A DNA stretch of 60,099 bases from Thermoplasmatales archaeon. GTDB lineage: Archaea > Thermoplasmatota > E2 > UBA202 > JdFR-43. Both the position numbers and the translations under genes were made by a program. Positions 1 through 60,099 of the stretch are shown piece after piece. How positions within the stretch are numbered: the first letter of the stretch is position 1; every line of letters starts with the position of its first letter. The notes under the pieces were generated by a model that made no database searches, was not told where the DNA came from, and was given only the letters and a program-made list of their open reading frames with translations. The DNA is taken from positions 70,622-130,720 of the forward strand of contig JACIWB010000001.1 of assembly GCA_014361245.1 (NCBI GenBank). The letters are read 5' to 3'.

Positions 1-2703
1 GAATTTTTCTACTGTTGAATTTTGAATTAAAACGAATTTATCATCTACTGTCTTTTTTGAATATAAAGATATTTTTGCTGTTGCATTTTTATATCCAACA
101 TTATGAACAATTATTGAAATATTGAATGTTGAATTTTCTTCAGGATTTGACGGCTCAAAAAGAACATCATCCATATTTATCCCTAAATCAGGCATTGGTT
201 CAACAATTAGATAGGTATGCCACCAGTTATTGCTCATATCCTTTTCAACAATTTCTCCTTTCTCATTTATCCTTGCAATTACTTCCCATCTCCCATTGTA
301 TTCTTCCATCCCATAACTTGCAGTCCATTCAAAATTTATTTCTTTTATTTCATTTATCTTTAATCCATTTATTGATTTAACAAACTTATAGGAGGTATTT
401 CCCTGATATATAAGTAAAGAAACATTTATTGGAGCACTTTCATTTATATCTTTTATACCGTTATTTTTTGCATAGACAGCAAAATCTAATTTTTCTCCTT
501 CCTTACAATTCTGCTGGCAATCAATTTTTGTTATAGTTAAATCAGGAGCGGTATCAACATCAATAAAAACAGTATTTTCTATTCTGTAATCCGAGCCATC
601 TACCATTATTATATCCGCCCTCCATTTCCCTGGATTATCAACAAACCTGTAAAAATTTTCTATATTCCATATTTTCCTGTCTATAGATGGCATGAATGAA
701 TAGCCAAGGTCATCAATATACACCGTATTTTCCGCCTCCTCAGCTTTTGCAACAATTTTTATTTCTATCGCGCTCACGGAGCCGCCGCTCTGACGCCATT
801 CATTTATTTTTTCCTTCGGTATATCATATCTATGCCATCTCTTGTCAGCTGTTAGTGTAGTCATTGGAATTTCAATTGATTTTGGAGAAGAGCCTGATAT
901 ATAAAGAGTATAGATAAGGGAGCTTTTTGAGTTATATTTATCAATCCTATACCAGAAATAAAGAGAGGGAATGTTTGAAAGCGGTATTTCATAGGTAATG
1001 TTTTGCTTCAAACCACATGAATCATTTGAATTAACTTTTCTATTCTGAAATTCCCATTTTCCTATATAGTTATTCAATTTTAGTTCAATTGCTCTTGCTC
1101 CAGAATTTGCAATGTTGCTTAATTTTGAACTTGCAGTCCATTCGTTATTTGAAAATAAAGCGGTTGAGTCATCTTTTTCAAAACTCGGGTCACTTATTGG
1201 CATTGAATATGATACAATTTTTCCTTCCGGAGAATAAAGAATTGCAACAACTTCATTTAATTCAGCATTGCTTTCTATTTCTATTTTGTTTATTGTGTCA
1301 TTTCCCGCTACACCTATAATATAATTTTCTTTCATCTCTTTTAGTTTTCCACTCCAGCCATGAGAGTTATTTGAAAATAAATTATATTCCAGATTTTGAG
1401 TTTCTATCCAGCAGGCATCTATATAACACAGAATTTCATGCTCTTTTGTATCAAATATTGTTGATGGAACATCTATTATAAAGGAGATGGTTGCATAATT
1501 TTTCCCCTTTAAATAAGCCGTAATATTTTTTGTTATTTCCTTCCATCCCCCAGTTGAATAGCCACTTTCAATGCTCTGTCCATCTATTGTTATTTTCCAC
1601 ATTGCATCTATATCTGATGAAAAATAAATTTTTGAATGAAGGGTATAATAGCCCAAGCCTTCATCTGGAATTTTAAAATCCTGATATAGTTTTGCATAAC
1701 TTGCTGTCCATAAATAGCCCGCTCCATAAATTCCTTTTGCATATATCCTATAGCAGTTATCCTTTTCAACAGGGTCAGTATAGTAGCTCATATTCCATTT
1801 AATTGTCCCCTCGCTTGTATTTTTCCATGAGGTTTGCCCTTCAAATTCACAATTTTTTATTCCAGAATATATTTTTCCAAAATCTCCTTCCTTAACTCCA
1901 TTTTCAACAGTGTCCCAGTATATATAATAGAATCTTCTTTCATGTGGCCTTGCCTCTCCTTCCATAACCCATATTATTGTTAGATTTGCATTTTTATACG
2001 CATCATAGTCATTTCCAAGAACAATTTCACTTCCAACAACATTTTTGACAACCCATGTATTATTTTTCAATTCATATTCAACAACTCTAACAGAATCAGG
2101 ATAAAAATTTCTTTTGGCAAAGCTCCCCGCCTGCAGTTCATATATTTTATCCATAAGTGATGTAAAGTTGATATTGCAGAAAACCACCTTATTTTCAAAA
2201 GGATAGTTTTCTCTTTCCCCAATCATTGAAACAATAAGCGGAACTCTATAATGCCACCCGCCGTCCCACCATTCCGCCTGCTCTGGCATGGGCGGGAATT
2301 GTGGATAGGATGGCTGGGCAACCTCAACTTGGAGGGTTAGGATGTTGTTATCTTCGCTGAGTTCATCTATTGTCCCTGTATAGTCAACAAATATGTATAG
2401 AGTATGCTCCCCTCTTTCTGCAAACCAGTATAATGTTTTTTCTTTTTCCTCGCTTGCGTTAATCAAAGGTATTGTTACTTCATCTACTTTGTTTGTTGAA
2501 TTATCCACAAAAAGAGCAAGGGCAATATTTTCCGCTTTCTCATTGCCTTTATTTCCAACTGTAACATTTATTCTAAGCTGGTCACCTTCATATATTTTAT
2601 CTGGAGAGTAGCGATATCTTACTATATAAAGGTCTGGTTTTCCTTGTGCATTTATAATCGGCAACGCTAACAGCATAACAACAATAAAGGCTTTTATTTT
2701 CAT
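1..2703 (-). CDS. Secreted surface protein with CARDB-like N-terminal module; partial, C-terminus runs off the window (901 codons)
   Basis: Not in the ORF track because there is no stop inside the window. The reverse complement from ATG at 2703..2701 reads MKIKAFIVVMLLALPIINAQGKPDLYIVRYRYSPDKIYEGDQ..., a signal peptide followed by a PDLxI..SP..EGD pattern typical of CARDB. I checked that the frame is open at both ends (nt 60..1 reads SKKTVDDKFVLIQNSTVEKF). Only three short plus-strand ORFs are listed across these 2.7 kb. Confidence 0.75.
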   Translation of the reverse strand, partial: MKIKAFIVVMLLALPIINAQGKPDLYIVRYRYSPDKIYEGDQLRINVTVGNKGNEKAENIALALFVDNSTNKVDEVTIPLINASEEKEKTLYWFAERGEHTLYIFVDYTGTIDELSEDNNILTLQVEVAQPSYPQFPPMPEQAEWWDGGWHYRVPLIVSMIGERENYPFENKVVFCNINFTSLMDKIYELQAGSFAKRNFYPDSVRVVEYELKNNTWVVKNVVGSEIVLGNDYDAYKNANLTIIWVMEGEARPHERRFYYIYWDTVENGVKEGDFGKIYSGIKNCEFEGQTSWKNTSEGTIKWNMSYYTDPVEKDNCYRIYAKGIYGAGYLWTASYAKLYQDFKIPDEGLGYYTLHSKIYFSSDIDAMWKITIDGQSIESGYSTGGWKEITKNITAYLKGKNYATISFIIDVPSTIFDTKEHEILCYIDACWIETQNLEYNLFSNNSHGWSGKLKEMKENYIIGVAGNDTINKIEIESNAELNEVVAILYSPEGKIVSYSMPISDPSFEKDDSTALFSNNEWTASSKLSNIANSGARAIELKLNNYIGKWEFQNRKVNSNDSCGLKQNITYEIPLSNIPSLYFWYRIDKYNSKSSLIYTLYISGSSPKSIEIPMTTLTADKRWHRYDIPKEKINEWRQSGGSVSAIEIKIVAKAEEAENTVYIDDLGYSFMPSIDRKIWNIENFYRFVDNPGKWRADIIMVDGSDYRIENTVFIDVDTAPDLTITKIDCQQNCKEGEKLDFAVYAKNNGIKDINESAPINVSLLIYQGNTSYKFVKSINGLKINEIKEINFEWTASYGMEEYNGRWEVIARINEKGEIVEKDMSNNWWHTYLIVEPMPDLGINMDDVLFEPSNPEENSTFNISIIVHNVGYKNATAKISLYSKKTVDDKFVLIQNSTVEKF

Positions 2704-2803
2704 TTTCACATTCCCTTATTAAAAAATGAATTATATAATTTATGGTTCTTGGGAAGGAAAAAGTTAAATAACAAAATATTTATATATTTGAAGACATTAT
2801 ATT

Positions 2804-2824
2804 GTTAGCAAAAAGTTAGCAAAA
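2804..2824 (+). promoter_or_regulatory. Direct repeat GTTAGCAAAA x2 (11-nt spacing) between an AT-rich TATA-like box (~2776-2790) and the GGTGG RBS of the surface operon
   Basis: Read directly: attGTTAGCAAAAaGTTAGCAAAAtggtggaaaaATG. A regulatory function is inferred only. Confidence 0.3.
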
Positions 2825-2834
2825 TGGTGGAAAA

Positions 2835-5537
2835 ATGAAAAAAGCAAAAATATTTGGGTTTGGGAATAGTGGGGTATCGGAAGTAGTTGGAACTATATTG
2901 CTTCTTGCAATCGCAATAAGCACATTCTCAGTTGTTGCAGTATATGTATTTTCAATAAATCAGCCAGAAAATACTCCAAATGTAACTCTCGTTGGATATG
3001 TAAATGAAATAGAGCATGTGGTAATAGAGCATAAGGGAGGAAAAAGCCTTGAATTGCAAAATTTGAGAATAGTTGTATGGAAAGGAGAAAAAAATAGCTC
3101 ATCATTTTCTTTTGATGAGAACGAAGAAATGGGAGAAAATGCAAAATTTTTCAAGATTAATTCAAACCATAGATGGGAAATAGGGGAATATGTTGATATA
3201 AATGCTACCGCAGTGTTTGGAAATATAACATACTGGCAGATAAGTGCAGTTATAGTTGATAAGGAAAGCAATTCAATAATTTTTTCTGGAGTACTTCAAC
3301 CAGGAGTAACAGATTATATAGTAAAGTCGGATGATGATCTGGAAAATGCCGCGGACTTTTCCTGGACGCCAAATCCAGCTTGCATCTATACTTATGTAAG
3401 ATTTATTGATCAATCAAAATATTCACAATACATAATTTCATGGAATTGGGACTTAGGAGATGGGAATACAAGTAATGAACAAAATCCAACACATACTTAT
3501 TCGAATCCATCAACATATAGAGTTACTCTGAATATAACATATCCTTCTTCAATAGTAGCTCCTGGAGTAAAAAATTGGGATACTTGTAGCAAAGATGTTT
3601 ATGTATCGGATGTTCCTATAATAAATTATAGTCCAGGAATAGCAACAACTGGCGACCCATATACTTTTTCAGTAGAGGTAATTGATTCAGATGGTGTTTC
3701 AGCAGTATATGTTGAATACTGGTTTAACGGTGGCGCGCATACAAATGGAAGTATGGAGAAAAATGGAGATGTGTGGGAATATACAATAGATGTCCCGCTA
3801 AATAGTTTAGCTCCACTTTATTATATTATTTCCGCGGAGGATACTTATCATTTCTGGAACAATACTGGAACTTTAACAACTGAAGTAAAAGATAATGACC
3901 CACCAGAAATAGTTGATTATTCTCCTTCAAGCGGAACAACAGGCGATCCATATACATTTTTAGTAAATGTTACGGACAATATAGATAGCGGAGGCAGTAT
4001 AGCAGTTTGGATAAACTGGGTTCATGGTTCAAAGGAGGGAAACAACTCCGCTAATTACATAGGCAATAACAATTACACCTTGACAATAAACTTAGACAAT
4101 AACTCAATAAATAACATGCTCTACATCATTTGTGCTATAGATTCTTCTGGAAATGCAAATTCCACAAACCAGAAGAGTGTAACAGTTTCAGATAATGACC
4201 CCCCTATAATCACAGATTACAGCTCTCAATGGGCATTCTGGAATGATGATTATATTTTTAATGCTTCGGTAGTTGATAATATAGCGGTTGCTAATGTATA
4301 TGTAACTTACTGGATAGATAATGGCTCACAAACAAATAACTCAATGAGTTTAACAGGAAACTATTACACATATACCTATCATATCACTGCAAGCGGAACT
4401 ACTTTATACTACAAATTTTCTGCAAAAGATACATCTAATAATTGGGCAGAAACAGCAATTTTCAGCAGAACATTATATTGGGGACATGTATATAATGTAG
4501 ATCAAGGCGAATGGTATAATGAAATATATGATGCAACAAAAGAGGCGAATCCAGGAGATACTATTTATGTATATCCAGGCACATATTATACACACGGAGG
4601 TGGTAATCAGGATATTGTTATAAATAAAAATGGTGTGGAACTAATAGGAGGAAGCTCACCTGATACCATAATATTGGTTAGCCAGCAGGACGGAATAACT
4701 GTTACTGCATCAAATGTTCTTATAAAAAATATTACCATGATTAAAAATTCAAATTCTCCACAAGGGAAAGAATTCAAAAAAGGAATTTATCTTAATGGAG
4801 CAAGTAATGTAACAATCGAAAATTGTAATATATCAGAAGCTGCCCAATCTGCTATTTATGTTACCGCAAGCCACGATATCCTTATAAATAACTGCACCCT
4901 ATATAAGAACTTACAGCATGGGGTTTACATAGGCGGTGGCTCATATAATGTAAATGTTTCATCTACCCACATATATCAAAATTCAGAAAATGGAATTTTA
5001 ATAGAGCAATCGAACAGCAATATTGTATATAACAACCAAATACATAATAACAGTAAAGGGGTGTATCTCTACAGAGCGCTTTATAATAACATAACTCAAA
5101 ACAATATTTACTGGAATGATATAGGAATATCCCTACAGGGAACAAATCAGGAAAAAACCAAACTAAACATTATATATTCAAATACAATTCATCACAACCA
5201 GGATGGCATCTATTTTGTAGAATACTCAACAAATAATAATATTACTTATAATACAATTCATAATAACACTCGCCTCTCTTCCATAGGATATGGAATTCGA
5301 ATAGTGTTTGCAACCAACAAAGAAAATAACCAAAATTATATTTATAAAAATAATCTAATAAACAATCAAGTAAATGGTTATGATGAATGTAACAATTACT
5401 GGGATAATGGAAGCTTTGGAAATTACTGGAGTGATTATACAGGAAGCGATGGAAATGGTGACGGAATAGGCGATACTCCTTATTCAATTCCTGGAGGAAA
5501 CAATAAAGATAATTATCCTCTCATGAATCCGATATAA
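2835..5537 (+). CDS. Giant pilin-like surface protein: archaeal class III (DUF1628-type) signal peptide, PKD domain, three Ig-like repeats, NosD-like right-handed beta-helix
   Basis: The N-terminus GNSGVSEVVGTILLLAIAISTFSVV matches the archaeal pilin N-terminal pattern (G-VSxViGxiLLvAI). A PKD motif is present (WNWDLGDGNTSNEQNPTHTYSNPSTYRVTLNI). The motif TTGDPYTF occurs in two consecutive ~100-aa modules, with a third module lacking it. Beta-helix repeats (NCxIxxN.. / NNIxxN) end in NYWSDYTGSDGNGDGIGDTPYSIPGGNNKDNYPLMNP. A GGTGG RBS precedes the ATG. Confidence 0.85.
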   Translation: MKKAKIFGFGNSGVSEVVGTILLLAIAISTFSVVAVYVFSINQPENTPNVTLVGYVNEIEHVVIEHKGGKSLELQNLRIVVWKGEKNSSSFSFDENEEMGENAKFFKINSNHRWEIGEYVDINATAVFGNITYWQISAVIVDKESNSIIFSGVLQPGVTDYIVKSDDDLENAADFSWTPNPACIYTYVRFIDQSKYSQYIISWNWDLGDGNTSNEQNPTHTYSNPSTYRVTLNITYPSSIVAPGVKNWDTCSKDVYVSDVPIINYSPGIATTGDPYTFSVEVIDSDGVSAVYVEYWFNGGAHTNGSMEKNGDVWEYTIDVPLNSLAPLYYIISAEDTYHFWNNTGTLTTEVKDNDPPEIVDYSPSSGTTGDPYTFLVNVTDNIDSGGSIAVWINWVHGSKEGNNSANYIGNNNYTLTINLDNNSINNMLYIICAIDSSGNANSTNQKSVTVSDNDPPIITDYSSQWAFWNDDYIFNASVVDNIAVANVYVTYWIDNGSQTNNSMSLTGNYYTYTYHITASGTTLYYKFSAKDTSNNWAETAIFSRTLYWGHVYNVDQGEWYNEIYDATKEANPGDTIYVYPGTYYTHGGGNQDIVINKNGVELIGGSSPDTIILVSQQDGITVTASNVLIKNITMIKNSNSPQGKEFKKGIYLNGASNVTIENCNISEAAQSAIYVTASHDILINNCTLYKNLQHGVYIGGGSYNVNVSSTHIYQNSENGILIEQSNSNIVYNNQIHNNSKGVYLYRALYNNITQNNIYWNDIGISLQGTNQEKTKLNIIYSNTIHHNQDGIYFVEYSTNNNITYNTIHNNTRLSSIGYGIRIVFATNKENNQNYIYKNNLINNQVNGYDECNNYWDNGSFGNYWSDYTGSDGNGDGIGDTPYSIPGGNNKDNYPLMNPI

Positions 5538-5538
5538 T

Positions 5539-8500
5539 ATGAGAAAGATAATAAAAAATAAATTTCTTTCATATGTTGTTACTGCGTTGTTACTGATTGT
5601 ATCATTCCCAATAATTGGGACTATATATGGAAAAGCAGGTATAATCTATGTTGGAAACGGTGGTTTCACTAGTATTCAGCAAGCAATAAATTATGCTGGG
5701 AATGGAGACACAATATTTGTTTATTCTGGAATATATTACGAAAATATTTTCATAAATAAAAATATAAAACTGCTTGGAGAAAACAAGGATGATGTAATAA
5801 TATATGGAAATGGGTTTGGGGATGTAATACATATTGAAGATTGTTCTGTGGAAATAAAAAATTTTACAATAATTAATAGTGGCGTGAATGAAGGAGATGC
5901 TGGAATAGAAATAAAATCAGCAAATAATTGTTACATTGGCGAAGTAGAGATAAAAAATAGCTATTACGGTGTTTATATAATTTCATCTGGGAATGTATTT
6001 ATTCAAAAATCCTCGATAACAAACAACTATTACGGGATATATAGTATGTTTTCTTATAATATTACTATTTCCGAAAATGAAATATTTTACAACTACAGGG
6101 ATGGAATTTACGCACAGGTTGTTGAAAATGGACAAATAATCCTTAATAAAATATCCGGCAATCTAAAAAATGGTTTATATCTAAGAGCCTCTAACAGCAT
6201 CAATATAAAAGGTAATAATATATCTTCTTCTGAAAATGGTATTTGGCTTATTTTATCAGACGAAAATAGCTTGGAGAATAATGTTATTGCAGGAAATGAT
6301 ATTGGATTGAAAATTGATGGTAGCAGTAACAACACTATATTCCTAAACAACTTTTTTTCAAATTCTATTTTCAATGCCAGAGATGATTCATCAAATTTCT
6401 ATGATAATGGAAGTGCAGGAAATTACTGGAGTGATTATACGGGAAGCGATGGAAATGGTGATGGAATAGGCGATACTCCTTATGCTATCCCGCCGGGAAA
6501 TAATAGAGATTACCACCCTCTTATGAACCCCACCATTACGGATACAATTCCTCCAAGAATTGAAAGTATTAATATCCACCCTGTGGTGCAGGAATTAAAT
6601 GGATACACCAATATAACTTCCATTGTTACAGATAATTTGGGGGTTGGGGATGTAAAGATAAATATAACTTTTCCAGATAGTACATCATTAGTTGCTGACA
6701 TGAACCAAATCTTTGGTAGTGTTTATTTTTATGTGGTTAATTGCCCTATATATGGAAATTATAGCTTTTTCATCATTGCAAATGATTTATTTAATAATAC
6801 AAACTCTTCTTTACTTTATAATTTTTCTGTTTCTCTTCCACAGGAGTTACCTAAAATATCAAATGTAAATGCCTTACCAAGCATACAGGAGTATCCAAAA
6901 ACAGTAAATATATCTTGTTATGTGAATGATAATGTAGGCGTTGGAGATGTAAAAACAATAATAAAAAGAGATGATTTTTTAGTAGGAAATTATACAATGG
7001 AAAAAATAAGCACAGATGAGAATGGAAATGGTTTATACTGCTATTATTTTACTCCTCCATACATTTCTAACTATTCCTACTACATATGGGTTGAAGACAT
7101 AAATTCAAACAAAAATAATTCATCCTATTACACTTTTTCAGTAGTTGATACAACCCCTCCTCAGATAAAAAATATTTCAATTTCTCCCGAAATAAAATTT
7201 GTAGGAGGGTATGTAAATATTTCATGCGAAATATACGATAATTATGCTGTAAATAATTCATTTGTTGAACTACATTTTCCTACTGGAGTAGTATCCAATA
7301 TATCTATGAGTAAAATAAACAACACATTTTTTATAAATCAATCTTTAGTTATAAATGGAACATATGAATTTAAAATTTTAACAAGCGATTTTTGTAATAA
7401 TTTTAACAATTCTTCAATTTATGAATTTTTTGTAACATTTCCCCCTATTGCAAACTTCACCTATGAGCCATTAAATCCAACAGATTTGGATATAATAACA
7501 TTTAATGCTTCTTCAAGCTATGATTTGGATGGCTCCATTGTTAATTATACATGGCAATTTGGAGACGGAAGCATTGCTTATGGTGAGATTGCGGAGCATA
7601 TCTATAGCAATGATGGAAATTACATAGTTAAGCTTACAGTATATGACAACGATGGAGCATACTCAAGCATTGAAAAAAATATTACTGTTTCAAATATAAT
7701 TCCCTTTGCAAATTTCACATTTCAGCCAGAAAATCCGATAGTTGGCGAGGAAGTCAGTTTTTATGATTTATCAAGCGATGCGGATGGGAGCATAAAAATA
7801 TGGGAATGGGATTTTGGGGATGGAACAAATTTATCTGGTGGAAAGGAAGAGCATAAAAATCCAAAGCATGTATATAGGAGAAATGGTATTTTCAATATAA
7901 CTCTCACTGTTTATGATGATGACTACGCAAAAAATACAACAAGCAAGCAGATAGAAGTCATAGATATATACCCTCCTTCAATAGAAAATTTATCTGTCCA
8001 TCCAAATCCTCAGGAAATAGGAAATGAAGTAAATATTTCATGTGACATTTTTGACGATGTTGAGGTCAGCGAAGCAAGAATAATCATAACCATGCCAAAT
8101 GGAAGCCAAATAAATGAAAGCATGCTACTCGCGGAAAAATATTACTACAAAATTCAGTGCAATCAGGAGGGAAATCACACCTTCTTCATTTTTGCAAAGG
8201 ACACGAGCAACAACTCCAACATCTCGCAAGCCCTTAACTTCACCATAATTGTGCCGCCTGAGCCGCCCCGCATAGAGAATGTGAGGTTGCAAAGTGTGCA
8301 GCAGTATGGCCTGCCGTTGAATATCTCATGCTATGTTTATGATAATATTGCGGTAAAGGAAACGAGGATAGTTTTTTCAGATGGCAATTTTTCAATGAGT
8401 GGAATTGTTGATGAGAAAGGAAACGGCATCTATTATTACAATTCAACATTTGATATGGGTTTGCATGCATTTTATATATATGCAGAAGATATAAATGGCT

Positions 8501-10146
8501 TCTTTAATATATCTACAAATTATTCATTTGAGATTATCGATACTCTGCTTCCGGAAATAAAAAATCTGATTTTTGAGGAAATCTGCCAGCCAGAAGAAGT
8601 TAATATATCATGCAATGTTTTTGATAATAGAGGAATAAAGGAAGTAAAGATAAATATAAGTGGAATTGAAAAAATTATGAATGGATACGGAAATCTATTT
8701 TATATAAATGAAAATCTATCAAGCGGAAACTATAGTTTTTACATAATTGCTGAAGATTTATCAAATAATAAAAATTCAACTTCCTATTACTCTTTCATTG
8801 TTACATATTTTCCAGTTGCAAATGATGATCATGCAATAACTGATGAAGACACTTCGATTTATATAGATATAACATCAAATGACTATGATATAGATGGAAG
8901 CATAAATGAAAGCAGTGTAACAATAACCCAGAATCCGTTTCATGGAAGCGTAAATGTTTATTCAAATGGAACAATTAAATATACTCCAGATGAAGATTAT
9001 TACGGCATAGATTCATTCAAATATAAGGTAAAGGATAATAGCAATGCTTGGAGCAATGAAGCATGGGTAAATATTACAATAAACAGCATAAATGATGTTC
9101 CTGTTGCAGATTTTGAATGGGAACCACTGAATCCAAAAATTAATGATACAGTCTATTTCTTTGATTTAAGTTATGATTTGGATGGCTTCATTGTTAATTA
9201 TACATGGGAATTTGGAGACGGAAACATAAGTTATGAAAAAAATTCAACTCATAGATATAATAGCGGAGGAAATTACATTGTGGTTTTAACTATAAAGGAT
9301 AATGAAGGGAAGAATTCAACAATTTCGAAAGAAATTTACATAAGTGAAGAAATTTTGATTGCAAACTTTACAATATTGAATGAAAATCCTTGTTCAAAAG
9401 AAGAAATAAGTTTTTTTGATTTATCATATGGTGCAACTTCATGGCTATGGGATTTTGGAGATGGAAGCATAAGTTATGAAAAGAATCCAAAGCATGTTTA
9501 TCAGATAGGAAGTTATTATAATGTAACCCTTACTATTTTTAATGGAAGCAGAAACGCAAGCATATCAAAAATCATACAGGTAGGAACAAAAATAGAAATA
9601 GTAAAAAACGAGAAAAATGTTGTTAATTATCTACCATGGTTTGGGAATGAAAAAAAAGCATCTGAAATTGCTGAAATTATAGGAGGTGAGATAATGCCAA
9701 ATGGAAGTGTTATAAGCAAATGGAATGTAAGCAAGGGAGCATTTGATAGCTATATAGTTGGTATATCCCCTCCTTCTTATGATTTTATGGTTTATCCCTA
9801 TGATGTAATTGTGCTGAGAGTTGCAGAAAGTGGATATTTTATAGAGGATGCATTTCCTGTAACAAGCAGAATTGTCAATGTTACAAAAAATGAAAATAAT
9901 GTGGTAAATCATTTTTCATGGAGTGCTTTTTATTCTGTAAATGCTTCTCAAATTGCTGAAATTATAGGAAGTGAGATAATGCCAGATGGAAGCGTGATAA
10001 GCAAATGGAATGTAAGCAAGGGAGCATTTGATAGCTATATAGTTGGTATATCTCCTCCTTCTTATGATTTTATGGTTTATCCTGGAGATACAATTGTTTT
10101 AAGAGTCGCAATAAGTGGTGAATTTTTGATTGAGGTGATAAAATGA
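5539..10146 (+). CDS. Giant (1535 aa) surface adhesin-like protein: signal/TM N-terminus, NosD-like beta-helix, ~8 Ig-like repeats, several PKD domains, cadherin-like module, duplicated C-terminal ~95-aa domain
   Basis: The beta-helix segment ends in NYWSDYTGSDGNGDGIGDTPYAIPPGNNRDYHPLMNP, nearly identical to the same segment in the upstream gene. PKD motifs are WQFGDGS, WDFGDGT, WEFGDGN and WDFGDGS. The cadherin-like module reads ANDDHAITDEDT..ITSNDYDIDGS. The start lies 1 nt after the upstream stop. Confidence 0.85.
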   Translation: MRKIIKNKFLSYVVTALLLIVSFPIIGTIYGKAGIIYVGNGGFTSIQQAINYAGNGDTIFVYSGIYYENIFINKNIKLLGENKDDVIIYGNGFGDVIHIEDCSVEIKNFTIINSGVNEGDAGIEIKSANNCYIGEVEIKNSYYGVYIISSGNVFIQKSSITNNYYGIYSMFSYNITISENEIFYNYRDGIYAQVVENGQIILNKISGNLKNGLYLRASNSINIKGNNISSSENGIWLILSDENSLENNVIAGNDIGLKIDGSSNNTIFLNNFFSNSIFNARDDSSNFYDNGSAGNYWSDYTGSDGNGDGIGDTPYAIPPGNNRDYHPLMNPTITDTIPPRIESINIHPVVQELNGYTNITSIVTDNLGVGDVKINITFPDSTSLVADMNQIFGSVYFYVVNCPIYGNYSFFIIANDLFNNTNSSLLYNFSVSLPQELPKISNVNALPSIQEYPKTVNISCYVNDNVGVGDVKTIIKRDDFLVGNYTMEKISTDENGNGLYCYYFTPPYISNYSYYIWVEDINSNKNNSSYYTFSVVDTTPPQIKNISISPEIKFVGGYVNISCEIYDNYAVNNSFVELHFPTGVVSNISMSKINNTFFINQSLVINGTYEFKILTSDFCNNFNNSSIYEFFVTFPPIANFTYEPLNPTDLDIITFNASSSYDLDGSIVNYTWQFGDGSIAYGEIAEHIYSNDGNYIVKLTVYDNDGAYSSIEKNITVSNIIPFANFTFQPENPIVGEEVSFYDLSSDADGSIKIWEWDFGDGTNLSGGKEEHKNPKHVYRRNGIFNITLTVYDDDYAKNTTSKQIEVIDIYPPSIENLSVHPNPQEIGNEVNISCDIFDDVEVSEARIIITMPNGSQINESMLLAEKYYYKIQCNQEGNHTFFIFAKDTSNNSNISQALNFTIIVPPEPPRIENVRLQSVQQYGLPLNISCYVYDNIAVKETRIVFSDGNFSMSGIVDEKGNGIYYYNSTFDMGLHAFYIYAEDINGFFNISTNYSFEIIDTLLPEIKNLIFEEICQPEEVNISCNVFDNRGIKEVKINISGIEKIMNGYGNLFYINENLSSGNYSFYIIAEDLSNNKNSTSYYSFIVTYFPVANDDHAITDEDTSIYIDITSNDYDIDGSINESSVTITQNPFHGSVNVYSNGTIKYTPDEDYYGIDSFKYKVKDNSNAWSNEAWVNITINSINDVPVADFEWEPLNPKINDTVYFFDLSYDLDGFIVNYTWEFGDGNISYEKNSTHRYNSGGNYIVVLTIKDNEGKNSTISKEIYISEEILIANFTILNENPCSKEEISFFDLSYGATSWLWDFGDGSISYEKNPKHVYQIGSYYNVTLTIFNGSRNASISKIIQVGTKIEIVKNEKNVVNYLPWFGNEKKASEIAEIIGGEIMPNGSVISKWNVSKGAFDSYIVGISPPSYDFMVYPYDVIVLRVAESGYFIEDAFPVTSRIVNVTKNENNVVNHFSWSAFYSVNASQIAEIIGSEIMPDGSVISKWNVSKGAFDSYIVGISPPSYDFMVYPGDTIVLRVAISGEFLIEVIK
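9592..10143 (+). repeat. Tandem in-frame duplication, period 285 bp (95 aa), at the 3' end of the 1535-aa gene
   Basis: The anchor aaattgctgaaattatagga occurs at 9665 and again at 9950. Cores of ~135 bp are nearly identical (IMPNGSVISKWNVSKGAFDSYIVGISPPSYDFMVYP in both copies). Confidence 0.9.
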
Positions 10147-12617
10147 AGAAAATAGGAAGTATAATTGTGTGTGTGTTGCTGGCGATGGCGAGCATAAGCA
10201 GCGTTGGACTGGACCAGCCATTTCCAGTGTATGGGTATATAAAGGATTCTAAGGGAAATGCTGTTTCCTGGGCACAGGTAATTGTCAGAGATATAACGAG
10301 GGGTACACAGATAATTGTGAGCACAAATGAATATGGTTTTTATCAGGCGGAGCTCAGCAGCCTGGCGGAATGCCAGAATGGAGATGTTATAGAGATATAC
10401 TGCTCTTATAACAATGAGGATAACAATAGAAGCTTTGTGCTTGATTTATCTCTTGCTTCAAAAAATGTTAGTTTCTCTCTTGTTGGCATACCATATGCAA
10501 AAACATTGAATGCAGAAAATATAACAAGTGGCTCCGCAAAATTAAATGGAGAGTTAATTTATCTAAATGATACTTCATGCCAAGTGTGGTTTGAATATGG
10601 GGAAACATTATCTTATGGATATTCGACATCAAAGATTACATATTATGGGCAAGCAAATTTTTCAGCAACAGTAAGCGGGCTTAAAGCTGATACAACCTAT
10701 CATTTTAGGGTTGTTGCCAAAAACAGCAGAAAAACATTTTATGGAAACGATGTTACATTTAGGACATCTCCATCCCTGCCAGAAGTAACAACAAATGATG
10801 CAACAGATATTTCGTATAATTCAGCGACTTTAAATGGTTATTTGAACAAGGTAGGGGCGAGCAGTTGCGAAGTATGGTTTGTTTATGATAATGCTTCACA
10901 TGATAAAATAGAGGATTACAGATATAATACTTCGCATATAATAAAGACATCTCCTTCCTCATTTTCTTCAACAATATCAAATCTTGAAGTAAATAAAACA
11001 TATTATTTCAGGGCGATTGCCAAAAATAGCGAAGGAACTGTATTTGGAGAGGAAAAAAATTTTACAACAAGGGTTATTTTGCCATCTGTTTCAACAATTT
11101 CTGCTGAAAATATAACAAGCAACTCAGCATATCTTAAAGGGGAGTTAGAGGATAGAGGGGGAGATGAATATTGCCAAATATGGTTTGAATATGGAGAAAG
11201 CACTTCCTATGGATTTGCTACAAGCATTTTATCTATAAATAAAGATGAAGAATTTTTGATTAAGGTTGAAAATTTAACTCCAGGAAAAACATATCATTTC
11301 AGGGCTGTTGCAAGAAATAGCAAAGGAACTTCTTATGGAAGTGATAAAACATTCAAGACAAATTCTACAAAAGCAAGCATTGAAACTTCAATTTCAAATT
11401 ATGCCATAATACTTACTGCAAATCTGGTTGATACAGGGGGCGAAATATGCTATGTTTGCTTTGAATATTGGAAGGAAGGAAATGAAACAATTTATAGAAC
11501 AGAAGAAAAGGCACTCAACTCACCAGGAATTTTTAATGAAACCATCTCTGGCCTGGAAAGCAACACAAGATATTATTATAGGGCTGTTGTGAGGAATAGC
11601 CAGGGCACATCCTACGGCACAAACTTGTCTTTCACAACGAGCTCGGCGCCGCCAGCGCCCTCATTGGCGGGAGAAGATGCGCTTCCTTCTTTCAATAATG
11701 CAACGTTTCAATGCAATGTTTCTCTTGGAGCAAATGATTTCTGTTATCTATGGTTTGAGGTTTGGGACGGTGAAAAAATCTCATCTGAAGTTATGATTGT
11801 TGAGGAAAATTGCTCCTTAAATTATACGATTGAAGGGCTTGAAAGTGGAAGGGAATATAATTATAGGGCTGTTGCTGTTGGTTCAAACGGTGGAATAGCA
11901 TATGGAGAAATTAAAAATTTTTTAACGCTTGAAAAAGAAAATCATCAGCCATATGTGAGTATTCTTTATCCAGAAAATAATTCGCTTGTAGATACCAACA
12001 TTTCTTTAATGGCGGAAGTATATGATGAAGACAATGATTTGCTTATCGTAAAATTCCATATAAATGATGAAATTTTTATTTTAAATTCAAGAAATGGAGT
12101 TGTGAGCATCAACTTGTCTCTTGATTACGGAAAAAATTATTCATGGTTTGTAGAAGTTAGCGATGGGAAAATAAACGCTTCCTCGCCAATCCTTGTCTTT
12201 AGAACAAAAAGCGATATTTATGCGGATTTTATAACCTCTTTCATTTTAGAAAAAGAGTTGGCTTATTTCTACGATAATTCATCTGGTGAAATAGTTTCAT
12301 GGCTATGGGATTTTGGAGATGGAAATGTGAGTTATGAAAGAAATGCAACACATGTATATGAAAAAGCAGGAGTTTATACTGTAAATCTAACAGTAAATGA
12401 TTTATATGGAAAAAGCTCATCTAAGGAAAGGGAAATAAATGTTTTTTCAAGAGGAGATGCAAACATGGATGGAAAAATAAATGCTCTTGATATAACAAAA
12501 ATAGAAAGAATAATTGCAGGAATTGATGAGGAAACAATTACGGCGGATTTGGACGGCAATGGAAAAATAAATGCGGAAGATTTAAATGAATTGATAAATA
12601 AGATACTGGGAATATGA
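10143..12617 (+). CDS. Secreted protein: CarboxypepD_reg-like domain, ~6 Fn3-like repeats, PKD domain, C-terminal dockerin
   Basis: It has a signal peptide (MKKIGSIIVCVLLAMASISS). A repeated ~95-aa unit follows the pattern ..C.VWFEYGET.SYG..T.....F...SGL...TTYHFR.VA.NS.GT.YG.D..F.T. The PKD motif is WLWDFGDGNVSY. The start overlaps the upstream stop in an ATGA. Confidence 0.85.
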   Translation: MKKIGSIIVCVLLAMASISSVGLDQPFPVYGYIKDSKGNAVSWAQVIVRDITRGTQIIVSTNEYGFYQAELSSLAECQNGDVIEIYCSYNNEDNNRSFVLDLSLASKNVSFSLVGIPYAKTLNAENITSGSAKLNGELIYLNDTSCQVWFEYGETLSYGYSTSKITYYGQANFSATVSGLKADTTYHFRVVAKNSRKTFYGNDVTFRTSPSLPEVTTNDATDISYNSATLNGYLNKVGASSCEVWFVYDNASHDKIEDYRYNTSHIIKTSPSSFSSTISNLEVNKTYYFRAIAKNSEGTVFGEEKNFTTRVILPSVSTISAENITSNSAYLKGELEDRGGDEYCQIWFEYGESTSYGFATSILSINKDEEFLIKVENLTPGKTYHFRAVARNSKGTSYGSDKTFKTNSTKASIETSISNYAIILTANLVDTGGEICYVCFEYWKEGNETIYRTEEKALNSPGIFNETISGLESNTRYYYRAVVRNSQGTSYGTNLSFTTSSAPPAPSLAGEDALPSFNNATFQCNVSLGANDFCYLWFEVWDGEKISSEVMIVEENCSLNYTIEGLESGREYNYRAVAVGSNGGIAYGEIKNFLTLEKENHQPYVSILYPENNSLVDTNISLMAEVYDEDNDLLIVKFHINDEIFILNSRNGVVSINLSLDYGKNYSWFVEVSDGKINASSPILVFRTKSDIYADFITSFILEKELAYFYDNSSGEIVSWLWDFGDGNVSYERNATHVYEKAGVYTVNLTVNDLYGKSSSKEREINVFSRGDANMDGKINALDITKIERIIAGIDEETITADLDGNGKINAEDLNELINKILGI
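12453..12614 (+). other. Dockerin module (two Ca-binding segments)
   Basis: GDANMDGKINALDITKIERIIAG and ADLDGNGKINAEDLNELINKILG fit the duplicated dockerin consensus D.N.DG.INa.D...l...i.g. Confidence 0.75.
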
Positions 12618-15568
12618 AAAAATTAGTTATTCTTGCACTGCTTTTTATTCCAATTATTGCAAGAGGAGATGTCTTTATAGATGCTCCATCAGTTGTTTTA
12701 GTTGAAAATAACTTTTACTTATATGTAAATGTTGAAAATGTTGAAATGTTTAATTCAGCAGATTATTCAATTTTTTACAATTCGTCAATTTTTGCAGTTG
12801 AAGCAGTAGAGAACGGAAATATAAATGGGAGTGAGATAAACTGCAATTATTCAATAAAGGATGGGGAATGCAAAATTGTAAGCGACGCTTCTCTTAATCC
12901 TTTAAATGGCTCTGGTTACCTATCAAAAATTAAGTTTAGATGCATTGCAAGTGGCTTATCATATATATCAATTGAAGGAAACATGAGCGATTTCTATGGA
13001 AATGAAATAAATGTTTCATGGAATGGAAAAAATATAGTTGCTACACCTACTTGCCTTAAAATAGACGCACCAGATATTGCAAGTGGATATTTTTATGCTT
13101 TTATAAATATTTCAAATGTAAGTTTTTTAAATGCAACGAATTTTGAATTGATATTCGACAAATATTTTATAGAATTCATCGAGATTGAGAACGGCTCTAT
13201 AGGAGGAGATGAAGTTTGTATCTATTTCAATGAATTTGCGGACGGAATAAAGATTGTTGCTCTTACAAATGCAAGCGGTAGCGGATGCATAGCAAAAATA
13301 AAATTTAGAGTAAAAAATTTAGGTAGCACAAATATCAATATATCAAATGCTACATTAAGCGGATTTTATGAAGAAATATCTCCATATATAATGAATAAAA
13401 CAATTTTAATCTCCTCCCGCCCGCCAGTCGCAAATGATGATTATTATACAACAAATGAAGATATTATGCTTGTTGCAATTGCTCCTGGAGTTCTTGAAAA
13501 TGATTATGATGCAGATGGAGATACCTTATCTGCAATTCTTGTTAGTGAGCCAAGCCATGGAAGCTTATCATTTAATTCAAATGGCTCATTTATCTATGCT
13601 CCTCAACCAAATTATTATGGGCAAGATAGCTTTACTTATAAAGCATATGATGGACAAGCGGATAGCAACATTGCAACAGTTTATATAAATATAACAGCGG
13701 TAAATGATGCCCCTTTTGCAGTTGATGATACAGCAAGCACAAGTGAAGATACACCTGTTTTGATAAATTTAACATCAAATGATTATGATATAGATGGAAG
13801 CATAGATTTAACAAGCATATCAATAACTCAAAATCCATCTCATGGAAGTTTAAATGTTTATTCAAATGGAACAATTAAATATACTCCAGATGAAGATTAT
13901 TATGGCTCAGATTCATTCAAATATAAAGTAAAGGATAATGATGGAGCAGAAAGCAATGAAGCATGGGTAAATATTACAATAAATCTAGTAAACCATCCGC
14001 CAAATAAACCATCTTTAGTAAGCCCAGCAAATAATTCAGCTGATGTAAGCATAAATCAAACATTAACTGTTCATGTTGTTGATGTGGATGGAAATTCAAT
14101 GAGTGTTAAATTCTATGGTCGCAAATTAGGAAACTCAACATGGCAACTGCTTGGCATAAATACAGGTGTAGGGAATAACACAGATACCTCCATAACATGG
14201 TATAATCTTGAATATGGCACAACATATGAATGGTATGCAGGTGCAAATGATAGCATCACTGAAAATTCATCAGATATATGGAGATTTACAACTCAATCAT
14301 TTCCAACCGTAAATCATGCACCAGTTGCAAATGATGATTATTATTCAACAAATGAAGATATTATGCTTGTTGTAAATGCCCCTGGAGTTCTTGGAAACGA
14401 TACCGATGCAGATGAAGATACCTTATCTGCAATTCTTGTTAGTGAACCAAGCCATGGAAGCTTAATCTTTAATTCAAATGGCTCATTTACCTATATTCCT
14501 AAATCAAATTACTATGGCTCGGATAGCTTTACTTATAAAGCATATGATGGACAAGCATATAGCAACATAGCAAAAGTTTATATTACAATAAATCCAGCAA
14601 ATGACCCTCCTCAAAAGCCAGCATCGCCAAATCCAGCAAATGGGGCAACAAATGTTGGCATAAATGCAGTTTTATCATGGCAATGCATCGATGTTGATGG
14701 AGATGCTTTTTATGATGTTTATTTTGGAACTTCATCAAATCCACCAAAAGTGGCAACTGTTACAACAAAAAGCTATAATCCAGAATTAAGTTATGAAACA
14801 ACTTATTACTGGCGAGTGGTTGCAAAAGATGGGCAATATGAGAATTCATCAGATACATGGAGTTTTACAACTATGTCATATATTCCTCCACCTCCTCCAC
14901 CAGCCAATCAGCCGCCAACATGCTCATTGAATGCAAATATTAGCCAGGGATATGCTCCTCTTCATGTTAATTTTATAATGAATGCAAGCGACGATGGAAG
15001 CATAGCAAGCTGGGAGCTTGATGTAGATAATGATGGAATTGCTGAATATAATGGCTCTGGTCCTCCTCCTTCAACAAAGCAGCATGTCTATACAACGCCT
15101 GGAAATTATACAGCAAGGCTAATAGTTAGAGATGATAAGGGGGCAAGCGATGATACAGAAATAACAATAAGGGTTTTGCAAAATCATAAGCCAGTTGTAA
15201 CAATTGTTAATCCATTTAGTGGCATTAAAATATCTGAAAATATACTGATTGAGGGATTTGCAAGCGATGAAGATGGAAATGATACAATACAAAGAGTAGA
15301 GATAAAAATTGATGGCGGGCAATGGCAGCCTGCGGAAGGCAAAAATTCATGGAGATATTTGCTTAATATAAGTGGAATAGGCGAAGGAGAGCATATAATT
15401 TATGCAAGAAGTTATGATGGAATAGATTATAGCGAGGAAAAATATATAGGAATAACTGTGGAAAAAATCAGGGAAGAGAAGAAATCCATATATCCCTACA
15501 TTTTTATTTTGGTGGCAATCGTTATTGCAATAATATTTGTAATCAGAAAATATCGTAAAGTTATTTAA
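12614..15568 (+). CDS. Membrane-anchored scaffold-like protein: signal peptide, two cohesin-like modules, four cadherin-like modules, Fn3-like and PKD-like domains, C-terminal TM helix plus basic tail
   Basis: The start overlaps the upstream stop in an ATGA. Cadherin-like motifs include VANDDYYTTNEDIM..ENDYDADGDTL and TSNDYDIDGSIDL. The C-terminus is SIYPYIFILVAIVIAIIFVIRKYRKVI. Confidence 0.85.
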   Translation: MKKLVILALLFIPIIARGDVFIDAPSVVLVENNFYLYVNVENVEMFNSADYSIFYNSSIFAVEAVENGNINGSEINCNYSIKDGECKIVSDASLNPLNGSGYLSKIKFRCIASGLSYISIEGNMSDFYGNEINVSWNGKNIVATPTCLKIDAPDIASGYFYAFINISNVSFLNATNFELIFDKYFIEFIEIENGSIGGDEVCIYFNEFADGIKIVALTNASGSGCIAKIKFRVKNLGSTNINISNATLSGFYEEISPYIMNKTILISSRPPVANDDYYTTNEDIMLVAIAPGVLENDYDADGDTLSAILVSEPSHGSLSFNSNGSFIYAPQPNYYGQDSFTYKAYDGQADSNIATVYINITAVNDAPFAVDDTASTSEDTPVLINLTSNDYDIDGSIDLTSISITQNPSHGSLNVYSNGTIKYTPDEDYYGSDSFKYKVKDNDGAESNEAWVNITINLVNHPPNKPSLVSPANNSADVSINQTLTVHVVDVDGNSMSVKFYGRKLGNSTWQLLGINTGVGNNTDTSITWYNLEYGTTYEWYAGANDSITENSSDIWRFTTQSFPTVNHAPVANDDYYSTNEDIMLVVNAPGVLGNDTDADEDTLSAILVSEPSHGSLIFNSNGSFTYIPKSNYYGSDSFTYKAYDGQAYSNIAKVYITINPANDPPQKPASPNPANGATNVGINAVLSWQCIDVDGDAFYDVYFGTSSNPPKVATVTTKSYNPELSYETTYYWRVVAKDGQYENSSDTWSFTTMSYIPPPPPPANQPPTCSLNANISQGYAPLHVNFIMNASDDGSIASWELDVDNDGIAEYNGSGPPPSTKQHVYTTPGNYTARLIVRDDKGASDDTEITIRVLQNHKPVVTIVNPFSGIKISENILIEGFASDEDGNDTIQRVEIKIDGGQWQPAEGKNSWRYLLNISGIGEGEHIIYARSYDGIDYSEEKYIGITVEKIREEKKSIYPYIFILVAIVIAIIFVIRKYRKVI
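12668..13411 (+). other. Two tandem cohesin-like modules (~125 aa each)
   Basis: DVFIDAPSVVLVENNFYLYVNVENVEMFNSADYSIFYNSSIFAVEAVENG...GYLSKIKFRCIASG and LKIDAPDIASGYFYAFINISNVSFLNATNFELIFDKYFIEFIEIENG...GCIAKIKFRVKNLG both follow the cohesin pattern (v.v.v..v..l.g.df.l.yd...l....v..G....g.la.i.F). This is pattern recognition only, with no HMM run. Confidence 0.55.
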
Positions 15569-15585
15569 TTGAGGTGATATATCAA

Positions 15586-16776
15586 ATGATGCGTGATAAG
15601 GGACAGGTTGGAATTGTTGTTGCAATATTGCTTGTTGTTTTATTAGTTTCAGTTCTTGCAGTTATACAGCTCTACTATGTGCCAAGATGGATGGAGGAAA
15701 GAGAAGCCGAGCATATGGATGTTGTTGCAAATCAATTTGCAAATTTAAAATATGCTGTTGATTTAATAGCGATGGAAAAAATTTCCTCTCCTTTAACAAC
15801 TTCGATAACGCTTGGAAGCAAGGAATTACCATATTTTCTTTCCTCCCGCTCTTTTGGCTCTATCCAGATTTTATCAAGCAGTATGAGCAATTTCGATTTT
15901 TCTTTAGAGATAGATGGATATGAATATGAAGAAAAAGAAAATGTATCATGCAGCAATACAAGCATATCAAATATAATTTCAATAAGTTCTCTTGAATTGA
16001 ATATAAATAAGCTAAATATCGGTGACTATTACAATATCTCCTTTTCAGATAACTCATCAATATCTGTAAAGGTGGATGATTTCAACGATTATTGCAGAAT
16101 TAATCTTACAGTAAAAAAAGAAAATACAACAATTTTAAATCAGACAATATTTTCAGGAATTGACAAGGGAAGCACATTTTTTATAAACTTAATGGATGAA
16201 GAATATGCATTTTCAACAAAGGTTTTACCCTATATAGCCAAGCCATTTAACGCAACATTTTCAGTTTCAAATGGTATTTTCAGTATAAGTTATGAGAGGT
16301 ATAAAGAAGCTGAAAATTGCTCTTTTTCTCTTGGAACTTTAATATATCAGGCAGACAATGCCTACTTTGTTGACCAGAATTATATATATGAAGGAGGAGC
16401 CGTTTTTTTAAGCCAGCATGATGGAAACACAACCTTATTCTCCCCATCTATTGAGGTAGCAAATTCAAGTATTAATCTCACGCTCATTAATATTACACCA
16501 GTGCCGGGCAAGGCGGGGGCGGCGGGCTATGGCACATATCTGGTGAGGGTAAATTATTCGAGTTTTGAATCCTATAGATATTTTGGAAATATAACATTAA
16601 AAATTGTGAGCAATTATAATTATTCATGGAACAGATTTTTGAATAAGACATTTAACGAAAGCGGAATTAATTATGATTACGATTGGAACTCTGGAAAGTT
16701 TGAATTGAATGAAATAGAATTTGTATTAAATGTAGTAAAAATTTACGCTCAAGTTGGGCCGGGATGGGTTGAATAA
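15586..16776 (+). CDS. Pilin-like protein with class III signal peptide (396 aa from ATG 15586; track ORF starts at GTG 15574)
   Basis: MMRDKGQVGIVVAILLVVLLVSVLAVIQLYYV is a short basic leader, a KG/Q cleavage-type motif and a hydrophobic helix. A GAGGTGA RBS lies 9 nt upstream of ATG 15586. The remainder is rich in N-x-S/T sequons. Confidence 0.75.
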   Translation: MMRDKGQVGIVVAILLVVLLVSVLAVIQLYYVPRWMEEREAEHMDVVANQFANLKYAVDLIAMEKISSPLTTSITLGSKELPYFLSSRSFGSIQILSSSMSNFDFSLEIDGYEYEEKENVSCSNTSISNIISISSLELNINKLNIGDYYNISFSDNSSISVKVDDFNDYCRINLTVKKENTTILNQTIFSGIDKGSTFFINLMDEEYAFSTKVLPYIAKPFNATFSVSNGIFSISYERYKEAENCSFSLGTLIYQADNAYFVDQNYIYEGGAVFLSQHDGNTTLFSPSIEVANSSINLTLINITPVPGKAGAAGYGTYLVRVNYSSFESYRYFGNITLKIVSNYNYSWNRFLNKTFNESGINYDYDWNSGKFELNEIEFVLNVVKIYAQVGPGWVE

Positions 16777-18663
16777 CTACTCAAAGGAAGCAAGTTTCTT
16801 TATCAATTCTTTCTTCTTTTTTCCAACAAGTGCATGCTCCAGAACTTCTTTAAGGGTTGAAACAGGTATAATTTCAATCATATCCCTATATTTATCTTCA
16901 ATTAGCACATCCTGCAGATTTGCTTTTGGTATTATAACTTTTTTAATTCCAGCCTTTGCAGCCGCTTCAATTTTTGCAGTTACCCCTCCTACAGGCAATA
17001 CTGTTCCATGAATGCTTAAGGAACCAGTCATTGCAACCTGCTGGCTTACAGGAACTCTTTCCATTGCAGAAATAACAGCCGTAGCAACTGATATTGAAGC
17101 GGAATCTCCTTCCACACCTTCATATGTTCCTATAAATTGGATATGAATATCTTTTTTCGATATATCCTCACCAATATATTTCTTTATTATTGCAGAAACA
17201 TTCTGGACTGCTTCTCTTGCTATTATCCCAAGTTTGCCGGTAGCAACTACTTTTCCTTCAGCCTGCGAGCCAGCTGGGGTAACTTCTGCAGCTATAGGAA
17301 GAATCAAGCCAGAGTATTCACTCATCGACGGATCAGCAGACATTACAGCCAGCCCATTGACTATGCCAATTTTTGCTCCATCTGTCTCAAAATATTTGTA
17401 TGCTTTCTTCTTCTCTATATATCTGTCCGCAACCTGTTGCTCAAGACTTCTTGCAATTTCCTTTGCCTTGATTACATGCTCCTGAGTAACAATATTTTTT
17501 CCTTCTTTTATTGCAATGTCGCCCGCAACTCTTATAAGCCCTCCTAGCTCACGAAGCCTTAATGAGAGCTTTCCCTTTTGCCCAGCCCTTCTTTGTGCCT
17601 CTCTTATTATCTCTGCAACCGCCTTCTTGTCAAAATGAGGAATTTTACCATCCTTTGCTACTTCCTGCGCAACAAATCTTATAAGTTTTTCTCTATTCTC
17701 TTCATTATCATCCATCACATTATTCATATAAACTTCGTATCCATATCCCCTTATCCTGCTCCTTAAAGCGGGATGCATACCCGCAACTGCATCAAGATTT
17801 CCAGCACAAACCAGAATGAAATCACAGGGAACCGGCTCAGTTTTAACCATTGCTCCAGCACTCCTTTCAGACTGGCCAGTTATAGAAAACTTCTTCTCCT
17901 GGATTGCGGTAAGCAAATGCTGCTGTGATTGCAAGCTCAATGTATTTATCTCATCAATATAAAGCACTCCTTTATGTGCCCTGTGAATTGCTCCCGCCTC
18001 TACCCTCAAGTGAGGAGGTGTTTCAAGCCCCCCTGCCTGAAAAGGGTCGTGGCGCACATCACCGAGCAGGGCGCCGGAATGGGCGGCGGTTGCATCAATG
18101 AATGGGGGGGTGTCATCTTTTGTATGAGAGACGAGTATTTTTGGTATGTTTGCCTCCTCTCTTCGCTGAATAATGCTTCCTCTGCCAGCTATTAGATAAA
18201 TCATTGCAGCTGCTATCAGCCCGAAAAAGGCAAGGGTTATGTCATAATATATCGCCCCGAATATTGAGAGAATGATTATGAATGATACAATAAGGTTAAC
18301 AAACTGGCTCTGCTGTTGCTCTCTCCTCCTCGCCTCAATCTTCATTTTTTCTACAATTTCCTTCCCTTTTTCAGCAGGGACAACTCTTATAAGAGGAGTG
18401 TTTGCATCGTCTTTATTTGGATATACCAGTATATCCTCAAGCTCTTCTTTTGGCAAAAATTCGGTCATTGCCCTCGCCAGCATTGATTTGCCAGTGCCAG
18501 GCTCGCCTATGAGCATCACATGCCTTTTCTGTCTTGCTGCCTGTCTTACAACTTCTACTACATGATCCTGCCCTATTACCTGGTCTATAAGCAATTTCGG
18601 AATACTTATTTCTGCTGTTGTGTTAAAATTTTTTGTTTCTATCCATTCATCTATTTGCAACAT
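16777..18663 (-). CDS. lonB: Archaeal membrane-bound Lon protease (LonB)
   Basis: It has a Walker A (GEPGTGKS), a TM insertion inside the AAA+ module ([38 protein letters not shown]) and a C-terminal Lon proteolytic domain ([15 protein letters not shown]...[26 protein letters not shown]). Confidence 0.95.
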
Positions 18664-18696
18664 TTCTTGCTATAAAAAAATGTTCTATATAAAATT

Positions 18697-18882
18697 TTAT
18701 ATCAGCTCAACATTTACAGCTCTTTCTCCTTTATCCCCTTTCTTTATATCGAATTTTACTTTCTGTCCAACCTTTAATGGCTGGTTTCCTTTTACATCCG
18801 ACTGATGCACAAAAACATCCTTTCTTCCTTCAACCTCTATAAATCCGTAAGAGGTTACCCATCTTTTAATTATTCCTTCCAA
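18697..18882 (-). CDS. Cold-shock domain protein (CspA family)
   Basis: MEGIIKRWVTSYGFIEVEGRKDVFVHQSDV...KVGQKVKFDIKKGDKGERAVNVELI carries RNP1/RNP2-like motifs YGFI and VFVH. Confidence 0.8.
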   Translation of the reverse strand: MEGIIKRWVTSYGFIEVEGRKDVFVHQSDVKGNQPLKVGQKVKFDIKKGDKGERAVNVELI

Positions 18883-19082
18883 TTTATCACCTTGCCTATA
18901 ACACCTTCATGTATATAATGCTATTGGAAAAAAAATGGGCATGTAAAGTGCTTAAATTATTTCGTTCTTCTATTTTACCAAAGAGCATGGAGAAATTATC
19001 AATTATGAATATACTCTTTACAGAAAATTTTCTAATTCCAAAAATATTTAAACTTTTATTCATTATGTTTTTGGTAATTAAA

Positions 19083-20339
19083 ATGAAGAGGAGAAATGTA
19101 TTCGTTATTTGTGCAATTATTCTATTTTCCTCTTTTAATTCATCATTTGGAAATAGCAAAACTAATGATGTGCCAGCATGGAGTAAAGGAGATAGATGGA
19201 TATTTGATGGAGAATTTTCATATGAAATAGAAGAATCTCCTTTATTTTTAAACATTACTGGAAAGTTAAGTGAATTAAATTTTAATGTGGCTTCAGAAGA
19301 TGAAGATATTTATTATTTAGATTTTAACGGGAGTATTGAATTAAAATTGGTTGCAAATGTTGAAGGCGGGATAAATATAACCGCATCTTTAAAAAATGCT
19401 CGTGTTTCAGGTTATGCCCACTTTGAAAAATCCAATCTTGGTTTAAATAAATTCCACATTAATATTACAGGTTTTTTAATTATATCTGTTGCCCCTGTCC
19501 CCCTGCCATTCAGCGCCAGTATGATAATAACCTTTACACCACCATATTCTTTCATCTCATTTCCTATTTCTGAAGGCTCAATTTGGTATACTCTTCCTTC
19601 AATAATGAAAATAGAATTGGGAGAGGATCTGATTGATTTCATTGAAACAATGGCAGAGCTTATGAAAAAAGTTTTGCCAAGCGATATGGATGAAGTTGTT
19701 GATGAAATATTAAATGCAATTGATGAATTTTTCCCTCTTGAATTGCCGGTTGGCTTGCAGGCAGTGGAGTGCAAATCTCATGAATATCTAACTGTTAAGG
19801 CTGGCACCTATGAGAGCTATCATTTATTTTCAATAGGCGGTTTTTATGCTTTTTACTATATAGCAAATGTTTATTTCTCCCCCACAGCAAAGAATATTAT
19901 TAAGATGCTTCTTACTGATGAAGAACATCTAAATTTTTCTGTGGAATTGGTTTCTTCCACATATCACCAGCCAGGAGTTCCTGAGAAACCCGAAAGGCCT
20001 TCTGGCAAAGAAAGAGTAAGAATAAGGAAAAGTTATGAATATGAAACCTATTCAATTGATCCAGATAATGATAAATTGCAATATGGATGGGATTGGAACA
20101 GCGATGCCATAGTGGATGAATGGACGGGTTTTTATAATTCAGGAGAAAAAGCCATTATTTCACATAAATGGGATAAAAGAGGCAGTTATGAAATAAGGGT
20201 GAGAGCAAGAGATGAAAATGGCTTTGAAAGTGAATGGTCAGACCCTCTTGCAATTAGCGCGCCATATATCAGAGCAGTATATTTTAATCCTATATTGGCT
20301 CTCCTTCTAAATGAGTTATTTTTGCATCAAAAATTTTAA
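19083..20339 (+). CDS. Secreted hypothetical protein with C-terminal PKD-like module
   Basis: The internal ATG at 19083 gives the signal peptide MKRRNVFVICAIILFSSFNSSFG. The track ORF start at 18909 adds a non-signal extension that overlaps the csp promoter region. The C-terminus reads YGWDWNSDAIVDEWTGFYNSGEKAIISHKWDKRGSYEIRVRARDENGFESEWSDP. Confidence 0.7.
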   Translation: MKRRNVFVICAIILFSSFNSSFGNSKTNDVPAWSKGDRWIFDGEFSYEIEESPLFLNITGKLSELNFNVASEDEDIYYLDFNGSIELKLVANVEGGINITASLKNARVSGYAHFEKSNLGLNKFHINITGFLIISVAPVPLPFSASMIITFTPPYSFISFPISEGSIWYTLPSIMKIELGEDLIDFIETMAELMKKVLPSDMDEVVDEILNAIDEFFPLELPVGLQAVECKSHEYLTVKAGTYESYHLFSIGGFYAFYYIANVYFSPTAKNIIKMLLTDEEHLNFSVELVSSTYHQPGVPEKPERPSGKERVRIRKSYEYETYSIDPDNDKLQYGWDWNSDAIVDEWTGFYNSGEKAIISHKWDKRGSYEIRVRARDENGFESEWSDPLAISAPYIRAVYFNPILALLLNELFLHQKF

Positions 20340-21510
20340 CATCCAAGAACTTCCCTATTTCAGCTTTTTTCAAAAAAACAGATTTATAGAAATCATTTTT
20401 CCCAACCCTCCAGCCTTTATATTCATTAAGCACGAGCACACGAGTTTTTCTCCCTATCCATCTTTTATTCCTTTTGAGAGAAATTTCATTTACAATCTTT
20501 GATGCAATCCTTGAGCGCTCCTTCGCAATTTCAGTAGGAATGCGCTTCATGCCCCAGCAGGGCGTGTGCGGGCGGGGGGAGAAGCGGGTTACATTTGTTA
20601 CATCCGGCTCGATTTTTTTTATTGCTTCAATTGTTTCGTTGAAATCCTCATCGCTTTCGCCAGGGAATGCTACTATTATGTCAGTTGCAAGTGTAATGTC
20701 AAATTCTTTTCTAAATGCTTCGACAATTTCTGAGAAAATATCAATATCATATCCTCTTTTCATTCTTTCAAGAATTTTTTCGCTGGCTGATTGCAATGGT
20801 AAATGGAGAAATTTATAAACCTTCTCATTTTTAAATGCTTCAATTATTTCATCTAAAATTTTATAAGCAGAAAGAGGATGCATCATTCCAATCCTTATTC
20901 TGAAATCTTCTTCTATGCTCGCAACTTTTTCTATCAATTTAGGAAGATTTGGATAGGAGGCAGTATCCTGGGATGTTAATCTTATTTCCCTGCAACCTTT
21001 TGAAATTGCCTTTTTTATATCCTCATAAAGCAAATCCATAGGATATGAAATCAAATTTCCTCTTGCCTTTTTTGTTATGCAGTATGAGCATCCATAAATG
21101 CAACCATCAGAAATCGGGATATTCATGCTGATATCAATTTTTCTTTCAATTCCTGCTTTTATTCCAGCATATGTTTTCCTTCCTTCAATAGCATCCACAA
21201 TTGAAATTACTTCAAGAGGAGAAAGCAGGATTGCATCATCCGCAACTTTTTTAACCAAACCCGGCTGCGCGGACGCCATGCAACCCGCAACTACAATTTT
21301 TTTGCCATTATATTTTTCTTTGAATTTTCTTATTCTACTGAGCATTCTTTGCTGGGTTGTATCTATCACCGTGCATGTAACAATTATTATAGCGTCTGCA
21401 ATGCTTGCATCATTAACAATTTCATGCCCTCTTCCCTCAATTATCCCTTGCATTATTGAAGCATCTCCCTGATTTAATGCGCATCCATATGTTTCAATAT
21501 AAACTTTCAC
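20290..21510 (-). CDS. MiaB-like tRNA methylthiotransferase, archaeal (CDKAL1/MtaB) type
   Basis: It has the UPF0004 N-terminal domain (MKVYIETYGCALNQGD..TCTV), a radical-SAM CxxxCxxC (GCIYGCSYC) and a C-terminal TRAM-like segment. Confidence 0.9.
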   Translation of the reverse strand: MKVYIETYGCALNQGDASIMQGIIEGRGHEIVNDASIADAIIIVTCTVIDTTQQRMLSRIRKFKEKYNGKKIVVAGCMASAQPGLVKKVADDAILLSPLEVISIVDAIEGRKTYAGIKAGIERKIDISMNIPISDGCIYGCSYCITKKARGNLISYPMDLLYEDIKKAISKGCREIRLTSQDTASYPNLPKLIEKVASIEEDFRIRIGMMHPLSAYKILDEIIEAFKNEKVYKFLHLPLQSASEKILERMKRGYDIDIFSEIVEAFRKEFDITLATDIIVAFPGESDEDFNETIEAIKKIEPDVTNVTRFSPRPHTPCWGMKRIPTEIAKERSRIASKIVNEISLKRNKRWIGRKTRVLVLNEYKGWRVGKNDFYKSVFLKKAEIGKFLDVKIFDAKITHLEGEPI

Positions 21511-21588
21511 ATTTCTAAAGATGCGTTAATATTTTATTTTTTCTCCCGCTTTGAAAATGCTTAAATATCCAAAATGAAATTGTTTTGA

Positions 21589-22788
21589 ATGCTTCGCAAG
21601 ATATTGAGAGTAAGGGAAGTTGTATCATTTATAAGAGATGCAATTGAAAACGCAAATTTAAATGATATATGGGTTGAAGGAGAGATATCAAATTTTAAGG
21701 AGGTTGTTGGCATCTCATATTTTGATTTAAAGGATGAAGAAGCATTGCTCAGATGTGTTTATTTCAGCCCCAATAAAGAAAATTTGAAGAATGGAATGAA
21801 GGTTATTGTAAAGGGAGATATAGGGATATATGAAAAAAAGGGGTATTATCAGTTATATGTTAAGGAAATAAAAACTCATGGTATAGGTGAGTTATTCATA
21901 AAATTCATTGAACTGAAGGAAAAGTTAAAGAAAGAGGGCTTATTTGATGAAAAATTTAAAAAAGAAATTCCAAAAATTCCCTCAAAGATTGCAATAGTAA
22001 CATCCCCAGATGGAGCAGTTTTACATGACATGCTAAATATAATTTCAAGGAGATTCCCAACAAATATTTTAATTGCGCCCGTGAGGGTGCAGGGCGAGGG
22101 ATGCGAGGATGAAATAGTCAATGCAATAAATGAGCTTAATAAAAGAAAGGATGTGGATTTGATAATTCTCGCAAGGGGCGGCGGCAGCTGGGAGGATTTG
22201 CAGGCGTTTAATGAAGAAAAGGTCGCGAGGGCGATTTTTAACTCACAAATTCCAGTAATATCTGCGGTAGGCCATGAAACAGATTTCACAATAGCGGACT
22301 TTGTTGCTGATAAGCGGGCTAGCACCCCTTCTGCTGCTGCTGAAATGGCTGTGCCGAATAGGGAAGAAATTATTTCCTTGCTTCATATGTTTGAAAAAAG
22401 GCTTGTAAAGATTGTTGAAGAAAAAATAAATTTATATAGGAGAATTATTGAAGGGGTTATGAAAAGGAAGACATTTCTCCATGCAGATGAGCTTATTCTT
22501 GGAAAAATTGAAGATTTGAAATATAAAATTGAAAGGATGGAGGAACTTTCAAAAAGATATATTGAAAATATGAAAAATATGATAAATATCAGATTTGAAA
22601 TATTAAATGCAATGAGCCCGTATAATATTTTAAATAGAGGATATAGTATATGCTTTAAGAAAGATAATAAAGTTGTAAGCAGTGTAGATAATATTGATAT
22701 AGGAGAGGAATTAAGAATAGTCGTTAAGGATGGTGATGCAAAATGCATTGCGAAGGAGAAAAAGAAATTGGATTTGAAGAAGCATTGA
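21589..22788 (+). CDS. xseA: Exodeoxyribonuclease VII large subunit
   Basis: It has an OB-fold N-terminus (IWVEGEISNFK), then IAIVTSPDGAVLHDMLNIISRRFP and ILARGGGSWEDLQAFNEE..ISAVGHETDFTIADFVADKRASTPSAAAE. Confidence 0.9.
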   Translation: MLRKILRVREVVSFIRDAIENANLNDIWVEGEISNFKEVVGISYFDLKDEEALLRCVYFSPNKENLKNGMKVIVKGDIGIYEKKGYYQLYVKEIKTHGIGELFIKFIELKEKLKKEGLFDEKFKKEIPKIPSKIAIVTSPDGAVLHDMLNIISRRFPTNILIAPVRVQGEGCEDEIVNAINELNKRKDVDLIILARGGGSWEDLQAFNEEKVARAIFNSQIPVISAVGHETDFTIADFVADKRASTPSAAAEMAVPNREEIISLLHMFEKRLVKIVEEKINLYRRIIEGVMKRKTFLHADELILGKIEDLKYKIERMEELSKRYIENMKNMINIRFEILNAMSPYNILNRGYSICFKKDNKVVSSVDNIDIGEELRIVVKDGDAKCIAKEKKKLDLKKH

Positions 22789-22949
22789 AAAAGCTTGATG
22801 AGATAATAGAAGAACTTGAAAAAGGAGAGCTACCTCTTGAAGAAACAATATCAAAATTTGAAGAAGGGATAAAGCTCTGCAAGTTATGCAGGGAAAAAAT
22901 TCAGATGGCGGAAATGAAAATAGAAAAACTTATGGAAGACATAAAATGA
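22743..22949 (+). CDS. xseB: Exodeoxyribonuclease VII small subunit
   Basis: FEEALKKLDEIIEELEKGELPLEETISKFEEGIKLCKLCREKI fits the XseB helical hairpin consensus. The gene overlaps the xseA 3' end. Confidence 0.8.
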   Translation: MHCEGEKEIGFEEALKKLDEIIEELEKGELPLEETISKFEEGIKLCKLCREKIQMAEMKIEKLMEDIK

Positions 22950-23827
22950 GACAATCTCTATTTTTTATTCCTCCAACAATTGCAATAATTTTAGGCCATT
23001 TTCTGGTAATTAATGAAAGCATTGAAAAAATAAACATAGCTACTACTCCTTTCCTTTTCCTTTCATTGTTTATAATAGGAGCTGGATATTTTATTAAAGA
23101 GAAAACAAAACATGTGATGCTATGCTATGGATGGATGCTTTTCGCAATTTACTGGGCAACACAGCCAGAAATTTTATACTATAAAGGGGAAGGAGATATA
23201 GTAAATGCTCTTTTCTGCATCGCCGGTGTATATTTTCTTTCCTATATCTCTTACCATGAATGGCTTTCCTACAAAAAGGAGGAAAATTTAGCAAGCTTAA
23301 ACTTTCTCGCGGGCGCCACCTTTGTTGCTGGCTTGCTATATTTTATTTTTGAAAAAGTGGATTTTTTGGCTGGCTTACTTATAAAGATTGTTGCGGAGCA
23401 AACTGCTTCGATAATGAATTTTTTTGGATATAATGTTACTACTGGAAATGTAATATATGGGATAAATACTGTTGTTCCAATATATTTCAACGGGCATGAA
23501 AGCGTGCAACTTATTCTTGCATGCACTGGGTTGCAATCAATGGCTGTTTTTGTTGGTGTTTTTGGAGCGGTTAATTCCGATTATATAAAAAGGATTAAGG
23601 GTCTTTTAATAACTGTTATAACAATATATATTCTAAACCTGATCAGAAATGCTGGCGTGATATATGGAATGGAAATTCTTGGTATTGACTTTTACATAAT
23701 GCACAATGTAATCGGAAAAATTGGCTCATTAATTGCTCTTATAGTGCTTGCATTCATAACTTTTGAAATGGTTCCAGAAATATATAATAATATATCTGCT
23801 TTATTTGATTTGACAAAGAGAAAATGA
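22946..23827 (+). CDS. Archaeosortase/exosortase-family transpeptidase (polytopic membrane protein)
   Basis: The conserved Cys/Arg/His signature is visible: LILACTGLQSM, LNLIRNAG, IMHNVIGK. About 8 TM segments are present. Start chosen at ATG 22946 (MRQSLFF), which forms an ATGA overlap with the xseB stop. Confidence 0.8.
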   Translation: MRQSLFFIPPTIAIILGHFLVINESIEKINIATTPFLFLSLFIIGAGYFIKEKTKHVMLCYGWMLFAIYWATQPEILYYKGEGDIVNALFCIAGVYFLSYISYHEWLSYKKEENLASLNFLAGATFVAGLLYFIFEKVDFLAGLLIKIVAEQTASIMNFFGYNVTTGNVIYGINTVVPIYFNGHESVQLILACTGLQSMAVFVGVFGAVNSDYIKRIKGLLITVITIYILNLIRNAGVIYGMEILGIDFYIMHNVIGKIGSLIALIVLAFITFEMVPEIYNNISALFDLTKRK

Positions 23828-24423
23828 TAGCAAAAAAATGCTTGCATATAGCTTTTCTTCCTCTTCCTTTCCTGATAGCATTTCTCATACTCTCAAAATT
23901 TTATCCCTACCTTAAATTTATTTTCCTCGTCTTTCTCATTTTGCAGATTTTTTTCATTTTTTTCTTCAGAGATTTAAAAAGAGAAATTCAGGATGAAATA
24001 GTTTCTCCAGCGGATGGGAGAATAGTTGAAAGAAACGGAAAAATATCAATTTTTATGAACCTTTTTGATATGCATGTAAATTTAATGCCATATGATGGAA
24101 AAATATTGAAAATTATACGCTACAGAGGAGATTATAAACCAGCTTTTGGAAAAATAGAAAAAAATTATAGAGTAGAGATTGAGATAGATAGCGATATTGG
24201 AAAAATAAAAATTATTCAGATCGCTGGATTTTTTGCAAGGAGAATTTTAACATATGTAAAGGAAGGGGATTATTTGAAGAAAGGAGAAAAAATAGGAATA
24301 ATAAGATTTGGCTCAAGAGTTGAATTAATTCTTCCAGAAAATTGCAAAATAGTCGTAGAAAAAGGAAAAAGAATAAAAGCAGGGCAAACAGTAGCAATAA
24401 CAAAATATAAAAATTGGGCATGA
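23824..24423 (+). CDS. psd: Phosphatidyl/archaetidylserine decarboxylase proenzyme (short Asd type)
   Basis: SPADGRIV, MHVNLMPYDGKI, IQIAGFFARRI and the self-cleavage motif FGSRVEL are all present. The start overlaps the archaeosortase stop in an ATGA. Confidence 0.9.
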   Translation: MIAKKCLHIAFLPLPFLIAFLILSKFYPYLKFIFLVFLILQIFFIFFFRDLKREIQDEIVSPADGRIVERNGKISIFMNLFDMHVNLMPYDGKILKIIRYRGDYKPAFGKIEKNYRVEIEIDSDIGKIKIIQIAGFFARRILTYVKEGDYLKKGEKIGIIRFGSRVELILPENCKIVVEKGKRIKAGQTVAITKYKNWA

Positions 24424-24432
24424 TTTCCTTCT

Positions 24433-25497
24433 ATGAAATTGCTCGAATACCAGGGAAAAGAACTTTTTAAAAGCTATGGAATTCCAGTGCCAAAAGGAGA
24501 AGTTATTGAAAAAAAGGATGATTTTAAAAAAATAAGCAATCCTCTCCCATGGGTTTTGAAGGCACAAGTGCTTGTCGGCGGGCGCGGGAAGGCGGGCGGA
24601 ATAAAAATTGCTGAAAGCGTTGAAGAGGCGGAGAGAATTTTTGATGAAATGGTTGTTAAGGGTGTGAAAGGGGAGAAAGTAAGGAAAATTCTTGTCGAGG
24701 AGAAAATAGGCATAGATAAGGAGTATTATCTGAGTTTTTTTATTGATAGAAGCAGTAAGCAATATCTTATGATGTTCTGCAGTGAGGGAGGGGTTGAAAT
24801 TGAGAGCATTGCTGAGAAGGTTAAAAAAATGTATGTAAATCCACTTGTTGGCTTGCAAAACTATCATCTCAGAAAAATTCCTCAGGAAGCGAGGGGAATT
24901 GCCAAAAACCTATTCAGGCTTTTTATTGAAAAGGACTGTGAGCTTGCTGAAATAAATCCTCTGATAATTTCTAATGGCAGGGCAATAGCGGGAGATGCAA
25001 AAATAATTGTTGATAACAATGCAATTTACCGCCATGAAGAACTTCCAAATGAATTTGTTGAACTCTCCTCTCTTGAAAAAGAGGCGAGGGAAAAGAATAT
25101 TGCATTTGTTCAGCTTGATGGAAACATAGGGGTGATTGCAAATGGGGCTGGCTTGACGATGGCAACTCTTGATGCACTTAATGAATTCAATGGAAAGGGA
25201 GGTGTATTCCTTGATTTGGGAGGAACCGATGATGTAGAAAAGGTAAAGCAAGCATTTGAATTGATGGCAAAGGCAAATCAAAAAGTAATATTGATAAATT
25301 TATTTGGAGGGATAACGAAATGTGATACTGTTGCAAAAGGAATTGTCGAGTTCATGAAAGAGAGGAATATCAGCCAGCCGGTTGTGGCGAGAATTAAGGG
25401 AATTAATGAAGAGGAAGCAAAGAAAATGCTTAAAGATTATGTTATAACCGCAAACTCTCTTGAAGAAGCTGCAAAAAAAGCGGTTGAGGTGATTTAA
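24433..25497 (+). CDS. sucC: Succinyl-CoA synthetase (ADP-forming) beta subunit
   Basis: MKLLEYQGKELFKSYGIPVP and VLKAQVLVGGRGKAGGIK mark the ATP-grasp N-terminus. The gene lies directly upstream of sucD. Confidence 0.9.
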   Translation: MKLLEYQGKELFKSYGIPVPKGEVIEKKDDFKKISNPLPWVLKAQVLVGGRGKAGGIKIAESVEEAERIFDEMVVKGVKGEKVRKILVEEKIGIDKEYYLSFFIDRSSKQYLMMFCSEGGVEIESIAEKVKKMYVNPLVGLQNYHLRKIPQEARGIAKNLFRLFIEKDCELAEINPLIISNGRAIAGDAKIIVDNNAIYRHEELPNEFVELSSLEKEAREKNIAFVQLDGNIGVIANGAGLTMATLDALNEFNGKGGVFLDLGGTDDVEKVKQAFELMAKANQKVILINLFGGITKCDTVAKGIVEFMKERNISQPVVARIKGINEEEAKKMLKDYVITANSLEEAAKKAVEVI

Positions 25498-26370
25498 ATG
25501 GCAATATGGGCTGATGAAAAAATTAGATTGCTTGTTCAGGGAATAACAGGACATCAGGGAAAGTTTCATACAAAAGCAATGAGGGAATTTGGAACAAAAA
25601 TAGTTGCAGGCGTGACACCTGGGAAGGGAGGGACAAATATTGAAGGAGTACAAGTTTATGAGAGTGTTGAAGATGCAATGGAAATGAGGCCAAACGCAAG
25701 CATTATTTTTGTTCCCGCTCCATATGCATGTGATGCGGTTATTGAAGCCCTTGATAATGATATAAAGCTTGTTGTTGTAATAACTGAAAACATACCATTT
25801 CATGATGCAATAAAATTTGTGAATTATGCAAAATATAAGGAAGCTACTTTAATTGGTCCAAATTGCCCCGGAATAGTTTCTCCAGGAAAAACAAAAATTG
25901 GAATATTTCCAAATCATATTTTCAAGGGGGGAAATGTTGGGGTTGCTTCCCGCTCGGGCACACTCACATATGAAATAGTAAATGAGCTTAGCATGGCTGG
26001 AATAGGACAATCAACATGTGTTGGATTAGGGGGAGATCCAGTAACCGGAACAAATTTTATTGATGCTCTTGACGCCTTCGAAAGAGATGAAGAGACAGAA
26101 GCTATTGTGCTTGTTGGCGAAATAGGAGGAACTGCGGAAGAAGAAGCTGCGGAATTCATAGAAAAGAAGATTAGCAAGCCAGTTTATGCCTATATAGCAG
26201 GAAGAACAGCTCCGGAAGGCAAAAGGATGGGGCATGCGGGAGCAATAATATCCGCGGGTAAAGGAACGGCAAACTCAAAAATAGAGGCATTTAAAAAAGC
26301 GGGAGTTAAGGTTGCTCGTTTCCCGAGCGAGATAGCGGAAATGATAAAAAATGATAAGAAAATTTGGTGA
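25498..26370 (+). CDS. sucD: Succinyl-CoA synthetase alpha subunit
   Basis: [24 protein letters not shown] and the phosphohistidine loop MGHAGAII are present. Confidence 0.95.
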
Positions 26371-26845
26371 AAAATATCCAAAAATAAGCAATTCAGCAAT
26401 CGTTGATGATACCGCATTGATAATTGGAGATGTTTTTATTGATGATTTTGCAAATATATGGCCTCATGCCCTGCTGCGTGCAACTGACGAAAAAATATTT
26501 GTTGGAAAGAAATCTGCGATTTTGGATAAATCATTTATTGAATCACCAGAGGAAGTTTATATAGGGGAAGGAAGCATAATTTCTCATGGTTCAATTGTTC
26601 ATGGCAGCAGAATAGGAAAAAATGTTCTGGTTGGGATTGGAGCAATTTTGCTTGAAGTGGAAATTGGGGATAATTGTATAATTGCATCTGGGAGTGTTGT
26701 CAAAGAGGGTGTAGAGGAAAACTCTTTTGTTGCAGGCATTCCAGGAAAAGTGATTAGAGAAGTAAGAAAAGAAGAAATTGAAAAAAATAAAAAGATATGC
26801 GAGGAAATGTATAATAAAGCAAAATTGTTAAAGGAAAATGATTGA
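26351..26845 (+). CDS. Left-handed beta-helix (hexapeptide) protein, gamma-carbonic-anhydrase/PaaY-like
   Basis: Hexapeptide repeats are visible ([57 protein letters not shown]). The first metal His of canonical gamma-CA appears to be absent (DKSFIE). Confidence 0.75.
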
Positions 26846-27458
26846 AATTAATGGAAAAAAAGTTTATCTATTGCCAGTTATCCGAGGGCTTGCGGGGGAA
26901 GGAGAAAAAGTAAGCAGGTTATTTTATGAAATAAAACCCGATTGCATTGCAATAACTGTTGCTGATGAAGATTTAAAGCTTATTGGAGAAAAGATAGAAA
27001 ATGCGAGCATGCCGCCTGAATACCAGTATTACCTTCTTCATCTTTCAAAATATGGAGAGCTTGCAATTCCTTCGCAGGATATAATCTTTGCTGATGAAAT
27101 TTCAAAAAAGGAAAAAGTTCCATTATATGCAGTTGATATGAATGATGATGAATACATGGAAAAATTTGTTGAGTATATTTCGCTTTTTTCATTGATAAGA
27201 TATTCAAGAAAGATTAAAAGATTGGCAAAAAAGAAATTTAATGCAAAAAATGCAGAAGAATTCGTTGTTATGTGGGATAAAGAGGTGAATTCAATTAAAT
27301 CATTTAAAAGGCTTGAGGAGGAAAGAGAAAATACGATTGTCAAAAAAATTATTAATTTATGCAATAAATATGAAAAATTGCTTGTTATAATTCCTTTTGA
27401 AAAAAATGAGTCAATATCCCAAAAGCTGAGGTTTTTCATCAAAGATAGAAAAATTTGA
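26838..27458 (+). CDS. Hypothetical protein (only weak TraB/PrgY-like resemblance)
   Basis: It is a clean ORF that overlaps the upstream stop and is the last gene of the plus-strand run 21589-27458. There is no convincing motif, and the GTAHVS motif of TraB is missing. Confidence 0.5.
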   Translation: MIEINGKKVYLLPVIRGLAGEGEKVSRLFYEIKPDCIAITVADEDLKLIGEKIENASMPPEYQYYLLHLSKYGELAIPSQDIIFADEISKKEKVPLYAVDMNDDEYMEKFVEYISLFSLIRYSRKIKRLAKKKFNAKNAEEFVVMWDKEVNSIKSFKRLEEERENTIVKKIINLCNKYEKLLVIIPFEKNESISQKLRFFIKDRKI

Positions 27459-27478
27459 AAATAATCTTGTTAAAAGTA

Positions 27479-27550
27479 TGCGGGCGCCGGGATTTGAACC
27501 CGGGCAACGAGCTTGGGAAGCTCGAGTCATAACCCCTAGACCACGCCCGC
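27479..27550 (-). tRNA. tRNA-Gly (CCC)
   Basis: The reverse complement GCGGGCGTGGTCTAGGGGTTATGACTCGAGCTTCCCAAGCTCGTTGCCCGGGTTCAAATCCCGGCGCCCGCA folds as a cloverleaf. The anticodon stem is CGAGC/GCTCG, the loop is TTCCCAA, and the T-loop is TTCAAAT. Confidence 0.9.
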
Positions 27551-27589
27551 TAAATGATAATTATAAAGAAATATTTTAGGGTTTTGAAA

Positions 27590-27662
27590 TGGGCCCGCCG
27601 AGATTTGAACTCGGGTCACCAGCACCCCAAGCTGGTAGGATACCAAGCTACCCCACAGGCCC
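27590..27662 (-). tRNA. tRNA-Pro (GGG)
   Basis: The reverse complement is GGGCCTGTGGGGTAGCTTGGTATCCTACCAGCTTGGGGTGCTGGTGACCCGAGTTCAAATCTCGGCGGGCCCA. The anticodon stem is CCAGC/GCTGG and the loop is TTGGGGT. Confidence 0.9.
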
Positions 27663-27695
27663 TGTTTTTAATATTATTCTTACTAAAAAACTTTT

Positions 27696-29336
27696 TTATC
27701 TGAAAACAATTACCGGGCATTCTTCCATGCAATCCAGGCAATGAATACATTTGTCATTTATCCACGCCTTCCCATCTTTCAAATAGATTGCTCCTTGCTT
27801 GCATTTTGAAATGCAAACGCCGCAGCCAACGCAATTTATTGCTCTATAAATCAAATCTTTTACTATTTCCTCATTTCTTTCTTCCCCCAGCATTCTCATA
27901 AAATTATTTACCCTTTCTTCATTTCCTTCTACTTTATATTCTCTTTCTATTTTTATTTCATATGATTTACCAGCCCATTTTGGTGTTTTTCTCCATCTCC
28001 ATAAGCCAAGACTAAGCCATTCTTCTGGCAAATTATTCTTTTTTGAAAAATTTATTAGAAATTCGTTGAAATCATTCCATTTTTCATGCTTTTTAATCTC
28101 AAACTCCGCCAAATCACATGCGGGGCAAAGCCAGCAACCAATTCTGCTAAATCCCTCTTCGTATAACCTATTCCATTTCGCTTTTTTGTTGAATAAATAT
28201 AGCCAAACATGCATTGCACTCCACTGCTGGATTGGAGAAGCCCCTATCTGTCCTTCAACCCATGGATTTTTCCAAATACTACCATGCTTTTCCCTTCCAA
28301 AAGATTCATATCTCCTCTGTCCTATAAAAGAAAGAACACCTGAACCAAAATTTTTTCTTATAGTTTTTGCAGCAACACCTAACTTGCATGTCTTACAGCA
28401 CCATCTATAATCCCTTGCTGGGGGACCAAAAAAATCTAGGCATTCCCAGAATATATCGCTCGCACTTTCCTCTATTAAATTAATTCCATAGTTATCTGCA
28501 ACTTCATATACATGCCTCTTTGTTTCCTCAAATTCCAGGCCTGTATCTATAAATAGCATTGGAAATTCATGCCCGCTTTCCATAACTAAAAGGAGAGTTG
28601 CCAAGCTATCCTTCCCTCCACTGAATGATACGCTTTTTGGCATATTGTAGGCCTTAACAACTTTTTCAATAAATGAAAATGCTTTTCTTTCCATTTCTTC
28701 TATAACATTTGCATTTTCTTCAATTACTCCCTTCCACCCTCTATCCTTCTTTCTCTCAGCCTTTTCAATTCCTCTCCATCTTACCTTAACCGCCATTCCT
28801 CTTTCCATTTCATCTGCATTCATTCTTGCTTTTCCAGTTGCAATAACCTCTCCTTCTTTATTAAAAATAATTACTTCATCTCCTTTCCTTATTTCTCCGT
28901 CAATTTCAACTATGCCTGGAGACATCAAATTTGATGTTTTCAGTATTGCATCTTCTGCTCCTTTATCCACAATAACATACCCTTTATTTACTTCAAGTAG
29001 GGATGCATACCATGGGCGTGGCTGGAAAAAAAATTTTCTGCAGAAAATATCATAATAAAAAATTCCAGCAACCCTGCCATCTATTATCACTTCGTCGCTT
29101 CTATCTATTGAAGGAATGCTATTTAAAATTGTATTTTCTGGAAGATAAAAGTCGCCAAATTCCTCAGTAATTTTTTTCTTTATCATCTTTCTATCAAAAT
29201 CAAACGAAGGGCGCACATCGCCCGGAGGCGTGAGTCTAACTTCCTTTGCAATATTTCCACAGGAGCATTTATCCTTTAAAATAGGGATATTGCATTCATC
29301 ACAGTATTTAAGTGATATTTTTCCGAGATAAATCAC
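27696..29336 (-). CDS. Zn-ribbon + PUA + PAPS-reductase-like (PP-loop ATPase) + 2x[4Fe-4S] ferredoxin fusion protein
   Basis: The N-terminus has CDECNIPILKDKCSC. A PUA-like segment follows (GYVIVDKGAEDAILKTSNLMSPGIV), then the PP-loop SFSGGKDS, then RIGCWLCPAC. The C-terminus has CVGCGVCISKC and CIHCLDCMEECP. Confidence 0.85.
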   Translation of the reverse strand: MIYLGKISLKYCDECNIPILKDKCSCGNIAKEVRLTPPGDVRPSFDFDRKMIKKKITEEFGDFYLPENTILNSIPSIDRSDEVIIDGRVAGIFYYDIFCRKFFFQPRPWYASLLEVNKGYVIVDKGAEDAILKTSNLMSPGIVEIDGEIRKGDEVIIFNKEGEVIATGKARMNADEMERGMAVKVRWRGIEKAERKKDRGWKGVIEENANVIEEMERKAFSFIEKVVKAYNMPKSVSFSGGKDSLATLLLVMESGHEFPMLFIDTGLEFEETKRHVYEVADNYGINLIEESASDIFWECLDFFGPPARDYRWCCKTCKLGVAAKTIRKNFGSGVLSFIGQRRYESFGREKHGSIWKNPWVEGQIGASPIQQWSAMHVWLYLFNKKAKWNRLYEEGFSRIGCWLCPACDLAEFEIKKHEKWNDFNEFLINFSKKNNLPEEWLSLGLWRWRKTPKWAGKSYEIKIEREYKVEGNEERVNNFMRMLGEERNEEIVKDLIYRAINCVGCGVCISKCKQGAIYLKDGKAWINDKCIHCLDCMEECPVIVFR

Positions 29337-29537
29337 AAGAATAAAGGAAGCATATATAATAAGGATTTCTAAACCAGCAATAAAATAGGAAATTCTGCGG
29401 TTCTTTTTCCAATAAAAGTTTATTTTGAAGCTGGAGGAAAAGAAGGAATAGTTATTTTTGGCTTTGTTATATTTTTAACAAATGAAGAAAAATTGCAAAT
29501 TTCGAAATATTTTAAATAAAGAAAAATAATTAAATTA

Positions 29538-30467
29538 ATGGTGGTTGCGATCTCTCCAGGAAAAATTATTCTTTTTGGGGAACATGGAGTTGTATATGGC
29601 AAACCATGCTTATCTGCTGCAATCTCCCTTAAAGTTGCAGTTAGTATTGAAGAAAGTGAATCAATGAAAGTAAATAATGAGCCGTTAAATGAAAAAAAGC
29701 ATTCCTACATATCAAAAGCCATAGAAAAAATATGGAAAGGAGGAAATATATCAATTTCAACTTTTTCTCAAATTCCATCAGCAAGCGGGCTCGGCTCATC
29801 ATCGGCATTAACAACCGCTTGTGTTGCATCACTGCTCTCAATGAATGAAAATTTCAGCATTTCTGAAACTGCAAGAAAAAGTTTTGAAGTAGAATATGAA
29901 GTTCAGAAAATAGCAAGCCCGAACGATACTTCGGTATGCGCAAATGGAGGCGCAATTTTTGTTTCATGTAAAAAAGAAGAAAATTTTTTATGGGATATAG
30001 AGAAAGAGGGTAAAAAATGGTATGTTCATTCTGTAAACGCCCCTCAGATGAATTTTGTTATTGCAAGCACTGGTATAAAATCAAAAACACCTCTGCTTAT
30101 TAGGAAAGTAGAGAAGTTTGTAAGGCAATCATCCTTTGCAAAAGAATTGATGGAGGACTTGGAAGATATAGTTATAGAGGGTAAAAAATCTCTCGAAAAA
30201 AATGATTATGTCAAGCTCGGCGAACTGATGAACAAAAATCAGAAAATCCTACATACCATGGGGGCAAGCTCAAAAGAAATCGAAAAATTAACAACCATTG
30301 CAAAGAAAGCGGGCGCGTATGGCGCAAAACTCACAGGCGCAGGCGGGGGCGGGAGCGTAATAGCAATTGGGGACGAGCCAGAAAAGATTGTTAGGAATAT
30401 AAATAAAATGGGCGGTAACGCATTTGTTGTATCTATTGCAAAGGAAGGGGTAAAAGTGTGGAATTAA
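29538..30467 (+). CDS. mvk: Mevalonate kinase
   Basis: SPGKIILFGEHGVVYGKP, the GHMP motif IPSASGLGSSSALTTA, and KLTGAGGGGSVIA are present. Confidence 0.92.
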   Translation: MVVAISPGKIILFGEHGVVYGKPCLSAAISLKVAVSIEESESMKVNNEPLNEKKHSYISKAIEKIWKGGNISISTFSQIPSASGLGSSSALTTACVASLLSMNENFSISETARKSFEVEYEVQKIASPNDTSVCANGGAIFVSCKKEENFLWDIEKEGKKWYVHSVNAPQMNFVIASTGIKSKTPLLIRKVEKFVRQSSFAKELMEDLEDIVIEGKKSLEKNDYVKLGELMNKNQKILHTMGASSKEIEKLTTIAKKAGAYGAKLTGAGGGGSVIAIGDEPEKIVRNINKMGGNAFVVSIAKEGVKVWN

Positions 30468-30509
30468 ATTTTTCATAAAGGATTTATATTTGGAGCAATA
30501 TATCTGGGG

Positions 30510-31781
30510 ATGGAAAGCGTATTGGATAAAATAAAGAGTGGTAAAATAAAATGGGTGCAGTTGCATTTTGTTGATTTAATGGGAAAACTAAGAGTGTTAC
30601 ATATTCCTTCGAGTAAATTTATCAAGGAAAAAATATTTGAAAACGGTATAAATTTTGATGGTTCATCTGTTGGTATCAGCAAAGTAGAGAAATCGGATAT
30701 GATATTAATTCCAGATAAGGAAACATTTTCTATCCTTCCACATGAGAATGGTGAGGCAAGAATTATGGCAGATATATATGATACAGATCTTAAACCATCT
30801 CCTTTTGATTCGAGAGGAATTCTCAAAAAAGCATTGAAAGAGCTTAAGGAATATGAAATAAAAATATCTCCCGAAATGGAATTTTATGTTATTAAGGAGA
30901 GACAGGACACACCAAAAAAGGGAGGATATTTTGCTCCTCCTCCTTTTGATGAAATGAAAAATTTCAGGAAAGATTTATCTGATGTTTTAATTCAGAGTGG
31001 CTACAATGTTAAATATCACCACCATGAAACAGGTTCAAATCAGCATGAAATTGAGGTAAGTGAGATGAATGCAGTTTCTTCAGCAGATTTCTGTATATAT
31101 TTTAAATACATTTCTAGGGAAATTGCAAAAAAATATGGAATAAAAATCACTTTTATGCCAAAGCCATTTTCTGATGATGCGGGGAGCGGAATGCATATTC
31201 ATATTTCATTTTATAAAAACGGAAAAAATGTTTTTTATGATAAGAATGATGAATATGGATTGAGTAAAATTGCGAGATTTTTTATAGGAGGAATACTGCA
31301 TCATGCAAGAGGTATCTCTCTCTTATCCAATCCAACAGTAAATTCCTATAAAAGACTTGTTCCAAATTTTGAGGCGCCTGTTTATGTGGCGTGGGCTAGA
31401 TACAATAGAAGCAGTTTGATAAGGATACCTGCAAAAAAGGAGGTTGATATAGAGATAAGGAATGGTGACCCATCTGCAAATCCCTATCTATTTTTTTCAG
31501 CGGTCTTATATGCTGGAATAGATGGGATAAGAAATAAAATTGAATATGAACCAGTTGAGGAAAATATATATAAAATGGATGATAGAGAAATCAAGAGGAA
31601 GAGAATAAAAAAACTACCATCAACACTTCTTGAAGCAATAGAAGAATTTGAGAAAGATGATATTATAAGGAAAGCGATTGGAGAGGCATCTGATGCTATA
31701 ATTGAGAGAAAAAGGAGAGAATGGAATGAATACATGACGGAAATAACATCAGTGGATTATAATTTTTATATGGACTGCTGA
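30510..31781 (+). CDS. glnA: Glutamine synthetase, type I (short archaeal form)
   Basis: VQLHFVDLMGKLR, PEMEFYV, HHHETGSNQHEI, GSGMHIHIS, NSYKRLVP..EAP and NRSSLIRIP are present. Confidence 0.92.
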   Translation: MESVLDKIKSGKIKWVQLHFVDLMGKLRVLHIPSSKFIKEKIFENGINFDGSSVGISKVEKSDMILIPDKETFSILPHENGEARIMADIYDTDLKPSPFDSRGILKKALKELKEYEIKISPEMEFYVIKERQDTPKKGGYFAPPPFDEMKNFRKDLSDVLIQSGYNVKYHHHETGSNQHEIEVSEMNAVSSADFCIYFKYISREIAKKYGIKITFMPKPFSDDAGSGMHIHISFYKNGKNVFYDKNDEYGLSKIARFFIGGILHHARGISLLSNPTVNSYKRLVPNFEAPVYVAWARYNRSSLIRIPAKKEVDIEIRNGDPSANPYLFFSAVLYAGIDGIRNKIEYEPVEENIYKMDDREIKRKRIKKLPSTLLEAIEEFEKDDIIRKAIGEASDAIIERKRREWNEYMTEITSVDYNFYMDC

Positions 31782-31790
31782 ATTTGATGG

Positions 31791-32690
31791 GGTCCGTAGA
31801 ACAAAAGAAAAAGATTAAATTTCTTTATTTATTTTAAAAGGAGGGAATGGGATGAACTGGAAAGAAACAGATAAAAGATTAATTGAATTTGGAAAAGAAA
31901 TGGTAGAGGGAGCATGCAATGCTCTAAAAATAGATGAGGAAAAATGGAAAAAAGAATTGGAAGAGATGAATAAAGGGAAAAGAGGAGCACAATATAAAAT
32001 ACCTGCTTCTTTAATTTCAATGGCCTCAGCTTTCTACACATTTTTACCCTATCGCGAATTAGCAGGCTTGATTAACTCCTTGTTTGGAAAAAATTTTCAT
32101 AGATTCAACAGGTTTTTCAATAATAAGAAAAGGAAATTGGAAGACAATAAAATTTAAGGAAAAAAACACTAGAAAATGGTATAAGCTCCATAAATTATGC
32201 AATAGCAAAGGAGAAATAGTAGCTTTTGCCATAACTGAAGGAGATGTAAATGATTCCTCTCTTTTTGAAGATTTTATAGAGCATATACCCGCTGGCTCTA
32301 CAATTTATGGAGATAAAGCATATTTTTCAAGAAAGAATTATAATATTGCTGAAAAGAAGGGAATAATATTTCATTCCCCTCCTAAGAAAAATGCTTTAGC
32401 TAAATGTAGGGGAAGTAAAGAATTTGCAGAAGAAGTTAAATTGTATAATAGGATATGAAAAATGGGCAGAAATTATAGAGAAAGATTTAACAAAGAATAT
32501 GTTTTTTCAAGATTGAAAACAATATTTGGAGAAAACATAAGAGCAATTACTCTTACTGGAATTGCTGTTACTCTCATGAACATGATTACTTTGTGCAATA
32601 AAGTAATTTAAAAAATTAACTTTAAGAAATAAGCAAAAATGATTAAAGGCAAAAATAGCAGGAATTTATCTTTATTTATTCTACATGCCC
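31791..32690 (+). mobile_element. IS5-superfamily insertion sequence (~0.9 kb) with imperfect ~20-bp terminal inverted repeats; transposase inactivated
   Basis: The left end is GGTCCGTAGAACAAAAG (31791) and the right-end reverse complement is GGGCATGTAGAATAAATAAA (32690..32671). A second left end, GGTCTTGTAGAATAAAAG at 35353, matches 16/20. The element starts 10 nt after the glnA stop. Confidence 0.7.
31852..32611 (+). pseudogene. IS5-type DDE transposase, disrupted by one +1 frame change at an A6T4 run (~32087-32096) and one in-frame TGA (32456-32458)
   Basis: The DDE landmarks are split over three pieces: FIDSTGFSI, TIYGDKAYFSRKNY and, after the TGA, KMGRNYRERFNKEYVFSRLKTIFGENIRA (the Y..R..E..F..LK motif). 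The last segment is in the same frame as 32084..32458. Confidence 0.75.
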
Positions 32691-32899
32691 AATTTACAGT
32701 TGTTCCGAATGTCATTTTTCGCCAAGGAATGACCATCTCAACAGATATAAATTGGGTTGAGAATTTTTAAACGAGGGATGTTTTAGCAAACAAAAACGCC
32801 AAGGAAAAAACGGTAATAATTTAATACCTCGACAAGATTCATGATGGCTCCCCGGAGGGGGCTTACTATATGAGGGTTTAAAACCCCAAACGCATTTAC

Positions 32900-33226
32900 T
32901 TGGTGATGAGTAGGAGAGTTAAAAAGGAGAAAGTGCATAACCCAAAGAGAAGGTATGAATATGCACTTAAACATCTTAACGCCTCTTCTATCCTGGATGG
33001 AAACAAAAAACACATAGAAAAATTTGCCAAGTCATGCATGGCTGAAGGGATAGGAAAGTTAAGAATAACAAAATACATCTATACTCTTACAAAAATCTCT
33101 GGGATGTTAAAAAAGGATTTTTATGAGGCAAACAAAGAAGATATTGAGCGAATTATTTATGAAATCGAGGAGAGCGATTTATCAGAGTGGAGCAAACATG
33201 ATTATAAGGCAACTCTGAAAAATTTT
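32900..33226 (+). pseudogene. N-terminal fragment (~109 aa) of an archaeal tyrosine integrase; catalytic domain missing
   Basis: KFAKSCMAEGIGKLRITKYIYTLTKISGMLKKDFYEANKEDIERIIYEIEESDLSEWSKHDYKATLKNF matches the N-terminal SAM-like domain pattern of archaeal integrases (..KY...L..I...L.KdF..at.eDie..v..Ie.s.ySeWtKhDYK..lKkFYkWL). Similarity stops at ~33226 and no R..HxxR..Y region follows. Confidence 0.6.
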
Positions 33227-33239
33227 ACTGGCAGACAAG

Positions 33240-35279
33240 TTAACTGCAAAAATCATAATTTTGATCTGTTACATGCGAAATCTGTGTTAGGATTCGGAAG
33301 TATTGTGATTGCTGCAATAGATAATAATACTCCAGAACAGCAGGTAAATTGAGGTTGAAATACTCAGTAAATAACTTAACTATAAAATAGACTGACCCCC
33401 CCCAATAATAGTAGGGTACAGTCATCTCTAAATAGCCCAGTACAGTCTCTCCTCTACTATCCTTTACTGCAACGCAAATTTCCCGAATGCCAGGTGTTTC
33501 ATAGGAAACTTTAATAGTGTTGTTTTCTAACCAATCTGTATCCCATCCGTCTGGATTAAGAAGGTGGTTAAAGTTCCATCTATAAATATATGGTGGTTTA
33601 CCCCCATATGCAACTGCCTTTAAAGTTACTGTTTGACCGACTTTTATTTTTTCAGGACCCTCTATATGAACACCCATAGGAGGATAATCTATTGAAACAG
33701 TGGTTGAATCTATATCATAATCTCCTTCATTATCATACACGCGCAATTTAACAGTATACCTGCCTATCTGAGTATATTTATATGTGGGTTTATCACCTAT
33801 GTCATTATGCCAATTATCACCATCATAGAACATCCAATCATACCGATCAATGCAGCACCCGTTTTCATCATTATCATGGCTTTTTGCCCCGTTAAAATGA
33901 ACATATTGATTGATATATCCATAGTAAGGTCCCCCGGCATCAGCTGTTGGCGGATTCCTTTTTTCAATCACTGTAACGTTTAATCCAGAGGACCAGTCAC
34001 TTTCGCCATACGCATCTTTTGCTTTAACCTTGATAGTGTAAGTTCCTATATTGGTCCATTGATGAGTAAGAGTTTTTGGCACTCCTTGATCACATTTTTC
34101 TGTCCAACCACTATCGGTTCCATCTCCCCAGTCAAACAAATATTTAACAGTATCTCCTTCATAATCATAGGCTGTAGCTGAATACTCATATTCCTGATTT
34201 GTATGTACTTCTGTTGGCCCAGTAGGTGGAAGGGGTATGCCCGGAGGAGAATTGATAATGTTGATTCGGATTTTACCTGTTTTGTTACCGTAACTAGAGT
34301 TTATATAGATATTCCCTTCATGTAATCCATATCCTAACCTCGATGTATTCACTACAACAGCCCCAGGCCAAACAAAAGAGCGTGGCGCTGGTGCATATGG
34401 AGGGAATACACTCATCCAATCACTGTCATCGCTAGTTTTAAAATAAAGTACACCTATTCCCCCATTCCAAACACTAAAGTTGAAAACATAATATTGGTCT
34501 TTTAGGCAATCCCCAAAATCATGATCTGGCGGATTTGGAGATACTCGAAGAAGAGGAGATTTGGAGTTATCTGGTTGTATTGAAACATAATTCAATTTTC
34601 CCACGGTGTCGGCAACACAAGACTGAAAGCTTGCCAGATAACCTGCAACAAGCGGATAGCATATTATGCCAGCTTGAATTTTAATGTTTTTTCCTTCTTC
34701 AACATAAACTGGTGATGAACTTATATGTACGTTTCCATCATAGTTTGTATTAAAATAGTTAAATGGCATAGCATTAATAGCCTCAACAATTTGTTCATAT
34801 GCAAACAAAACTTCATTAGCTTCGGTATCTATTATATTAAAAAATACCTTTATCGTAAAAACTCCTACAGTCTCCGTTCCCCCTCCAGCTAAGTTTACCC
34901 AGCCAGAGTAATCATAATCGAATGTAAACGTAACATAATCATTATCAGTCGGATACCAATTCACTACATTCCAACATGCCTGATAACCACTCAGCACACC
35001 AACAACAGCTGATGCACAGTTGGTAACAATTCTTACATCGTTTAGTGTGCCTTCTTCCCATCCTAGATCCCACCCTACCGCACCTCCAATATTCCTGTCC
35101 GAGTTCCAACCATCCCAGGGAGGATACAAAGTATCTTCTGATAAGTCACTACTATTACTTGCATTAGATATACCTATAAAAAATCTTCCATGATTATTCT
35201 CTGTATTTACGTTTATGGTGCTGTTGTAAATAATCATCAGCAGTAAACATATCAATACTCCCCATATTTTACTTTTCAC
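33240..35279 (-). CDS. Secreted PKD-domain surface protein (679 aa in track; true 3' end uncertain)
   Basis: It has the signal peptide MKSKIWGVLICLLLMIIY. PKD-type modules include YLFDWGDGTDSGWTE..THQWTNIGTYTIKVKAKDAYGESDWSS and YDWMFYDGDNWHNDIGDKPTYKYTQIGRYTVKLRVYDNEG. The last ~45 codons overlap the integrase fragment and read like non-coding read-through. Confidence 0.75.
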   Translation of the reverse strand: MKSKIWGVLICLLLMIIYNSTINVNTENNHGRFFIGISNASNSSDLSEDTLYPPWDGWNSDRNIGGAVGWDLGWEEGTLNDVRIVTNCASAVVGVLSGYQACWNVVNWYPTDNDYVTFTFDYDYSGWVNLAGGGTETVGVFTIKVFFNIIDTEANEVLFAYEQIVEAINAMPFNYFNTNYDGNVHISSSPVYVEEGKNIKIQAGIICYPLVAGYLASFQSCVADTVGKLNYVSIQPDNSKSPLLRVSPNPPDHDFGDCLKDQYYVFNFSVWNGGIGVLYFKTSDDSDWMSVFPPYAPAPRSFVWPGAVVVNTSRLGYGLHEGNIYINSSYGNKTGKIRINIINSPPGIPLPPTGPTEVHTNQEYEYSATAYDYEGDTVKYLFDWGDGTDSGWTEKCDQGVPKTLTHQWTNIGTYTIKVKAKDAYGESDWSSGLNVTVIEKRNPPTADAGGPYYGYINQYVHFNGAKSHDNDENGCCIDRYDWMFYDGDNWHNDIGDKPTYKYTQIGRYTVKLRVYDNEGDYDIDSTTVSIDYPPMGVHIEGPEKIKVGQTVTLKAVAYGGKPPYIYRWNFNHLLNPDGWDTDWLENNTIKVSYETPGIREICVAVKDSRGETVLGYLEMTVPYYYWGGSVYFIVKLFTEYFNLNLPAVLEYYYLLQQSQYFRILTQISHVTDQNYDFCS

Positions 35280-35352
35280 ATTATCTCCCCCTCATCTATC
35301 CACCCATTAATTATTAATACATAAAATTATTTATAAAGTTTTCGGTGCAGTT

Positions 35353-35650
35353 GGTCTTGTAGAATAAAAGAAAAAATTACAAACTAATTTTCTTTCTGTT
35401 CTATGAGGGGATGGGAATGAACTGGAAAGATAATATTAGATTGCTTATTGAAAATCTATTTGCATTTTTGGAGAAGTTGGGTGTCAAAAAAGCAAAATAT
35501 AGAGGAATTGATAGAGTAGCAGTTCAACTTTATATAACAGCGATTACCTCGAATTTAGTTAAAGGGGTGAAATTAATGATTAAGCAAGTAGAAGAAAAAA
35601 TTAGAGAATTAAATAAAAAAAATCAAAAATTGTTTACTGAATTGTGTTAA
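35353..35650 (+). mobile_element. Internally deleted remnant of a related IS5-type element (left TIR plus fused N-/C-terminal transposase pieces)
   Basis: GGTCTTGTAGAATAAAAGAAAAAATTA (35353) parallels GGTCCGTAGAACAAAAGAAAAAGATTA (31791). Both ORFs start MNWK(E/D). The C-terminal part FAFLEKLGVKKAKYRGIDRVAVQLYITAITSNLVK is the conserved IS5 C-terminus. I could not find a right end. Confidence 0.55.
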
Positions 35651-36002
35651 ATATTTTTCTTCTTTTTTATTTTTCAATTATAATTTTTAGCTACTTTTTC
35701 AAAGCATTCTCATATGCATCTTTCCACATATCAACTGTTTTTTGAATTTAAATTTTGCTTATTCTCTCGCCTCTCCTTCCGTAACAATATTATAAATCAC
35801 TTTCTCCACTCTTTCTATGGCATGAAGAACTTTTTCCAAGGGGCGTGCTTAGAGTTCAGGCGAGGAAAATATTATTTGCATTAGCGGAGTACCATAATTT
35901 TGCGAATAAAAGAAGAGGGGGATTATCCCAATAAAATAACTATAAATTCTCCTTCTTCATGGTTTTCTGCTGCTTATTGGTCGCAGTTTCTACTCCTATA
36001 GT

Positions 36003-36545
36003 TCACTTTACATCAAACAACTTCCTTATTTTCGCCAAATCATGATAACTCCACACTTTCTTATTTATCCTTTCCAATAATGCTTCCATTGCTTCCTCCT
36101 TCTTTTCAGGAATAAAAGCAATTCCTTTTCCCTTTACCCTCACCCATTGTATCTTTGGAAAGTGCTTTCTTAAAATGTAAACCTTTGTAGATGGATTTTT
36201 TGCATTGGTAAAAACATATCCTTTCTCCATTATTTCCTTCAACATTTCCCATGTTCTCTCGCCCAAGGTTTTGTTCCTCACTTTTATGTCTGAAGTATAT
36301 TTTATCACGATACAATAAGGAATGCCAAGTCTTCTTGCTACCTCTGCCTTGCAGCCCAATTCACGAACCATTTTCCTTATTTGCTCCACTTTTTCCTTTG
36401 TGTAAATATACCTTCTTGGAATATCTTTTGTAAAATGCTTCACAAGTCTGTAACTTATTTTCAATTCACGAGAAACTTGTGTTTTTGGCTTTCCAGATAA
36501 AACTTCATCCCTAATGCGGTTTATCAAATCTAAGGTTATTTGCAT
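36003..36545 (-). CDS. Hypothetical DNA-binding protein with two tandem helix-turn-helix-like units
   Basis: The internal repeat is GKPKTQVSRELKISYRLVKHFTKDI versus GCKAEVARRLGIPYCIVIKYTSDI. No family is recognised. Confidence 0.6.
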   Translation of the reverse strand: MQITLDLINRIRDEVLSGKPKTQVSRELKISYRLVKHFTKDIPRRYIYTKEKVEQIRKMVRELGCKAEVARRLGIPYCIVIKYTSDIKVRNKTLGERTWEMLKEIMEKGYVFTNAKNPSTKVYILRKHFPKIQWVRVKGKGIAFIPEKKEEAMEALLERINKKVWSYHDLAKIRKLFDVK

Positions 36546-36731
36546 TAATTAAAAATAAGCGATGCGGTTGTATATAAGGATTGTGGACTAAAATTTATAA
36601 AATAATTAATAACTCATAATTTATGAAACATATTTCATGCAATTAATGCACATATATTAAGTAAGAAAGTCTTGGAATGTTGTAAGTTATCCAAAATGGT
36701 AGGATTTATAAATAACAAGATAATTTTTTTT

Positions 36732-37499
36732 ATGCAAGGATTTGACGAAATAGTGGAAAAATTAAAGAAGATTAAAGAAAAGGGATTTGTTAAAACACAT
36801 AGAGCAGGCGATACTGGTGTTGGAAAAACTTTAGAAGATTTGTTAGGCATAAAAGAAAATAATGTGCCAGGTCCGAATGCCGAATTTATTGAACTAAAAT
36901 CAGCGAGAAAAAATACATCAAGCATGCTTACATTATTCACTAAACCACCTTTGCCTAAAAGCACAAATTCTAAACTTCTTCAAGAATTTGGATATGTTAC
37001 AAAAGATAGCAAAGGTAGAAAACGGTTAGAAACAACTGTAAATGCTGTAAGATATAACACCCTTCGAGGAGGAGTAGGTTTTAAAATAGACATTAAGAGA
37101 GATAGAATAGAGCTTGTGACAAAAGGGAGAGGAAAACCAGGATTACAAAATTTTTTTAACAATATCGCTAAAAGAGAAAGCGAAGAGGAAAGAGTTCTTG
37201 GATATTGGAAATATGATATACTAAAAAATAGTTTTGAAAGAAAATTACCACAAGTAATGTACGTTAAAGCAGAAGCAAGAGGTAAAGGTAGTGAAGAGGA
37301 ATTTTGGTATAATGAAGCATGGCTGTTAAGTGGGTTTGATTTCAAAGGTTTCAAAGAATTGCTCAAGGAAGGAGTTATTTTAGTTGATATAAGAATAGGA
37401 CAATATCCTGATGGACGACCACACGACCATGGAACGGCTTTTAGAGTTTTCAAAAATAATTTGGACAGATGTTTTAAAAACAGAATAAGGATAATATAA
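36732..37499 (+). CDS. Type II restriction endonuclease, MvaI/BcnI family (MutH-like)
   Basis: THRAGDTGVGKTLEDLLGIKENNVPGPNAEFIELKSARKNTSSMLTLFTK and DGRPHDHGTAFRV resemble the BcnI/MvaI landmarks as I remember them (GDLGEFELKG..LTLF..HDRGPHLRI). Start taken at ATG 36732 (MQGFDEIVEKL); the track ORF starts at 36672. Confidence 0.7.
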   Translation: MQGFDEIVEKLKKIKEKGFVKTHRAGDTGVGKTLEDLLGIKENNVPGPNAEFIELKSARKNTSSMLTLFTKPPLPKSTNSKLLQEFGYVTKDSKGRKRLETTVNAVRYNTLRGGVGFKIDIKRDRIELVTKGRGKPGLQNFFNNIAKRESEEERVLGYWKYDILKNSFERKLPQVMYVKAEARGKGSEEEFWYNEAWLLSGFDFKGFKELLKEGVILVDIRIGQYPDGRPHDHGTAFRVFKNNLDRCFKNRIRII

Positions 37500-38375
37500 T
37501 TAATAGGGCGGTTTCCAGAAATCCAAAATATATTCAAAGGTTGTTCCAAGAGTGATATAGTTACTCGGGTAGCCAAATATACCAACCTGATTTACTAAGT
37601 TTCTTCTATCCCATATAATAGTGTTTCTAAACTCATAACCTACTTTTTCTAACTCTTTTATCACATAAATATGAATAGGTATTCTTTTGTTTTCCCACCA
37701 TAAATCATTTACATTTATAATGTTATGGGCTTTTGTTTTAAGAAGAGGTAAAATGCCTTTATAAATTTCCCCCAATACTTTTGCGTATTTTTTTGGTTTC
37801 ATGATTCCTAAATCTCTTGGGTCATTAGAATATTGCTGAACTTCAAGATAATATTCATTTTCTCTTAAATCTCCTCTTAAACTTTTATTTAGTCTCGGTC
37901 TGTTTAGCATATTAGCATATGGAGGGGATGTAACCGAAAGAGCAACAGTTTCTTCTTCTAAATATTGAGGGATATTATGAGCATCATCACATATTGCGAT
38001 TTGTTGGCTGTTTCCTACTAATCTTTGTTGTGATAATCTCTTTTTAGCAAAATCAATGTAATCTTTCTTTAAATCAAAGCCAACCGCATTTCTATCTAAA
38101 TCTCTCGCAGCAATTAGTGTTGTTCCTATTCCTACAAAAGGGTCTAAAACAAGCTCTCCTCTATGAGTAAGAAGCTCAATACATTTCTTTGGTAATCCAA
38201 TCGGAAAGACTGCTGGATGGATTTTTTTATCTCTTATATCTCTCCTTTCGTAATAGAACTCCCAAATTGCTACTTGACCTTTGACCCAATCTTTTGGCTT
38301 AATACAGCTTATATAGTTGGGTGGGCAGTTGCATGTTCTTTGGTAGTTTATTTTTAGTTTTTCAATCATCCTCAA
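37500..38375 (-). CDS. DNA methyltransferase, N4/N6 (PF01555-like) family, probably N4-cytosine
   Basis: Motif I is LVLDPFVGIGTTLIAA, preceded by HPAVFPIGLP, and motif IV is TSPPY (SPPY is typical of m4C enzymes). The gene is tail-to-tail with the endonuclease gene, with no intergenic nucleotide. Confidence 0.85.
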   Translation of the reverse strand: MRMIEKLKINYQRTCNCPPNYISCIKPKDWVKGQVAIWEFYYERRDIRDKKIHPAVFPIGLPKKCIELLTHRGELVLDPFVGIGTTLIAARDLDRNAVGFDLKKDYIDFAKKRLSQQRLVGNSQQIAICDDAHNIPQYLEEETVALSVTSPPYANMLNRPRLNKSLRGDLRENEYYLEVQQYSNDPRDLGIMKPKKYAKVLGEIYKGILPLLKTKAHNIINVNDLWWENKRIPIHIYVIKELEKVGYEFRNTIIWDRRNLVNQVGIFGYPSNYITLGTTFEYILDFWKPPY

Positions 38376-38544
38376 TCCTCCTAGGATTTACCTCAATAAT
38401 CATTTTATTACTTTTAACTTTTAATATCCATTCCAACTCATCTCCTTCTTTTAAACCAAATTGCTTTACAATGCTAATTGGGATAGTAGTTCTTAATGAA
38501 TTTCCTGTTGTAGATGCTTTTGAAATAATTGTTTTAAATCCCAT
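38362..38544 (-). CDS. AbrB/SpoVT/MazE-type swapped-hairpin DNA-binding protein
   Basis: GNSLRTTIPISIVKQFGLKEGDELEW is the AbrB-like looped-hinge motif. The 3' end overlaps the methyltransferase start by 14 nt. Start taken at internal ATG 38544 (MGFKTII). Confidence 0.65.
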   Translation of the reverse strand: MGFKTIISKASTTGNSLRTTIPISIVKQFGLKEGDELEWILKVKSNKMIIEVNPRRIEDD

Positions 38545-38772
38545 TTTAATCAAATATAAAATACAATTCAAAATATAAATTTTTTGGAAAAAAAATTTGT
38601 AATAAAAGTTACCTAAAAATTTATACGCCTGATTGCATAAATTCCTTTGAGTAAAATATTTGATAAGGGCGCCAGTAGATGAGCAAAATTTTAAGGATTT
38701 CTAAGTGGAAATGAAGAAATAAAAGAATTTAATATAGTAAATTTTATAAATTAAATTCTTTTTATAAAATAT

Positions 38773-39081
38773 ATGATTAAAAATATTTCAAAAGAAATTT
38801 TAATCAGAAAATCTTTACAGTATATGCAAAATATTCACAAGCTATTAGGACAAAAATATGTTCGACTAATTTTGGAGGAATTAGAGAAAGATGATAAAAG
38901 TTTTAGTGAAATTGCTTATAACGTTGTAAAAAATACCGCTATGGCAAACAACACTCTGAAAAAACTCCTTGCAGAGAATTTCGTAAAGAAAAACAATAAA
39001 GGTAGAAAAACAATATATTCTATTACGGAAAAAGGTAAAGAATTGCTAAATTATATTAGGGTTGGTGATAAATTTGAATGA
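38773..39081 (+). CDS. Small winged-helix transcriptional regulator
   Basis: RLILEELEKDDKSFSEIAYNVVKNTAMANNTLKKLLAENFVKKNNKGRKTIYSITEKGKELL shows an HTH followed by a wing (K.GR...Y.iTekG). Confidence 0.65.
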   Translation: MIKNISKEILIRKSLQYMQNIHKLLGQKYVRLILEELEKDDKSFSEIAYNVVKNTAMANNTLKKLLAENFVKKNNKGRKTIYSITEKGKELLNYIRVGDKFE

Positions 39082-40045
39082 TTATATTTTATTAAAAAAA
39101 GTGAAAATAAAATTTCAGGAAAGAAAGTTAATTAATGGAGAAACAAAAATTCTTCCTATACAAGTAGGAGATGGCTCAATAATAAAATTGTTTGATAAAA
39201 CTCCATATCCTAAAAAAGAGAATGATGTTGTGTGTCCTCATTTTATTGAATTGAAATGGGCTAATGGATGCAATTTCAACTGTGCATGGTGCTATTTAAA
39301 TGGAACTTTTAGATTTAGACCAAATGGAAAAAAGCCATATGCAAAAAATATCGAAAAAGTTAAATCACATCTTTTATCCTTTTTCGAGCAGGTAAAAAAA
39401 CCTTATGTTTTAAACAGCGGAGAAATATCAGACAGCTTGGTTTTTGAAGGAACTGAATATGCAATTACAAAAACTATAATCCCTCTTTTCTTACAGCAAG
39501 ATAAACATAAGTTGTTAATACTTACAAAATCAGTAGATATAAATGACTTACTCAAAGTTCCATCCGACAAAATAATAGTAAGTTATAGCATAAATGCGGA
39601 AGAAGTAGCAAGACGGTGGGAAAAAGCTCCATCAATAGAAAAAAGATTAAAGGCAATAAGCATTCTTCAATCTGCTGGTTTTGAAATAAGATTAAGAATA
39701 GACCCATTAGTTTCTATTGAAAATTGGAAGGATTGTTATGGTAGATTAATTGAGGAAATGATTAATAAATATGAAATAAATCCATCAAGAATAACTATTG
39801 GCTCTTTGCGTGGGCTCCAAACAACTATTCAACACTCTTTGGATAAATCATGGGTTGTTTATCTAAAAGAAAGCACAAATTGGGGTAAAAGAATTGATTT
39901 TGATAGCAGGTTTAAGATGTATTCATTCATTATTGAAAAGCTGGAAGGAGAGGGGATTAGAAGCATAGCATTCTGCAAGGAAACAATAAAAATGTGGAAT
40001 AGTTTAGGAAAGGATTATAAAAAGATTGAATGCAATTGTTTATGA
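39062..40045 (+). CDS. Radical-SAM protein, SPL/COG1533-like (the three-Cys-motif partner of the adjacent TcmP-like gene)
   Basis: A CxxxCxxC motif is present in LKWANGCNFNCAWCYLNGTF (~39269-39293). The size (327 aa) and TIM-barrel-like alternation fit. The start overlaps the wHTH gene by 20 nt. Confidence 0.65.
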   Translation: MVINLNDYILLKKVKIKFQERKLINGETKILPIQVGDGSIIKLFDKTPYPKKENDVVCPHFIELKWANGCNFNCAWCYLNGTFRFRPNGKKPYAKNIEKVKSHLLSFFEQVKKPYVLNSGEISDSLVFEGTEYAITKTIIPLFLQQDKHKLLILTKSVDINDLLKVPSDKIIVSYSINAEEVARRWEKAPSIEKRLKAISILQSAGFEIRLRIDPLVSIENWKDCYGRLIEEMINKYEINPSRITIGSLRGLQTTIQHSLDKSWVVYLKESTNWGKRIDFDSRFKMYSFIIEKLEGEGIRSIAFCKETIKMWNSLGKDYKKIECNCL

Positions 40046-40954
40046 TGAAAATTCATCCAATAGTTTTATTCCTTTTTCTTTTGCTATAGCCTTTTTATAA
40101 AATTTAAAATTTTCTTTCACCCATTCATCCTCTTTTATCTTCTTTATATAGGGTTCGAATTTCTTAGAAATTATTTTATAGGCATCTGGAACAGAAGTCG
40201 CAAAAATAAGATAATATATCACATTATCAGCGGTTGTTTGATTAATATTGAAATAAACTGTATCATATCCTAATCTGCTTAGTTGAGAGATAAAAATATC
40301 ACAAATTGCTTGATGAAATTTTTTCCCATTTCTATCTATCAACCATTTTCTCCACTCTTGTGTTCCTATTGCCTTGTCTACACTACATAAATACTCATTT
40401 TTCTTTGCTTCTAAAAGATTTTTTCTTTTAGATTGTTTAATATATTGTTGCATAGTGTAGGTCATAAGAGTTATTATCAATTCTGGTTTTCTAATATAAT
40501 CGGGGGAAGAAAAAGAATGACTGCTTATTTCCTTAATTGTTGAGAAATAGAGATGATTATGATTTGAAGGGTCGAGAAAGAATATACTCCATTCGTTGGA
40601 AGGAATTAATTTTAGAACTTTTTTATATACAACATTTGTGTCTTCATTAAAAATCTTTAGAACATATTCGTTATACGGCTCTAAAGCTATTTTTAAATTG
40701 TTAATTTTTGAGGCATCTATATCATTAAATATACATTTCAAATATAGGTTTTCTTTTTTTGCGTATTCAAGAAGACTAAAGTAAGGAGGGGCCCATTTCT
40801 GCAAGGGTGCTCTATTACATTTACATATTCCATCCCCGGCATACAAATCCACATAAAATAATTTTTTATTTTTGCCTTTCATAACATTTCTACATATCCT
40901 AAAGTAACACCCAAGAATCCTATGTTTTAAAGATGTATGGGGTTTCACTTCCAT
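40040..40954 (-). CDS. TcmP-like protein (three-Cys-motif partner protein family, function unknown; Rossmann/MTase-like motifs)
   Basis: The N-terminus KPHTSLKHRILGCYFRICRNVMK..KKLFYVDLYAGDG and the later IFFLDPSNH match my recollection of TIGR04474. The 3' end overlaps the rSAM gene 3' end by 6 nt. Confidence 0.5.
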   Translation of the reverse strand: MEVKPHTSLKHRILGCYFRICRNVMKGKNKKLFYVDLYAGDGICKCNRAPLQKWAPPYFSLLEYAKKENLYLKCIFNDIDASKINNLKIALEPYNEYVLKIFNEDTNVVYKKVLKLIPSNEWSIFFLDPSNHNHLYFSTIKEISSHSFSSPDYIRKPELIITLMTYTMQQYIKQSKRKNLLEAKKNEYLCSVDKAIGTQEWRKWLIDRNGKKFHQAICDIFISQLSRLGYDTVYFNINQTTADNVIYYLIFATSVPDAYKIISKKFEPYIKKIKEDEWVKENFKFYKKAIAKEKGIKLLDEFSS

Positions 40955-40963
40955 ACATATCCC

Positions 40964-41158
40964 TTATTTCTTTTTTCTGGTTTTCCATGCTTTTTTTGCT
41001 GCCTCGCTCCTCTTTTTTCTGTTAGTTTCTATCCATAGTATTATGGCGTCTTCTAAAGCTTTCTTAAGATTTCCTTTTTTCATGCCTTTTTGTCTATATA
41101 CTTCTTCTCTGAACTCCTTTTCCAACTCATCAGATAATATTACATCTATTCTACCCAT
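40964..41158 (-). CDS. Ribbon-helix-helix (CopG/MetJ-like) protein with basic tail
   Basis: MGRIDVILSDELEKEFREEVYRQKGMKKGNLKKALEDAIILWIE is a beta-strand plus two helices, followed by RKKRSEAAKKAWKTRKKK. The gene lies 10 nt upstream of the TcmP-like gene. The internal ATG at 41158 is preferred over the track start at 41212. Confidence 0.6.
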   Translation of the reverse strand: MGRIDVILSDELEKEFREEVYRQKGMKKGNLKKALEDAIILWIETNRKKRSEAAKKAWKTRKKK

Positions 41159-41316
41159 AACACCAATATTTAATTTTAGAATATAAACTTTTCTGTATAT
41201 CCACTTAACCACAAAATTTATAAACTCTAAAAATATTAACTTATGTGGATATACACAATTAAAAGATATACCGCCACAGGCTCCTCCTAATCCCCAGCCT
41301 GTGACGGGAGGAACTC

Positions 41317-42900
41317 ATGTCCTCAAAAAATAATAAAAGCAGGATTAATAAGCATAACGCCGTATTCATAGATACAAGAGTAAAGAAAAGGATAGATAAC
41401 AGCATCTACTCTATTTTTAAATACTCAACAGAAAATGAAATAAAAGTTGTAAATTTAATTTTACAACTTGATTTGGGTTTACTCAAGAAAAAGAAGTATA
41501 GAGAGATAAAGTATTCTTATGAAGGATTATTGAAAGCCGTTCTTTTGATGAAATTAAAGAATATAAAATTTATAACGGAATTGGTTGAATATCTCCAAAA
41601 CCATAAAAGGGAGGCAAAGAAACTAGGACTAAAACAAGTTCCAGATAGGAGAACATTCAGCTACTTCATTAATCATGTTTTGGATGATAAAACAAAAGCC
41701 ATGATTGATTATATAGCAAGAAAGATTATGGAGATTGCCGACAAATTTTCCATAGATTTGAATATTGAGCCAGCAATAGAAAAGCCAAAGAAGAAAGTGG
41801 CTAAAAGCACGATTTATCATAAAAAGAATAAAAAATCAAAGGAGTTAGCAAGGTTGCTTAAAAAGAAAATATCACCATTTTTAGAGTTAAATATAGGAAA
41901 AAATGCAGTCTATAAGAAAAATGATTTTGTTGACTTGTTAATCCATTTAGCATTAACCCAAGATTTTGCAGAAAATGGTTCAAAAACTCTGAGAGAAATT
42001 AGAAAATGTGTTCCAGATGCAGACACCTTGCTTTATCATTTAAAGAAATACAGTAATTTGAAGGATTTGCAGAGAATATTCACAATCATTTTTGAAAAGA
42101 TATGGGAAATGGCAAGAAAAGAGAATTTATTCAACCCCTATAGGAAATATGATGTTGCAATCGATTTTACAGATTGGTTATTTTATGGAGATAAAACAGC
42201 CCCTATGATTGTGGGAACAAAACCAAAGGATGGAACTGATAAGTGTTATAGATTTGCTACAATTAATATTGTTGAAGCAGATAGGAGATTTACTCTCCTT
42301 GCTTTACCAGTTGGTCACTTTGATAAAAAAGAAGATATTTTGGCAAAATTGATAGAATATGCAAAACAGAGGATAAGAATCAGGAAAGTTTATTTGGACA
42401 GAGGATTCTTTTCCACCAAATGCATTCAAACCCTCAATAAACACCACCTAAATTTCTTGATGCCATGCACTTCATATTCTACCGTCATTCATTTATTGAA
42501 AATATCGCCAGCTCCTTCTGTTGTAAAAGATTTTAGAATAGGAGATGTGCTAATAAATGTGGTAATTGTTGAGAGTGATGGAAAGAAATACGCTTTTGCA
42601 AGCAATGAAGACTGGGATGAAAATGATGTTGACTTGGCAGATAAAATTTTTAGGCAATACGGAAAAAGATGGGGAATTGAAACAAGTTATAGAGTCAAGA
42701 AACATTCATTTCGCCCAAAAACCACCTCAAAGAACTATCTCATAAGATTTTTTTATTTCATGTTCTCTGTTCTGATGTATAATCTCTGGATTTTATTGGA
42801 TATTATTCTTTGCATTCTCGTTTTTGGAATGAAAAAAGCAAGGCATATTATAACTTCAAAGTTATTTGCAACAATATTTTACAAGTCAGGAGATGGATAA
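41317..42900 (+). CDS. IS4-family DDE transposase (527 aa, apparently intact)
   Basis: The landmarks are VAIDFTDWLFYGD, VYLDRGFFS and YGKRWGIETSYRVKK (the Y-(2)-R-(3)-E-(6)-K signature). I could not define the element ends. Confidence 0.8.
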   Translation: MSSKNNKSRINKHNAVFIDTRVKKRIDNSIYSIFKYSTENEIKVVNLILQLDLGLLKKKKYREIKYSYEGLLKAVLLMKLKNIKFITELVEYLQNHKREAKKLGLKQVPDRRTFSYFINHVLDDKTKAMIDYIARKIMEIADKFSIDLNIEPAIEKPKKKVAKSTIYHKKNKKSKELARLLKKKISPFLELNIGKNAVYKKNDFVDLLIHLALTQDFAENGSKTLREIRKCVPDADTLLYHLKKYSNLKDLQRIFTIIFEKIWEMARKENLFNPYRKYDVAIDFTDWLFYGDKTAPMIVGTKPKDGTDKCYRFATINIVEADRRFTLLALPVGHFDKKEDILAKLIEYAKQRIRIRKVYLDRGFFSTKCIQTLNKHHLNFLMPCTSYSTVIHLLKISPAPSVVKDFRIGDVLINVVIVESDGKKYAFASNEDWDENDVDLADKIFRQYGKRWGIETSYRVKKHSFRPKTTSKNYLIRFFYFMFSVLMYNLWILLDIILCILVFGMKKARHIITSKLFATIFYKSGDG

Positions 42901-43145
42901 CATGATGCTTGCAGTTTGTGTTTTTTACAAAATATGTGTCTATTGTGAAGTAACATAATTTTGGTGGGATTTGCTGTTTTTAACGCAAATTGTTTTCTAT
43001 AATGTGGTTTTAATTCACTATTTTCCTTTTAATTTATGGTTAGATAATAGTATTATCTGCAAACCTTCATGGCGTTTTTATTGCACCTTCGGAACTACTG
43101 AATTTAATGGATAATTTTAAATATAAAATTTAATTCTGATAAAAG

Positions 43146-43520
43146 ATGATTAGAATGCTTGTTATAGAAGATGAGGAACCAATCCAGGAATTAATAAAGG
43201 AATATCTCGCCCCTTTAAAATTAGAAATACATCAGGCATTTAGTGGGGAGGAAGGAGTGGAAAAATATAGAGAACTTTTTGAAAATAAAAAAAGACCCGA
43301 CATAGTTATAATGGATCTAAAGTTGCCTGGTATAGATGGGGTTGAAACAACAAAGAGAATACTAAAAATTGATTCTGAAGCAAATGTCTATGGTTTCACT
43401 GCCTACTTTGGCACTGAATGGGCAAAAGAGCTGGAAAAGGCGGGCGCAAAGGGAATTATAGCAAGACCTGTTGGTTTTGATGGTTTTAGGGAAATAATAA
43501 AAGAATTGTTGAAAATATAA
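43146..43520 (+). CDS. Stand-alone CheY-like response regulator receiver
   Basis: MLVIEDEEPI and DIVIMDLKLPGIDGVE (phospho-acceptor Asp) are present. There is no output domain and no kinase in the window. Confidence 0.85.
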   Translation: MIRMLVIEDEEPIQELIKEYLAPLKLEIHQAFSGEEGVEKYRELFENKKRPDIVIMDLKLPGIDGVETTKRILKIDSEANVYGFTAYFGTEWAKELEKAGAKGIIARPVGFDGFREIIKELLKI

Positions 43521-43522
43521 TT

Positions 43523-43906
43523 TTATCTGCTAAACCATAGCTCTTCCGGTATTTCTGAATAAATGTCTTCGTAATCTTCTTCTTCCACTTTTTCCTCTTT
43601 TCTTCTTTTTCCTTTTTCCTTGTATTTTAATATCGCCTCTTTGTTAATACACCAGTAATGGGTGCGCCAGCTCCTGCCGTCATAAATTGTTGTTTCTTCT
43701 CTTTCAGTTAGGAGCATCCCCTCTTCTTCAAGAATATAAAATAACTGCCTGTCCTCAGGCTCAAGTATATTGTCAATTATTCTGTCTTCAAAGCCAAATA
43801 AATCCATAACAAAATTTGCATCCTTTAAAGCAGATTCATAATCTATATCAACACGAGATGCTATTGCCATAGCAAGATCTTCGAGTGTGATAATCATGGG
43901 AAACAT
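43523..43906 (-). CDS. Hypothetical protein with acidic/lysine-rich C-terminus
   Basis: It is a clean ORF flush against the response-regulator gene. No motif is recognised. Confidence 0.5.
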   Translation of the reverse strand: MFPMIITLEDLAMAIASRVDIDYESALKDANFVMDLFGFEDRIIDNILEPEDRQLFYILEEEGMLLTEREETTIYDGRSWRTHYWCINKEAILKYKEKGKRRKEEKVEEEDYEDIYSEIPEELWFSR

Positions 43907-44011
43907 AAATATTTTTTTATATAAAAATTTAGCGATATTGCCAAGTATTTCCGAATGTGAAGCAATGAATTGTTGTTGTTAGTGTTCTACAACAAATTCT
44001 GGATGAAAATT

Positions 44012-44037
44012 TCCTTTATTTTATCCAAAATAAAGGA
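44012..44037. other. Perfect 11-bp stem / 4-nt loop hairpin in a 495-bp ORF-free spacer
   Basis: tCCTTTATTTTatccAAAATAAAGGa, read directly from the sequence. Confidence 0.6.
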
Positions 44038-44401
44038 TTTCACAGGCTTTTTGGAAAATTTGCTATATCTTAAAAAATAATAGAGAAGATACTCCTGTAT
44101 CAATGCAAGAAATAGGAATAAAACAATTTCGACTGAATTAAAATGTTAATTATCCTTTTCATCTTATTCTCCCTTTTTTCCTTAATCTTTTACAACCATT
44201 TTCTGGCTATCTATCGTTGAGTATAGATAAGAGAAGCCAGCAATTTCTCATCTCTGTATGATTAATTATATCTTGAATAAAAATTTATCTAATATTCCTT
44301 AATGATTTATTATTGCCTCAGGACTTTAATTTTTTCTAAATTTTCACTTTCAGAAATACTGAAATTTCAGTTAAATTTTTAAATATAAATTCCATAACAG
44401 C

Positions 44402-45262
44402 ATGAAAGATAAGATAACAAATGCCATCGCTGATTTAATTTCTTCTGCTGTAATTGATTTGTCCTCAGATGTTGAAGAGGCACTGAGGAAGGCGATGGAA
44501 AAAGAAGATGAAATAGGAAAAGCGCAACTTAAAGCAATTCTTGAAAATGTTGAGCTTGCAAGAAAACAGAAAAAGCCAATTTGCCAGGATACAGGAACAC
44601 CAACTTTTTTTGTAAAACTGGGAGTAGATTTTCCATATAGAGGTATAATTGAAGAAGCAATTGTTGAAGGAGTAAGAATAGCAACAAAAAATGTGCCTCT
44701 GCGCCCGAATGCGGTTGACCCTATAACAGGAAAAAACAGCGGTGATAATACAGGAAATTTTGTTCCCCCGATACACTGGGAAATCTTTAAGGGAGAGGAT
44801 TGCATAATTGTTGCGATGCCCAAAGGAGGGGGCTCGGAAAATGCTTCTGTTGTAAAAATGCTTCCTCCGGGAGTGGGAATTAAAGGAGTTAAAAAATTTG
44901 TGCTCGAATGGATTGCATCGCTTGGCGGCGACCCCTGCCCGCCCACAACTGTAGGTGTTGGGATTGGTGGGAGTGCGAATGTCGCCATGGATTTAGCAAA
45001 GAATGCATTGATAAGGAAAATAGGAGAAAGGCACAAAAACAAGGAGATTGCAAAAATTGAGGAAGAGCTTCTGGAGGCGATAAATTCTACTGGTATAGGA
45101 GCAATGGGGTTAGGGGGAAAAACAACAGTGCTTGATGTGCATGTTGAAGTTGCTCATCGCCATCCCGCATCACTTCCTGTTGCAATAGCTGTTCAATGCT
45201 GGGCAAATAGAAGGAAAAGCATTAAAATAGATAAGGAGGGAAAAATATGGAATATAGATTGA
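44402..45262 (+). CDS. Class I (Fe-S) fumarate hydratase / tartrate dehydratase, alpha subunit
   Basis: PICQDTGTPTFFV, NVPLRPNAVDP and GVGIGGSAN are present. The gene overlaps the beta subunit gene. Confidence 0.9.
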   Translation: MKDKITNAIADLISSAVIDLSSDVEEALRKAMEKEDEIGKAQLKAILENVELARKQKKPICQDTGTPTFFVKLGVDFPYRGIIEEAIVEGVRIATKNVPLRPNAVDPITGKNSGDNTGNFVPPIHWEIFKGEDCIIVAMPKGGGSENASVVKMLPPGVGIKGVKKFVLEWIASLGGDPCPPTTVGVGIGGSANVAMDLAKNALIRKIGERHKNKEIAKIEEELLEAINSTGIGAMGLGGKTTVLDVHVEVAHRHPASLPVAIAVQCWANRRKSIKIDKEGKIWNID

Positions 45263-45837
45263 ATTTACCAGTCGGCGAAGAAGAAATTTTGAAGATAAAA
45301 GCTGGAGATGTTGTGTATTTAAATGGCACGGTTGTAACCGCAAGAGATGAGGCACATAAAAAAGCAATAGAAATGTATGATAAAAAAGAAAAATTGCCAA
45401 TTGATTTTTCAAAAGTTGCAGTTTATCACTGCGGACCAATAGTAAAGAAAGAAAAGGAAGGATGGGTTGCCATTGCAGCTGGTCCAACAACAAGCAGAAG
45501 AATGGAGATATTTGAATACGATTTTATAAAGAGATTTGGAACCAGAATAATAGTAGGCAAAGGGGGAATGGGTGAAAAAACAGGCAAAGCATGCAAGGAA
45601 TTTAAAGCAATATATGCAGCATTTACTGGCGGGGCGGCGGTTCTTGCTGCGAATGCAATAAAAGAAGTTAGAGGTGTTTTCTGGCTTGAAGAAATGGGTA
45701 TGCCAGAGGCACTATGGGTTTTTGAAGTTGAAAATTTTGGTCCTCTGGTAGTTACAATAGATGCTCACGGGAAGAATATAACTGAAGAGGTTAAGGAAAA
45801 AGCTAGCGAAATTGTTAAAAAAATTGAATTCAAATAA
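45247..45837 (+). CDS. Class I fumarate hydratase, beta subunit
   Basis: GDVVYLNGTVVTARDEAHK, AAGPTTSRRME, IIVGKGGMG and FGPLVVTIDAHG are present. Confidence 0.9.
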   Translation: MEYRLNLPVGEEEILKIKAGDVVYLNGTVVTARDEAHKKAIEMYDKKEKLPIDFSKVAVYHCGPIVKKEKEGWVAIAAGPTTSRRMEIFEYDFIKRFGTRIIVGKGGMGEKTGKACKEFKAIYAAFTGGAAVLAANAIKEVRGVFWLEEMGMPEALWVFEVENFGPLVVTIDAHGKNITEEVKEKASEIVKKIEFK

Positions 45838-46260
45838 TTATAATTTGCTCGCGAAATCCTCAACTTTTCTCTCCCAGCCCTTCATCAAACCATTTCCTGT
45901 GAATGCATCTTTACCAACCTTAAAATCTACCTCAGCTATTTTTACCATCTTCTTTTTTGAGAGAATTTTTTCCATCTTGTGAAGCTTGCTATTCTCCATG
46001 CCATGGGTGTTAATTATTGCATATTTTTTTCCTTCCATACCCTCGAGCTTTTTCATTAACTTTCTCATGTTCCTCTGGATTTTAAATATCTCTGTGGGAG
46101 CAGAAAATATGTATAAATCTGCCTCAGGCATTGAAGAAGGATTTATTTCATTGGTTTTGAAAATCTTTACTTCTCCTTTGTCTCTTAATTTTTCTGCAAG
46201 ATAATCAACAATTCTCTTCCCGTTTCCATATCTCGACCAATAAACGATTGCATATTTCAT
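45838..46260 (-). CDS. Flavodoxin-fold protein
   Basis: MKYAIVYWSRYGNGKRIV is an FMN phosphate-loop-like N-terminus. The protein is 140 aa. Confidence 0.6.
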   Translation of the reverse strand: MKYAIVYWSRYGNGKRIVDYLAEKLRDKGEVKIFKTNEINPSSMPEADLYIFSAPTEIFKIQRNMRKLMKKLEGMEGKKYAIINTHGMENSKLHKMEKILSKKKMVKIAEVDFKVGKDAFTGNGLMKGWERKVEDFASKL

Positions 46261-46327
46261 TTATTCACCGCGTTAGAACAAAAGGAAAATTTTATAAAAA
46301 TATTTTGGTTTAAGATTTGGTGAAAAA

Positions 46328-46603
46328 GTGATAGGAATAGTTATATTGTATAAATTAAAAACACCAATGAGTAAGGAAGAGGTAAAGAAGGCAAGGGAGG
46401 AATGGAATAAGTTCAAGAAATCACTGACAAAGGATGTAAAACTGATAGGGGAATATGCACATGCATGGGGCACTTCTTACAATGGATTTATGATTATGGA
46501 AGCAAAAAGTTTTGAAGCCTTTCAGAAATTCTGGGAAAAATTCAGAAATGTTACAAGATGGTATGCAATAGAGACACATACAATATTTGGGGAAAAGGAG
46601 TAA
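46328..46603 (+). CDS. Small alpha+beta protein (DUF3303/GYD-like), GTG start
   Basis: VKLIGEYAHAWGTSYNGFMIMEAKSFEAFQKFWEKF..IETHTIFG resembles DUF3303-type proteins. This is a low-certainty call. Confidence 0.45.
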   Translation: MIGIVILYKLKTPMSKEEVKKAREEWNKFKKSLTKDVKLIGEYAHAWGTSYNGFMIMEAKSFEAFQKFWEKFRNVTRWYAIETHTIFGEKE

Positions 46604-46605
46604 AA

Positions 46606-48651
46606 TTATAGTAAATCTATTGCAACAATTTCTTTCAAATCAGTTATATTATTTGATTTTATCATTGCATTTGAAATTGTGTAAAGAATATCATCTATAT
46701 ACAGGGAGCGAGTAATCTTGTAGTTATAATCAAAGAATTGGTATGATGAAATTGATAAAACAAACTCATCCAATTTTTCATCTCCCTCTAATAAATCCAT
46801 CTCAACAGTTGTATATCCATTTCCCTTTACCCTGAATAAATAATGGTATGTTGTAATATTTCCAGAAATTTCATTGCTTTTTTCAATTAGTTCAACAAAA
46901 TTTCTATCATATCTACTGTCAATTATCCATTCTTTATCACTTCCACATTTTAGATTTATTTCAATTTTATCTCCGGGTCTAAATTCTCCATAATAGTAGT
47001 TGATACTTTCATTGTGAGTATAGTTATAGGTATATGTCTTTTCTCCAATTTGCTCATGGTATATTTTTCCTATATAAGATATACCATTTTCAATGCTGAA
47101 TACATAAACTCCTGCGAAATCTTGCATTTCTACAGGAATAACAAGAATATTTTTTGATTTACTCAAAAGAAAGGCATGATGGTCCCAGGATGCTTCAGAA
47201 TATGCTCCTTCTATTACATATTTCGATATTTCTTTTGGCTCTGAAAAATTAGATACATCAAATAGAGCAACTTTTAATCCAGTCCTTCTTCCTTCTTCAG
47301 TTGCTTCAAATCCAACACCTATTAAATGCCTTTCATCATAAACATGCAGGTATTCAGAAGCACCGCTAACTTTTAAATTTCCAAGCTCAACTGGCATGTA
47401 AGGATTACTTAAATCTATAACAAAAAGCGGGTCAACCTGACGAAATGTCACAAGATAAAGCATATCCTCCATAAATCTCGCAGAATAAATTCTCTCGCCC
47501 TCCGCCAGCCCCTCGAGCGAGCCGACAATTTGCATGTTTTCGTTGAGCACATATACATTATTTTTTGATTCTGAAAGGCTTTCATTCCACCATTCCGCCT
47601 GCTTTGTTGTTACTATCCTAAAATAGCCATTGTACTCATCCATCGAAAACTGATTTAAAACATGCCCTACAACGCTCCCGCTTGCCTCCATCTTTATATC
47701 TTTTCCATTGATAGCAAATCTATATATCTTTGTTTCCTGTGATGGCTTGTTTCCTTCAATCCATATATACCAGTAATTTGTTGTTGTTAGATAAATGTTT
47801 GAATAAGAAACATATATGGTGCTTGAATCGCCTATCAGAAAAACTTTTTCACTGCTTTCTCCACTTGATATATTAACTGCGGATATAATTGTATAGGTAT
47901 ATGAGTTCTCGGGTGCATCCACATATTCTATTTCATTTGCGGGAATTTCATATAAATTTTCATTCTTTTCTATTCTTGGTAGAGGAATTTCATCATAGTA
48001 ATAATATATCGCTTGATTTGAGATAATATAAATTGTTTCATTTATCATTCTTGAATTGGAGTAAAATCCACTTATGCTATATTTGAAAAACTCGGAAGGA
48101 TTTTCTCTATCTGATATATTATATAATTGCAAAACTGTTTTTGGGGAATAGTATCCTTTATCTTCTCCCGCTTTAATCAGGGGATACCACTCATATACCC
48201 CAATTACTGCTAGACTATCTCCATTAACAAAAATTCCATATACATGATAATCAAGTTCAATGAATGATAAAATTTCCATTTCATCTGCTTTTATAATAAA
48301 AACCCTGCTTCCATCATTTTTTGTTGTTACTTTATATATATAATCTCCATCTGTTTTAACAATATCAGCCTCATCTACTCCTTCTACCTGAACATTTGTT
48401 TTTGAGAAATCCTTCTCCATTTTTTCAGGTGAATAATAAAAATCATTCAATAATTTTGCATCTTGCGCTTCATTATATATTCTTATCGGGCTTATAGCAT
48501 TATTTTTTATAAAAGAAGTTAGTTCTTCATATGAATTAAATCTTTTTATATTTCCTGAAAATGCCTCACCACTCTCTGGATTAATTAAAATCACAAGTGT
48601 TGCTATCAATACAGTTGCAAACAAGGCTGCCGCAACAATTTTCTCTTTCAT
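46606..48651 (-). CDS. Secreted beta-propeller domain protein (PF09826/COG4880-like)
   Basis: It has an N-terminal TM/signal (AAALFATVLIATLVILI) and the signature FSKTNVQVEGVDEADIVKTDGDYIY. Confidence 0.75.
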   Translation of the reverse strand: MKEKIVAAALFATVLIATLVILINPESGEAFSGNIKRFNSYEELTSFIKNNAISPIRIYNEAQDAKLLNDFYYSPEKMEKDFSKTNVQVEGVDEADIVKTDGDYIYKVTTKNDGSRVFIIKADEMEILSFIELDYHVYGIFVNGDSLAVIGVYEWYPLIKAGEDKGYYSPKTVLQLYNISDRENPSEFFKYSISGFYSNSRMINETIYIISNQAIYYYYDEIPLPRIEKNENLYEIPANEIEYVDAPENSYTYTIISAVNISSGESSEKVFLIGDSSTIYVSYSNIYLTTTNYWYIWIEGNKPSQETKIYRFAINGKDIKMEASGSVVGHVLNQFSMDEYNGYFRIVTTKQAEWWNESLSESKNNVYVLNENMQIVGSLEGLAEGERIYSARFMEDMLYLVTFRQVDPLFVIDLSNPYMPVELGNLKVSGASEYLHVYDERHLIGVGFEATEEGRRTGLKVALFDVSNFSEPKEISKYVIEGAYSEASWDHHAFLLSKSKNILVIPVEMQDFAGVYVFSIENGISYIGKIYHEQIGEKTYTYNYTHNESINYYYGEFRPGDKIEINLKCGSDKEWIIDSRYDRNFVELIEKSNEISGNITTYHYLFRVKGNGYTTVEMDLLEGDEKLDEFVLSISSYQFFDYNYKITRSLYIDDILYTISNAMIKSNNITDLKEIVAIDLL

Positions 48652-48704
48652 AGAGATATATTAAAATTTTATATTTAATGGTTTAGAGATTGTTAGCCAA
48701 TTTG

Positions 48705-49343
48705 TTAATCTTCCCAGATTGCATCTAAAACATCAGCGATTTTCTTTGCCTTTTTTTCTCCTATTCCTTCAACTTGCTTTAAATCCTCAATGCCCGCATT
48801 CATAACATTTCTTACACTCTTAAATCTGCTGAGCAGTCTTTTTGCTAAAACCGCAGAAACATCTGGCAAACCTTCGACAATAAACTGCTGCCATTCTTTT
48901 AATTCCATTTTTGGCTTTTTTCCTCTTAGAGCAACTTCTCTCTTATTTTTTAATTGCTCCCTGCATGCAATTGAATAAATTATAAATGATGTTTCTTCCC
49001 TGCTATCTGTTTTTATTACAGGAATATTATAATCAACAAGAATGCATGCAATTGCTCCATAAAGTGCTTTCATATTGAATTTCCTTTCAAATTCTTCATT
49101 TTCTATAACAATAACTGGCTTTTCATATGCTTCCCTTAGTCTAACTATCTGATCAAATATCCTCTTTTTTATTATTGAATCAACGAAATCATTCATTGTC
49201 TTCCTTTCAATACATATTCTTTCGCTTAAAACATAATCCCCAACTGCAAGTTGTTTTATTTCAACATCTGCAATTGAAGAAAGAATGGATGGTATGCCAG
49301 AAAAAACTTCTCTTGAATCAGTTATTATTTTTATTTTTTGCAT
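48705..49343 (-). CDS. Short archaeal XPF/ERCC4-type structure-specific nuclease with (HhH)2
   Basis: The ERCC4 motif is ITDSRE..VGDYVLSERICIERKTMNDFVDSI..R. The C-terminus LPDVSAVLAKRLL...VEGIGEKKAKKIADVL supplies the (HhH)2. Confidence 0.85.
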   Translation of the reverse strand: MQKIKIITDSREVFSGIPSILSSIADVEIKQLAVGDYVLSERICIERKTMNDFVDSIIKKRIFDQIVRLREAYEKPVIVIENEEFERKFNMKALYGAIACILVDYNIPVIKTDSREETSFIIYSIACREQLKNKREVALRGKKPKMELKEWQQFIVEGLPDVSAVLAKRLLSRFKSVRNVMNAGIEDLKQVEGIGEKKAKKIADVLDAIWED

Positions 49344-49386
49344 AAAGTAAAAAATAAATTTTTATATTTATTTTGCTTAAGATATT

Positions 49387-50019
49387 ATGATAATTGCACC
49401 ATCTCTCCTTTCAGCAAACTTTTCCTGCCTGGAAGAAGAAATTAAAAAATTGGAAGATGCAAAAGCGGACTGGCTGCATCTTGATGTGATGGATGGAAAT
49501 TTCGTTCCAAATATAACCTTTGGACCATGTGTTATAAAAAGCATAAGAAAAATAACAGATATGCCATTTGATGTGCATCTTATGATAGAAGAGCCAGAAA
49601 AGCATTATTTAAATTTTTTGGAGGCGGGGGCAAATATAATAACTGTGCATGCTGAAGCAACAAAATCCCTTTACAGACTTTTAGATGAGATAAAGAAAAA
49701 TTGCAAGGCGGGGGTGGCAATAAACCCTGCAACTCCTCTTTCATCAGTTGAAAATGTTCTTGATATCGTGGATTTAATTCTTATAATGACGGTTGAGCCT
49801 GGCTTCGGCGGGCAAAAGTTTATAGATAAGATGGTTGAAAAAGTAAGGATGGCCAAGAAAATTATTGGTAAAAGAAAAATTTATCTTGCGGTCGATGGGG
49901 GCGTTAATGACAAAAACGCTAAAATTTTGAAGAAGGCGGGCGCAAATGTTCTTGTATCTGGCTCGTATATTTTCAGGAGTAAAAATTACGAAATGGCGAT
50001 AAAAAAATTAAGATTTTAA
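49387..50019 (+). CDS. rpe: Ribulose-phosphate 3-epimerase
   Basis: IAPSLLSANF, HLDVMDGNFVPNITFGP, DVHLM and MTVEPGFGGQKF are present. Confidence 0.92.
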   Translation: MIIAPSLLSANFSCLEEEIKKLEDAKADWLHLDVMDGNFVPNITFGPCVIKSIRKITDMPFDVHLMIEEPEKHYLNFLEAGANIITVHAEATKSLYRLLDEIKKNCKAGVAINPATPLSSVENVLDIVDLILIMTVEPGFGGQKFIDKMVEKVRMAKKIIGKRKIYLAVDGGVNDKNAKILKKAGANVLVSGSYIFRSKNYEMAIKKLRF

Positions 50020-50205
50020 CTTATCTTCGAGTTTTTTAATCTTTAATCTTATCTTTTCCAGCCTTTTCTCATACTTTTCCTTCAATTTTCTATATTTTTT
50101 CTCTGGAATTTCTCCTTTCCTTTTATCAAGCTCTTCCATATCCTTCCTTATCATCCCCCTTATTTCATTTAGTTCCTCTATTCTGTCCATTATTTTTTGA
50201 TTCAT
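50008..50205 (-). CDS. Small charged coiled-coil protein, hypothetical
   Basis: The 65-aa ORF fills the rpe/MBL gap and is K/E-rich with a heptad-like pattern. It could be spurious. Confidence 0.4.
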   Translation of the reverse strand: MNQKIMDRIEELNEIRGMIRKDMEELDKRKGEIPEKKYRKLKEKYEKRLEKIRLKIKKLEDKLKS

Positions 50206-50243
50206 GCACAGTAATTTAAATAAAAAAGATAAATTTTACTATT

Positions 50244-50885
50244 ATGGAAGTTAAAAAATATTTAGGGTTTGGATTTGAATCAAATGTCTATCTTATAAAG
50301 AGTGAAAAAATTGCAATAATTGACACTGGAACTGGTTTTTATTCAAAAAATTTAATGGATGATTTGAGGAAAGAAATAAATCTTGAGGAAATAGAATACA
50401 TAATACTGACACATGAACATTTTGACCATTGCGGAGGGGCAAAGGAATTAAAGGAGTTTAGCAATTCAAAGATAATTGCACATGAAAATTCATCATATAT
50501 ACTTGAAGGAGGAATTAATATAAGTGCCTCTTTTTTCAATGCGGTGCAACCAAAAATTGAAATTGATTTAAAAGTTAAAGGAGGAGAAATAATAAATTTA
50601 GGAGATATTGATTTAAAAATTTTCCACACCCCCGGACATTCAAAAGGAGGCATATGCATTTATGAAAAAAATAGCAAATCTCTCTTTTCTGGAGACACTG
50701 TTTTTGCTGACGGAAATGTAGGAAGAACTGATTTTTTTGGAGGTGACTTTGAGGAGTTAAAAAGATCAATAAAAATGCTTCGCTCACTTGAAATAAAAAA
50801 TTTATATCCAGGACATGGTGAGTATATTATCGGCAACGGTGGAAAGCATGTGGCAATGGCTGAAAAAATGTTAGATAAATTTTAA
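50244..50885 (+). CDS. MBL-fold metallo-hydrolase
   Basis: LTHEHFDHCGG (HxHxDH), HTPGHSKG and GDTVF..G.GRTD are present. Confidence 0.85.
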   Translation: MEVKKYLGFGFESNVYLIKSEKIAIIDTGTGFYSKNLMDDLRKEINLEEIEYIILTHEHFDHCGGAKELKEFSNSKIIAHENSSYILEGGINISASFFNAVQPKIEIDLKVKGGEIINLGDIDLKIFHTPGHSKGGICIYEKNSKSLFSGDTVFADGNVGRTDFFGGDFEELKRSIKMLRSLEIKNLYPGHGEYIIGNGGKHVAMAEKMLDKF

Positions 50886-50907
50886 TATCTTTTATATTTT
50901 CAAATTA

Positions 50908-50992
50908 GCAGGGGTTGCCGAGCATGGACAAAGGCGCAGGCTTGAGGGGTCTGTCTCGAAGGAGTTCGAGGGTTCAAATCCCTCCCCCTGCA
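50908..50992 (+). tRNA. tRNA-Leu (GAG), class II with long variable arm
   Basis: The sequence is GCAGGGGTTGCCGAGCATGGACAAAGGCGCAGGCTTGAGGGGTCTGTCTCGAAGGAGTTCGAGGGTTCAAATCCCTCCCCCTGCA. The anticodon loop is TTGAGGG and the acceptor stem is GCAGGGG/CCCCTGC. Confidence 0.9.
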
Positions 50993-51201
50993 CTACCTTT
51001 ACATCATAAACTTAAATTACAAGCCCGCAGGCAAAAATCTGAAAGAAAAAGGTGAAGTTTCAGATTATAAATTTTTGTGTTCATCTTTTTGTGATACATC
51101 TTATAACTGCTTTACTCAGTAGATTACAACAATTTGTTTTAGGTTAATTATTCTAAAAAATTTCAAAAGCAAAAATTATTTATACCTTTTATATTCCAAC
51201 T

Positions 51202-51594
51202 ATGCAGTGGCATGGAAGAAGCAGGAGAAAGGAAACAGGAGGAATTTACAGGCAGGCAAGGAAGAAAAGGAAATACGAGATTGGAAGAGACCCAATTTTA
51301 CCATTAATAGGAGAGGATAAATTAAAGAAAATAAGAGTTAGAGGAGGAAATTATAAAGTGATGGTTGTATCTACAAAGCATGCAAATGTTACAAATCCAA
51401 AGACAGGAGAAACAAAAAAAGTTGAAATAAAAGATGTTGTTGAAAACCCTGCAAATCCTCACTATGTAAGAAGGGACATAATAACAAAGGGAGCGATAAT
51501 CCTTACAGAAATTGGAAAGGCAAAAGTTACTTCTCGCCCGGGTCAGCATGGCTGCATAAATGCTGTTTTAATGGAAGAAAAGAATGAAGGATAA
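51202..51594 (+). CDS. rps8e: 30S ribosomal protein S8e
   Basis: The N-terminus is [14 protein letters not shown], and the size is 130 aa. Confidence 0.9.
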
Positions 51595-51868
51595 ATGGGT
51601 TATATGGCCGTGCTATTTTGATATTGATTTAAGCAGAAAAGATGGAAGGAAGGTTAAAAAAAATATTGCAATTAAAAATCCCAGCATAGATGAAATTTTT
51701 CAAATTGCAAAAAAATTGGGGCTAAATCCATTAAAAGAGGAAAAAAGTTATCCAAAAAGATGGTGGAAGAAAGAAGGAAGAATACTTGTTGATAAAAAAG
51801 GAAGGAAAGTTGAGATAATAAGGAAAATAGGCGAAGAAGTTTATAATAAAAGATTACAAAGTAAATGA
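51584..51868 (+). CDS. srp19: Signal recognition particle protein SRP19
   Basis: [20 protein letters not shown] is present. Confidence 0.88.
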
Positions 51869-52004
51869 AGTATATATATTAAATAAACAAAGTATATGTT
51901 TTTCTAATAACAAAAATTTTCTATTAGGGCAAAATCATTTTAGTATATTAAAAAAATAAACTCGGATAATAAAGTATAGATACTCTATATACAAAGAAAA
52001 CAAA

Positions 52005-52838
52005 TTATATATATTTTTTCTTCATTCCTTCAATAACAAAAATTTTTCCCTTCCTTTTTGCTTTTTTTGCCTTTAAAATTTGAATTCTATTGAAATCTTC
52101 TATCTCAACAACTTTTTCATGTCCTCCAGAAAAAAGAATATCATCCCATTCAATCAGCCCACAATAAATTGGATTTGAAAGGATTCTTGAAACCGTTTTT
52201 TTATCCCATTTTCCACCATATTTGCTCCTCGCATTTCCATCAAGCCATTCACATATTTCCTTCAAACTCATGCCCTGCAAGTATTTCCCATAAATATCTC
52301 TTACAACCCTCAACTCTTCTTCAATTCCAGCAAGCTTTCCATCCCTATACTCATACCCGTATGGAGGGGGCGAGCCGAGCAACCCGCCAGCTTGCTTTGC
52401 CTTCTGGCGCATGCCGTCATACACTCTTTCGCCAATCTGCTCGCTTTCGAGCTGGGCTATTCGCTGGATTATGTCCATTACAAACCTTCCCATTGCTGTG
52501 CTTGTATCGAGGCTTTCTGTCATTGAAACGAATTCCTTGCCTTTTGCTCTCAATTTTTCCATCATCAGCATGAAATTTTTTGTGTTTCTATGGATGCGGT
52601 CCATTTTTATTACAAGCAGTGCATCCCATTTATCAATTTCTTCCATCATTTTCTGGTATGCTGGCCTTTTTATGTCTCTCCCGCTGTATCCATCATCAAC
52701 ATACTCGCCCACTATTTCCCAGCCGCGGGCAACGCAATAACTTCGCAATTTTTCAAGCTGATTGCTCAAGCTATATCCTTCCTTTGCCTGGTCTTCCGTG
52801 CTAACTCTTGCATATATTGCTACTTTCATGTGGCTCAC
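52005..52838 (-). CDS. Serine recombinase (resolvase domain plus partial recombinase domain; short, 274-277 aa)
   Basis: It has MKVAIYARVSTEDQ (catalytic Ser), YVDDGYSGRDIKRPAYQ, DRIHRN, the E-helix region RIAQLESEQIGERV, then PPYGYEYRDGKL and SRILSNPIYCG. Confidence 0.85.
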   Translation of the reverse strand: MSHMKVAIYARVSTEDQAKEGYSLSNQLEKLRSYCVARGWEIVGEYVDDGYSGRDIKRPAYQKMMEEIDKWDALLVIKMDRIHRNTKNFMLMMEKLRAKGKEFVSMTESLDTSTAMGRFVMDIIQRIAQLESEQIGERVYDGMRQKAKQAGGLLGSPPPYGYEYRDGKLAGIEEELRVVRDIYGKYLQGMSLKEICEWLDGNARSKYGGKWDKKTVSRILSNPIYCGLIEWDDILFSGGHEKVVEIEDFNRIQILKAKKAKRKGKIFVIEGMKKKYI

Positions 52839-52917
52839 GGTAATCCGATAGCCACTAAAAATCTATAAAATATAAATTTTGCTAAATTTTTAATAGATAA
52901 TTTTATTTACAAAAAGT

Positions 52918-53466
52918 ATGCAGACAAAAAGAATGCATGACCGCATGTTTATTTTTGCTGAAAAATTTTTATCAAAATTTTTTGCAAAGGCATATATCAA
53001 TTTTTTTGAAAAAGCAATAATTGAAGAATTTGAAATGGTTGGAATAAAAGAAAATGATAAAATTCTTCATATTGGATGCGGTCCGCTTCCAAACACGCTC
53101 ATCTCTCTTGCAAAAAATATTAAAGCAAGATATTTTGGAATAGATGTTGACGAGCAAGCAGTTAATATTGCAAAAGAAATTGTTTCAAAATATAATCTTG
53201 ATATAAAAATTGAGGAAGGAAATGCCTTAAATTATCCAATTGATGGTTTTGATGTGATAATAGTATCTTTTGGAGTAGAGCCACGCAGTCAAGTTTTTGA
53301 AAGAATAAGAAGAGATTGCAAAAAAAATGCAAGAATAATATGCAGAAAACAGTGGGATTTCCTCGATCCCATATTTGGAAAAAAAGAATTGCCAAATGGC
53401 TTTAAAGTAATTGGAGAGCATAAAAGGAGAGATTTAATAAAATCCTATTTATTGAAGAAGTTGTAA
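52918..53466 (+). CDS. Small class I SAM-dependent methyltransferase
   Basis: Motif I is ILHIGCGPLP, followed by FGIDVD and DVIIVS. Confidence 0.65.
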   Translation: MQTKRMHDRMFIFAEKFLSKFFAKAYINFFEKAIIEEFEMVGIKENDKILHIGCGPLPNTLISLAKNIKARYFGIDVDEQAVNIAKEIVSKYNLDIKIEEGNALNYPIDGFDVIIVSFGVEPRSQVFERIRRDCKKNARIICRKQWDFLDPIFGKKELPNGFKVIGEHKRRDLIKSYLLKKL

Positions 53467-53500
53467 GCAAAAATTTTTTTATCATAAATGCATTAATATT

Positions 53501-54253
53501 ATGAAGTTAAAAGCATTTGCTGTTGCCATTCTTTTAATTGCGACATTTTTTTCAGCAATAGGCGATGGCAGAACTGTTTTTGCGGAGCTCGGGGCGCTGA
53601 GCTGGTGCCCTCACTGCCCCAAAGCGGCTGAGGCATTAAACAATCTTTCGCGCGAGCTTGATTTTTGCTATGTAACGCTTGTTTATGATAAAAGCTCTGT
53701 GGCTATGAAGCGCGGTTCATGGCTGAGAGATGCATATGCCCCAATGCTTTACATTGATGGTGGCTACTATGTTGTTGATTATAACCCAACGAGCGCTTAT
53801 TCTGATTATAGAAGTGCTATAGAAAATGCGAGCAAAAGAAGCGTTAGGAATATTGAAATTGAAATAAATGCAAAGTGGCTTGGAGAAGCAAAAATTGAAA
53901 TAGGGGTAAAAATAATTAATAATGAAAGACCATGCTTTGGGCATTTAAGAGTTTATGTGGTTGAGATAAATTCAAGATGGAATGACTATGCGGGAAAACC
54001 ATTTAAATATGCTTTTCTTGATTATGCTTTCAATGAATATGTTTTTGTTGGGCAATATGAAAAAGTAAAAATATGGGATGGAAATAAAATGCACGGAAAT
54101 TTAACTTTTCCTGATATTGAAAAAGATAATATAGCAATTATTGCAACTCTTTCGCAAGCTTTTCCCCGCATAGCAAAAAATCCATGGGAGAAACCATTTC
54201 CATATTTCCTTGCTGAATATGTGGAGGCGGTGAAATTTAGTTTATTAAATTAG
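53501..54253 (+). CDS. Secreted/anchored thioredoxin-fold protein (Omp28-like pattern)
   Basis: It has the signal/TM MKLKAFAVAILLIATFF and then ELGALSWCPHCPKAAEAL (CxxC). Confidence 0.5.
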   Translation: MKLKAFAVAILLIATFFSAIGDGRTVFAELGALSWCPHCPKAAEALNNLSRELDFCYVTLVYDKSSVAMKRGSWLRDAYAPMLYIDGGYYVVDYNPTSAYSDYRSAIENASKRSVRNIEIEINAKWLGEAKIEIGVKIINNERPCFGHLRVYVVEINSRWNDYAGKPFKYAFLDYAFNEYVFVGQYEKVKIWDGNKMHGNLTFPDIEKDNIAIIATLSQAFPRIAKNPWEKPFPYFLAEYVEAVKFSLLN

Positions 54254-54297
54254 TAATCTAAGTAAATTAAGTATATAAACATTGTTTTCTTGGTATA

Positions 54298-55647
54298 TTA
54301 TCTTCCAATACTTATATTTGATTTCTTCAGTGCTTTAACTATTTCCCCATCAGAAAGTTCGTAGTTTTGCAGAAGACCCCTATTATAAAGTTCATATGCT
54401 GATAAATCAAAATATCCATGCCCGCTGTTCAAAAAGCAAATTATTTTTTCCTCCTTTTCTCTTTTGCATCTTAATGCTTCATCTATTACCCCTTTCAAAC
54501 CATGTGCACTTTCTGGAGCAATTAAAAATCCTTCAGTTTTTGCAAATATTTTTGCTGCTTCGAAAATTTCATTTTGACTATAAGCCCTTTTCTCAACAAT
54601 TCCCTCATTCACAAGCTTGCATAGCAAAGGAGCATCTCCATGATATCTCAGCCCGCCAGCATGAATTGCTGGAGGAATGAAGGAATGACCAAGAGTGAAC
54701 ATCTTTAGCAAAGGTGTCATGCGGGCGGCGTCGCCATGGTCATATGTATAAATTCCTCTTGTTAAACTAGGGCAAGCTGTTGGCTCGCAAGCTATAAATC
54801 TGATTTCCTCTCCCTTTATCTTATCTGGCACGAAAGGGAATATACCTCCTGAGAAGTTGCTACCCCCACCCACACATCCGCATATTATATCAGGGTATGA
54901 ATCTATTTTTTCAAACTGCTTTTTCAGCTCGAGCCCAATTATTGTCTGATGCAGAAGCACATGATTTAGAACTGAGCCAAGAGAATATTTAGTGTTTTCA
55001 TGAGTTATAGCATCTTCAATTGCCTCACTTATTGCTATTCCCAGGCTTCCTGAATTATCTGGATCTTCTTTCAAAACTTTTCTTCCAAATTCCGTTCTAT
55101 TACTCGGGCTCGCTATAACCTCCGCACCCCATGTTTCCATCAATATTCTTCTATATGGCTTTTGATCAAAACTGCATTTAACCATATAAACCGTGCATCT
55201 CAACCCAAACAGGGAGTATGCAAAAGAAAGGGCGGAGCCCCACTGACCCGCGCCAGTTTCAGTTGTCATCCTTTCAATTCCTTCCTTTGAGTTGTAATAT
55301 GCCTGTGCAACTGCTGTATTTGGCTTGTGGCTTCCTGGCGGGCTTACGCCCTCCCATTTGTAATATATTTTTGCTGGTGTTTTTAAAAATTCCTCGAGCT
55401 TTTCAGCTCTGTATAAAGGGGTTGGTCTCCATATCCTGTATATTTCCTTTACTTCCTCAGGTATTTTTATCCATTTTTCCTTGCTTATCTCCTGCCTGAC
55501 AAGTTCTTTTGGAAAAATTCTTTCTAAATCGCTTGCTTTAACTGGCTCAAGTGTTACTGGATTTAGAGGGGGAGGCAATTCAATTTCTGACTGGATGTTA
55601 TACCATTCATCGGGCATTTCTTCTTCATCAATCAATACTTTTTTCAT
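54298..55647 (-). CDS. trpB: TrpB-like PLP enzyme (tryptophan synthase beta chain 2 type)
   Basis: [13 protein letters not shown], the PLP-lysine region [14 protein letters not shown], and [11 protein letters not shown] are present. Start taken at [10 protein letters not shown]. Confidence 0.85.
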
Positions 55648-55748
55648 AAAAATGAATGCAATAGAAATATTTAACATTTTTGTATAAATTTGTTCATTAT
55701 AGTATATTTTTTACCATTACAGTAAATTATTTTAATTTATTCCGCATT

Positions 55749-56255
55749 ATGACCATGTGGAAAAAAATTATTTCTTATTTTGGCAGGCAATCCGCTCAAC
55801 AAAAAGTTATTCAGCTATTTCTTTCCTATGGACTAAGCATTAGAAAAGGAAAAGTTTATTGTGGAAACATAGAGCTTTCTTTTTCAAAAATTGCAAGAGC
55901 AATAAATGTTGATAGAAGAGTTATTATGAATGCAATAGAGATAATAGAAAGAAATAAAGAATTGAAAAAAATTTTTTCAAATTTGATGCCAACATGCAGT
56001 TTCAAAGAGCTTGCTCCAAAGATGGGGTGGGGTGTTGTTGAGATAATACCGAAAGATGCTTCAATGCCAGGCATAATTGCAAGTGTCTCAGATATAATAG
56101 CGAGGGAAGGAATAAGCATAAGGCAGGCAAATGTCGATGATTACATAATTGCAGATGAGCCAAAACTTTTTATTGTAACAGAAAAACCAATACCATCAAA
56201 ATTGATAAAAAAGTTGAGAAAAGCCAAAGGAGTTATGGGAGTGACTGTTTATTAA
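55749..56255 (+). CDS. ACT-domain regulator of amino-acid metabolism (COG2150-like, N-terminal wHTH)
   Basis: IARAINVDRRVIMNAIEIIE (HTH-like) and the C-terminal GIIASVSDIIAREGISIRQANVDD (ACT-like) are present. Start taken at internal ATG 55749 or 55755. Confidence 0.6.
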   Translation: MTMWKKIISYFGRQSAQQKVIQLFLSYGLSIRKGKVYCGNIELSFSKIARAINVDRRVIMNAIEIIERNKELKKIFSNLMPTCSFKELAPKMGWGVVEIIPKDASMPGIIASVSDIIAREGISIRQANVDDYIIADEPKLFIVTEKPIPSKLIKKLRKAKGVMGVTVY

Positions 56256-56308
56256 AAAACTTTATTTAAAGTAAATTCTTTTCATTCCCAATTATTCCTT
56301 TTAAATTT

Positions 56309-57901
56309 TCATTTTTTCTCAAGAGATGCCTTTATTAGTCCATCAAATAAAGGAGATGGCTCCAGCGGGCGGGATGTGAACTCTGGATGAAACTGAGAAG
56401 CTATGAAATAGGGATGGGATGGCAATTCAATGATTTCAACTCTTTTTCCATTTTCAGCAAACCCAGAGAAAACAATTCCATTTTTTTCAAGTATTTCAAA
56501 ATAATCGGGATTTACTTCATATCTATGTCGGTGCCTCTCATAAATTTTCTTCTTCCCATAAACTCTGTATGCAAGAGTATTCTCTTTTATATCTATTTCA
56601 TATTCTCCAAGCCTCATTGTTCCACCCATTTTATACACATTCCTCTGCTCTGGTAGCAATGTTATTATCGGATGCTCTGTATCCTTATCTATCTCCAATG
56701 AATTGCATTTCAGCCCTATCACATTTCTCCCGTATTCAACAATCGCAAGTTGAAAGCCGAAACATATTCCCAAAAAAGGCAAATCATTCTCTCTCGCAAA
56801 TTCAATCGCCATTATTTTGCCCTCCGCCCCCCTCACGCCGAAGCCGCCTGGCACAAGAATTCCATCAACTTTTTCAAGCTCTTCTTTTTTTCCTTTTTCA
56901 AGCTCTTCTGATTCAATCCATACAATATTTACATTCGCGCTGTTTTTTGAGCCCGCATGATGAAAAGCTTCTATTATGCTAAGATAAGAATCTGCAAGAT
57001 GTGTATATTTTCCAACAATTGCTATCCTTACTTCATTTTCAGCATTTTTTATTTGCTCAACAAATTTTTCCCACTCCTTGAGATTTGCCTCCCTGTATGG
57101 AATATTAAATCTTTTCATGATATAAGAAGGGAGCCCCTGTTTTTCCAAGATAAGAGGTATTTCATATATGCAGCTAACATCTGGAGAAGAAAAAACTCCT
57201 TCAACTGGCACATTACAGAAAAGAGATATTTTTTCTTTTGTTTCCTTGCTTAGCTCAGTGGTACTTCTCCCAACTATAACATCTGGATTTATTCCTATTG
57301 CCCTTAATTCTTTAACGCTGTGCTGGGTTGGTTTTGTTTTTTGCTCACCTACAACTTTTAAAACAGGAACAAGAGTTGTATGTACAAACAAAACATTTTC
57401 TCTTCCTTCTTCTACATACATCTGTCTAATTGCTTCAAGAAAAGGCATTGATTCTATGTCCCCTACAGTTCCTCCTATTTCAATCAGGCAGAAATCTGCC
57501 TGGCTTTCTTTCGCAACATTTCTTATCCATCCTTTTATTTCATCAGTAATATGAGGGACAATCTGGACTGTTTTTCCCAAATATTCTCCTTTTCTCTCTT
57601 TTTCAATAACATTTTTATATATTTTTCCGGTGGTTATATTGTTATCTCTTGTAAGTTTTATATCAAGAAATCTTTCATAATTTCCCAAATCAAGATCAAC
57701 TTCTCCGCCATCAGAGAGAACAAAAACCTCTCCATGCTGGTAAGGATTCATTGTTCCCGCATCACAATTTATGTAAGGATCTATTTTTATTGCTGTAACA
57801 GAATAACCTCTGCTTTTTAAAAGCAATCCAATTGAGGAAGTGATTATTCCTTTTCCCAAGCCAGATAAAACCCCTCCTGTTATTCCAATATACTTAGGCA
57901 T
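56309..57901 (-). CDS. pyrG: CTP synthase
   Basis: [17 protein letters not shown] and the GATase segment LGICFGFQL are present. The protein is 530 aa. Confidence 0.95.
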
Positions 57902-57997
57902 ATCAATAATAGAAAATAGGTTAAAAGAATTTGCGTTTTTTGGTTATCACACCAAACTTTATAGTAATCCTTAAAATCCTCCTTAATATATCTTTTT

Positions 57998-58900
57998 ATG
58001 AAGCTTATTGAATGTGTTCCAAATTTTAGCGAAGGAAGAAATAAAGAAGTAATAGATGCAATAATTAACGAAGTAAGAAAATATAATGTAAAAATATTGA
58101 ACATTCATTCAGATGAAAGCCATAATCGCACTGATGTAACAATACTTGGTGAGCCAGAAGAAGTTAAAAAAGCTGTTCTTGATATGGCAATAAAAGCTGT
58201 TGAGCTTATAGATATGAACAAGCACAGGGGAGAGCATCCAAGAATGGGAGCAATGGATGTTGTTCCGTTTATTCCCATAATGAATTCAACAATGGAAGAA
58301 TGCATAAAAATTGCAAATGAATTTGCCGAAGAATTTTCAAGAATTACAAAAGTTCCCTGCTTTTTATATGAAGAAGCAGCGAAAAAAGAGAGCAGGAGAA
58401 ATCTTGCGGATGTGAGAAAAGGGGAATTTGAAGGGCTTAAAGAAGAGATAGGAAAAAACCCAGACAAAATTCCAGATTATGGACCAAATTCAATTCATCC
58501 AACTGCTGGAGCAACTGCTGTAGGGGCAAGAGAAATTTTAATAGCATTTAATGTAAATCTTGCAACAAATGATGTTGAAATAGCAAAAAAAATTGCGAAA
58601 GCAGTAAGGCATAGCAGCGGTGGCTATAGATATGTTAAGGCAATGGGATTTGAAATAAAGGAAAAAAACATTGTGCAGGTATCGATGAACATGACAAATT
58701 ATAAGCAAACTCCCCTCTTCCGAGTTTTTGAGACAATAAAAAGAGAGGCAGAAAGATATGGGGTAAATGTGCTTTCAAGCGAAATAGTAGGAATGATTCC
58801 TCTTGATGCGTTGGTTGATATTACATCTTTCTATCTGCAGCTCGAAGATTTTAAACCAGAACAAGTTATAGAAAAAAGGTTAATAGAGGTGAGCCAGTGA
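57998..58900 (+). CDS. Glutamate formimidoyltransferase
   Basis: LIECVPNFSEGRN, HNRTDVT and GAMDVVPF are present. Confidence 0.88.
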   Translation: MKLIECVPNFSEGRNKEVIDAIINEVRKYNVKILNIHSDESHNRTDVTILGEPEEVKKAVLDMAIKAVELIDMNKHRGEHPRMGAMDVVPFIPIMNSTMEECIKIANEFAEEFSRITKVPCFLYEEAAKKESRRNLADVRKGEFEGLKEEIGKNPDKIPDYGPNSIHPTAGATAVGAREILIAFNVNLATNDVEIAKKIAKAVRHSSGGYRYVKAMGFEIKEKNIVQVSMNMTNYKQTPLFRVFETIKREAERYGVNVLSSEIVGMIPLDALVDITSFYLQLEDFKPEQVIEKRLIEVSQ

Positions 58901-59472
58901 AAAGCATCGAAGAATTTCTGGAGGAGCTGGCAAGTGCGTCGCCCGCTCCTGGCGGGGGGAGTGTTGCTGCGCTCGGGGGGGCAATTGCCTGCGGGCTTGC
59001 GGAGATGGTGTGCAATCTTACCATTGGGAAGAAAAAGTATGTAAGCGTTGAGGAGGAAATGAAGGCAAGGGTTGAAGGGTTAAAAGAAATGAGGAGAGAA
59101 TTTCTTGAGCTTGTTGAAGAAGATGCAAATGCTTTTAATGAGGTAATCAAAGCGATAAAAGAGAAGAGGGGGGAGGAAGAAGCATACAAGAAAGCTTGTG
59201 AAGTGCCTGCAAAAACTGCTGAGAAATGCGTGGTTTTGGCAAGAGAAATAAGGGAAATTGCTGAAAAGGGAAATAAAAATTCAATAAGTGATGCGGGGGT
59301 TGCAATGCTTTTTTCATATGCCTCATTCCATTCAGCGATTATGAATGTAAAAATAAATCTTGCATGCATTCAAGATGAACCTTATAAGCAAAATATGGCT
59401 AAAAAGATAGAGGAAATGGTGAAAGAAATTGAGGAAATAAAAAAGGAAACAATGCAAATTGTGGGCTTATAA
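58897..59472 (+). CDS. Formimidoyl-THF cyclodeaminase / cyclohydrolase-family protein
   Basis: SASPAPGGGSVAALGGAIACGLAEMV is present. The GTG start overlaps the upstream TGA (GTGA). Confidence 0.85.
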   Translation: MKSIEEFLEELASASPAPGGGSVAALGGAIACGLAEMVCNLTIGKKKYVSVEEEMKARVEGLKEMRREFLELVEEDANAFNEVIKAIKEKRGEEEAYKKACEVPAKTAEKCVVLAREIREIAEKGNKNSISDAGVAMLFSYASFHSAIMNVKINLACIQDEPYKQNMAKKIEEMVKEIEEIKKETMQIVGL

Positions 59473-59694
59473 AATAAATAGCTGAAATTCACGAATATTC
59501 CTATTTTTTAGATTATTTTGTTGCACAGATTAATCATGCTCATAAGATTAATTGCTCTTACGCTTTTTAAATATCTTTTTAATCTTGAAAAAATATTCTT
59601 TGTTAAATCTAAGAAAGAGATGAATTTGCATTTCTTCAGTTATGGGAAAGATACTATTTTTCTATTTAGTCCTAATTTATTTATTCTACATGCC
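59463..59694. mobile_element. MITE-like, internally deleted derivative (~232 bp) of the IS5-type element at 31.8 kb, in inverted orientation
   Basis: 59521-59610 (ttgcacagattaatcatgctcataaga..ttaattgctcttacgc..aatcttgaaaaaatattctttgttaaatct) aligns to the reverse complement of 32497-32610 with one ~23-nt gap. The ends are GGGCTTATAAAATAAATA (59463) and TTTATTTATTCTACATGCC (59676-59694). The latter is identical over 19 nt to 32671-32689. Confidence 0.65.
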
Positions 59695-59738
59695 AGCAAA
59701 GAGCAAAACCTTTATATAAAAAAATTTTATTTAAGACT

Positions 59739-60099
59739 ATGAGGAGAAAAACATGCAGTATTGTTGTAGTATTGCTGTTAACTATTTCTCCTTTTATTTC
59801 AACAATTTCTAACGCAAAAATTATTTCTGGAGATGGAGATATTTCTCAAGAAGATACAAGTGGTGGATTTGTTAAAATATACGGCTACAAACGTTTTGCC
59901 CAATCGTTTACTCCGCCTATTAAAGGAAAACTAATGAGTGTTTCAATATATGTTGGAAAAAAGACATTTTCTTATAATTCAGATAATTCTATTTTAAATA
60001 AAATTCGTATCCTTGGCAAATCTTCTCTTAAAGATATAATCTCTCTACTCATTTCAAAAATCCTAGGTAAAAATAAGAAAAGCGAAGGATACAGTAGCT
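59739..60099 (+). CDS. Secreted hypothetical protein, partial (runs off window)
   Basis: ATG 59739 gives MRRKTCSIVVVLLLTISPFISTISNAKIISGDGD..., a signal peptide. The frame is open to the window end and the ORF is absent from the track for that reason. Confidence 0.6.
   Translation, partial: MRRKTCSIVVVLLLTISPFISTISNAKIISGDGDISQEDTSGGFVKIYGYKRFAQSFTPPIKGKLMSVSIYVGKKTFSYNSDNSILNKIRILGKSSLKDIISLLISKILGKNKKSEGYSS

Follow-up and report, generated by a model that had tools for sequence, protein, structure and literature searches.

A conserved Thermoplasmatales operon encoding two pilin-type proteins and a putative cohesin–dockerin surface scaffold

Introduction

The closest known counterparts of the operon described here are the type IV pilus loci of Thermoplasmatota, in which T2SSE (PilB-like) and T2SSF (PilC/TadC-like) genes are accompanied by genes for a small Pilin_N protein, a DUF7289 protein and a large Pilin_N adhesin (for example, CP070724.1 (L005/L040), L006 and L008). 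Archaeal type IV filament loci with large adhesin-like proteins have been described (PMC4858521; 10.64898/2026.04.22.720090), and S-layer-like proteins with C-terminal transmembrane domains have been noted in the neighbourhood of type IV pilus loci in archaea (PMC4858521). Most archaea have pilin genes that are not part of a type IV pilus operon, and pilins are acted on in trans by ATPase/TadC modules (PMC4858521). Examples of trans-encoded pilins are PilA1–6 of Haloferax volcanii, which use PilB3/PilC3, the stand-alone pilins of Methanococcus maripaludis, and CdiPA and CdiPB of Cuniculiplasma divulgatum (PMC4858521, PMC12448462). In Cuniculiplasma, a member of the Thermoplasmatales, pilin genes lie ~500 kb from the machinery (PMC12448462). 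The encoding of pilins far from their machinery is already established, Thermoplasmatales included (PMC12448462).

In the Sulfolobus bindosome-type (BasEF) system, large functional ectodomains are borne on class III signal peptides. Cohesin and dockerin proteins of archaea are also known outside cellulosomes, with examples in Archaeoglobus and ANME.

Here we analyse an operon within a 60,099-nucleotide stretch of a Thermoplasmatales archaeon genome (GCA_014361245.1, contig JACIWB010000001.1, positions 70,622–130,720), hereafter the window. We propose, with a probability of roughly 0.55, that the operon encodes a set of pilin and adhesin proteins separated from its assembly machinery, together with a cohesin–dockerin surface scaffold.

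Organization of the operon

Five plus-strand genes (g1–g5) are tightly packed in the window (Table 1). A single T separates the g1 TAA (5535–5537) from the g2 ATG, giving a 1-nt gap; ATGA overlaps link g2 to g3 and g3 to g4; and a 17-nt gap with a Shine–Dalgarno site inside it follows the g4 TAA (15566–15568). These reading frames and junctions match the preliminary description, which had reported a packed five-gene plus-strand operon with a 1-nt gap and ATGA overlaps. Because the GTG chosen as the g5 start by the ORF caller falls inside the Shine–Dalgarno site, the true start is almost certainly the ATG at 15586. The N termini of homologues of 395–398 aa, beginning MMRDKGQVG, agree with this ATG. 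A GGTGG Shine–Dalgarno-like motif lies ~5 nt before the g1 ATG, and the divergent intergenic region upstream, with its TATA-like element, contains the putative promoter.

Table 1 Positions of features in and around the operon, numbered from the first letter of the window
Feature	Position (nt)	Strand	Description	Basis
Region with putative operon promoter	2705–2834	+	Divergent intergenic region	Read from sequence
TATA-like TTTATATA	2779–2786		Within the putative promoter region
g1	2835–5537	+	900 aa; giant adhesin with pilin head	Pfam, AF2, Foldseek
g1 leader	2835–2873		MKKAKIFGFGNSG followed by VSEVVGTILLL
g1 complete pilin module	2835–3311		aa 1 to ~155
g1 β-helix	4662–5486		aa 610–884; C-terminal, NosD-type, right-handed	Pfam Beta_helix/NosD
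g2	5539–10146	+	1535 aa; Sec-type signal peptide	Pfam
g2 C-terminal tandem	9654–9840 and 9939–10125		Two ~95-aa domains
g2/g3 overlap	10143–10146		ATGA
g3	10143–12617	+	824 aa; Sec-type signal peptide, C-terminal type I dockerin	Pfam
g3 dockerin	12453–12608		aa 771–822	Pfam
g3/g4 overlap	12614–12617		ATGA
g4	12614–15568	+	984 aa; membrane-anchored scaffold, Sec-type signal peptide	Pfam, hydrophobic segment
g4 cohesins	12671–13423		aa 20 to ~270; two, N-terminal	Pfam
g4 C terminus	15479–15565		Transmembrane helix and basic tail (IYPYIFILVAIVIAIIFVIRKYRKVI); hydrophobic segment at aa 956
Shine–Dalgarno GAGGTGAT	15571–15578	+	7 nt 5′ of g5 ATG	Read from sequence
g5	15586–16776 (ORF-caller start, GTG 15574)	+	396 aa; long-form DUF7289 pilin-like protein	Pfam, AF2, homologues
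LonB protease gene	16777–18663	−	Convergent with g5, 0 nt between	Pfam Lon_C, LonB_AAA-LID

N-x-S/T sequons occur at 3.0–4.5 per 100 aa in g1–g5 compared with 0–1.3 in the cytoplasmic proteins of the window, with z-scores of 2.0, 9.4, 4.9, 6.1 and 6.4, respectively, against shuffles preserving composition. The earlier claim that all five proteins are sequon-rich holds as far as enrichment goes, but the excess in g1 is marginal at z = 2.0.

A convergent LonB gene is present in 29 of 35 records of loci with the long form of DUF7289, at a stop-to-stop distance of −8 to +17 nt in 27 of the 29. We treat this gene as context and do not claim that it belongs to the surface complex.

Pilin-type proteins at both ends

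Judged by sequence, the N termini of g1 and g5 are of class III type, with a short polar leader, Gly at −1 and then a hydrophobic helix. The N-terminal module of g1 matches Pilin_N (57–62 bits; Pfam cutoff 25.2), and the small pilins (144–153 aa) of complete pilus loci align with it over their full length at 35% identity (E 1e-19 to 1e-21). AF2 modelled g1 with a helix at residues 12–41 followed by a β-sandwich (pLDDT 79), and the only PDB matches found by Foldseek at E ≤ 1e-3 were Halobacterium archaellins (9eq7, E 1.2e-4). Beyond the module lie a PKD domain (aa 197–235; Pfam), three Ig-like (DUF4625-like) repeats (~aa 265–560) and the β-helix, and orthologues of g1 are 50–93% identical. The Pfam matches to Pilin_N, PKD and Beta_helix/NosD agree with the domain composition proposed in the preliminary description, which also considered g1 unusually large for a pilin. 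It is indeed a fused giant, yet pilus loci of these Thermoplasmatota routinely encode Pilin_N proteins of 500–1400 aa, so its size is unexceptional. Sixty-one Pilin_N proteins of pilus loci have the N-terminal signature of g1 in common, [GA] followed by VSE[IV][IVL]GT.LLL. The FlaFind rule expects K/R/D/E at −2. The predicted cleavage site of g1 has Ser there, where its orthologues have K/R/E/D, and this counts against assembly into a pilus.

The g5 leader consists of six residues, MMRDKG, followed by QVGIVVAILLVVLL; the protein also contains a conserved YVPxWMExxEAEHM motif and a conserved C-terminal end, AQVGPGWVE. It matches DUF7289 (34.2 bits; Pfam cutoff 27) and aligns end to end with short DUF7289 forms of ~290 aa, from which it differs by a ~125-aa insert at roughly aa 100–240. 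There were 224 homologues; among the matches listed, the minority with an organism name were all from Thermoplasmatota MAGs, and a G or A directly before the hydrophobic stretch was conserved. In the AF2 model, a helix spanning residues 4–64 (61 residues) precedes an all-β domain (pLDDT 89.4). A structural search of the PDB with the globular part of DUF7289 yielded nothing significant, and its status as a pilin therefore rests on architecture and gene context. One MAG (L026) has g4 and g5 fused in a single reading frame, with a transmembrane helix, a basic tail and MNRKG followed by QVG at the junction, an order that fits a g5 leader on the cytoplasmic side. The end-to-end homology with DUF7289 of pilus loci considerably strengthens the earlier proposal, made from the N terminus alone, that g5 is pilin-like.

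Relation to type IV pilus loci

The majority of the DUF7289 genes that we recovered lie within pilus loci. The short form occurs in ~30 loci in all, in the order T2SSE, T2SSF, Pilin_N (~145 aa), DUF7289, Pilin_N (large) or in the alternative order T2SSE ×2, T2SSF ×2, Pilin_N (~1180 aa), DUF7289. Its presence inside complete pilus loci links both end genes of the operon to type IV pili: g1 and g5 are counterparts of two members of the triad of small pilin, DUF7289 and large pilin-fused adhesin found beside PilB/PilC-type genes.

As the preliminary description had stated, no pilus ATPase, platform protein or prepilin peptidase was evident in the window. In 40 other ORFs of the window, Pfam scans detected neither T2SSE nor T2SSF nor peptidase A24, and six-frame tblastn with ATPase and platform queries gave nothing at E ≤ 0.01; the window also lacks a gene for a small (major) pilin. 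Nor did we find an ATPase or platform gene in the flanks examined (≤10 kb) of ~31 long-form loci, and no assembly with a long-form locus recurred among the short-form loci (80 of 204 loci compared). The lack of machinery near long-form loci and of a small pilin gene in the window counts against a pilus-assembly reading. So do the two species (L018, L038) in which a long-form DUF7289 gene adjoins LonB without adhesin genes, and the loci (L066–L068, L088) at which a short-form gene lies beside a Sec-type β-helix protein and no pilus ATPase or platform gene is labelled in the flanks examined.

The missing machinery, the missing small pilin gene and these last short-form loci also favour an alternative in which the products form a surface coat or adhesin complex independent of pili, the class III-like N termini of g1 and g5 serving only as membrane anchors. 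The two proteins might escape cleavage or, like components of the Sulfolobus bindosome, be cleaved but stay in the membrane, while the helix-anchored g4 and the cohesin–dockerin assembly would form an S-layer-like glycoprotein canopy without any ATPase-driven filament. Consistent with this, the gene directly 5′ of long-form DUF7289 is almost invariably of g4 type, ending with a transmembrane helix and basic tail (~20 loci), and proteins of S-layer-like character anchored in this way are known from the vicinity of pilus loci (PMC4858521). However, the G or A at −1 in g1 and g5 is conserved as in real pilins, whereas a plain anchor would need none, the g1 module is homologous to small pilins over its full length, and DUF7289 genes are mostly found in pilus loci. 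We regard a coat of this kind as the main rival reading, though the less likely one.

A cohesin–dockerin pair between the pilin-type genes

Pfam assigned to g2 a NosD β-helix (aa 46–302), Ig-like repeats, four PKD domains and one Big_9/cadherin-like domain. Its C-terminal tandem had no match in the Pfam scan; the two DNA copies are 88% identical, and at least 10 species keep the tandem at the C terminus of their g2 orthologue. The g3 protein carries fn3-like repeats and one PKD domain in addition to its dockerin (Dockerin_1, 39 bits; cutoff 22.9), which has two D-x-[ND]-x-[DN]-G-x-I-N-x-x-D calcium-loop repeats and is present in g3 orthologues at 12 or more loci. The g4 cohesins were absent from the Pfam scan of the full-length protein and emerged only once the scan was restricted to the N-terminal 271 aa (Cohesin, 42.3 bits in two stretches; cutoff 24.1). 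Sequence matches of this region in the PDB were weak, and both were cohesins (4ums, 2o4e). Three Big_9/cadherin-like domains, fn3-like domains, one PKD and one Big_7 domain follow (Pfam). With both partners above their Pfam cutoffs, the dockerin/cohesin pair suggested earlier for the middle proteins was recovered.

Such a pair with a membrane-anchored scaffold would also suit a cellulosome-like enzyme complex, in which the NosD/CASH-type β-helices of g1 and g2 are active on polysaccharides or bind them while mounted on g4, and polymer degradation is primary and adhesion secondary. The Beta_helix/NosD domains of both proteins and the Pel9A-like β-helix matches precomputed for two g1 orthologues (P0122, P0124) point in this direction. 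We consider it unlikely, as glycoside hydrolase, lyase and peptidase catalytic families were all without score in g1–g5, two cohesins are matched by just one dockerin, the protein mass is mainly adhesin-typical stalk (Ig-like, PKD, fn3 and cadherin-like), and the pilin modules would be left unexplained.

Conservation of gene order

The operon is present in ~30 related species. The preliminary description had proposed a comparison of synteny with relatives, and gene order proved to be kept in at least 12 other species. The order g2, g3 (dockerin), g4 (cohesin, transmembrane anchor), long-form DUF7289 recurs in this way at g5 identities of 37–83%, and g1 and g2 orthologues adjoin in L089 and L091. 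Because of this recurrence, the arrangement is not due to chance. The upstream neighbour varies (a CARDB gene here, a PF03417 (AAT) gene in L089, a small HTH gene in L091), as do the middle genes by lineage, with one 2052-aa gene in L002 and L003 where g2–g4 would stand. That variation would suit five unrelated secreted-protein genes lying side by side, transcribed independently and forming no functional unit, but this is highly improbable given that the overlapping or near-abutting frames are conserved (L001 and L089 share the ATGA overlaps), that gene order is kept down to a g5 identity of ~37%, and that repeats 82–88% identical in DNA make recent domain exchange between operon genes visible.

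Discussion

Among the readings in the preliminary description, the evidence best supports one in which the operon would supply tip or cargo proteins to a pilus that is assembled elsewhere. The operon products would constitute a glycosylated cell-surface adhesion assembly of two protein sets, the adhesive function being predicted from domain content. In the first, a prepilin peptidase would cleave g1 and g5 after Gly, and both would be incorporated in trans by a type IV pilus ATPase and platform whose genes lie elsewhere in the genome. They may be low-abundance minor or tip subunits, with the β-helix adhesin shown on a filament or a short pseudopilus. In the second, the C-terminal helix of g4 would anchor the scaffold in the membrane with its two cohesins at the distal end, onto which the g3 dockerin may dock; g2 would be a secreted β-helix/PKD protein, probably attached to the same assembly by its conserved C-terminal tandem. 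The tight translational coupling of the genes would hold the stoichiometry of their five products constant.

The operon resembles Thermoplasmatota pilus loci in that g5 is a full-length homologue of their DUF7289 gene, the g1 N-terminal module has homologues among their Pilin_N proteins, small and large alike, and the operon has a large pilin-fused protein, for which 500–1400 aa is standard there. Unlike those loci, it is without ATPase, platform protein and small pilin, its DUF7289 protein has the additional insert, three Sec-type genes with a cohesin–dockerin pair stand between the two pilin-type genes, and it ends convergent with lonB. As in trans-encoded pilin sets, pilin genes with class III N termini lie away from an ATPase/platform operon that presumably serves them in trans; whereas those sets consist of small, filament-forming pilins, here a giant adhesin fusion and DUF7289 are found among non-pilin surface genes. 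The combination of scarce pilin-like proteins with a large filament-displayed adhesin recalls the bacterial minor-pilin/PilY1 tip complex and archaeal PilY-like or large adhesins (PMC4858521; 10.64898/2026.04.22.720090). PilY1, unlike g1, is not a pilin fusion, and we found no sequence relationship between PilY1-type tip complexes and the operon proteins, so the analogy is functional only.

Large functional ectodomains on class III signal peptides are shared with the Sulfolobus bindosome-type system, as is the idea of equipping a type IV filament machinery with cargo that is not part of the filament, but the cargo here is adhesin-like (β-helix, PKD, Ig-like) rather than solute-binding, and no BasEF-like genes lie nearby. 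With cellulosome-type scaffoldins the operon has in common a type I dockerin (g3), cohesins (g4) and a cell-tethered scaffold; it differs in that g4 is anchored by a C-terminal transmembrane helix instead of SLH domains or sortase, in having no catalytic subunits, and in placing the scaffold in one operon with pilin-type proteins, for which we found no precedent among published papers. We conclude that the operon varies themes already known from archaeal pili and adhesins.

Operon structure and surroundings

The window is archaeal, with about 33% G+C, and its housekeeping genes include those for LonB, ribosomal protein S8e, glutamine synthetase, succinyl-CoA ligase and similar functions. We read the junctions of five plus-strand ORFs, g1 to g5, from the sequence and found them exactly as the preliminary description gave them. 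One T separates the g1 TAA from the g2 ATG, and ATGA overlaps join g2 to g3 and g3 to g4, with GAGGTGA 7 nt ahead of the g3 start. Downstream of the g4 TAA (15566-15568) the sequence reads TTGAGGTGATATATCAAATGATG. Because the called GTG of g5 falls within the Shine-Dalgarno sequence GAGGTGAT and g5 homologues of 395-398 aa start MMRDKGQVG, we place the true start at ATG 15586, which gives a 396-aa product. A TTTATATA box, 49 nt 5' of the g1 ATG within a 130-nt divergent intergenic region, is a putative promoter of the operon. Rfam and tRNA scans found nothing within the operon. DNA repeats that are 82-88% identical join g1 with g2 and g2 with g4, and are present also within g2 and within g4; the repeats show recent domain exchange inside the operon.

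The large CARDB gene on the other side of the intergenic region was considered as a sixth member and rejected, since its position varies among relatives; the operon is preceded by a PF03417 (AAT) gene in the homologous locus L089 and by a small HTH gene in L091. The CARDB product, one of four more large proteins of the 60 kb predicted to be secreted or at the surface, is rich in N-x-S/T sequons (2.2 per 100 aa, z = 4.0). Transposase genes and a serine recombinase gene suggest some activity of mobile elements here.

Features of the window (positions on the whole stretch)
Feature	Position	Strand	Description
CARDB protein	1-2703	-	>901 aa, extends beyond window edge; predicted secreted/surface
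g1	2835-5537	+	ORF call; Pilin_N aa 12-81; PKD; three Ig-like repeats; NosD-type beta-helix aa 610-884
g2	5539-10146	+	ORF call; Sec-type signal peptide; NosD beta-helix; Ig-like repeats; four PKD; Big_9; C-terminal tandem
g3	10143-12617	+	ORF call; Sec-type signal peptide; fn3-like repeats; PKD; C-terminal Dockerin_1
g4	12614-15568	+	ORF call; Sec-type signal peptide; two cohesins; three Big_9/cadherin-like; PKD; Big_7; C-terminal transmembrane helix and basic tail
g5 as called	15574-16776	+	ORF call; GTG start
476-aa protein	18909-20339	+	Predicted secreted/surface; weak PKD match
Archaeosortase A	22886-23827	+	313 aa, seven hydrophobic segments; NCBIfam TIGR04125, 151 bits, cutoff 75
DDE transposase gene	32084-32458		124-aa fragment
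679-aa PKD protein	33240-35279	-	Predicted secreted/surface
Type II restriction-modification pair	36672-38375	+/-	MvaI/BcnI-family endonuclease (+); convergent N4/N6 DNA methyltransferase (-)
Radical SAM/spore-photoproduct-lyase-like gene and partner	39062-40954	+/-	Radical SAM gene (+); convergent TcmP 'three-Cys-motif partner' gene (-; TIGR04474, 111 bits)
DDE transposase gene	41317-42900		527-aa copy with DUF772
681-aa beta-propeller protein	46606-48651	-	Predicted secreted/surface
Serine recombinase	52005-52838	-

g1 is a pilin-headed adhesin-like protein

In a profile search with g1, for which a pilin-like leader had been proposed, Pilin_N (PF07790), an archaeal pilin family, scored 57.0 bits on the full-length protein and 61.8 bits on its N-terminal 182 aa, above the curated cutoff of 25.2. 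The leader reads MKKAKIFGFGNSG|VSEVVGTILLLAIAIS. Its NSG|VSEVVGTILLL agrees with x[AG]|VSE[IV][IVL]GT.LLL, a signature common to 61 Pilin_N proteins of pilus loci. With these proteins g1 shares a hydrophobic helix as well as G at -1, V at +1 and E at +3, and its sole deviation is Ser at -2. The FlaFind rule expects K, R, D or E at -2 of a class III signal peptide, and one of these residues stands there in the g1 orthologues P0121, P0124, P0125, P0127, P0128, P0139 and P0149.

Small pilins of complete pilus loci (144-153 aa) aligned over their full length with g1 aa 1-155 at 35% identity (E 1e-19 to 1e-21). In the AF2 model of g1 (pLDDT 79, about 90 in the head), a helix at residues 12-41 is followed by beta strands at 50-154 that form an Ig-like beta-sandwich, the order found in pilins. 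The only Foldseek matches in the PDB at E<=1e-3 were Halobacterium archaellins (9eq7_B and 9eq7_E), and FlaG (5tuh) matched at 3.6e-3. A homologue search with the 182-aa N-terminus returned one match, insufficient for defining a family. Orthologues of g1 are 50-93% identical, and the NCBI name of one that is 84% identical (P0123) is only 'right-handed parallel beta-helix repeat-containing protein'.

g5 belongs to the DUF7289 family

The g5 product matched DUF7289 (PF23960) at 34.2 bits (cutoff 27) and is homologous to family members over its full length: it aligned end to end with short forms of the family (about 290 aa), plus an insert of about 125 aa that marks the long form. Across the end-to-end alignment 23 columns are invariant, including Q28, P33, M36, E40, H43 and M44, and a C-terminal GPGW is conserved. 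In 119 of the 120 homologues listed, a short polar leader is followed by G or A and next by [QV]VG[IV]vVAiLL; the exception (P0005, 295 aa) looks N-terminally truncated. The hydrophobic stretch is followed by an almost invariant YVPxWMExxEAEHM motif. In an AF2 model (pLDDT 89.4) the N-terminal helix spans 61 residues and the head is all-beta, a predicted layout that is the pilin 'lollipop'. Foldseek searches of the PDB with this model gave nothing at E<=1e-3, the best hit being a galectin-like sandwich at 1.2e-2, which leaves the DUF7289 head without a structural assignment.

A search with the DUF7289 profile returned 1656 cluster representatives at E<=1e-3, most of which have 280-300 aa and a minority 410-480 aa. 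Wherever a source was named, the g5 homologues listed came from Thermoplasmatota MAGs, most of them labelled 'hypothetical protein'. A literature search for DUF7289 found 0 papers; from size and context, our guess is that the family corresponds to the 'arCOG02911 minor pilin' of PMC4858521.

g2 to g4 form a putative glycoprotein set with a cohesin-dockerin pair

The cohesin and dockerin suggested earlier for the middle proteins both scored above their cutoffs. Dockerin_1 matched g3 aa 771-822 at 39 bits (cutoff 22.9), and the two calcium-binding repeats of a type I dockerin are visible there as DANMDGKINALD and DLDGNGKINAED. Cohesin (PF00963) matched g4 in two stretches at 42.3 bits (cutoff 24.1) when the N-terminus was scanned alone, a match that the full-length scan did not list; weak PDB sequence matches are also cohesins. 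The C-terminal tandem of g2 consists of two units of about 95 aa (9654-10125, aa ~1372-1529) with the pattern ...NVSKGAFDSYIVGISPPSYDFMVYPGD.IVLRV..SG.F.IEVIK. The units match no Pfam family. At least 10 species keep them at the very end of their g2 orthologues, and the tandem is a candidate new attachment module.

All five products had been described as sequon-rich, and they carry 3.0-4.5 sequons per 100 aa, against 0-1.3 for the window's cytoplasmic proteins. Over composition-matched shuffles the excess has z = 4.9-9.4 for g2 to g5, and z = 2.0 for g1.

An archaeosortase A gene lies 6 kb downstream of the operon; its product matched nothing in Pfam at E<=0.001. We therefore considered g4, with its C-terminal helix and basic tail, as an archaeosortase substrate and rejected it: the PGF motif is absent, and the C-terminal 99 aa gave no match to PGF-CTERM and a sub-threshold score to Loki-CTERM (13.5 bits versus 19.9). 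No PGF-CTERM substrate was identified anywhere in the window. The archaeosortase gene overlaps a phosphatidylserine decarboxylase gene by ATGA (pair 22886-24423, plus strand), a pairing linked in haloarchaea to lipid anchoring of ArtA substrates.

Conservation of the locus in relatives

Most short-form DUF7289 genes lie inside complete type IV pilus loci, in one of two orders: T2SSE (PilB-like ATPase), T2SSF (PilC/TadC-like platform), a Pilin_N of about 145 aa, DUF7289 and a Pilin_N of 500-1400 aa; or two T2SSE, two T2SSF, a Pilin_N of about 1180 aa and DUF7289. From its gene context, DUF7289 is probably a pilin-like part of type IV pilus loci in Thermoplasmatota. The operon and these loci together provide the first functional context for this uncharacterised family.

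The long form occurs in about 31 loci, and recognisable g2 (with the C-terminal tandem), g3 (dockerin) and g4 (cohesins and transmembrane anchor) genes stand upstream of it in at least 12 species. Orthologues of g2 directly follow those of g1 in L089 and L091, and L089 has ATGA overlaps identical to those of the window. In a further lineage (L002/L003) DUF7289 is preceded by a Pilin_N-NosD protein of 1763 aa and by just one PKD protein, of 2052 aa. Comparison of the lineages shows what is constant: a pilin-headed beta-helix protein, a transmembrane-anchored giant just 5' of DUF7289, and DUF7289 itself. Among the best 80 of 204 loci, no assembly fell into both the long-form and the short-form class. 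In locus L026 (7307-11182) the g4 homologue runs stop-free into DUF7289 as a 1291-aa ORF, passing through a transmembrane helix, a basic tail and ...IIFANIVKLFKKRGFNS-MNRKG|QVG.... Either a true fusion or a variant of assembly or sequencing could account for this single frame; the predicted topology of the junction fits a leader that faces the cytoplasm.

Convergent lonB follows long-form DUF7289 in 29 of 35 locus records. The two stop codons lie -8 to +17 nt apart in 27 of the 35, often overlapping by 4 or 8 nt, and stand tail to tail in the window (16774-16779, 0 nt between). A convergent pair conserved so widely is unusual; possible causes are coupling by antisense or at the 3' ends, and a link to the membrane protease. 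The tight convergence persists in two species without the adhesin genes (L018 and L038).

Short forms also occur in a third context (L066-L068, L088, L084 and L062), in which a Sec-type NosD-like beta-helix protein of about 620 aa precedes DUF7289 (about 280 aa). Judged from N-terminal sequence only, the next two genes look like KaiC/RecA-like ATPases and are followed by what appears to be the ribosomal L3-L4-L2-S19-L22-S3 operon. The flanks examined contained no gene labelled as a pilus ATPase or platform.

The S8e, SRP19 and resolvase neighbourhood (50908-52838) is common to the window and Thermoplasmatales CP070724, at 54%, 52% and 63% identity. In CP070724 (L005/L040) and three other MAGs (including L041 and L043) a complete pilus locus of the second order lies directly 5' of S8e; the window has a tRNA-Leu and a metallo-beta-lactamase-fold gene at this site, not a pilus locus.

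Relation to pilus machinery

The claim that the window encodes no pilus ATPase, platform protein or prepilin peptidase held over the full 60 kb, so that the locus is not a complete type IV pilus system, in which these accompany pilins. Neither an ATPase nor a platform gene, the two for which we searched there, was found in the flanks (<=10 kb) of the roughly 31 long-form loci. Genes of 569 and 1175 aa near lonB in relatives were considered as hidden machinery and rejected on N-terminal sequence and gene order: the larger one and the next two genes look like SMC and ScpA/ScpB, and the smaller encodes a signal-peptide protein.

Our preferred reading, to which we give a probability of about 55%, is that the operon encodes an adhesin and an accessory pilin away from their machinery, together with a g4-anchored cohesin-dockerin scaffold. 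The g1 and g5 products would correspond to the adhesin and accessory pilin of the triad in complete pilus loci, would be processed by a prepilin peptidase, and would be assembled by a PilB/PilC pair encoded elsewhere. Anchored by g4, the scaffold would hold g3 and perhaps g2. Service in trans has good precedent. Pilin genes that stand apart from type IV pilus operons are present in most archaea, and pilins are served in trans by ATPase/TadC modules (PMC4858521); in Cuniculiplasma, also of the Thermoplasmatales, about 500 kb separate the pilin genes from the machinery (PMC12448462). Adhesin-like proteins of large size in type IV filament loci, and the idea of 'functionalised' filament machineries, have been described (10.64898/2026.04.22.720090). 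[quoted passage not shown]

It is possible, if doubtful, that the products instead form a pilus-independent, membrane-rooted glycoprotein complex whose class III-like N-termini are anchors only. The absence of machinery near every long-form locus examined agrees with such a complex, as do the lack of a small pilin gene in the window and the occurrence of short-form DUF7289 beside a Sec-type beta-helix protein with no labelled pilus ATPase or platform gene (L066-L068, L088); the pilin signature and fold of g1 are what the preferred reading draws on. We think it improbable that the long-form operon encodes an undescribed archaeal surface organelle, a pilin-nucleated, cohesin-dockerin-assembled 'adhesome' in which g1, as a giant beta-helix adhesin with a pilin head, and g5, as a specialised DUF7289 pilin, would make a short membrane-rooted stalk or tip and g2 to g4 a modular glycoprotein scaffold clipped onto it, with no dedicated ATPase or a borrowed one, and with the last gene locked to lonB in about 30 species. 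The cohesin-dockerin pair might also bring to mind a cellulosome-like enzymatic role, which is more unlikely still given that g1 to g5 match no catalytic family. Chance juxtaposition of these genes is scarcely credible and is excluded by their conservation.

The preliminary description, which saw either cargo for a filament assembled elsewhere or a new kind of pilin-anchored adhesion complex, was largely right in its interpretation, although the operon is less exotic than it proposed. We conclude that this conserved operon is a new variation on archaeal themes already known, pilin/adhesin and cohesin-dockerin; a literature search combining cohesin, dockerin, archaea and pilin returned no archaeal operon of this type.

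Better annotation of g1 orthologues and g5 homologues follows from these comparisons. This conserved operon joins pilin-type proteins with a cohesin-dockerin scaffold. If that link is physical, uncultured Thermoplasmatota of sediments, vents and hot springs would use a modular glycosylated structure, one that merges two assembly principles until now studied separately, for attachment to particles or partner cells.

Follow-up and report, generated by a model that had tools for sequence, protein, structure and literature searches.

A conserved non-cellulosomal cohesin-dockerin gene pair within a surface-protein operon of uncultured Thermoplasmatota archaea

Introduction

Cohesin-dockerin proteins that do not belong to cellulosomes have been described in Archaeoglobus fulgidus (Bayer 1999; Haimovitz 2008; both as cited in PMC9012536), and, according to the account given there, archaeal cohesin-dockerin pairs of this organism were shown to bind. 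ANME archaea encode many proteins with dockerins and cohesins, for which roles in surface display and cell-cell contact have been proposed; the common dockerin cargos of these archaea are ABC-transporter substrate-binding proteins, and their scaffolds combine a dockerin with as many as five cohesins (Chadwick et al. 2022, PMC9012536). Most archaeal cohesins and dockerins are without assigned partners. At the locus described here, an obvious candidate receptor for a dockerin is encoded next door.

The locus belongs to the 1.48-Mb genome of an uncultured archaeon of the Thermoplasmatota that originates from an oil facility. The window, i.e. the whole stretch of DNA that was analysed, comprises 60,099 nucleotides. 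As in A. fulgidus, the host is a non-cellulolytic archaeon and the dockerin is type I-like with two Ca loops; as in the ANME archaea, dockerin and cohesin proteins without a cellulolytic role are found in an uncultured anaerobic archaeon. A literature search retrieved no paper in which cohesin-dockerin pairs were connected with Thermoplasmatota or MBG-D. An earlier note, made from the sequence of the window, had proposed that a dockerin at the end of one gene and two cohesin-like modules at the start of the next form a self-contained pair. In this study, we analysed both proteins, their operon and their relatives in other genomes of the order.

Results

The two genes are the third and fourth of a conserved five-gene operon on the forward strand, which contains pilin-like beta-helix proteins and adjoins lonB. 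Gene 1 (2835..5537) encodes a 900-aa protein with an archaeal type IV pilin N-terminus (Pilin_N, 57 bits), a PKD domain and a right-handed, NosD-like beta-helix (Beta_helix, 106 bits; NosD, 72 bits). Gene 2 (5539..10146) starts 1 nt past gene 1 and at its 3' end overlaps the first bases of gene 3. Its secreted 1535-aa product has a NosD-like beta-helix, four PKD domains, a Big_9/cadherin-like repeat and a duplicated C-terminal domain according to Pfam. Genes 3 (10143..12617) and 4 (12614..15568) encode the 824-aa dockerin protein and the 984-aa cohesin protein, respectively. Gene 5 (15574..16776) encodes a 400-aa DUF7289 protein (34.2 bits in Pfam) with a pilin-like hydrophobic N-terminus. It is followed on its 3' side by lonB on the minus strand (16777-18663), convergent with the operon. 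Among related loci, orthologues of genes 1 and 5 occupy the equivalent positions in L168 (the gene 1 orthologue belonging to family f2), gene 2 is kept in L045 and L168, and the convergent lonB lies beside the operon in L045, L168 and L171. All five operon proteins contain N-glycosylation sequons at 1.4- to 3.1-fold above the expectation from composition, which fits surface exposure.

Reading the junction of genes 3 and 4 directly, we found both open reading frames as the earlier note had described them, with stop and start overlapping as ATGA at 12614..12617 (...GGA ATA TGA, the ATG being 12614-12616) and the genes lying in different frames. This overlap indicates that the two genes are probably translationally coupled. 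Among the runs of the source study, four yielded contigs that span 11360-13484 with 0 differences, and the gene arrangement is syntenic in relatives; hence, the junction did not arise through misassembly. Two runs labelled metatranscriptomic also contain the locus. Contig depth in them is flat, like that of the DNA runs, and extends over the opposite-strand lonB, and we therefore make no claim about transcription from them.

The 824-aa protein begins with what appears by inspection to be a Sec-type signal peptide (MKKIGSIIVCVLLAMASISSVG), and has neither a TM helix nor a pilin leader. Fn3-like repeats and a PKD domain (aa 710-765) are followed directly by the C-terminal dockerin (aa 771-824, 12453..12614). 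The duplicated dockerin inferred earlier was borne out by Pfam, in which aa 771-822 matched positions 2-57 of the 57-position model Dockerin_1 (PF00404) with E 9e-10 and 39.0 bits, the cut-off being 22.9 bits, and a six-frame scan of the genome with PF00404 returned the same dockerin with 45.3 bits (E 1.6e-11). It consists of two F-hand segments, DANMDGKINALDITKIERIIAG and DLDGNGKINAEDLNELINKILG, separated by an 8-aa linker; each segment of about 22 residues comprises an EF-hand-like Ca loop and then a helix. The 12-residue loops DANMDGKINALD and DLDGNGKINAED both have D or N at positions 1, 3, 5, 9 and 12, a pattern that is kept in 25 orthologues. An AlphaFold2 model of aa 690-824, made from a shallow alignment of 5 sequences and without Ca2+, was confident for the PKD part and had block-mean pLDDT values of 41-62 from model residue 81 onwards; the low-confidence part contains helices at model residues 92-103 and 122-133, one after each loop.

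Cohesin did not appear in a Pfam scan of the full-length 984-aa protein or in the precomputed annotation of its closest homologues. Scanning the N-terminal 278 aa alone gave a match to the cohesin family PF00963 in two stretches (42.1 bits, E 1.2e-10), which correspond to cohesin modules 1 (aa 19-145, 12668..13048; 27.5 bits) and 2 (aa 146-270, 13049..13423; 24.9 bits). With a cut-off of 24.1 bits, the score of each single module is barely sufficient. The genome scan with PF00963 returned the modules with 24.6 and 21.6 bits, and 42.3 bits jointly. A phmmer search with the two-cohesin region as query gave no relevant match among PDB sequences, so that a comparison of folds was needed. AlphaFold2 predicted aa 19-270 as two all-beta modules (pLDDT 94.3, pTM 0.81), with pLDDT above 90 in module 1, and the DSSP string of the model has no helix of the kind seen in type II cohesins. 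When the two-module model was compared with the PDB by Foldseek, the top match was the type II cohesin dyad 3l8q (E 7e-13). The best single-domain matches were true cohesins with TM scores of 0.71-0.77, namely the A. fulgidus cohesin 2xdh (TM 0.77, rmsd 2.7 Å, 19% identity), 5nrm (0.75), and 6kge and 2jh2 (both 0.72). The modules, for which Pfam and AlphaFold2/Foldseek agree, thus have a beta-sandwich like that of the nine-stranded solved cohesins.

The cohesins follow the signal peptide. Behind them, Ig-like repeats form a stalk of about 690 aa, comprising three Big_9/cadherin-like (tandem-95) repeats, Fn3-like modules, a PKD domain and Big_7. Public annotation names the scaffold only as a 'tandem-95 repeat' or 'Ig-like domain-containing' protein. 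The C-terminus is formed by a TM helix (aa 960-977, YPYIFILVAIVIAIIFVI) and the basic cytoplasmic tail RKYRKVI (15491..15565), again as had been read from the sequence, and orthologues P0008 and P0010-P0014 have an equivalent helix and R/K tail. Across orthologues P0006-P0014 the ends are alike and the middle is variable. This confirmed the gene 4 product as a membrane protein of type I topology that carries two cohesins at its N-terminus. The window also encodes the archaeosortase ArtA (22886-23827; TIGR04125, 151 bits), and we considered an archaeosortase A sorting signal at the C-terminus of the scaffold. We rejected it, as the protein had no PGF-CTERM match in NCBIfam and there is no motif common to the orthologues, the TM helix being preceded by YPY here and by FPLW or FSVW in orthologues. 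The long cytoplasmic tails of paralogous cohesin proteins also count against such a signal.

We searched 41 genomes of the order for dockerins with a same-strand cohesin within 700 nt downstream and found such a cohesin for 48 of 120 dockerin matches, in 30 genomes. The distance was mostly 63-250 nt, which places the cohesin right after the signal peptide of the next gene. The dockerins fall into four sequence classes, each located beside its own class of cohesin, and in 41 of 42 cases the nearest neighbour of a cohesin in sequence came from the same dockerin class. The pair in the window belongs to class A, whose cohesins score at least 47 bits among themselves and at most 43 bits against any other class. 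Class A was recovered as 25 pairs in other genomes; 19 have the ATGA overlap, and in the remainder the genes are separated by 1-4 nt or share 10 nt (-10 to +4 nt). Exactly two cohesins were present in all 21 class A partners for which enough sequence (at least 290 aa) was retrieved. The two-cohesin module is single-copy in 31 of 39 genomes of the order, and a search of 158 other genomes of the taxonomic class found none. Adjacent genes that are inherited together will match in class even if their products do not bind, and the class concordance is therefore supportive rather than decisive.

Further modules are encoded elsewhere in the genome, as a genome-wide search revealed, and the pair in the window is not unique. 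Profile scans found at least five dockerins and 7-9 cohesin modules in total, including three or more additional pairs, of other classes, in which a dockerin gene precedes a cohesin gene; class A is represented by the window, class B by contigs C95 and C41, and class C by C50. The class B cohesin on C95 forms the N-terminus of the protein at 19679-22018, and class C cohesins are encoded at C50:1049-4438. Roles are divided in the same way throughout, the dockerin proteins having a signal peptide and no anchor and the cohesin proteins ending in a TM helix. The dockerin cargos are Fn3/PKD modules, an FG-GAP propeller with DUF11, and cadherin-like repeats. Some modules have no obvious mate: the cohesin protein C50:4507-6792 (cohesin at C50:4591) has no dockerin gene directly upstream, weak cohesin matches on C17 and C20 have no adjacent dockerin, and the C47 dockerin protein is followed by a gene without a detectable cohesin. 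Cross-pairing is thus possible, and a possible cohesin...dockerin adaptor at the join of C41 and C47 hints at chains. The modules might then be genuine but have partners other than, or in addition to, their neighbours, with the class A dockerin docking on other cohesins of the cell, such as those of orphan cohesin proteins, or with the two cohesins collecting several different dockerin proteins in a promiscuous network. We consider this unlikely, as the boundaries between the classes are sharp, each dockerin class is strictly co-located with its cohesin class, and class A is single-copy and always occurs as the same translationally coupled two-gene unit. Moreover, divergent classes usually represent separate specificities in characterised systems such as cellulosomes (e.g. 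Haimovitz 2008, as cited in PMC9012536). We strongly favour the upstream dockerin protein as the probable partner of the 984-aa cohesins, given that the translationally coupled pair is found throughout the order and that each dockerin class has its own cohesin class.

Alternatively, the modules might not interact at all, the two sandwiches being generic Ig-like or carbohydrate-binding domains on the tip of an adhesin and the dockerin a Ca-binding tail that stabilises the protein or binds a ligand. Such a reading could draw on the marginal scores of the single cohesin modules, which were missed in the full-length scan, on the many unrelated tandem beta-sandwiches (integrins, Cna/AgI-II adhesins) that Foldseek also returned, and on the lack of confidence in the AlphaFold2 dockerin fold. 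It is nonetheless very unlikely, because both module types exceed the curated Pfam cut-offs, the best single-domain structures are true cohesins, and chance explains neither the cohesins found at once behind 48 of 120 dockerins in 30 genomes nor the fact that the four dockerin classes keep their own cohesin class.

We also asked whether the operon could encode a cellulosome. The right-handed beta-helix fold is common to pectate lyases and GH28. The earlier note had recognised no carbohydrate-active catalytic domain anywhere in the operon; this holds for the dockerin protein, but genes 1 and 2 carry beta-helix domains (NosD/Beta_helix), a fold shared with polysaccharide lyases, and the statement is not strictly shown for the operon as a whole. 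Its other observation, that the remaining operon members lack a dockerin, stood up for genes 1 and 2 both in Pfam and in the genome dockerin scan. Cellulosomes are marked by dockerin-bearing glycoside hydrolases or other CAZymes, and we found neither here: no catalytic Pfam domain (GH, PL, CE or peptidase) was present on the dockerin proteins scanned in the genome, a set that leaves out the truncated protein on C50, the near-duplicate on C41 and the weak match C95:34288. The scaffold lacks both a CBM and an SLH domain, carrying a TM helix and a basic tail instead, and does not qualify as a cellulosome scaffoldin. Without a catalytic domain on the dockerin proteins scanned, a non-cellulosomal role in surface assembly or adhesion is the better reading, as had been suggested. 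A cellulosome-like degradative machine, in which genes 1 and 2 encode polysaccharide lyases or hydrolases and the pair organises substrate binding nearby, might be read from their right-handed beta-helix/NosD domains, a weak CBM_56 match in gene 1 (E 0.0012, below the cut-off) and a sub-significant ChitinaseA_N-like Ig match in the L168 orthologue, but is highly improbable because the beta-helix proteins have no dockerin, one of them having a pilin leader instead, the dockerin proteins scanned carry no GH, PL, CE or peptidase domain, and the dockerin cargo consists of Fn3/PKD modules only.

Discussion

Overall, genes 3 and 4 of this conserved surface operon probably encode a cognate, non-cellulosomal cohesin-dockerin pair, which is the best explanation of our data. 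Its function, as far as can be read from sequence and predicted folds, is most likely the Ca-dependent, non-covalent tethering of an Fn3/PKD surface protein to a membrane stalk. The 824-aa protein would be exported via its Sec signal peptide without an anchor of its own, and its dockerin, with two EF-hand-like Ca loops and a helix after each, would plug into one of the two cohesins that the 984-aa protein presents away from the membrane. That protein would be held in the cytoplasmic membrane by its single C-terminal TM helix and project the cohesins on its stalk of cadherin-like, Fn3, PKD and Big_7 modules. The expected product is a non-covalent, Y-shaped surface fibre with up to two Fn3/PKD chains per anchor, which, alongside the operon's pilin-like beta-helix proteins, might be part of a glycosylated coat or an adhesive layer on the cell. 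The data establish what the modules are, the cohesin fold, the topology signals, the layout and conservation of the operon, and the pairing of dockerin with cohesin genes by class; we infer that the two proteins bind physically, in a Ca-dependent manner and with a 2:1 stoichiometry, and that the pair may serve in adhesion or in the coat.

A bolder possibility, which we regard as doubtful, is that the five genes build one undescribed, order-specific surface structure and that the four classes are orthogonal, forming a modular 'plug-board' for non-covalent coat assembly. If so, most of the coat of these archaea with small genomes would be put together through non-covalent contacts, perhaps as a substitute for a conventional S-layer.

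The pair itself is real, strongly conserved and non-cellulosomal, probably serving surface assembly, and its kind is already known in archaea from A. fulgidus and ANME. With such surface tethering published, the advance is incremental. The value of the locus lies in the adjacency of candidate receptors, which across four sequence classes and dozens of genomes provides a natural and probably orthogonal set of binding pairs. The set should be useful for studies of specificity and as a source of affinity parts functional in low-GC anaerobes, and it points to how surfaces may be built in an uncultured Thermoplasmatota lineage of oil, sediment and hot-spring habitats.

Among bacterial systems, non-cellulosomal single pairs join large secreted proteins in the modules of the GH84 toxin complex of Clostridium perfringens (2jh2, 2w1n), and the cohesin-like fold of this complex is structurally similar to ours (TM 0.72); its pairs, however, join glycoside hydrolases and toxins rather than membrane-anchored structural stalks. 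Tandem cohesins that hold dockerin-bearing partners at the cell surface are also a feature of bacterial anchoring scaffoldins (ScaA of Acetivibrio cellulolyticus, 3l8q; the ternary complex of C. thermocellum, 4fl4). In contrast to these, the system described here has no enzymes, no CBM and no X-module, PKD abutting the dockerin, and a C-terminal TM helix takes the role of the SLH or sortase anchor. The cargos differ from those of ANME archaea in being purely structural (Fn3/PKD, FG-GAP propeller, cadherin-like), the scaffolds are TM-anchored and carry one or two cohesins, and the gene pairs are adjacent and matched in class. The A. fulgidus cohesin 2xdh is the closest single-domain fold match apart from bacterial ones. 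In that organism a cohesin and a dockerin occur together on one protein, whereas overlapping genes in our archaeon make a clean split between a secreted cargo and a TM-anchored stalk with two cohesins. Here, unlike in A. fulgidus, the pair is part of a five-gene, pilin-flanked operon found throughout an order of Thermoplasmatota, and four classes of pairs coexist.

Dockerin and cohesin proteins encoded by overlapping genes

Five genes on the + strand (2835-16776), spaced by overlaps or gaps of 1-5 nt, form an operon. The third (gene 3; 10143-12617, + strand) encodes an 824-aa protein with a Sec-type signal peptide, Fn3-like modules, a PKD domain and, abutting the latter, a dockerin (aa 771-822). 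This dockerin, which an earlier note had recognized at the C-terminus, matched PF00404 with 39.0 bits (cut-off 22.9) in Pfam and 45.3 bits in a genome scan, and has two canonical 12-residue Ca loops with a helix predicted after each. Both segments contain a KINAxD core, and by inspection they agree at 9 of 22 positions, so a dual mode of binding is possible. Genes 3 and 4 overlap in the sequence ATGA, which holds the stop codon of the former and the start codon of the latter, as the note had described.

Gene 4 (12614-15568, + strand) encodes a 984-aa protein that begins with an 18-aa signal peptide. It contains two modules of the beta-sandwich type, 127 and 125 aa long, along with three tandem-95/cadherin-like repeats and modules of the Fn3-like, PKD and Big_7 kinds. 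It ends in a TM helix (aa 960-977) followed by RKYRKVI, in agreement with the membrane anchoring that had been proposed. Cohesin was absent from the Pfam match list when the full-length protein was scanned; the N-terminus scanned alone matched PF00963 (42.1 bits, E 1.2e-10), each module being barely over the cut-off. AlphaFold2 modelled the cohesin region with a pLDDT of 94.3 (7-sequence alignment), and Foldseek matched the model to solved cohesins, including the 3l8q dyad (E 7e-13) and Archaeoglobus fulgidus 2xdh (TM 0.77, rmsd 2.7 Å). The adjacent dockerin and two cohesins are thus confirmed, and their interpretation as a docking pair is supported.

The cohesins of this genus (12614-13423 and the homologues P0006-P0008) escape both full-length Pfam scans and precomputed annotation, and P0006-P0008 bear the names 'tandem-95 repeat protein' or 'Ig-like domain-containing protein'. 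PF00963 is present in the annotation of the more distant orthologues P0009-P0014. An archaeosortase A ORF lies 7 kb downstream (22886-23827; TIGR04125, 151 bits); the gene 4 product has no PGF-CTERM signal and is therefore probably not its substrate.

Source of the sequence

The window, C1:70622-130720, is archaeal DNA. LonB and archaeosortase A are encoded on it, as is the N-terminal domain of an archaeal type IV pilin, and the surrounding assembly comprises 1.48 Mb (99% complete, G+C ~33%). Full-length relatives of the gene 3 product came only from MAGs whose titles read Thermoplasmatota, Thermoplasmata or Thermoplasmatales archaeon. Four runs from an 'oil production facility metagenome' contain near-identical sequence, and contigs from all four span 11360-13484 with zero differences, hence the junction between genes 3 and 4 is not chimeric. 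At 7036-7602, 8737-9303 and 13840-14406, all four runs show a contig word depth several-fold above that of the flanks, and these are places where contigs break. Genes of the community carry tandem-95/cadherin and PKD cassettes in repeated copies, both within one gene and from gene to gene, which explains the fragmented assembly of these surface genes. An ISH3-family transposase ORF is located at 41317-42900 (NF033541, E 7.7e-48, under the cut-off).

Further pairs in the genome and the order

The genome-wide search suggested in the earlier note found five dockerins over the cut-off, seven to nine cohesin modules and three more places where a dockerin end precedes a cohesin start, on contigs C95, C41 and C50. 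On C95, overlapping genes encode a 1238-aa and then a 779-aa protein; on C41, a 1236-aa protein precedes one cut off by the contig end; on C50, a truncated dockerin protein is followed by a 1129-aa protein with two cohesins and a 761-aa protein with one. Both full-length cohesin proteins directly after a dockerin gene (C95, C50) have a C-terminal TM helix; none was seen on the 761-aa protein. The dockerin cargos on C95 and C47 comprise an FG-GAP propeller with DUF11 and cadherin-like/PKD repeats, and Pfam found no catalytic domain on them.

The cohesin membrane protein on C95 (19679-22018; L124:7679-10018), of class B (see below), has a cytoplasmic, Cys-rich, RING-like tail after its TM helix (Prok-RING_1, PF14446, 27.9 bits, E 2.3e-6, slightly below the cut-off), possibly linking surface docking to the cytoplasm. 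At their starts, C41 (- strand) and C47 carry a truncated class B cohesin gene and a gene ending in a dockerin, respectively; the two overlap exactly over 125 nt, a stretch also present at one end of C94. Joined, they would encode an adaptor of ~950 aa that has a cohesin at its N-terminus and a dockerin at its C-terminus. As the shared stretch is a repeat cassette that also occurs inside gene 4, this join is ambiguous.

Among 41 genomes of the order, at least 37 encode cohesins and 36 dockerins. A same-strand cohesin lies ≤700 nt downstream (mostly 63-250 nt) of at least 48 dockerin hits, spread over 30 genomes, out of 120, a lower bound among the cohesin matches listed. The dockerins of 43 extracted pairs fall into four classes: A (RGDANMDG...INKILG), which includes the window pair, B (PWDVN...HWMQTP...W...HWTG), C (EDFNGDG...SPDW...KWTG) and D (NGDVSGNG). 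The downstream cohesins sort into the same classes (nearest neighbour concordant in 41 of 42), class A cohesins scoring ≥47 bits among themselves and ≤43 bits against any other class. Class A comprises 25 pairs, 19 with the ATGA overlap, and the number of cohesins behind the signal peptide is exactly two in all 21 partners for which the sequence suffices. Of 39 genomes of the order, 31 have this two-cohesin region in a single copy; it is absent from the 158 other genomes of the class searched. Another family of the order (locus L168) retains the operon in full, and a four-gene form is present at L045; the conserved content is Pilin_N/beta-helix, beta-helix/PKD, dockerin, cohesin and DUF7289 proteins, with lonB convergent.

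In seven proteins of relatives (G017: C18, C20, C48, C56, C176; G024: C43, C57; G026: C32), a cohesin is followed 10-16 nt on by an in-frame dockerin (linker ~5 aa). Such units could form head-to-tail chains; none occurs in the window's genome.

A probable dedicated tether

The most economical reading of the pair, and in our view a likely one, is a dedicated tether. One of the two cohesins at the tip of the membrane-anchored, Ig-like stalk (gene 4) would bind the dockerin of the secreted Fn3/PKD protein without an anchor (gene 3) and so capture this protein, and the gene overlap would favour co-synthesis. N-X-S/T sequons exceed composition expectation 1.4- to 3.1-fold in each of the five proteins of the operon (68 observed versus 25 expected in the 1535-aa protein), which would fit a glycosylated surface location. 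Binding, Ca dependence and stoichiometry of the pair are inferred from established cohesin-dockerin pairs, archaeal ones included (PMC9012536 and references therein).

The dockerin might instead cross-pair with other cohesins of the cell, which we consider unlikely. That the modules, for all their profile and structure matches, are look-alikes that do not interact appears less probable again. A degradative complex around the operon's beta-helix proteins is very improbable, weakened by Pfam finding no dockerin on these proteins, as the earlier note had stated, and no CAZyme or peptidase family among the proteins scanned.

Non-cellulosomal cohesins and dockerins like those of the proposed tether are already known in archaea: binding was demonstrated in A. 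fulgidus (cited in PMC9012536), and large repertoires were described in ANME archaea (PMC9012536). New here are the lineage, the conservation throughout the order of a translationally coupled pair within an operon flanked by pilin genes, the presence side by side of four dockerin-cohesin pairs matched by class, and cohesins overlooked by public annotation.

Follow-up and report, generated by a model that had tools for sequence, protein, structure and literature searches.

A TcmP-type predicted methyltransferase and a spore-photoproduct-lyase-like radical-SAM enzyme form a candidate nucleic-acid modification module in a Thermoplasmatales archaeon

What is the role of two convergent enzyme genes, one for a radical-SAM enzyme (rSAM) and one for a methyltransferase-like protein, that lie together with two small genes for putative DNA-binding proteins between a restriction-modification (R-M) system and a transposase gene in a Thermoplasmatales archaeon? 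A preliminary description of the window (the whole stretch of 60,099 nucleotides that was analysed) had proposed a previously undescribed nucleic-acid modification, repair or defence module. The locus, low in GC throughout, holds the following features:

36672-37499, plus strand: MvaI/BcnI-type restriction endonuclease (Pfam MvaI_BcnI, 181.6 bits)
37500-38375, minus strand: N4/N6 methyltransferase (Pfam N6_N4_Mtase, 95.4 bits)
38362-38571, minus strand: small AbrB/MazE-like gene (Pfam MazE_antitoxin, 39.2 bits)
38773-39081, plus strand: winged-helix (wHTH) gene, 102 aa (Pfam HxlR, HTH_45)
39062-40045, plus strand: spore photoproduct lyase (SPL)-like rSAM gene, 327 aa, TTG start; contains WANGCNFNCAWCY
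40040-40954, minus strand: TcmP gene, 304 aa; contains KPHTSLKHRILGCYF, LFYVDLYAGDG and FFLDPSNH
40964-41212, minus strand, conserved start M19 at 41158: small ribbon-helix-helix (RHH)-like ORF, 64 aa from M19
41159-41316, no strand: intergenic stretch flanked by the divergent RHH-TcmP operon and transposase gene; contains a hairpin at 41271-41307
41317-42900, plus strand: DDE transposase, 527 aa, ISH3/IS4-related (Pfam DDE_Tnp_1)

The four ORFs and the motifs first read from the sequence were all recovered in the ORF list. The rSAM and TcmP genes overlap tail-to-tail by 6 nt (40040-40045), as had been described. The layout resembles that of R-M controllers or toxin-antitoxin (TA) pairs: the wHTH gene overlaps the rSAM gene by the expected 20 nt, and a gap of 9 nt (rather than the reported 10) separates the RHH-like gene from TcmP. 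The flanks had also been named correctly, the DDE transposase carrying the IS4-type YREK signature (YGKRWGIETSYRVKK in its translation). Homologues of the module ORFs were found at E values of 1e-100 or lower and the same genes are present in an independent assembly (L150); these ORFs are thus not chance.

The 304-aa protein belongs to TcmP, the three-Cys-motif partner family, in keeping with its initial assignment: it scored 111.2 bits against NCBIfam TIGR04474 (cutoff 53, E 8e-32), over profile positions 1-256 of 263. The family is large (~2,100 clusters at 50% identity), and its conserved motifs are DL[YF]AGDG, FN[DE], DAN and LDP. The AF2 model of the protein (pLDDT 90.7) matched best the DUF519/RlmJ structure 2oo3 in the PDB (E 5e-8, TM 0.55-0.62) and then E. 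coli RlmJ structures (4blv and others, E to 1e-6, TM ~0.5-0.6), the closest folds being those of the RNA methyltransferases RlmJ (rRNA m6A) and Trm1 (tRNA). TcmP is therefore predicted to be a SAM-dependent Rossmann methyltransferase with intact motifs, much as the preliminary description had it. RlmJ (DUF519, 23S rRNA m6A2030) further resembles TcmP in its N-terminal LKH helix, its D-x-x-A-G-x-G motif I and the D-P of motif IV. However, the DPPY of RlmJ motif IV reads LDPSNH (DPSN) in TcmP, where the aromatic residue is absent, and RlmJ is a solitary housekeeping enzyme without an rSAM partner, whereas TcmP is paired with one. Sequence homology between TcmP and E. coli RlmJ was rejected: hhalign gave a non-significant probability of 0.6% with only 34 columns aligned, so the link between the two proteins is one of fold. 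The TcmP profile had no meaningful match in the PDB, and we found no solved structure for canonical TcmP or for DUF5131, its canonical partner.

The 327-aa protein was suspected to be SPL-like (COG1533 branch), and both profiles and structure bear this out. It scored above GA against Pfam SPL (53.6 bits, GA 27; a partial match, profile positions 83-253 of 338) and PF04055 Radical_SAM (33.7 bits, GA 29.5); its score against the SPL NCBIfam TIGR04070 was 72 bits, below the cutoff of 400. When its AF2 model (pLDDT 83.7) was searched against the PDB with Foldseek, the top six matches were all SPL structures (E 9e-11 to 2e-9, TM 0.56-0.61), 4rh0 and 4fhg being the best, and weaker matches included the RNA modifiers RlmN/Cfr, MiaB and RimO. 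SPL (TIGR04070, PF20903) is thus the closest match of rSAM both among solved structures (E ~1e-10, TM 0.6) and by profile (E ~5e-17). The two share the cluster motif, of which the cysteines C70-x3-C74-x2-C77 are invariant in 83 of 83 family sequences; C58, H60, E121, C305, C324 and C326 are likewise family-invariant, all these residues being kept in 82-83 of the 83 sequences of the family alignment. In a profile alignment SPL Tyr98 is kept as Y78. In contrast, SPL Tyr96 is replaced by a tryptophan (W76; CAWCY versus CHYCY), and Cys140 (G. thermodenitrificans numbering; C140S in 4fhg) aligns with the invariant glutamate E121 of LNSGELSD. Compared to SPL, rSAM has only ~19% identity, carries four extra invariant cysteines, is partnered with a methyltransferase and occurs in hosts that are mostly non-sporulating anaerobes and archaea. 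As the catalytic H-atom-donor cysteine of SPL is absent, SPL-type repair chemistry is unlikely for rSAM, and a bona fide SPL repair function was rejected.

More than 1240 rSAM homologues were found, and the protein is carried by 204 of ~185,000 species-representative genomes. Its hosts are overwhelmingly anaerobic (Dehalococcoidia, Thermoplasmata, Bathyarchaeota, Zixibacteria and methanogens). The module is scattered among lineages in a patchy way that resembles horizontal transfer and differs from the pattern of a housekeeping tRNA/rRNA enzyme; in ~10 Dehalococcoidia loci, it has a stable chromosomal position. None of the outcomes that had been named in advance as refuting the initial proposal was observed.

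Are the two enzymes functionally linked? A gene-neighbourhood census, advised at the outset, showed that TcmP is adjacent or fused to the SPL-like rSAM in 60 of the 80 genome loci carrying that rSAM. In ~19 loci, the two are joined in a single TcmP-(wHTH)-rSAM ORF of 580-737 aa, and the TcmP and rSAM distance matrices are correlated (r = 0.42; Mantel 0/2000). Chance adjacency of two unrelated cassettes was rejected, since gene fusions exist. All together, the comparative sequence evidence indicates that TcmP and rSAM form a functional pair. The partners of TcmP proteins are of several radical-SAM types, among them the SPL-like rSAM, DUF5131 and an intermediate form; SPL and DUF5131 belong to one megacluster of RadicalSAM.org (PMC9477430).

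The claim of a previously undescribed system did not stand as made: the canonical TcmP + DUF5131 pair is already listed in PADLOC-DB v2, as PDC-M30/M41, two unvalidated defence candidates (PMC10855318). In the window, TcmP is instead paired with an SPL-like partner, and this variant goes unrecognised by PADLOC. Indeed, the window TcmP had no match at E <= 0.01 among the PADLOC models, PDC-M30A/M41A included, whereas more typical TcmPs (L047, L015 and Gordonia gp42) do match PDC-M41A/M30A. Component B of these systems is of the DUF5131 type: DUF5131 proteins score 351-395 bits against it, whereas neither the SPL-like rSAM of L047 nor that of the window matched, the sole PADLOC match of the latter being pVip (E 0.006).

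The kinship with the canonical pair is nevertheless clear. TcmP is named for its three-Cys-motif partner (DUF5131, Gp37-Gp68, PF07505) and the window protein is a member of this family; DUF5131 is the partner in some close relatives of the window TcmP subfamily (L101, 335 bits); the genes for Gordonia phage gp42/gp41 are convergent and overlapping, with the same geometry as the window pair; and both occur in mobile, plasmid, prophage and R-M-adjacent settings. The canonical pair itself was found on plasmids and, in Gordonia phages, within the lysogeny module. The differences lie in the partner, DUF5131 being ~250 aa long with a Cx7CxxC motif whereas the SPL-like partner has ~330 aa, CxxxCxxC and extra invariant cysteines; in TcmP, which in the window is a short form without a recognisable GMT-wHTH domain; and in the addition of an RHH-like gene, a stand-alone wHTH gene and a co-diverging DDE transposase. 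A literature search on TcmP, DUF5131, GMT-wHTH, COG1533/SplB and PDC-M30/M41 returned incidental annotations only, and no function paper.

It had also been proposed that each enzyme has its own small DNA-binding regulator. On the TcmP side, the small gene is conserved. More than 20 loci encode, likewise upstream of TcmP, a homologue (56-83% identity) of its product (64 aa, basic, MGRIDVILSDELE...KRSEAAKKAWKTRKKK), and their alignment has a mean column identity of 72% with an invariant C-terminal tail; an independent annotation, like the conserved start M19 (41158), also gives 64 aa. It matched no family in family scans. Its best PDB profile matches were weak (E 0.12-0.3) and include the RHH protein E73 of SSV-RH; together with the sequence pattern, they suggest that the protein is RHH-like. 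On the rSAM side the proposal fails as a general rule: the window wHTH protein scored above GA for both Pfam HxlR (30.8 bits, GA 20.8) and HTH_45 (30.5 bits, GA 25.5), but has no homologue in ~150 related loci. The same slot is filled in other loci by an AbrB-like gene, DUF2080, or a 94-aa or 64-aa gene, the DUF2080 'transposon-encoded' small protein being the occupant in L106. The slot thus has changing occupants, and the window wHTH is one that is specific to its lineage. A relation to the GMT-wHTH linker domains was considered and rejected, as neither phmmer nor hhalign detected homology. Longer TcmP proteins and the fusions regularly include such a GMT-wHTH domain (a Pfam family); among the relatives these domains are fused to TcmP, to rSAM, or lie between both. 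Moreover, rSAMs that lack TcmP are preceded by a RadC-N HhH gene. Because the wHTH domain is integral to the longer TcmPs and to the fusions, DNA binding is probably part of the enzymology of the module, beyond autoregulation alone.

The genomic surroundings of the module were expected to be rich in R-M, defence and mobile genes, and the locus census confirmed that these are frequent neighbours. In the window, PADLOC assigned REase_II and MTase_II to the adjacent Type II R-M system, which we regard as a neighbour and do not claim as a member of the module. Other lineages, too, have R-M genes beside the module, mostly of Type IIG: in at least 12 loci of several phyla, the distance to Type IIG/N6-MTase R-M genes is below 400 nt. 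Many related loci are flanked by housekeeping genes (mtnA, PNP, MnmA, RecR). The module itself contains no nuclease or other effector and no toxin-like domain, and hence no evident stand-alone defence mechanism.

The transposase scored 31 bits against Pfam DDE_Tnp_1 (GA 23) and is closest to ISH3 (NCBIfam, 163 bits, below the cutoff of 225). Its identity to the L084 homologue is 72%, against 71% for TcmP; to L001, L002, L041, L106 and L112 it is 52-54%, against ~53% for TcmP. As judged from these identities, the ~525-aa transposase co-diverges with the module and is more than a mere neighbour. DNA homology with L084 runs continuously through the intergenic region (41159-41316) and ends at 42903. 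The hairpin at 41271-41307 immediately precedes the ribosome-binding site of the transposase gene; it is kept in 6 of 6 loci with a ~525-aa transposase, with compensatory changes and MFE z-scores of -1.3 to -3.9. We searched the window and five homologous loci for terminal inverted repeats that flank either the transposase by itself or the entire unit, and none stood above shuffled controls; a 33-nt AT-rich pair at 38749/43103 was indistinguishable from chance. The unit is accordingly no more than putatively mobile. The window has one copy of the transposase. Apparent multiple copies in individual MAGs have their flanks in common, as strain variants would, and were rejected as evidence for transposition. 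The transposase is absent from most of the rSAM-TcmP family, namely from the fused forms and the Dehalococcoidia loci.

From the observed pairing, fusions, folds and context we infer, giving it about an even chance, a two-enzyme nucleic-acid modification module that most likely acts on DNA. A DNA substrate is favoured because the rSAM structure nearest to ours is that of a DNA enzyme, SPL, and because DNA-binding modules are repeatedly attached. TcmP, with its amino-methyltransferase-like D-P motif, would methylate a base, and the SPL-like rSAM would then apply the 5'-deoxyadenosyl radical to the same flipped-out nucleotide or to its new substituent; in the absence of the SPL H-atom-donor cysteine, the radical intermediate needs a fate other than SPL-type repair. 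Together the two enzymes would yield a modified base marking DNA, and the four extra invariant cysteines of rSAM may bind a second metal centre. Targeting to DNA would be ensured by the wHTH domain in most relatives and in the window, in trans, by the RHH-like protein and the local wHTH, both of which may, in addition, control the expression of their own convergent operons.

There is a precedent that supports the modification reading: gp53 of phage M6 is an SPL-like rSAM isomerase in thymidine hypermodification (PMC8989533), acting on a DNA-base substituent pre-installed by a partner, the same logic as proposed here. No close sequence relationship was detected, gp53 being absent from the matches when phage genomes were searched by tblastn with a fused homologue. 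Besides, gp53 belongs to clusters for the hypermodification of virion DNA, where it works with a kinase, an aGPT-Pplase and a PLP enzyme, whereas the window partner is a methyltransferase and window-type pairs occur in cellular or mobile-element loci. As the module travels with a DDE transposase and often adjoins R-M genes, it may serve to mark self against non-self or to protect mobile DNA. A bolder form of the proposal, which we put forward only tentatively, is that TcmP and rSAM write or erase a novel DNA base modification through radical change of an installed methyl group, possibly with a second metal cluster, as a mobile epigenetic immunity or anti-restriction system riding DDE transposases and coupled to Type IIG R-M. 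Against modification of DNA speak the best structural matches of TcmP, which are RNA methyltransferases, and the many loci with housekeeping flanks.

These structural matches would fit a module in which TcmP methylates and rSAM further modifies an rRNA or tRNA base, as would the presence of RlmN/Cfr, MiaB and RimO among the weaker matches of rSAM. Mobile rRNA methyltransferases are a known class, Erm and Cfr confer resistance to ribosome-targeting compounds, and a mobile module of this kind could do the same. Yet the profile comparison with RlmJ was not significant, SPL and not RlmN or MiaB heads both the structural and the sequence matches of rSAM, the accessory wHTH, HhH and RHH domains are typical of duplex DNA binders, and the neighbours are R-M and defence genes rather than genes of antibiotic biosynthesis or resistance; we consider action on RNA improbable. 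Repair of DNA seems unlikely too, if less so. Here rSAM would use radical chemistry to reverse a lesion in the DNA of anaerobes (for example a cross-link, or an alkyl or methyl adduct), as a counterpart of AlkB or SPL that does not depend on O2, with TcmP as a lesion-recognising or accessory subunit. The repair enzyme SPL is the nearest solved structure, the hosts are anaerobic, the Dehalococcoidia position is stable, and the recurrent proximity of R-M genes with a DNA methyltransferase might be explained by repair of the off-target products of the latter. Against such a role stand the glutamate that replaces Cys140, and a TcmP that keeps all SAM-binding and catalytic methyltransferase motifs, needless for a pure recognition subunit. 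The patchy distribution, the transposase, the plasmid and prophage-immunity sites and the PADLOC embedding signal would also be unusual for core repair genes.

Last, the unit could be a selfish addiction or maintenance cassette of the transposon, which would impose a modification-dependent cost of loss, as R-M and TA systems do, with the RHH and wHTH proteins as antitoxin-like repressors and without benefit to the host. The co-divergence with a transposase that keeps its YREK signature, the 'transposon-encoded' DUF2080 protein of L106 and the small DNA-binding genes directly next to or overlapping each enzyme gene, a layout seen in TA and controller systems, are in line with this idea. It is very improbable in our view, given that most family members lack the transposase, that terminal repeats and multi-copy insertions were not found, and that no toxin-like domain is present.

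If the proposed modification of DNA is correct, what would it mean for this family? TcmP-rSAM pairs are widespread, on plasmids, in prophage immunity modules and beside R-M systems, and the variants that are archaeal or have an SPL-like partner escape the defence-finder models now in use. The invariant residues E121, C58, C305, C324 and C326, the conserved RHH partner and the natural fusions, which should express more easily, offer experimental handles. To our knowledge, only two types of rSAM enzyme act on DNA, SPL and phage M6 gp53. The methyltransferase-wHTH-radical SAM fusions and the SPL-like fold point to a new DNA chemistry and, if the bolder form of the proposal is true, the module would be the first radical-SAM writer of a DNA modification to come from cells rather than virions.

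The preliminary description had proposed two convergent two-gene cassettes flanked by an MvaI/BcnI-type restriction-modification (R-M) system and a transposase. The ORF listing of the window contains both cassettes where that description had placed them, together with both neighbours, the transposase being closest to ISH3 and carrying a YREK motif.

Genes of the module and its neighbours in the window (strand given where recorded)
36672-37499, MvaI/BcnI-type restriction endonuclease, neighbour of the module
37500-38375, minus strand, N4/N6 methyltransferase, neighbour of the module
38362-38571, minus strand, MazE/AbrB-like ORF of 69 aa, overlapping the start of the N4/N6 methyltransferase by 14 nt
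38773-39081, plus strand, wHTH ORF of 102 aa, passing two winged-helix models of Pfam, HxlR and HTH_45
39062-40045, plus strand, radical-SAM protein (rSAM) of 327 aa, containing WANGCNFNCAWCY
40040-40954, minus strand, TcmP (TIGR04474; three-Cys-motif partner protein) of 304 aa, with the motifs LFYVDLYAGDG and FFLDPSNH
40964-41212, minus strand, small ribbon-helix-helix-like (RHH-like) ORF with a conserved start, Met19, at 41158; no family match
41317-42900, DDE transposase

As described earlier, the wHTH and rSAM ORFs overlap by 20 nt and the TcmP and rSAM genes, tail to tail, by 6 nt at their 3' ends; the gap between the small ORF and TcmP is 9 nt, not the 10 nt given before. The same locus in an independent public assembly, L150, has identical gene calls, with a small protein of 64 aa. 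GC content is 0.28-0.30 over 38-42 kb versus 0.32-0.38 on both flanks. The MazE/AbrB-like ORF looks like a controller or regulator of the MvaI/BcnI-type R-M system, outside the TcmP module. Just upstream of the R-M genes, 36003-36545 (minus strand) encodes a 180-aa protein whose HTH-like segments are repeated and which faintly matches Cbp1, a CRISPR repeat-binding protein (E 0.005); 33240-35279 (minus strand) encodes a predicted surface protein of 679 aa that contains PKD domains, as annotated in L150, and is unrelated to the module.

With 111.2 bits on NCBIfam TIGR04474 (cutoff 53), the 304-aa protein is therefore a member of the TcmP family, as had been recognized from its motifs. Its predicted structure (pLDDT 90.7) is that of a class I Rossmann methyltransferase, and motifs I-IV are conserved (DL[YF]AGDG, FN[DE], DAN, LDP). 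The best PDB matches were DUF519/RlmJ (E 5e-8, TM 0.55-0.62); Trm1 and further SAM methyltransferases came next. Against E. coli RlmJ, the sequence-profile comparison did not reach significance, thus the resemblance is at the fold level only. The family comprises ~2,100 clusters at 50% identity (E <= 1e-3), ~36 of them in the window's own subfamily, and the window TcmP, a short form, does not match GMT-wHTH (PF22560). Literature and structure searches returned no solved structure of, or paper on, TcmP or DUF5131.

The rSAM scored 72 bits on the spore photoproduct lyase (SPL) equivalog model (cutoff 400). SPL structures were the best matches to its model (pLDDT 83.7; E ~1e-10, TM ~0.6, 19% identity), and the Pfam Radical_SAM model was passed, the Pfam SPL model partially, in line with the SPL-like nature first suspected. 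In the profile alignment, the catalytic Cys140 of SPL falls opposite a Glu that is invariant in the family (E121, in LNSGELSD), while SPL Tyr98 is kept as Y78 and Tyr96 becomes W76. Because the fold matches SPL best but a Glu occupies the Cys140 position, the rSAM is SPL-like and not an SPL. Five further residues (C58, H60, C305, C324 and C326), invariant in 82-83 of 83 rSAM sequences, are compatible with an extra metal site. Both the missing SPL hydrogen-donor Cys and the additional invariant cysteines speak for a radical outcome different from SPL-type repair. More than 1,240 homologues were found at roughly 50-63% identity, and a genome scan yielded 204 rSAM loci, patchily distributed across many bacterial and archaeal phyla.

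ORFs were called in 80 of these loci and searched with an iterated TcmP profile. A TcmP-like gene adjoins the rSAM gene in 60 of the 80, so the pairing is conserved in other genomes, as the preliminary description would have it. About 19 of the 60 loci carry single fused ORFs (580-737 aa), and the others co-directional or convergent neighbours. All partners checked on NCBIfam were above the TcmP cutoff, and the fused protein of L015 matches both TcmP (183 bits) and SPL. Moreover, pairwise distances of TcmP and rSAM correlate (r = 0.42, 62 pairs; 0 of 2000 permutations reach r), the mean distance of 0.74 for TcmP versus 0.43 for rSAM indicating that TcmP is evolving much faster. Chance adjacency is therefore ruled out by the conserved neighbourhood, the fusions and the correlated distances: TcmP and rSAM are a functional pair. 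Several loci (L061 2090-5410, L095 630-3632 and L155-L157) have two tandem SPL-like rSAM paralogues, with one TcmP following or converging. In a single MAG, L035 (1-1307) looks like the fused gene of L023 (6791-9150) after a clean deletion of its TcmP domain, a solo rSAM with the same flanks, which suggests either that solo loci arise by TcmP loss or that L023 and L035 are co-binned strain variants.

DNA-binding accessories recur around the pair in several forms. The GMT-wHTH domain is found at the C-terminus of long TcmPs, between TcmP and rSAM in fusions, and at the N-terminus of some solo rSAMs. Directly upstream of the rSAM gene in TcmP-less loci, and overlapping it, lies a small UPF0758_N gene (RadC N-terminal HhH; L037 7537-7953 and L051 7279-7605, a cluster in 7 loci). 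The proposal that each enzyme has its own small DNA-binding gene held for TcmP: the RHH-like protein is conserved in more than 20 loci (56-83% identity), more so than TcmP itself, with a mean column identity of 72% and an invariant KRSxAAKKAWxTR tail. Its strand-helix-helix pattern and weak PDB profile matches (E 0.12-0.3), the RHH protein SSV-RH E73 among them, suggest a ribbon-helix-helix fold. For rSAM the proposal fared less well: no homologue of the window wHTH turned up in the fetched loci, comparison with the fused wHTH domains detected no homology either, and AbrB-like genes, DUF2080 genes ('putative transposon-encoded protein') or further small ones occupy its slot in relatives.

The RHH-TcmP operon has a conserved neighbour, a ~525-aa transposase whose gene is transcribed divergently from it (the window, L001/L002, L041, L084, L086, L094, L106, L112 and L116); other subfamily members have a different DDE transposase of 340-410 aa at the same position. 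Transposase identity tracks that of TcmP (72% versus 71% in L084, ~53% versus ~53% elsewhere), and the DNA homology between the window and L084 (75.5%) is unbroken from the rSAM gene to the transposase, ending at its stop codon (42903). The module is therefore co-inherited with an apparently catalytically intact transposase, and the unit is putatively mobile. We found no terminal inverted repeats above shuffled controls and no multi-copy sign of transposition. A GC-rich hairpin (41271-41307; CCG-C-CACAGGCT...AGCCTGTG-A-CGG; regional GC ~30%) lies directly 5' of the transposase Shine-Dalgarno and start codon, and recurs in the same place in 6 of 6 loci with the ~525-aa transposase, with compensatory changes (CATGGGT/ACCCATG in L084); it may act on translation of the transposase or serve as a recognition element. 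A 124-aa fragment at 32084-32458 (plus strand) matches the 340-410-aa transposase type (E 3e-13), an additional indication that the stretch from roughly 32 to 43 kb is mobile or has been acquired.

The neighbourhood census that the preliminary description had advised covered 129 proteins of neighbouring genes at 67 rSAM loci; R-M was the most frequent functional class (Eco57I 8, N6_Mtase 7, ResIII 5, MmeI_Mtase 5, TaqI_C 4); housekeeping neighbours were common as well (IF-2B 10, PNP_UDP_1 5, MnmA 3). In 12 loci, no more than 400 nt separate the module from a Type IIG or N6-MTase-like gene; these loci come from Chloroflexota, Nitrospirota, a bacterial MAG that is unclassified and, for the window's TcmP subfamily, metagenome contigs (L108 included), and in L112 a Type IIG gene follows the partner operon by 165 nt. 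About ten Dehalococcoidia loci (L047, L053, L057, L040, L034, L045 and others; e.g. L047 3354-8960) share the order Eco57I-like Type IIG R-M, TcmP, rSAM, flanked on one side by an mtnA-like gene of the IF-2B family and on the other by a gene resembling MTA/5'-deoxyadenosine phosphorylase (PNP_UDP_1). These two functions salvage SAM and radical-SAM by-products; the arrangement could reflect linked function or, alternatively, a hotspot for integration. The pair also occurs on four IMG/VR contigs; among them, the 'viral' L155 shares 93% identity over 7.5 kb with a genome contig from Bathyarchaeota (L061).

The pair has known relatives. Among close relatives of the window's TcmP subfamily, the partner in L101 is a bona fide DUF5131 protein (335 bits), and in L087, L088 and L125 an intermediate Radical_SAM/DUF5131-like form. 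L108 (2078-2302) and L112 (6750-6974) share 85% DNA identity confined to the region of a small AbrB-like gene next to an Eco57I-type IIG gene, whereas their radical-SAM partners differ (SPL-like, 335 aa, versus DUF5131-like, 230 aa); this is evidence that partners have been exchanged within a fixed frame. The canonical pair is present in annotated records: on a Mycolicibacterium plasmid, tcmP adjoins a 'phage Gp37/Gp68 family protein', and in Gordonia phages a TcmP-GMT-wHTH 'methyltransferase' beside the immunity repressor is convergent with a DUF5131 gene, the two overlapping by 4 nt. SPL and DUF5131 fall in one megacluster of RadicalSAM.org (PMC9477430). Among its candidates for phage defence, PADLOC-DB v2 lists this pair twice, long TcmP (A) with DUF5131 (B) as PDC-M30 and short TcmP (A) with DUF5131 (B) as PDC-M41; a user of the catalogue calls these candidates putative, without experimental validation, and found by 'guilt-by-embedding' (PMC10855318), the two not being discussed in the main text of the source preprint. 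Neither the window TcmP nor its rSAM is matched by any PADLOC model. The window variant differs from PDC-M30/M41 in its SPL-type partner, DNA binding in trans, transposase linkage and archaeal host. The earlier reading of the module was largely right, but its view of the module as the window's best candidate for a previously undescribed system needs correcting: the TcmP pair was already bioinformatically defined and flagged as a defence candidate, and the window module is a variant of it, not a wholly novel system.

Conceivable alternative roles would be lesion repair in anaerobes, modification of RNA, or a selfish addiction cassette of a transposon, but each of the three fits fewer observations. 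Four lines point to DNA as the most probable substrate: the rSAM fold is SPL-like; the accessories are of wHTH, HhH and RHH type; the contexts include R-M systems, prophage immunity, plasmids and transposases; and phage M6 gp53 sets a precedent. This SPL-like rSAM isomerises a thymidine substituent in DNA and is, according to its authors, the first case of an rSAM enzyme found to be installing a modification in DNA (PMC8989533). All together, these results support a conserved functional unit in which a methyltransferase, a DNA-binding module and a radical-SAM enzyme act on one substrate, most probably DNA.
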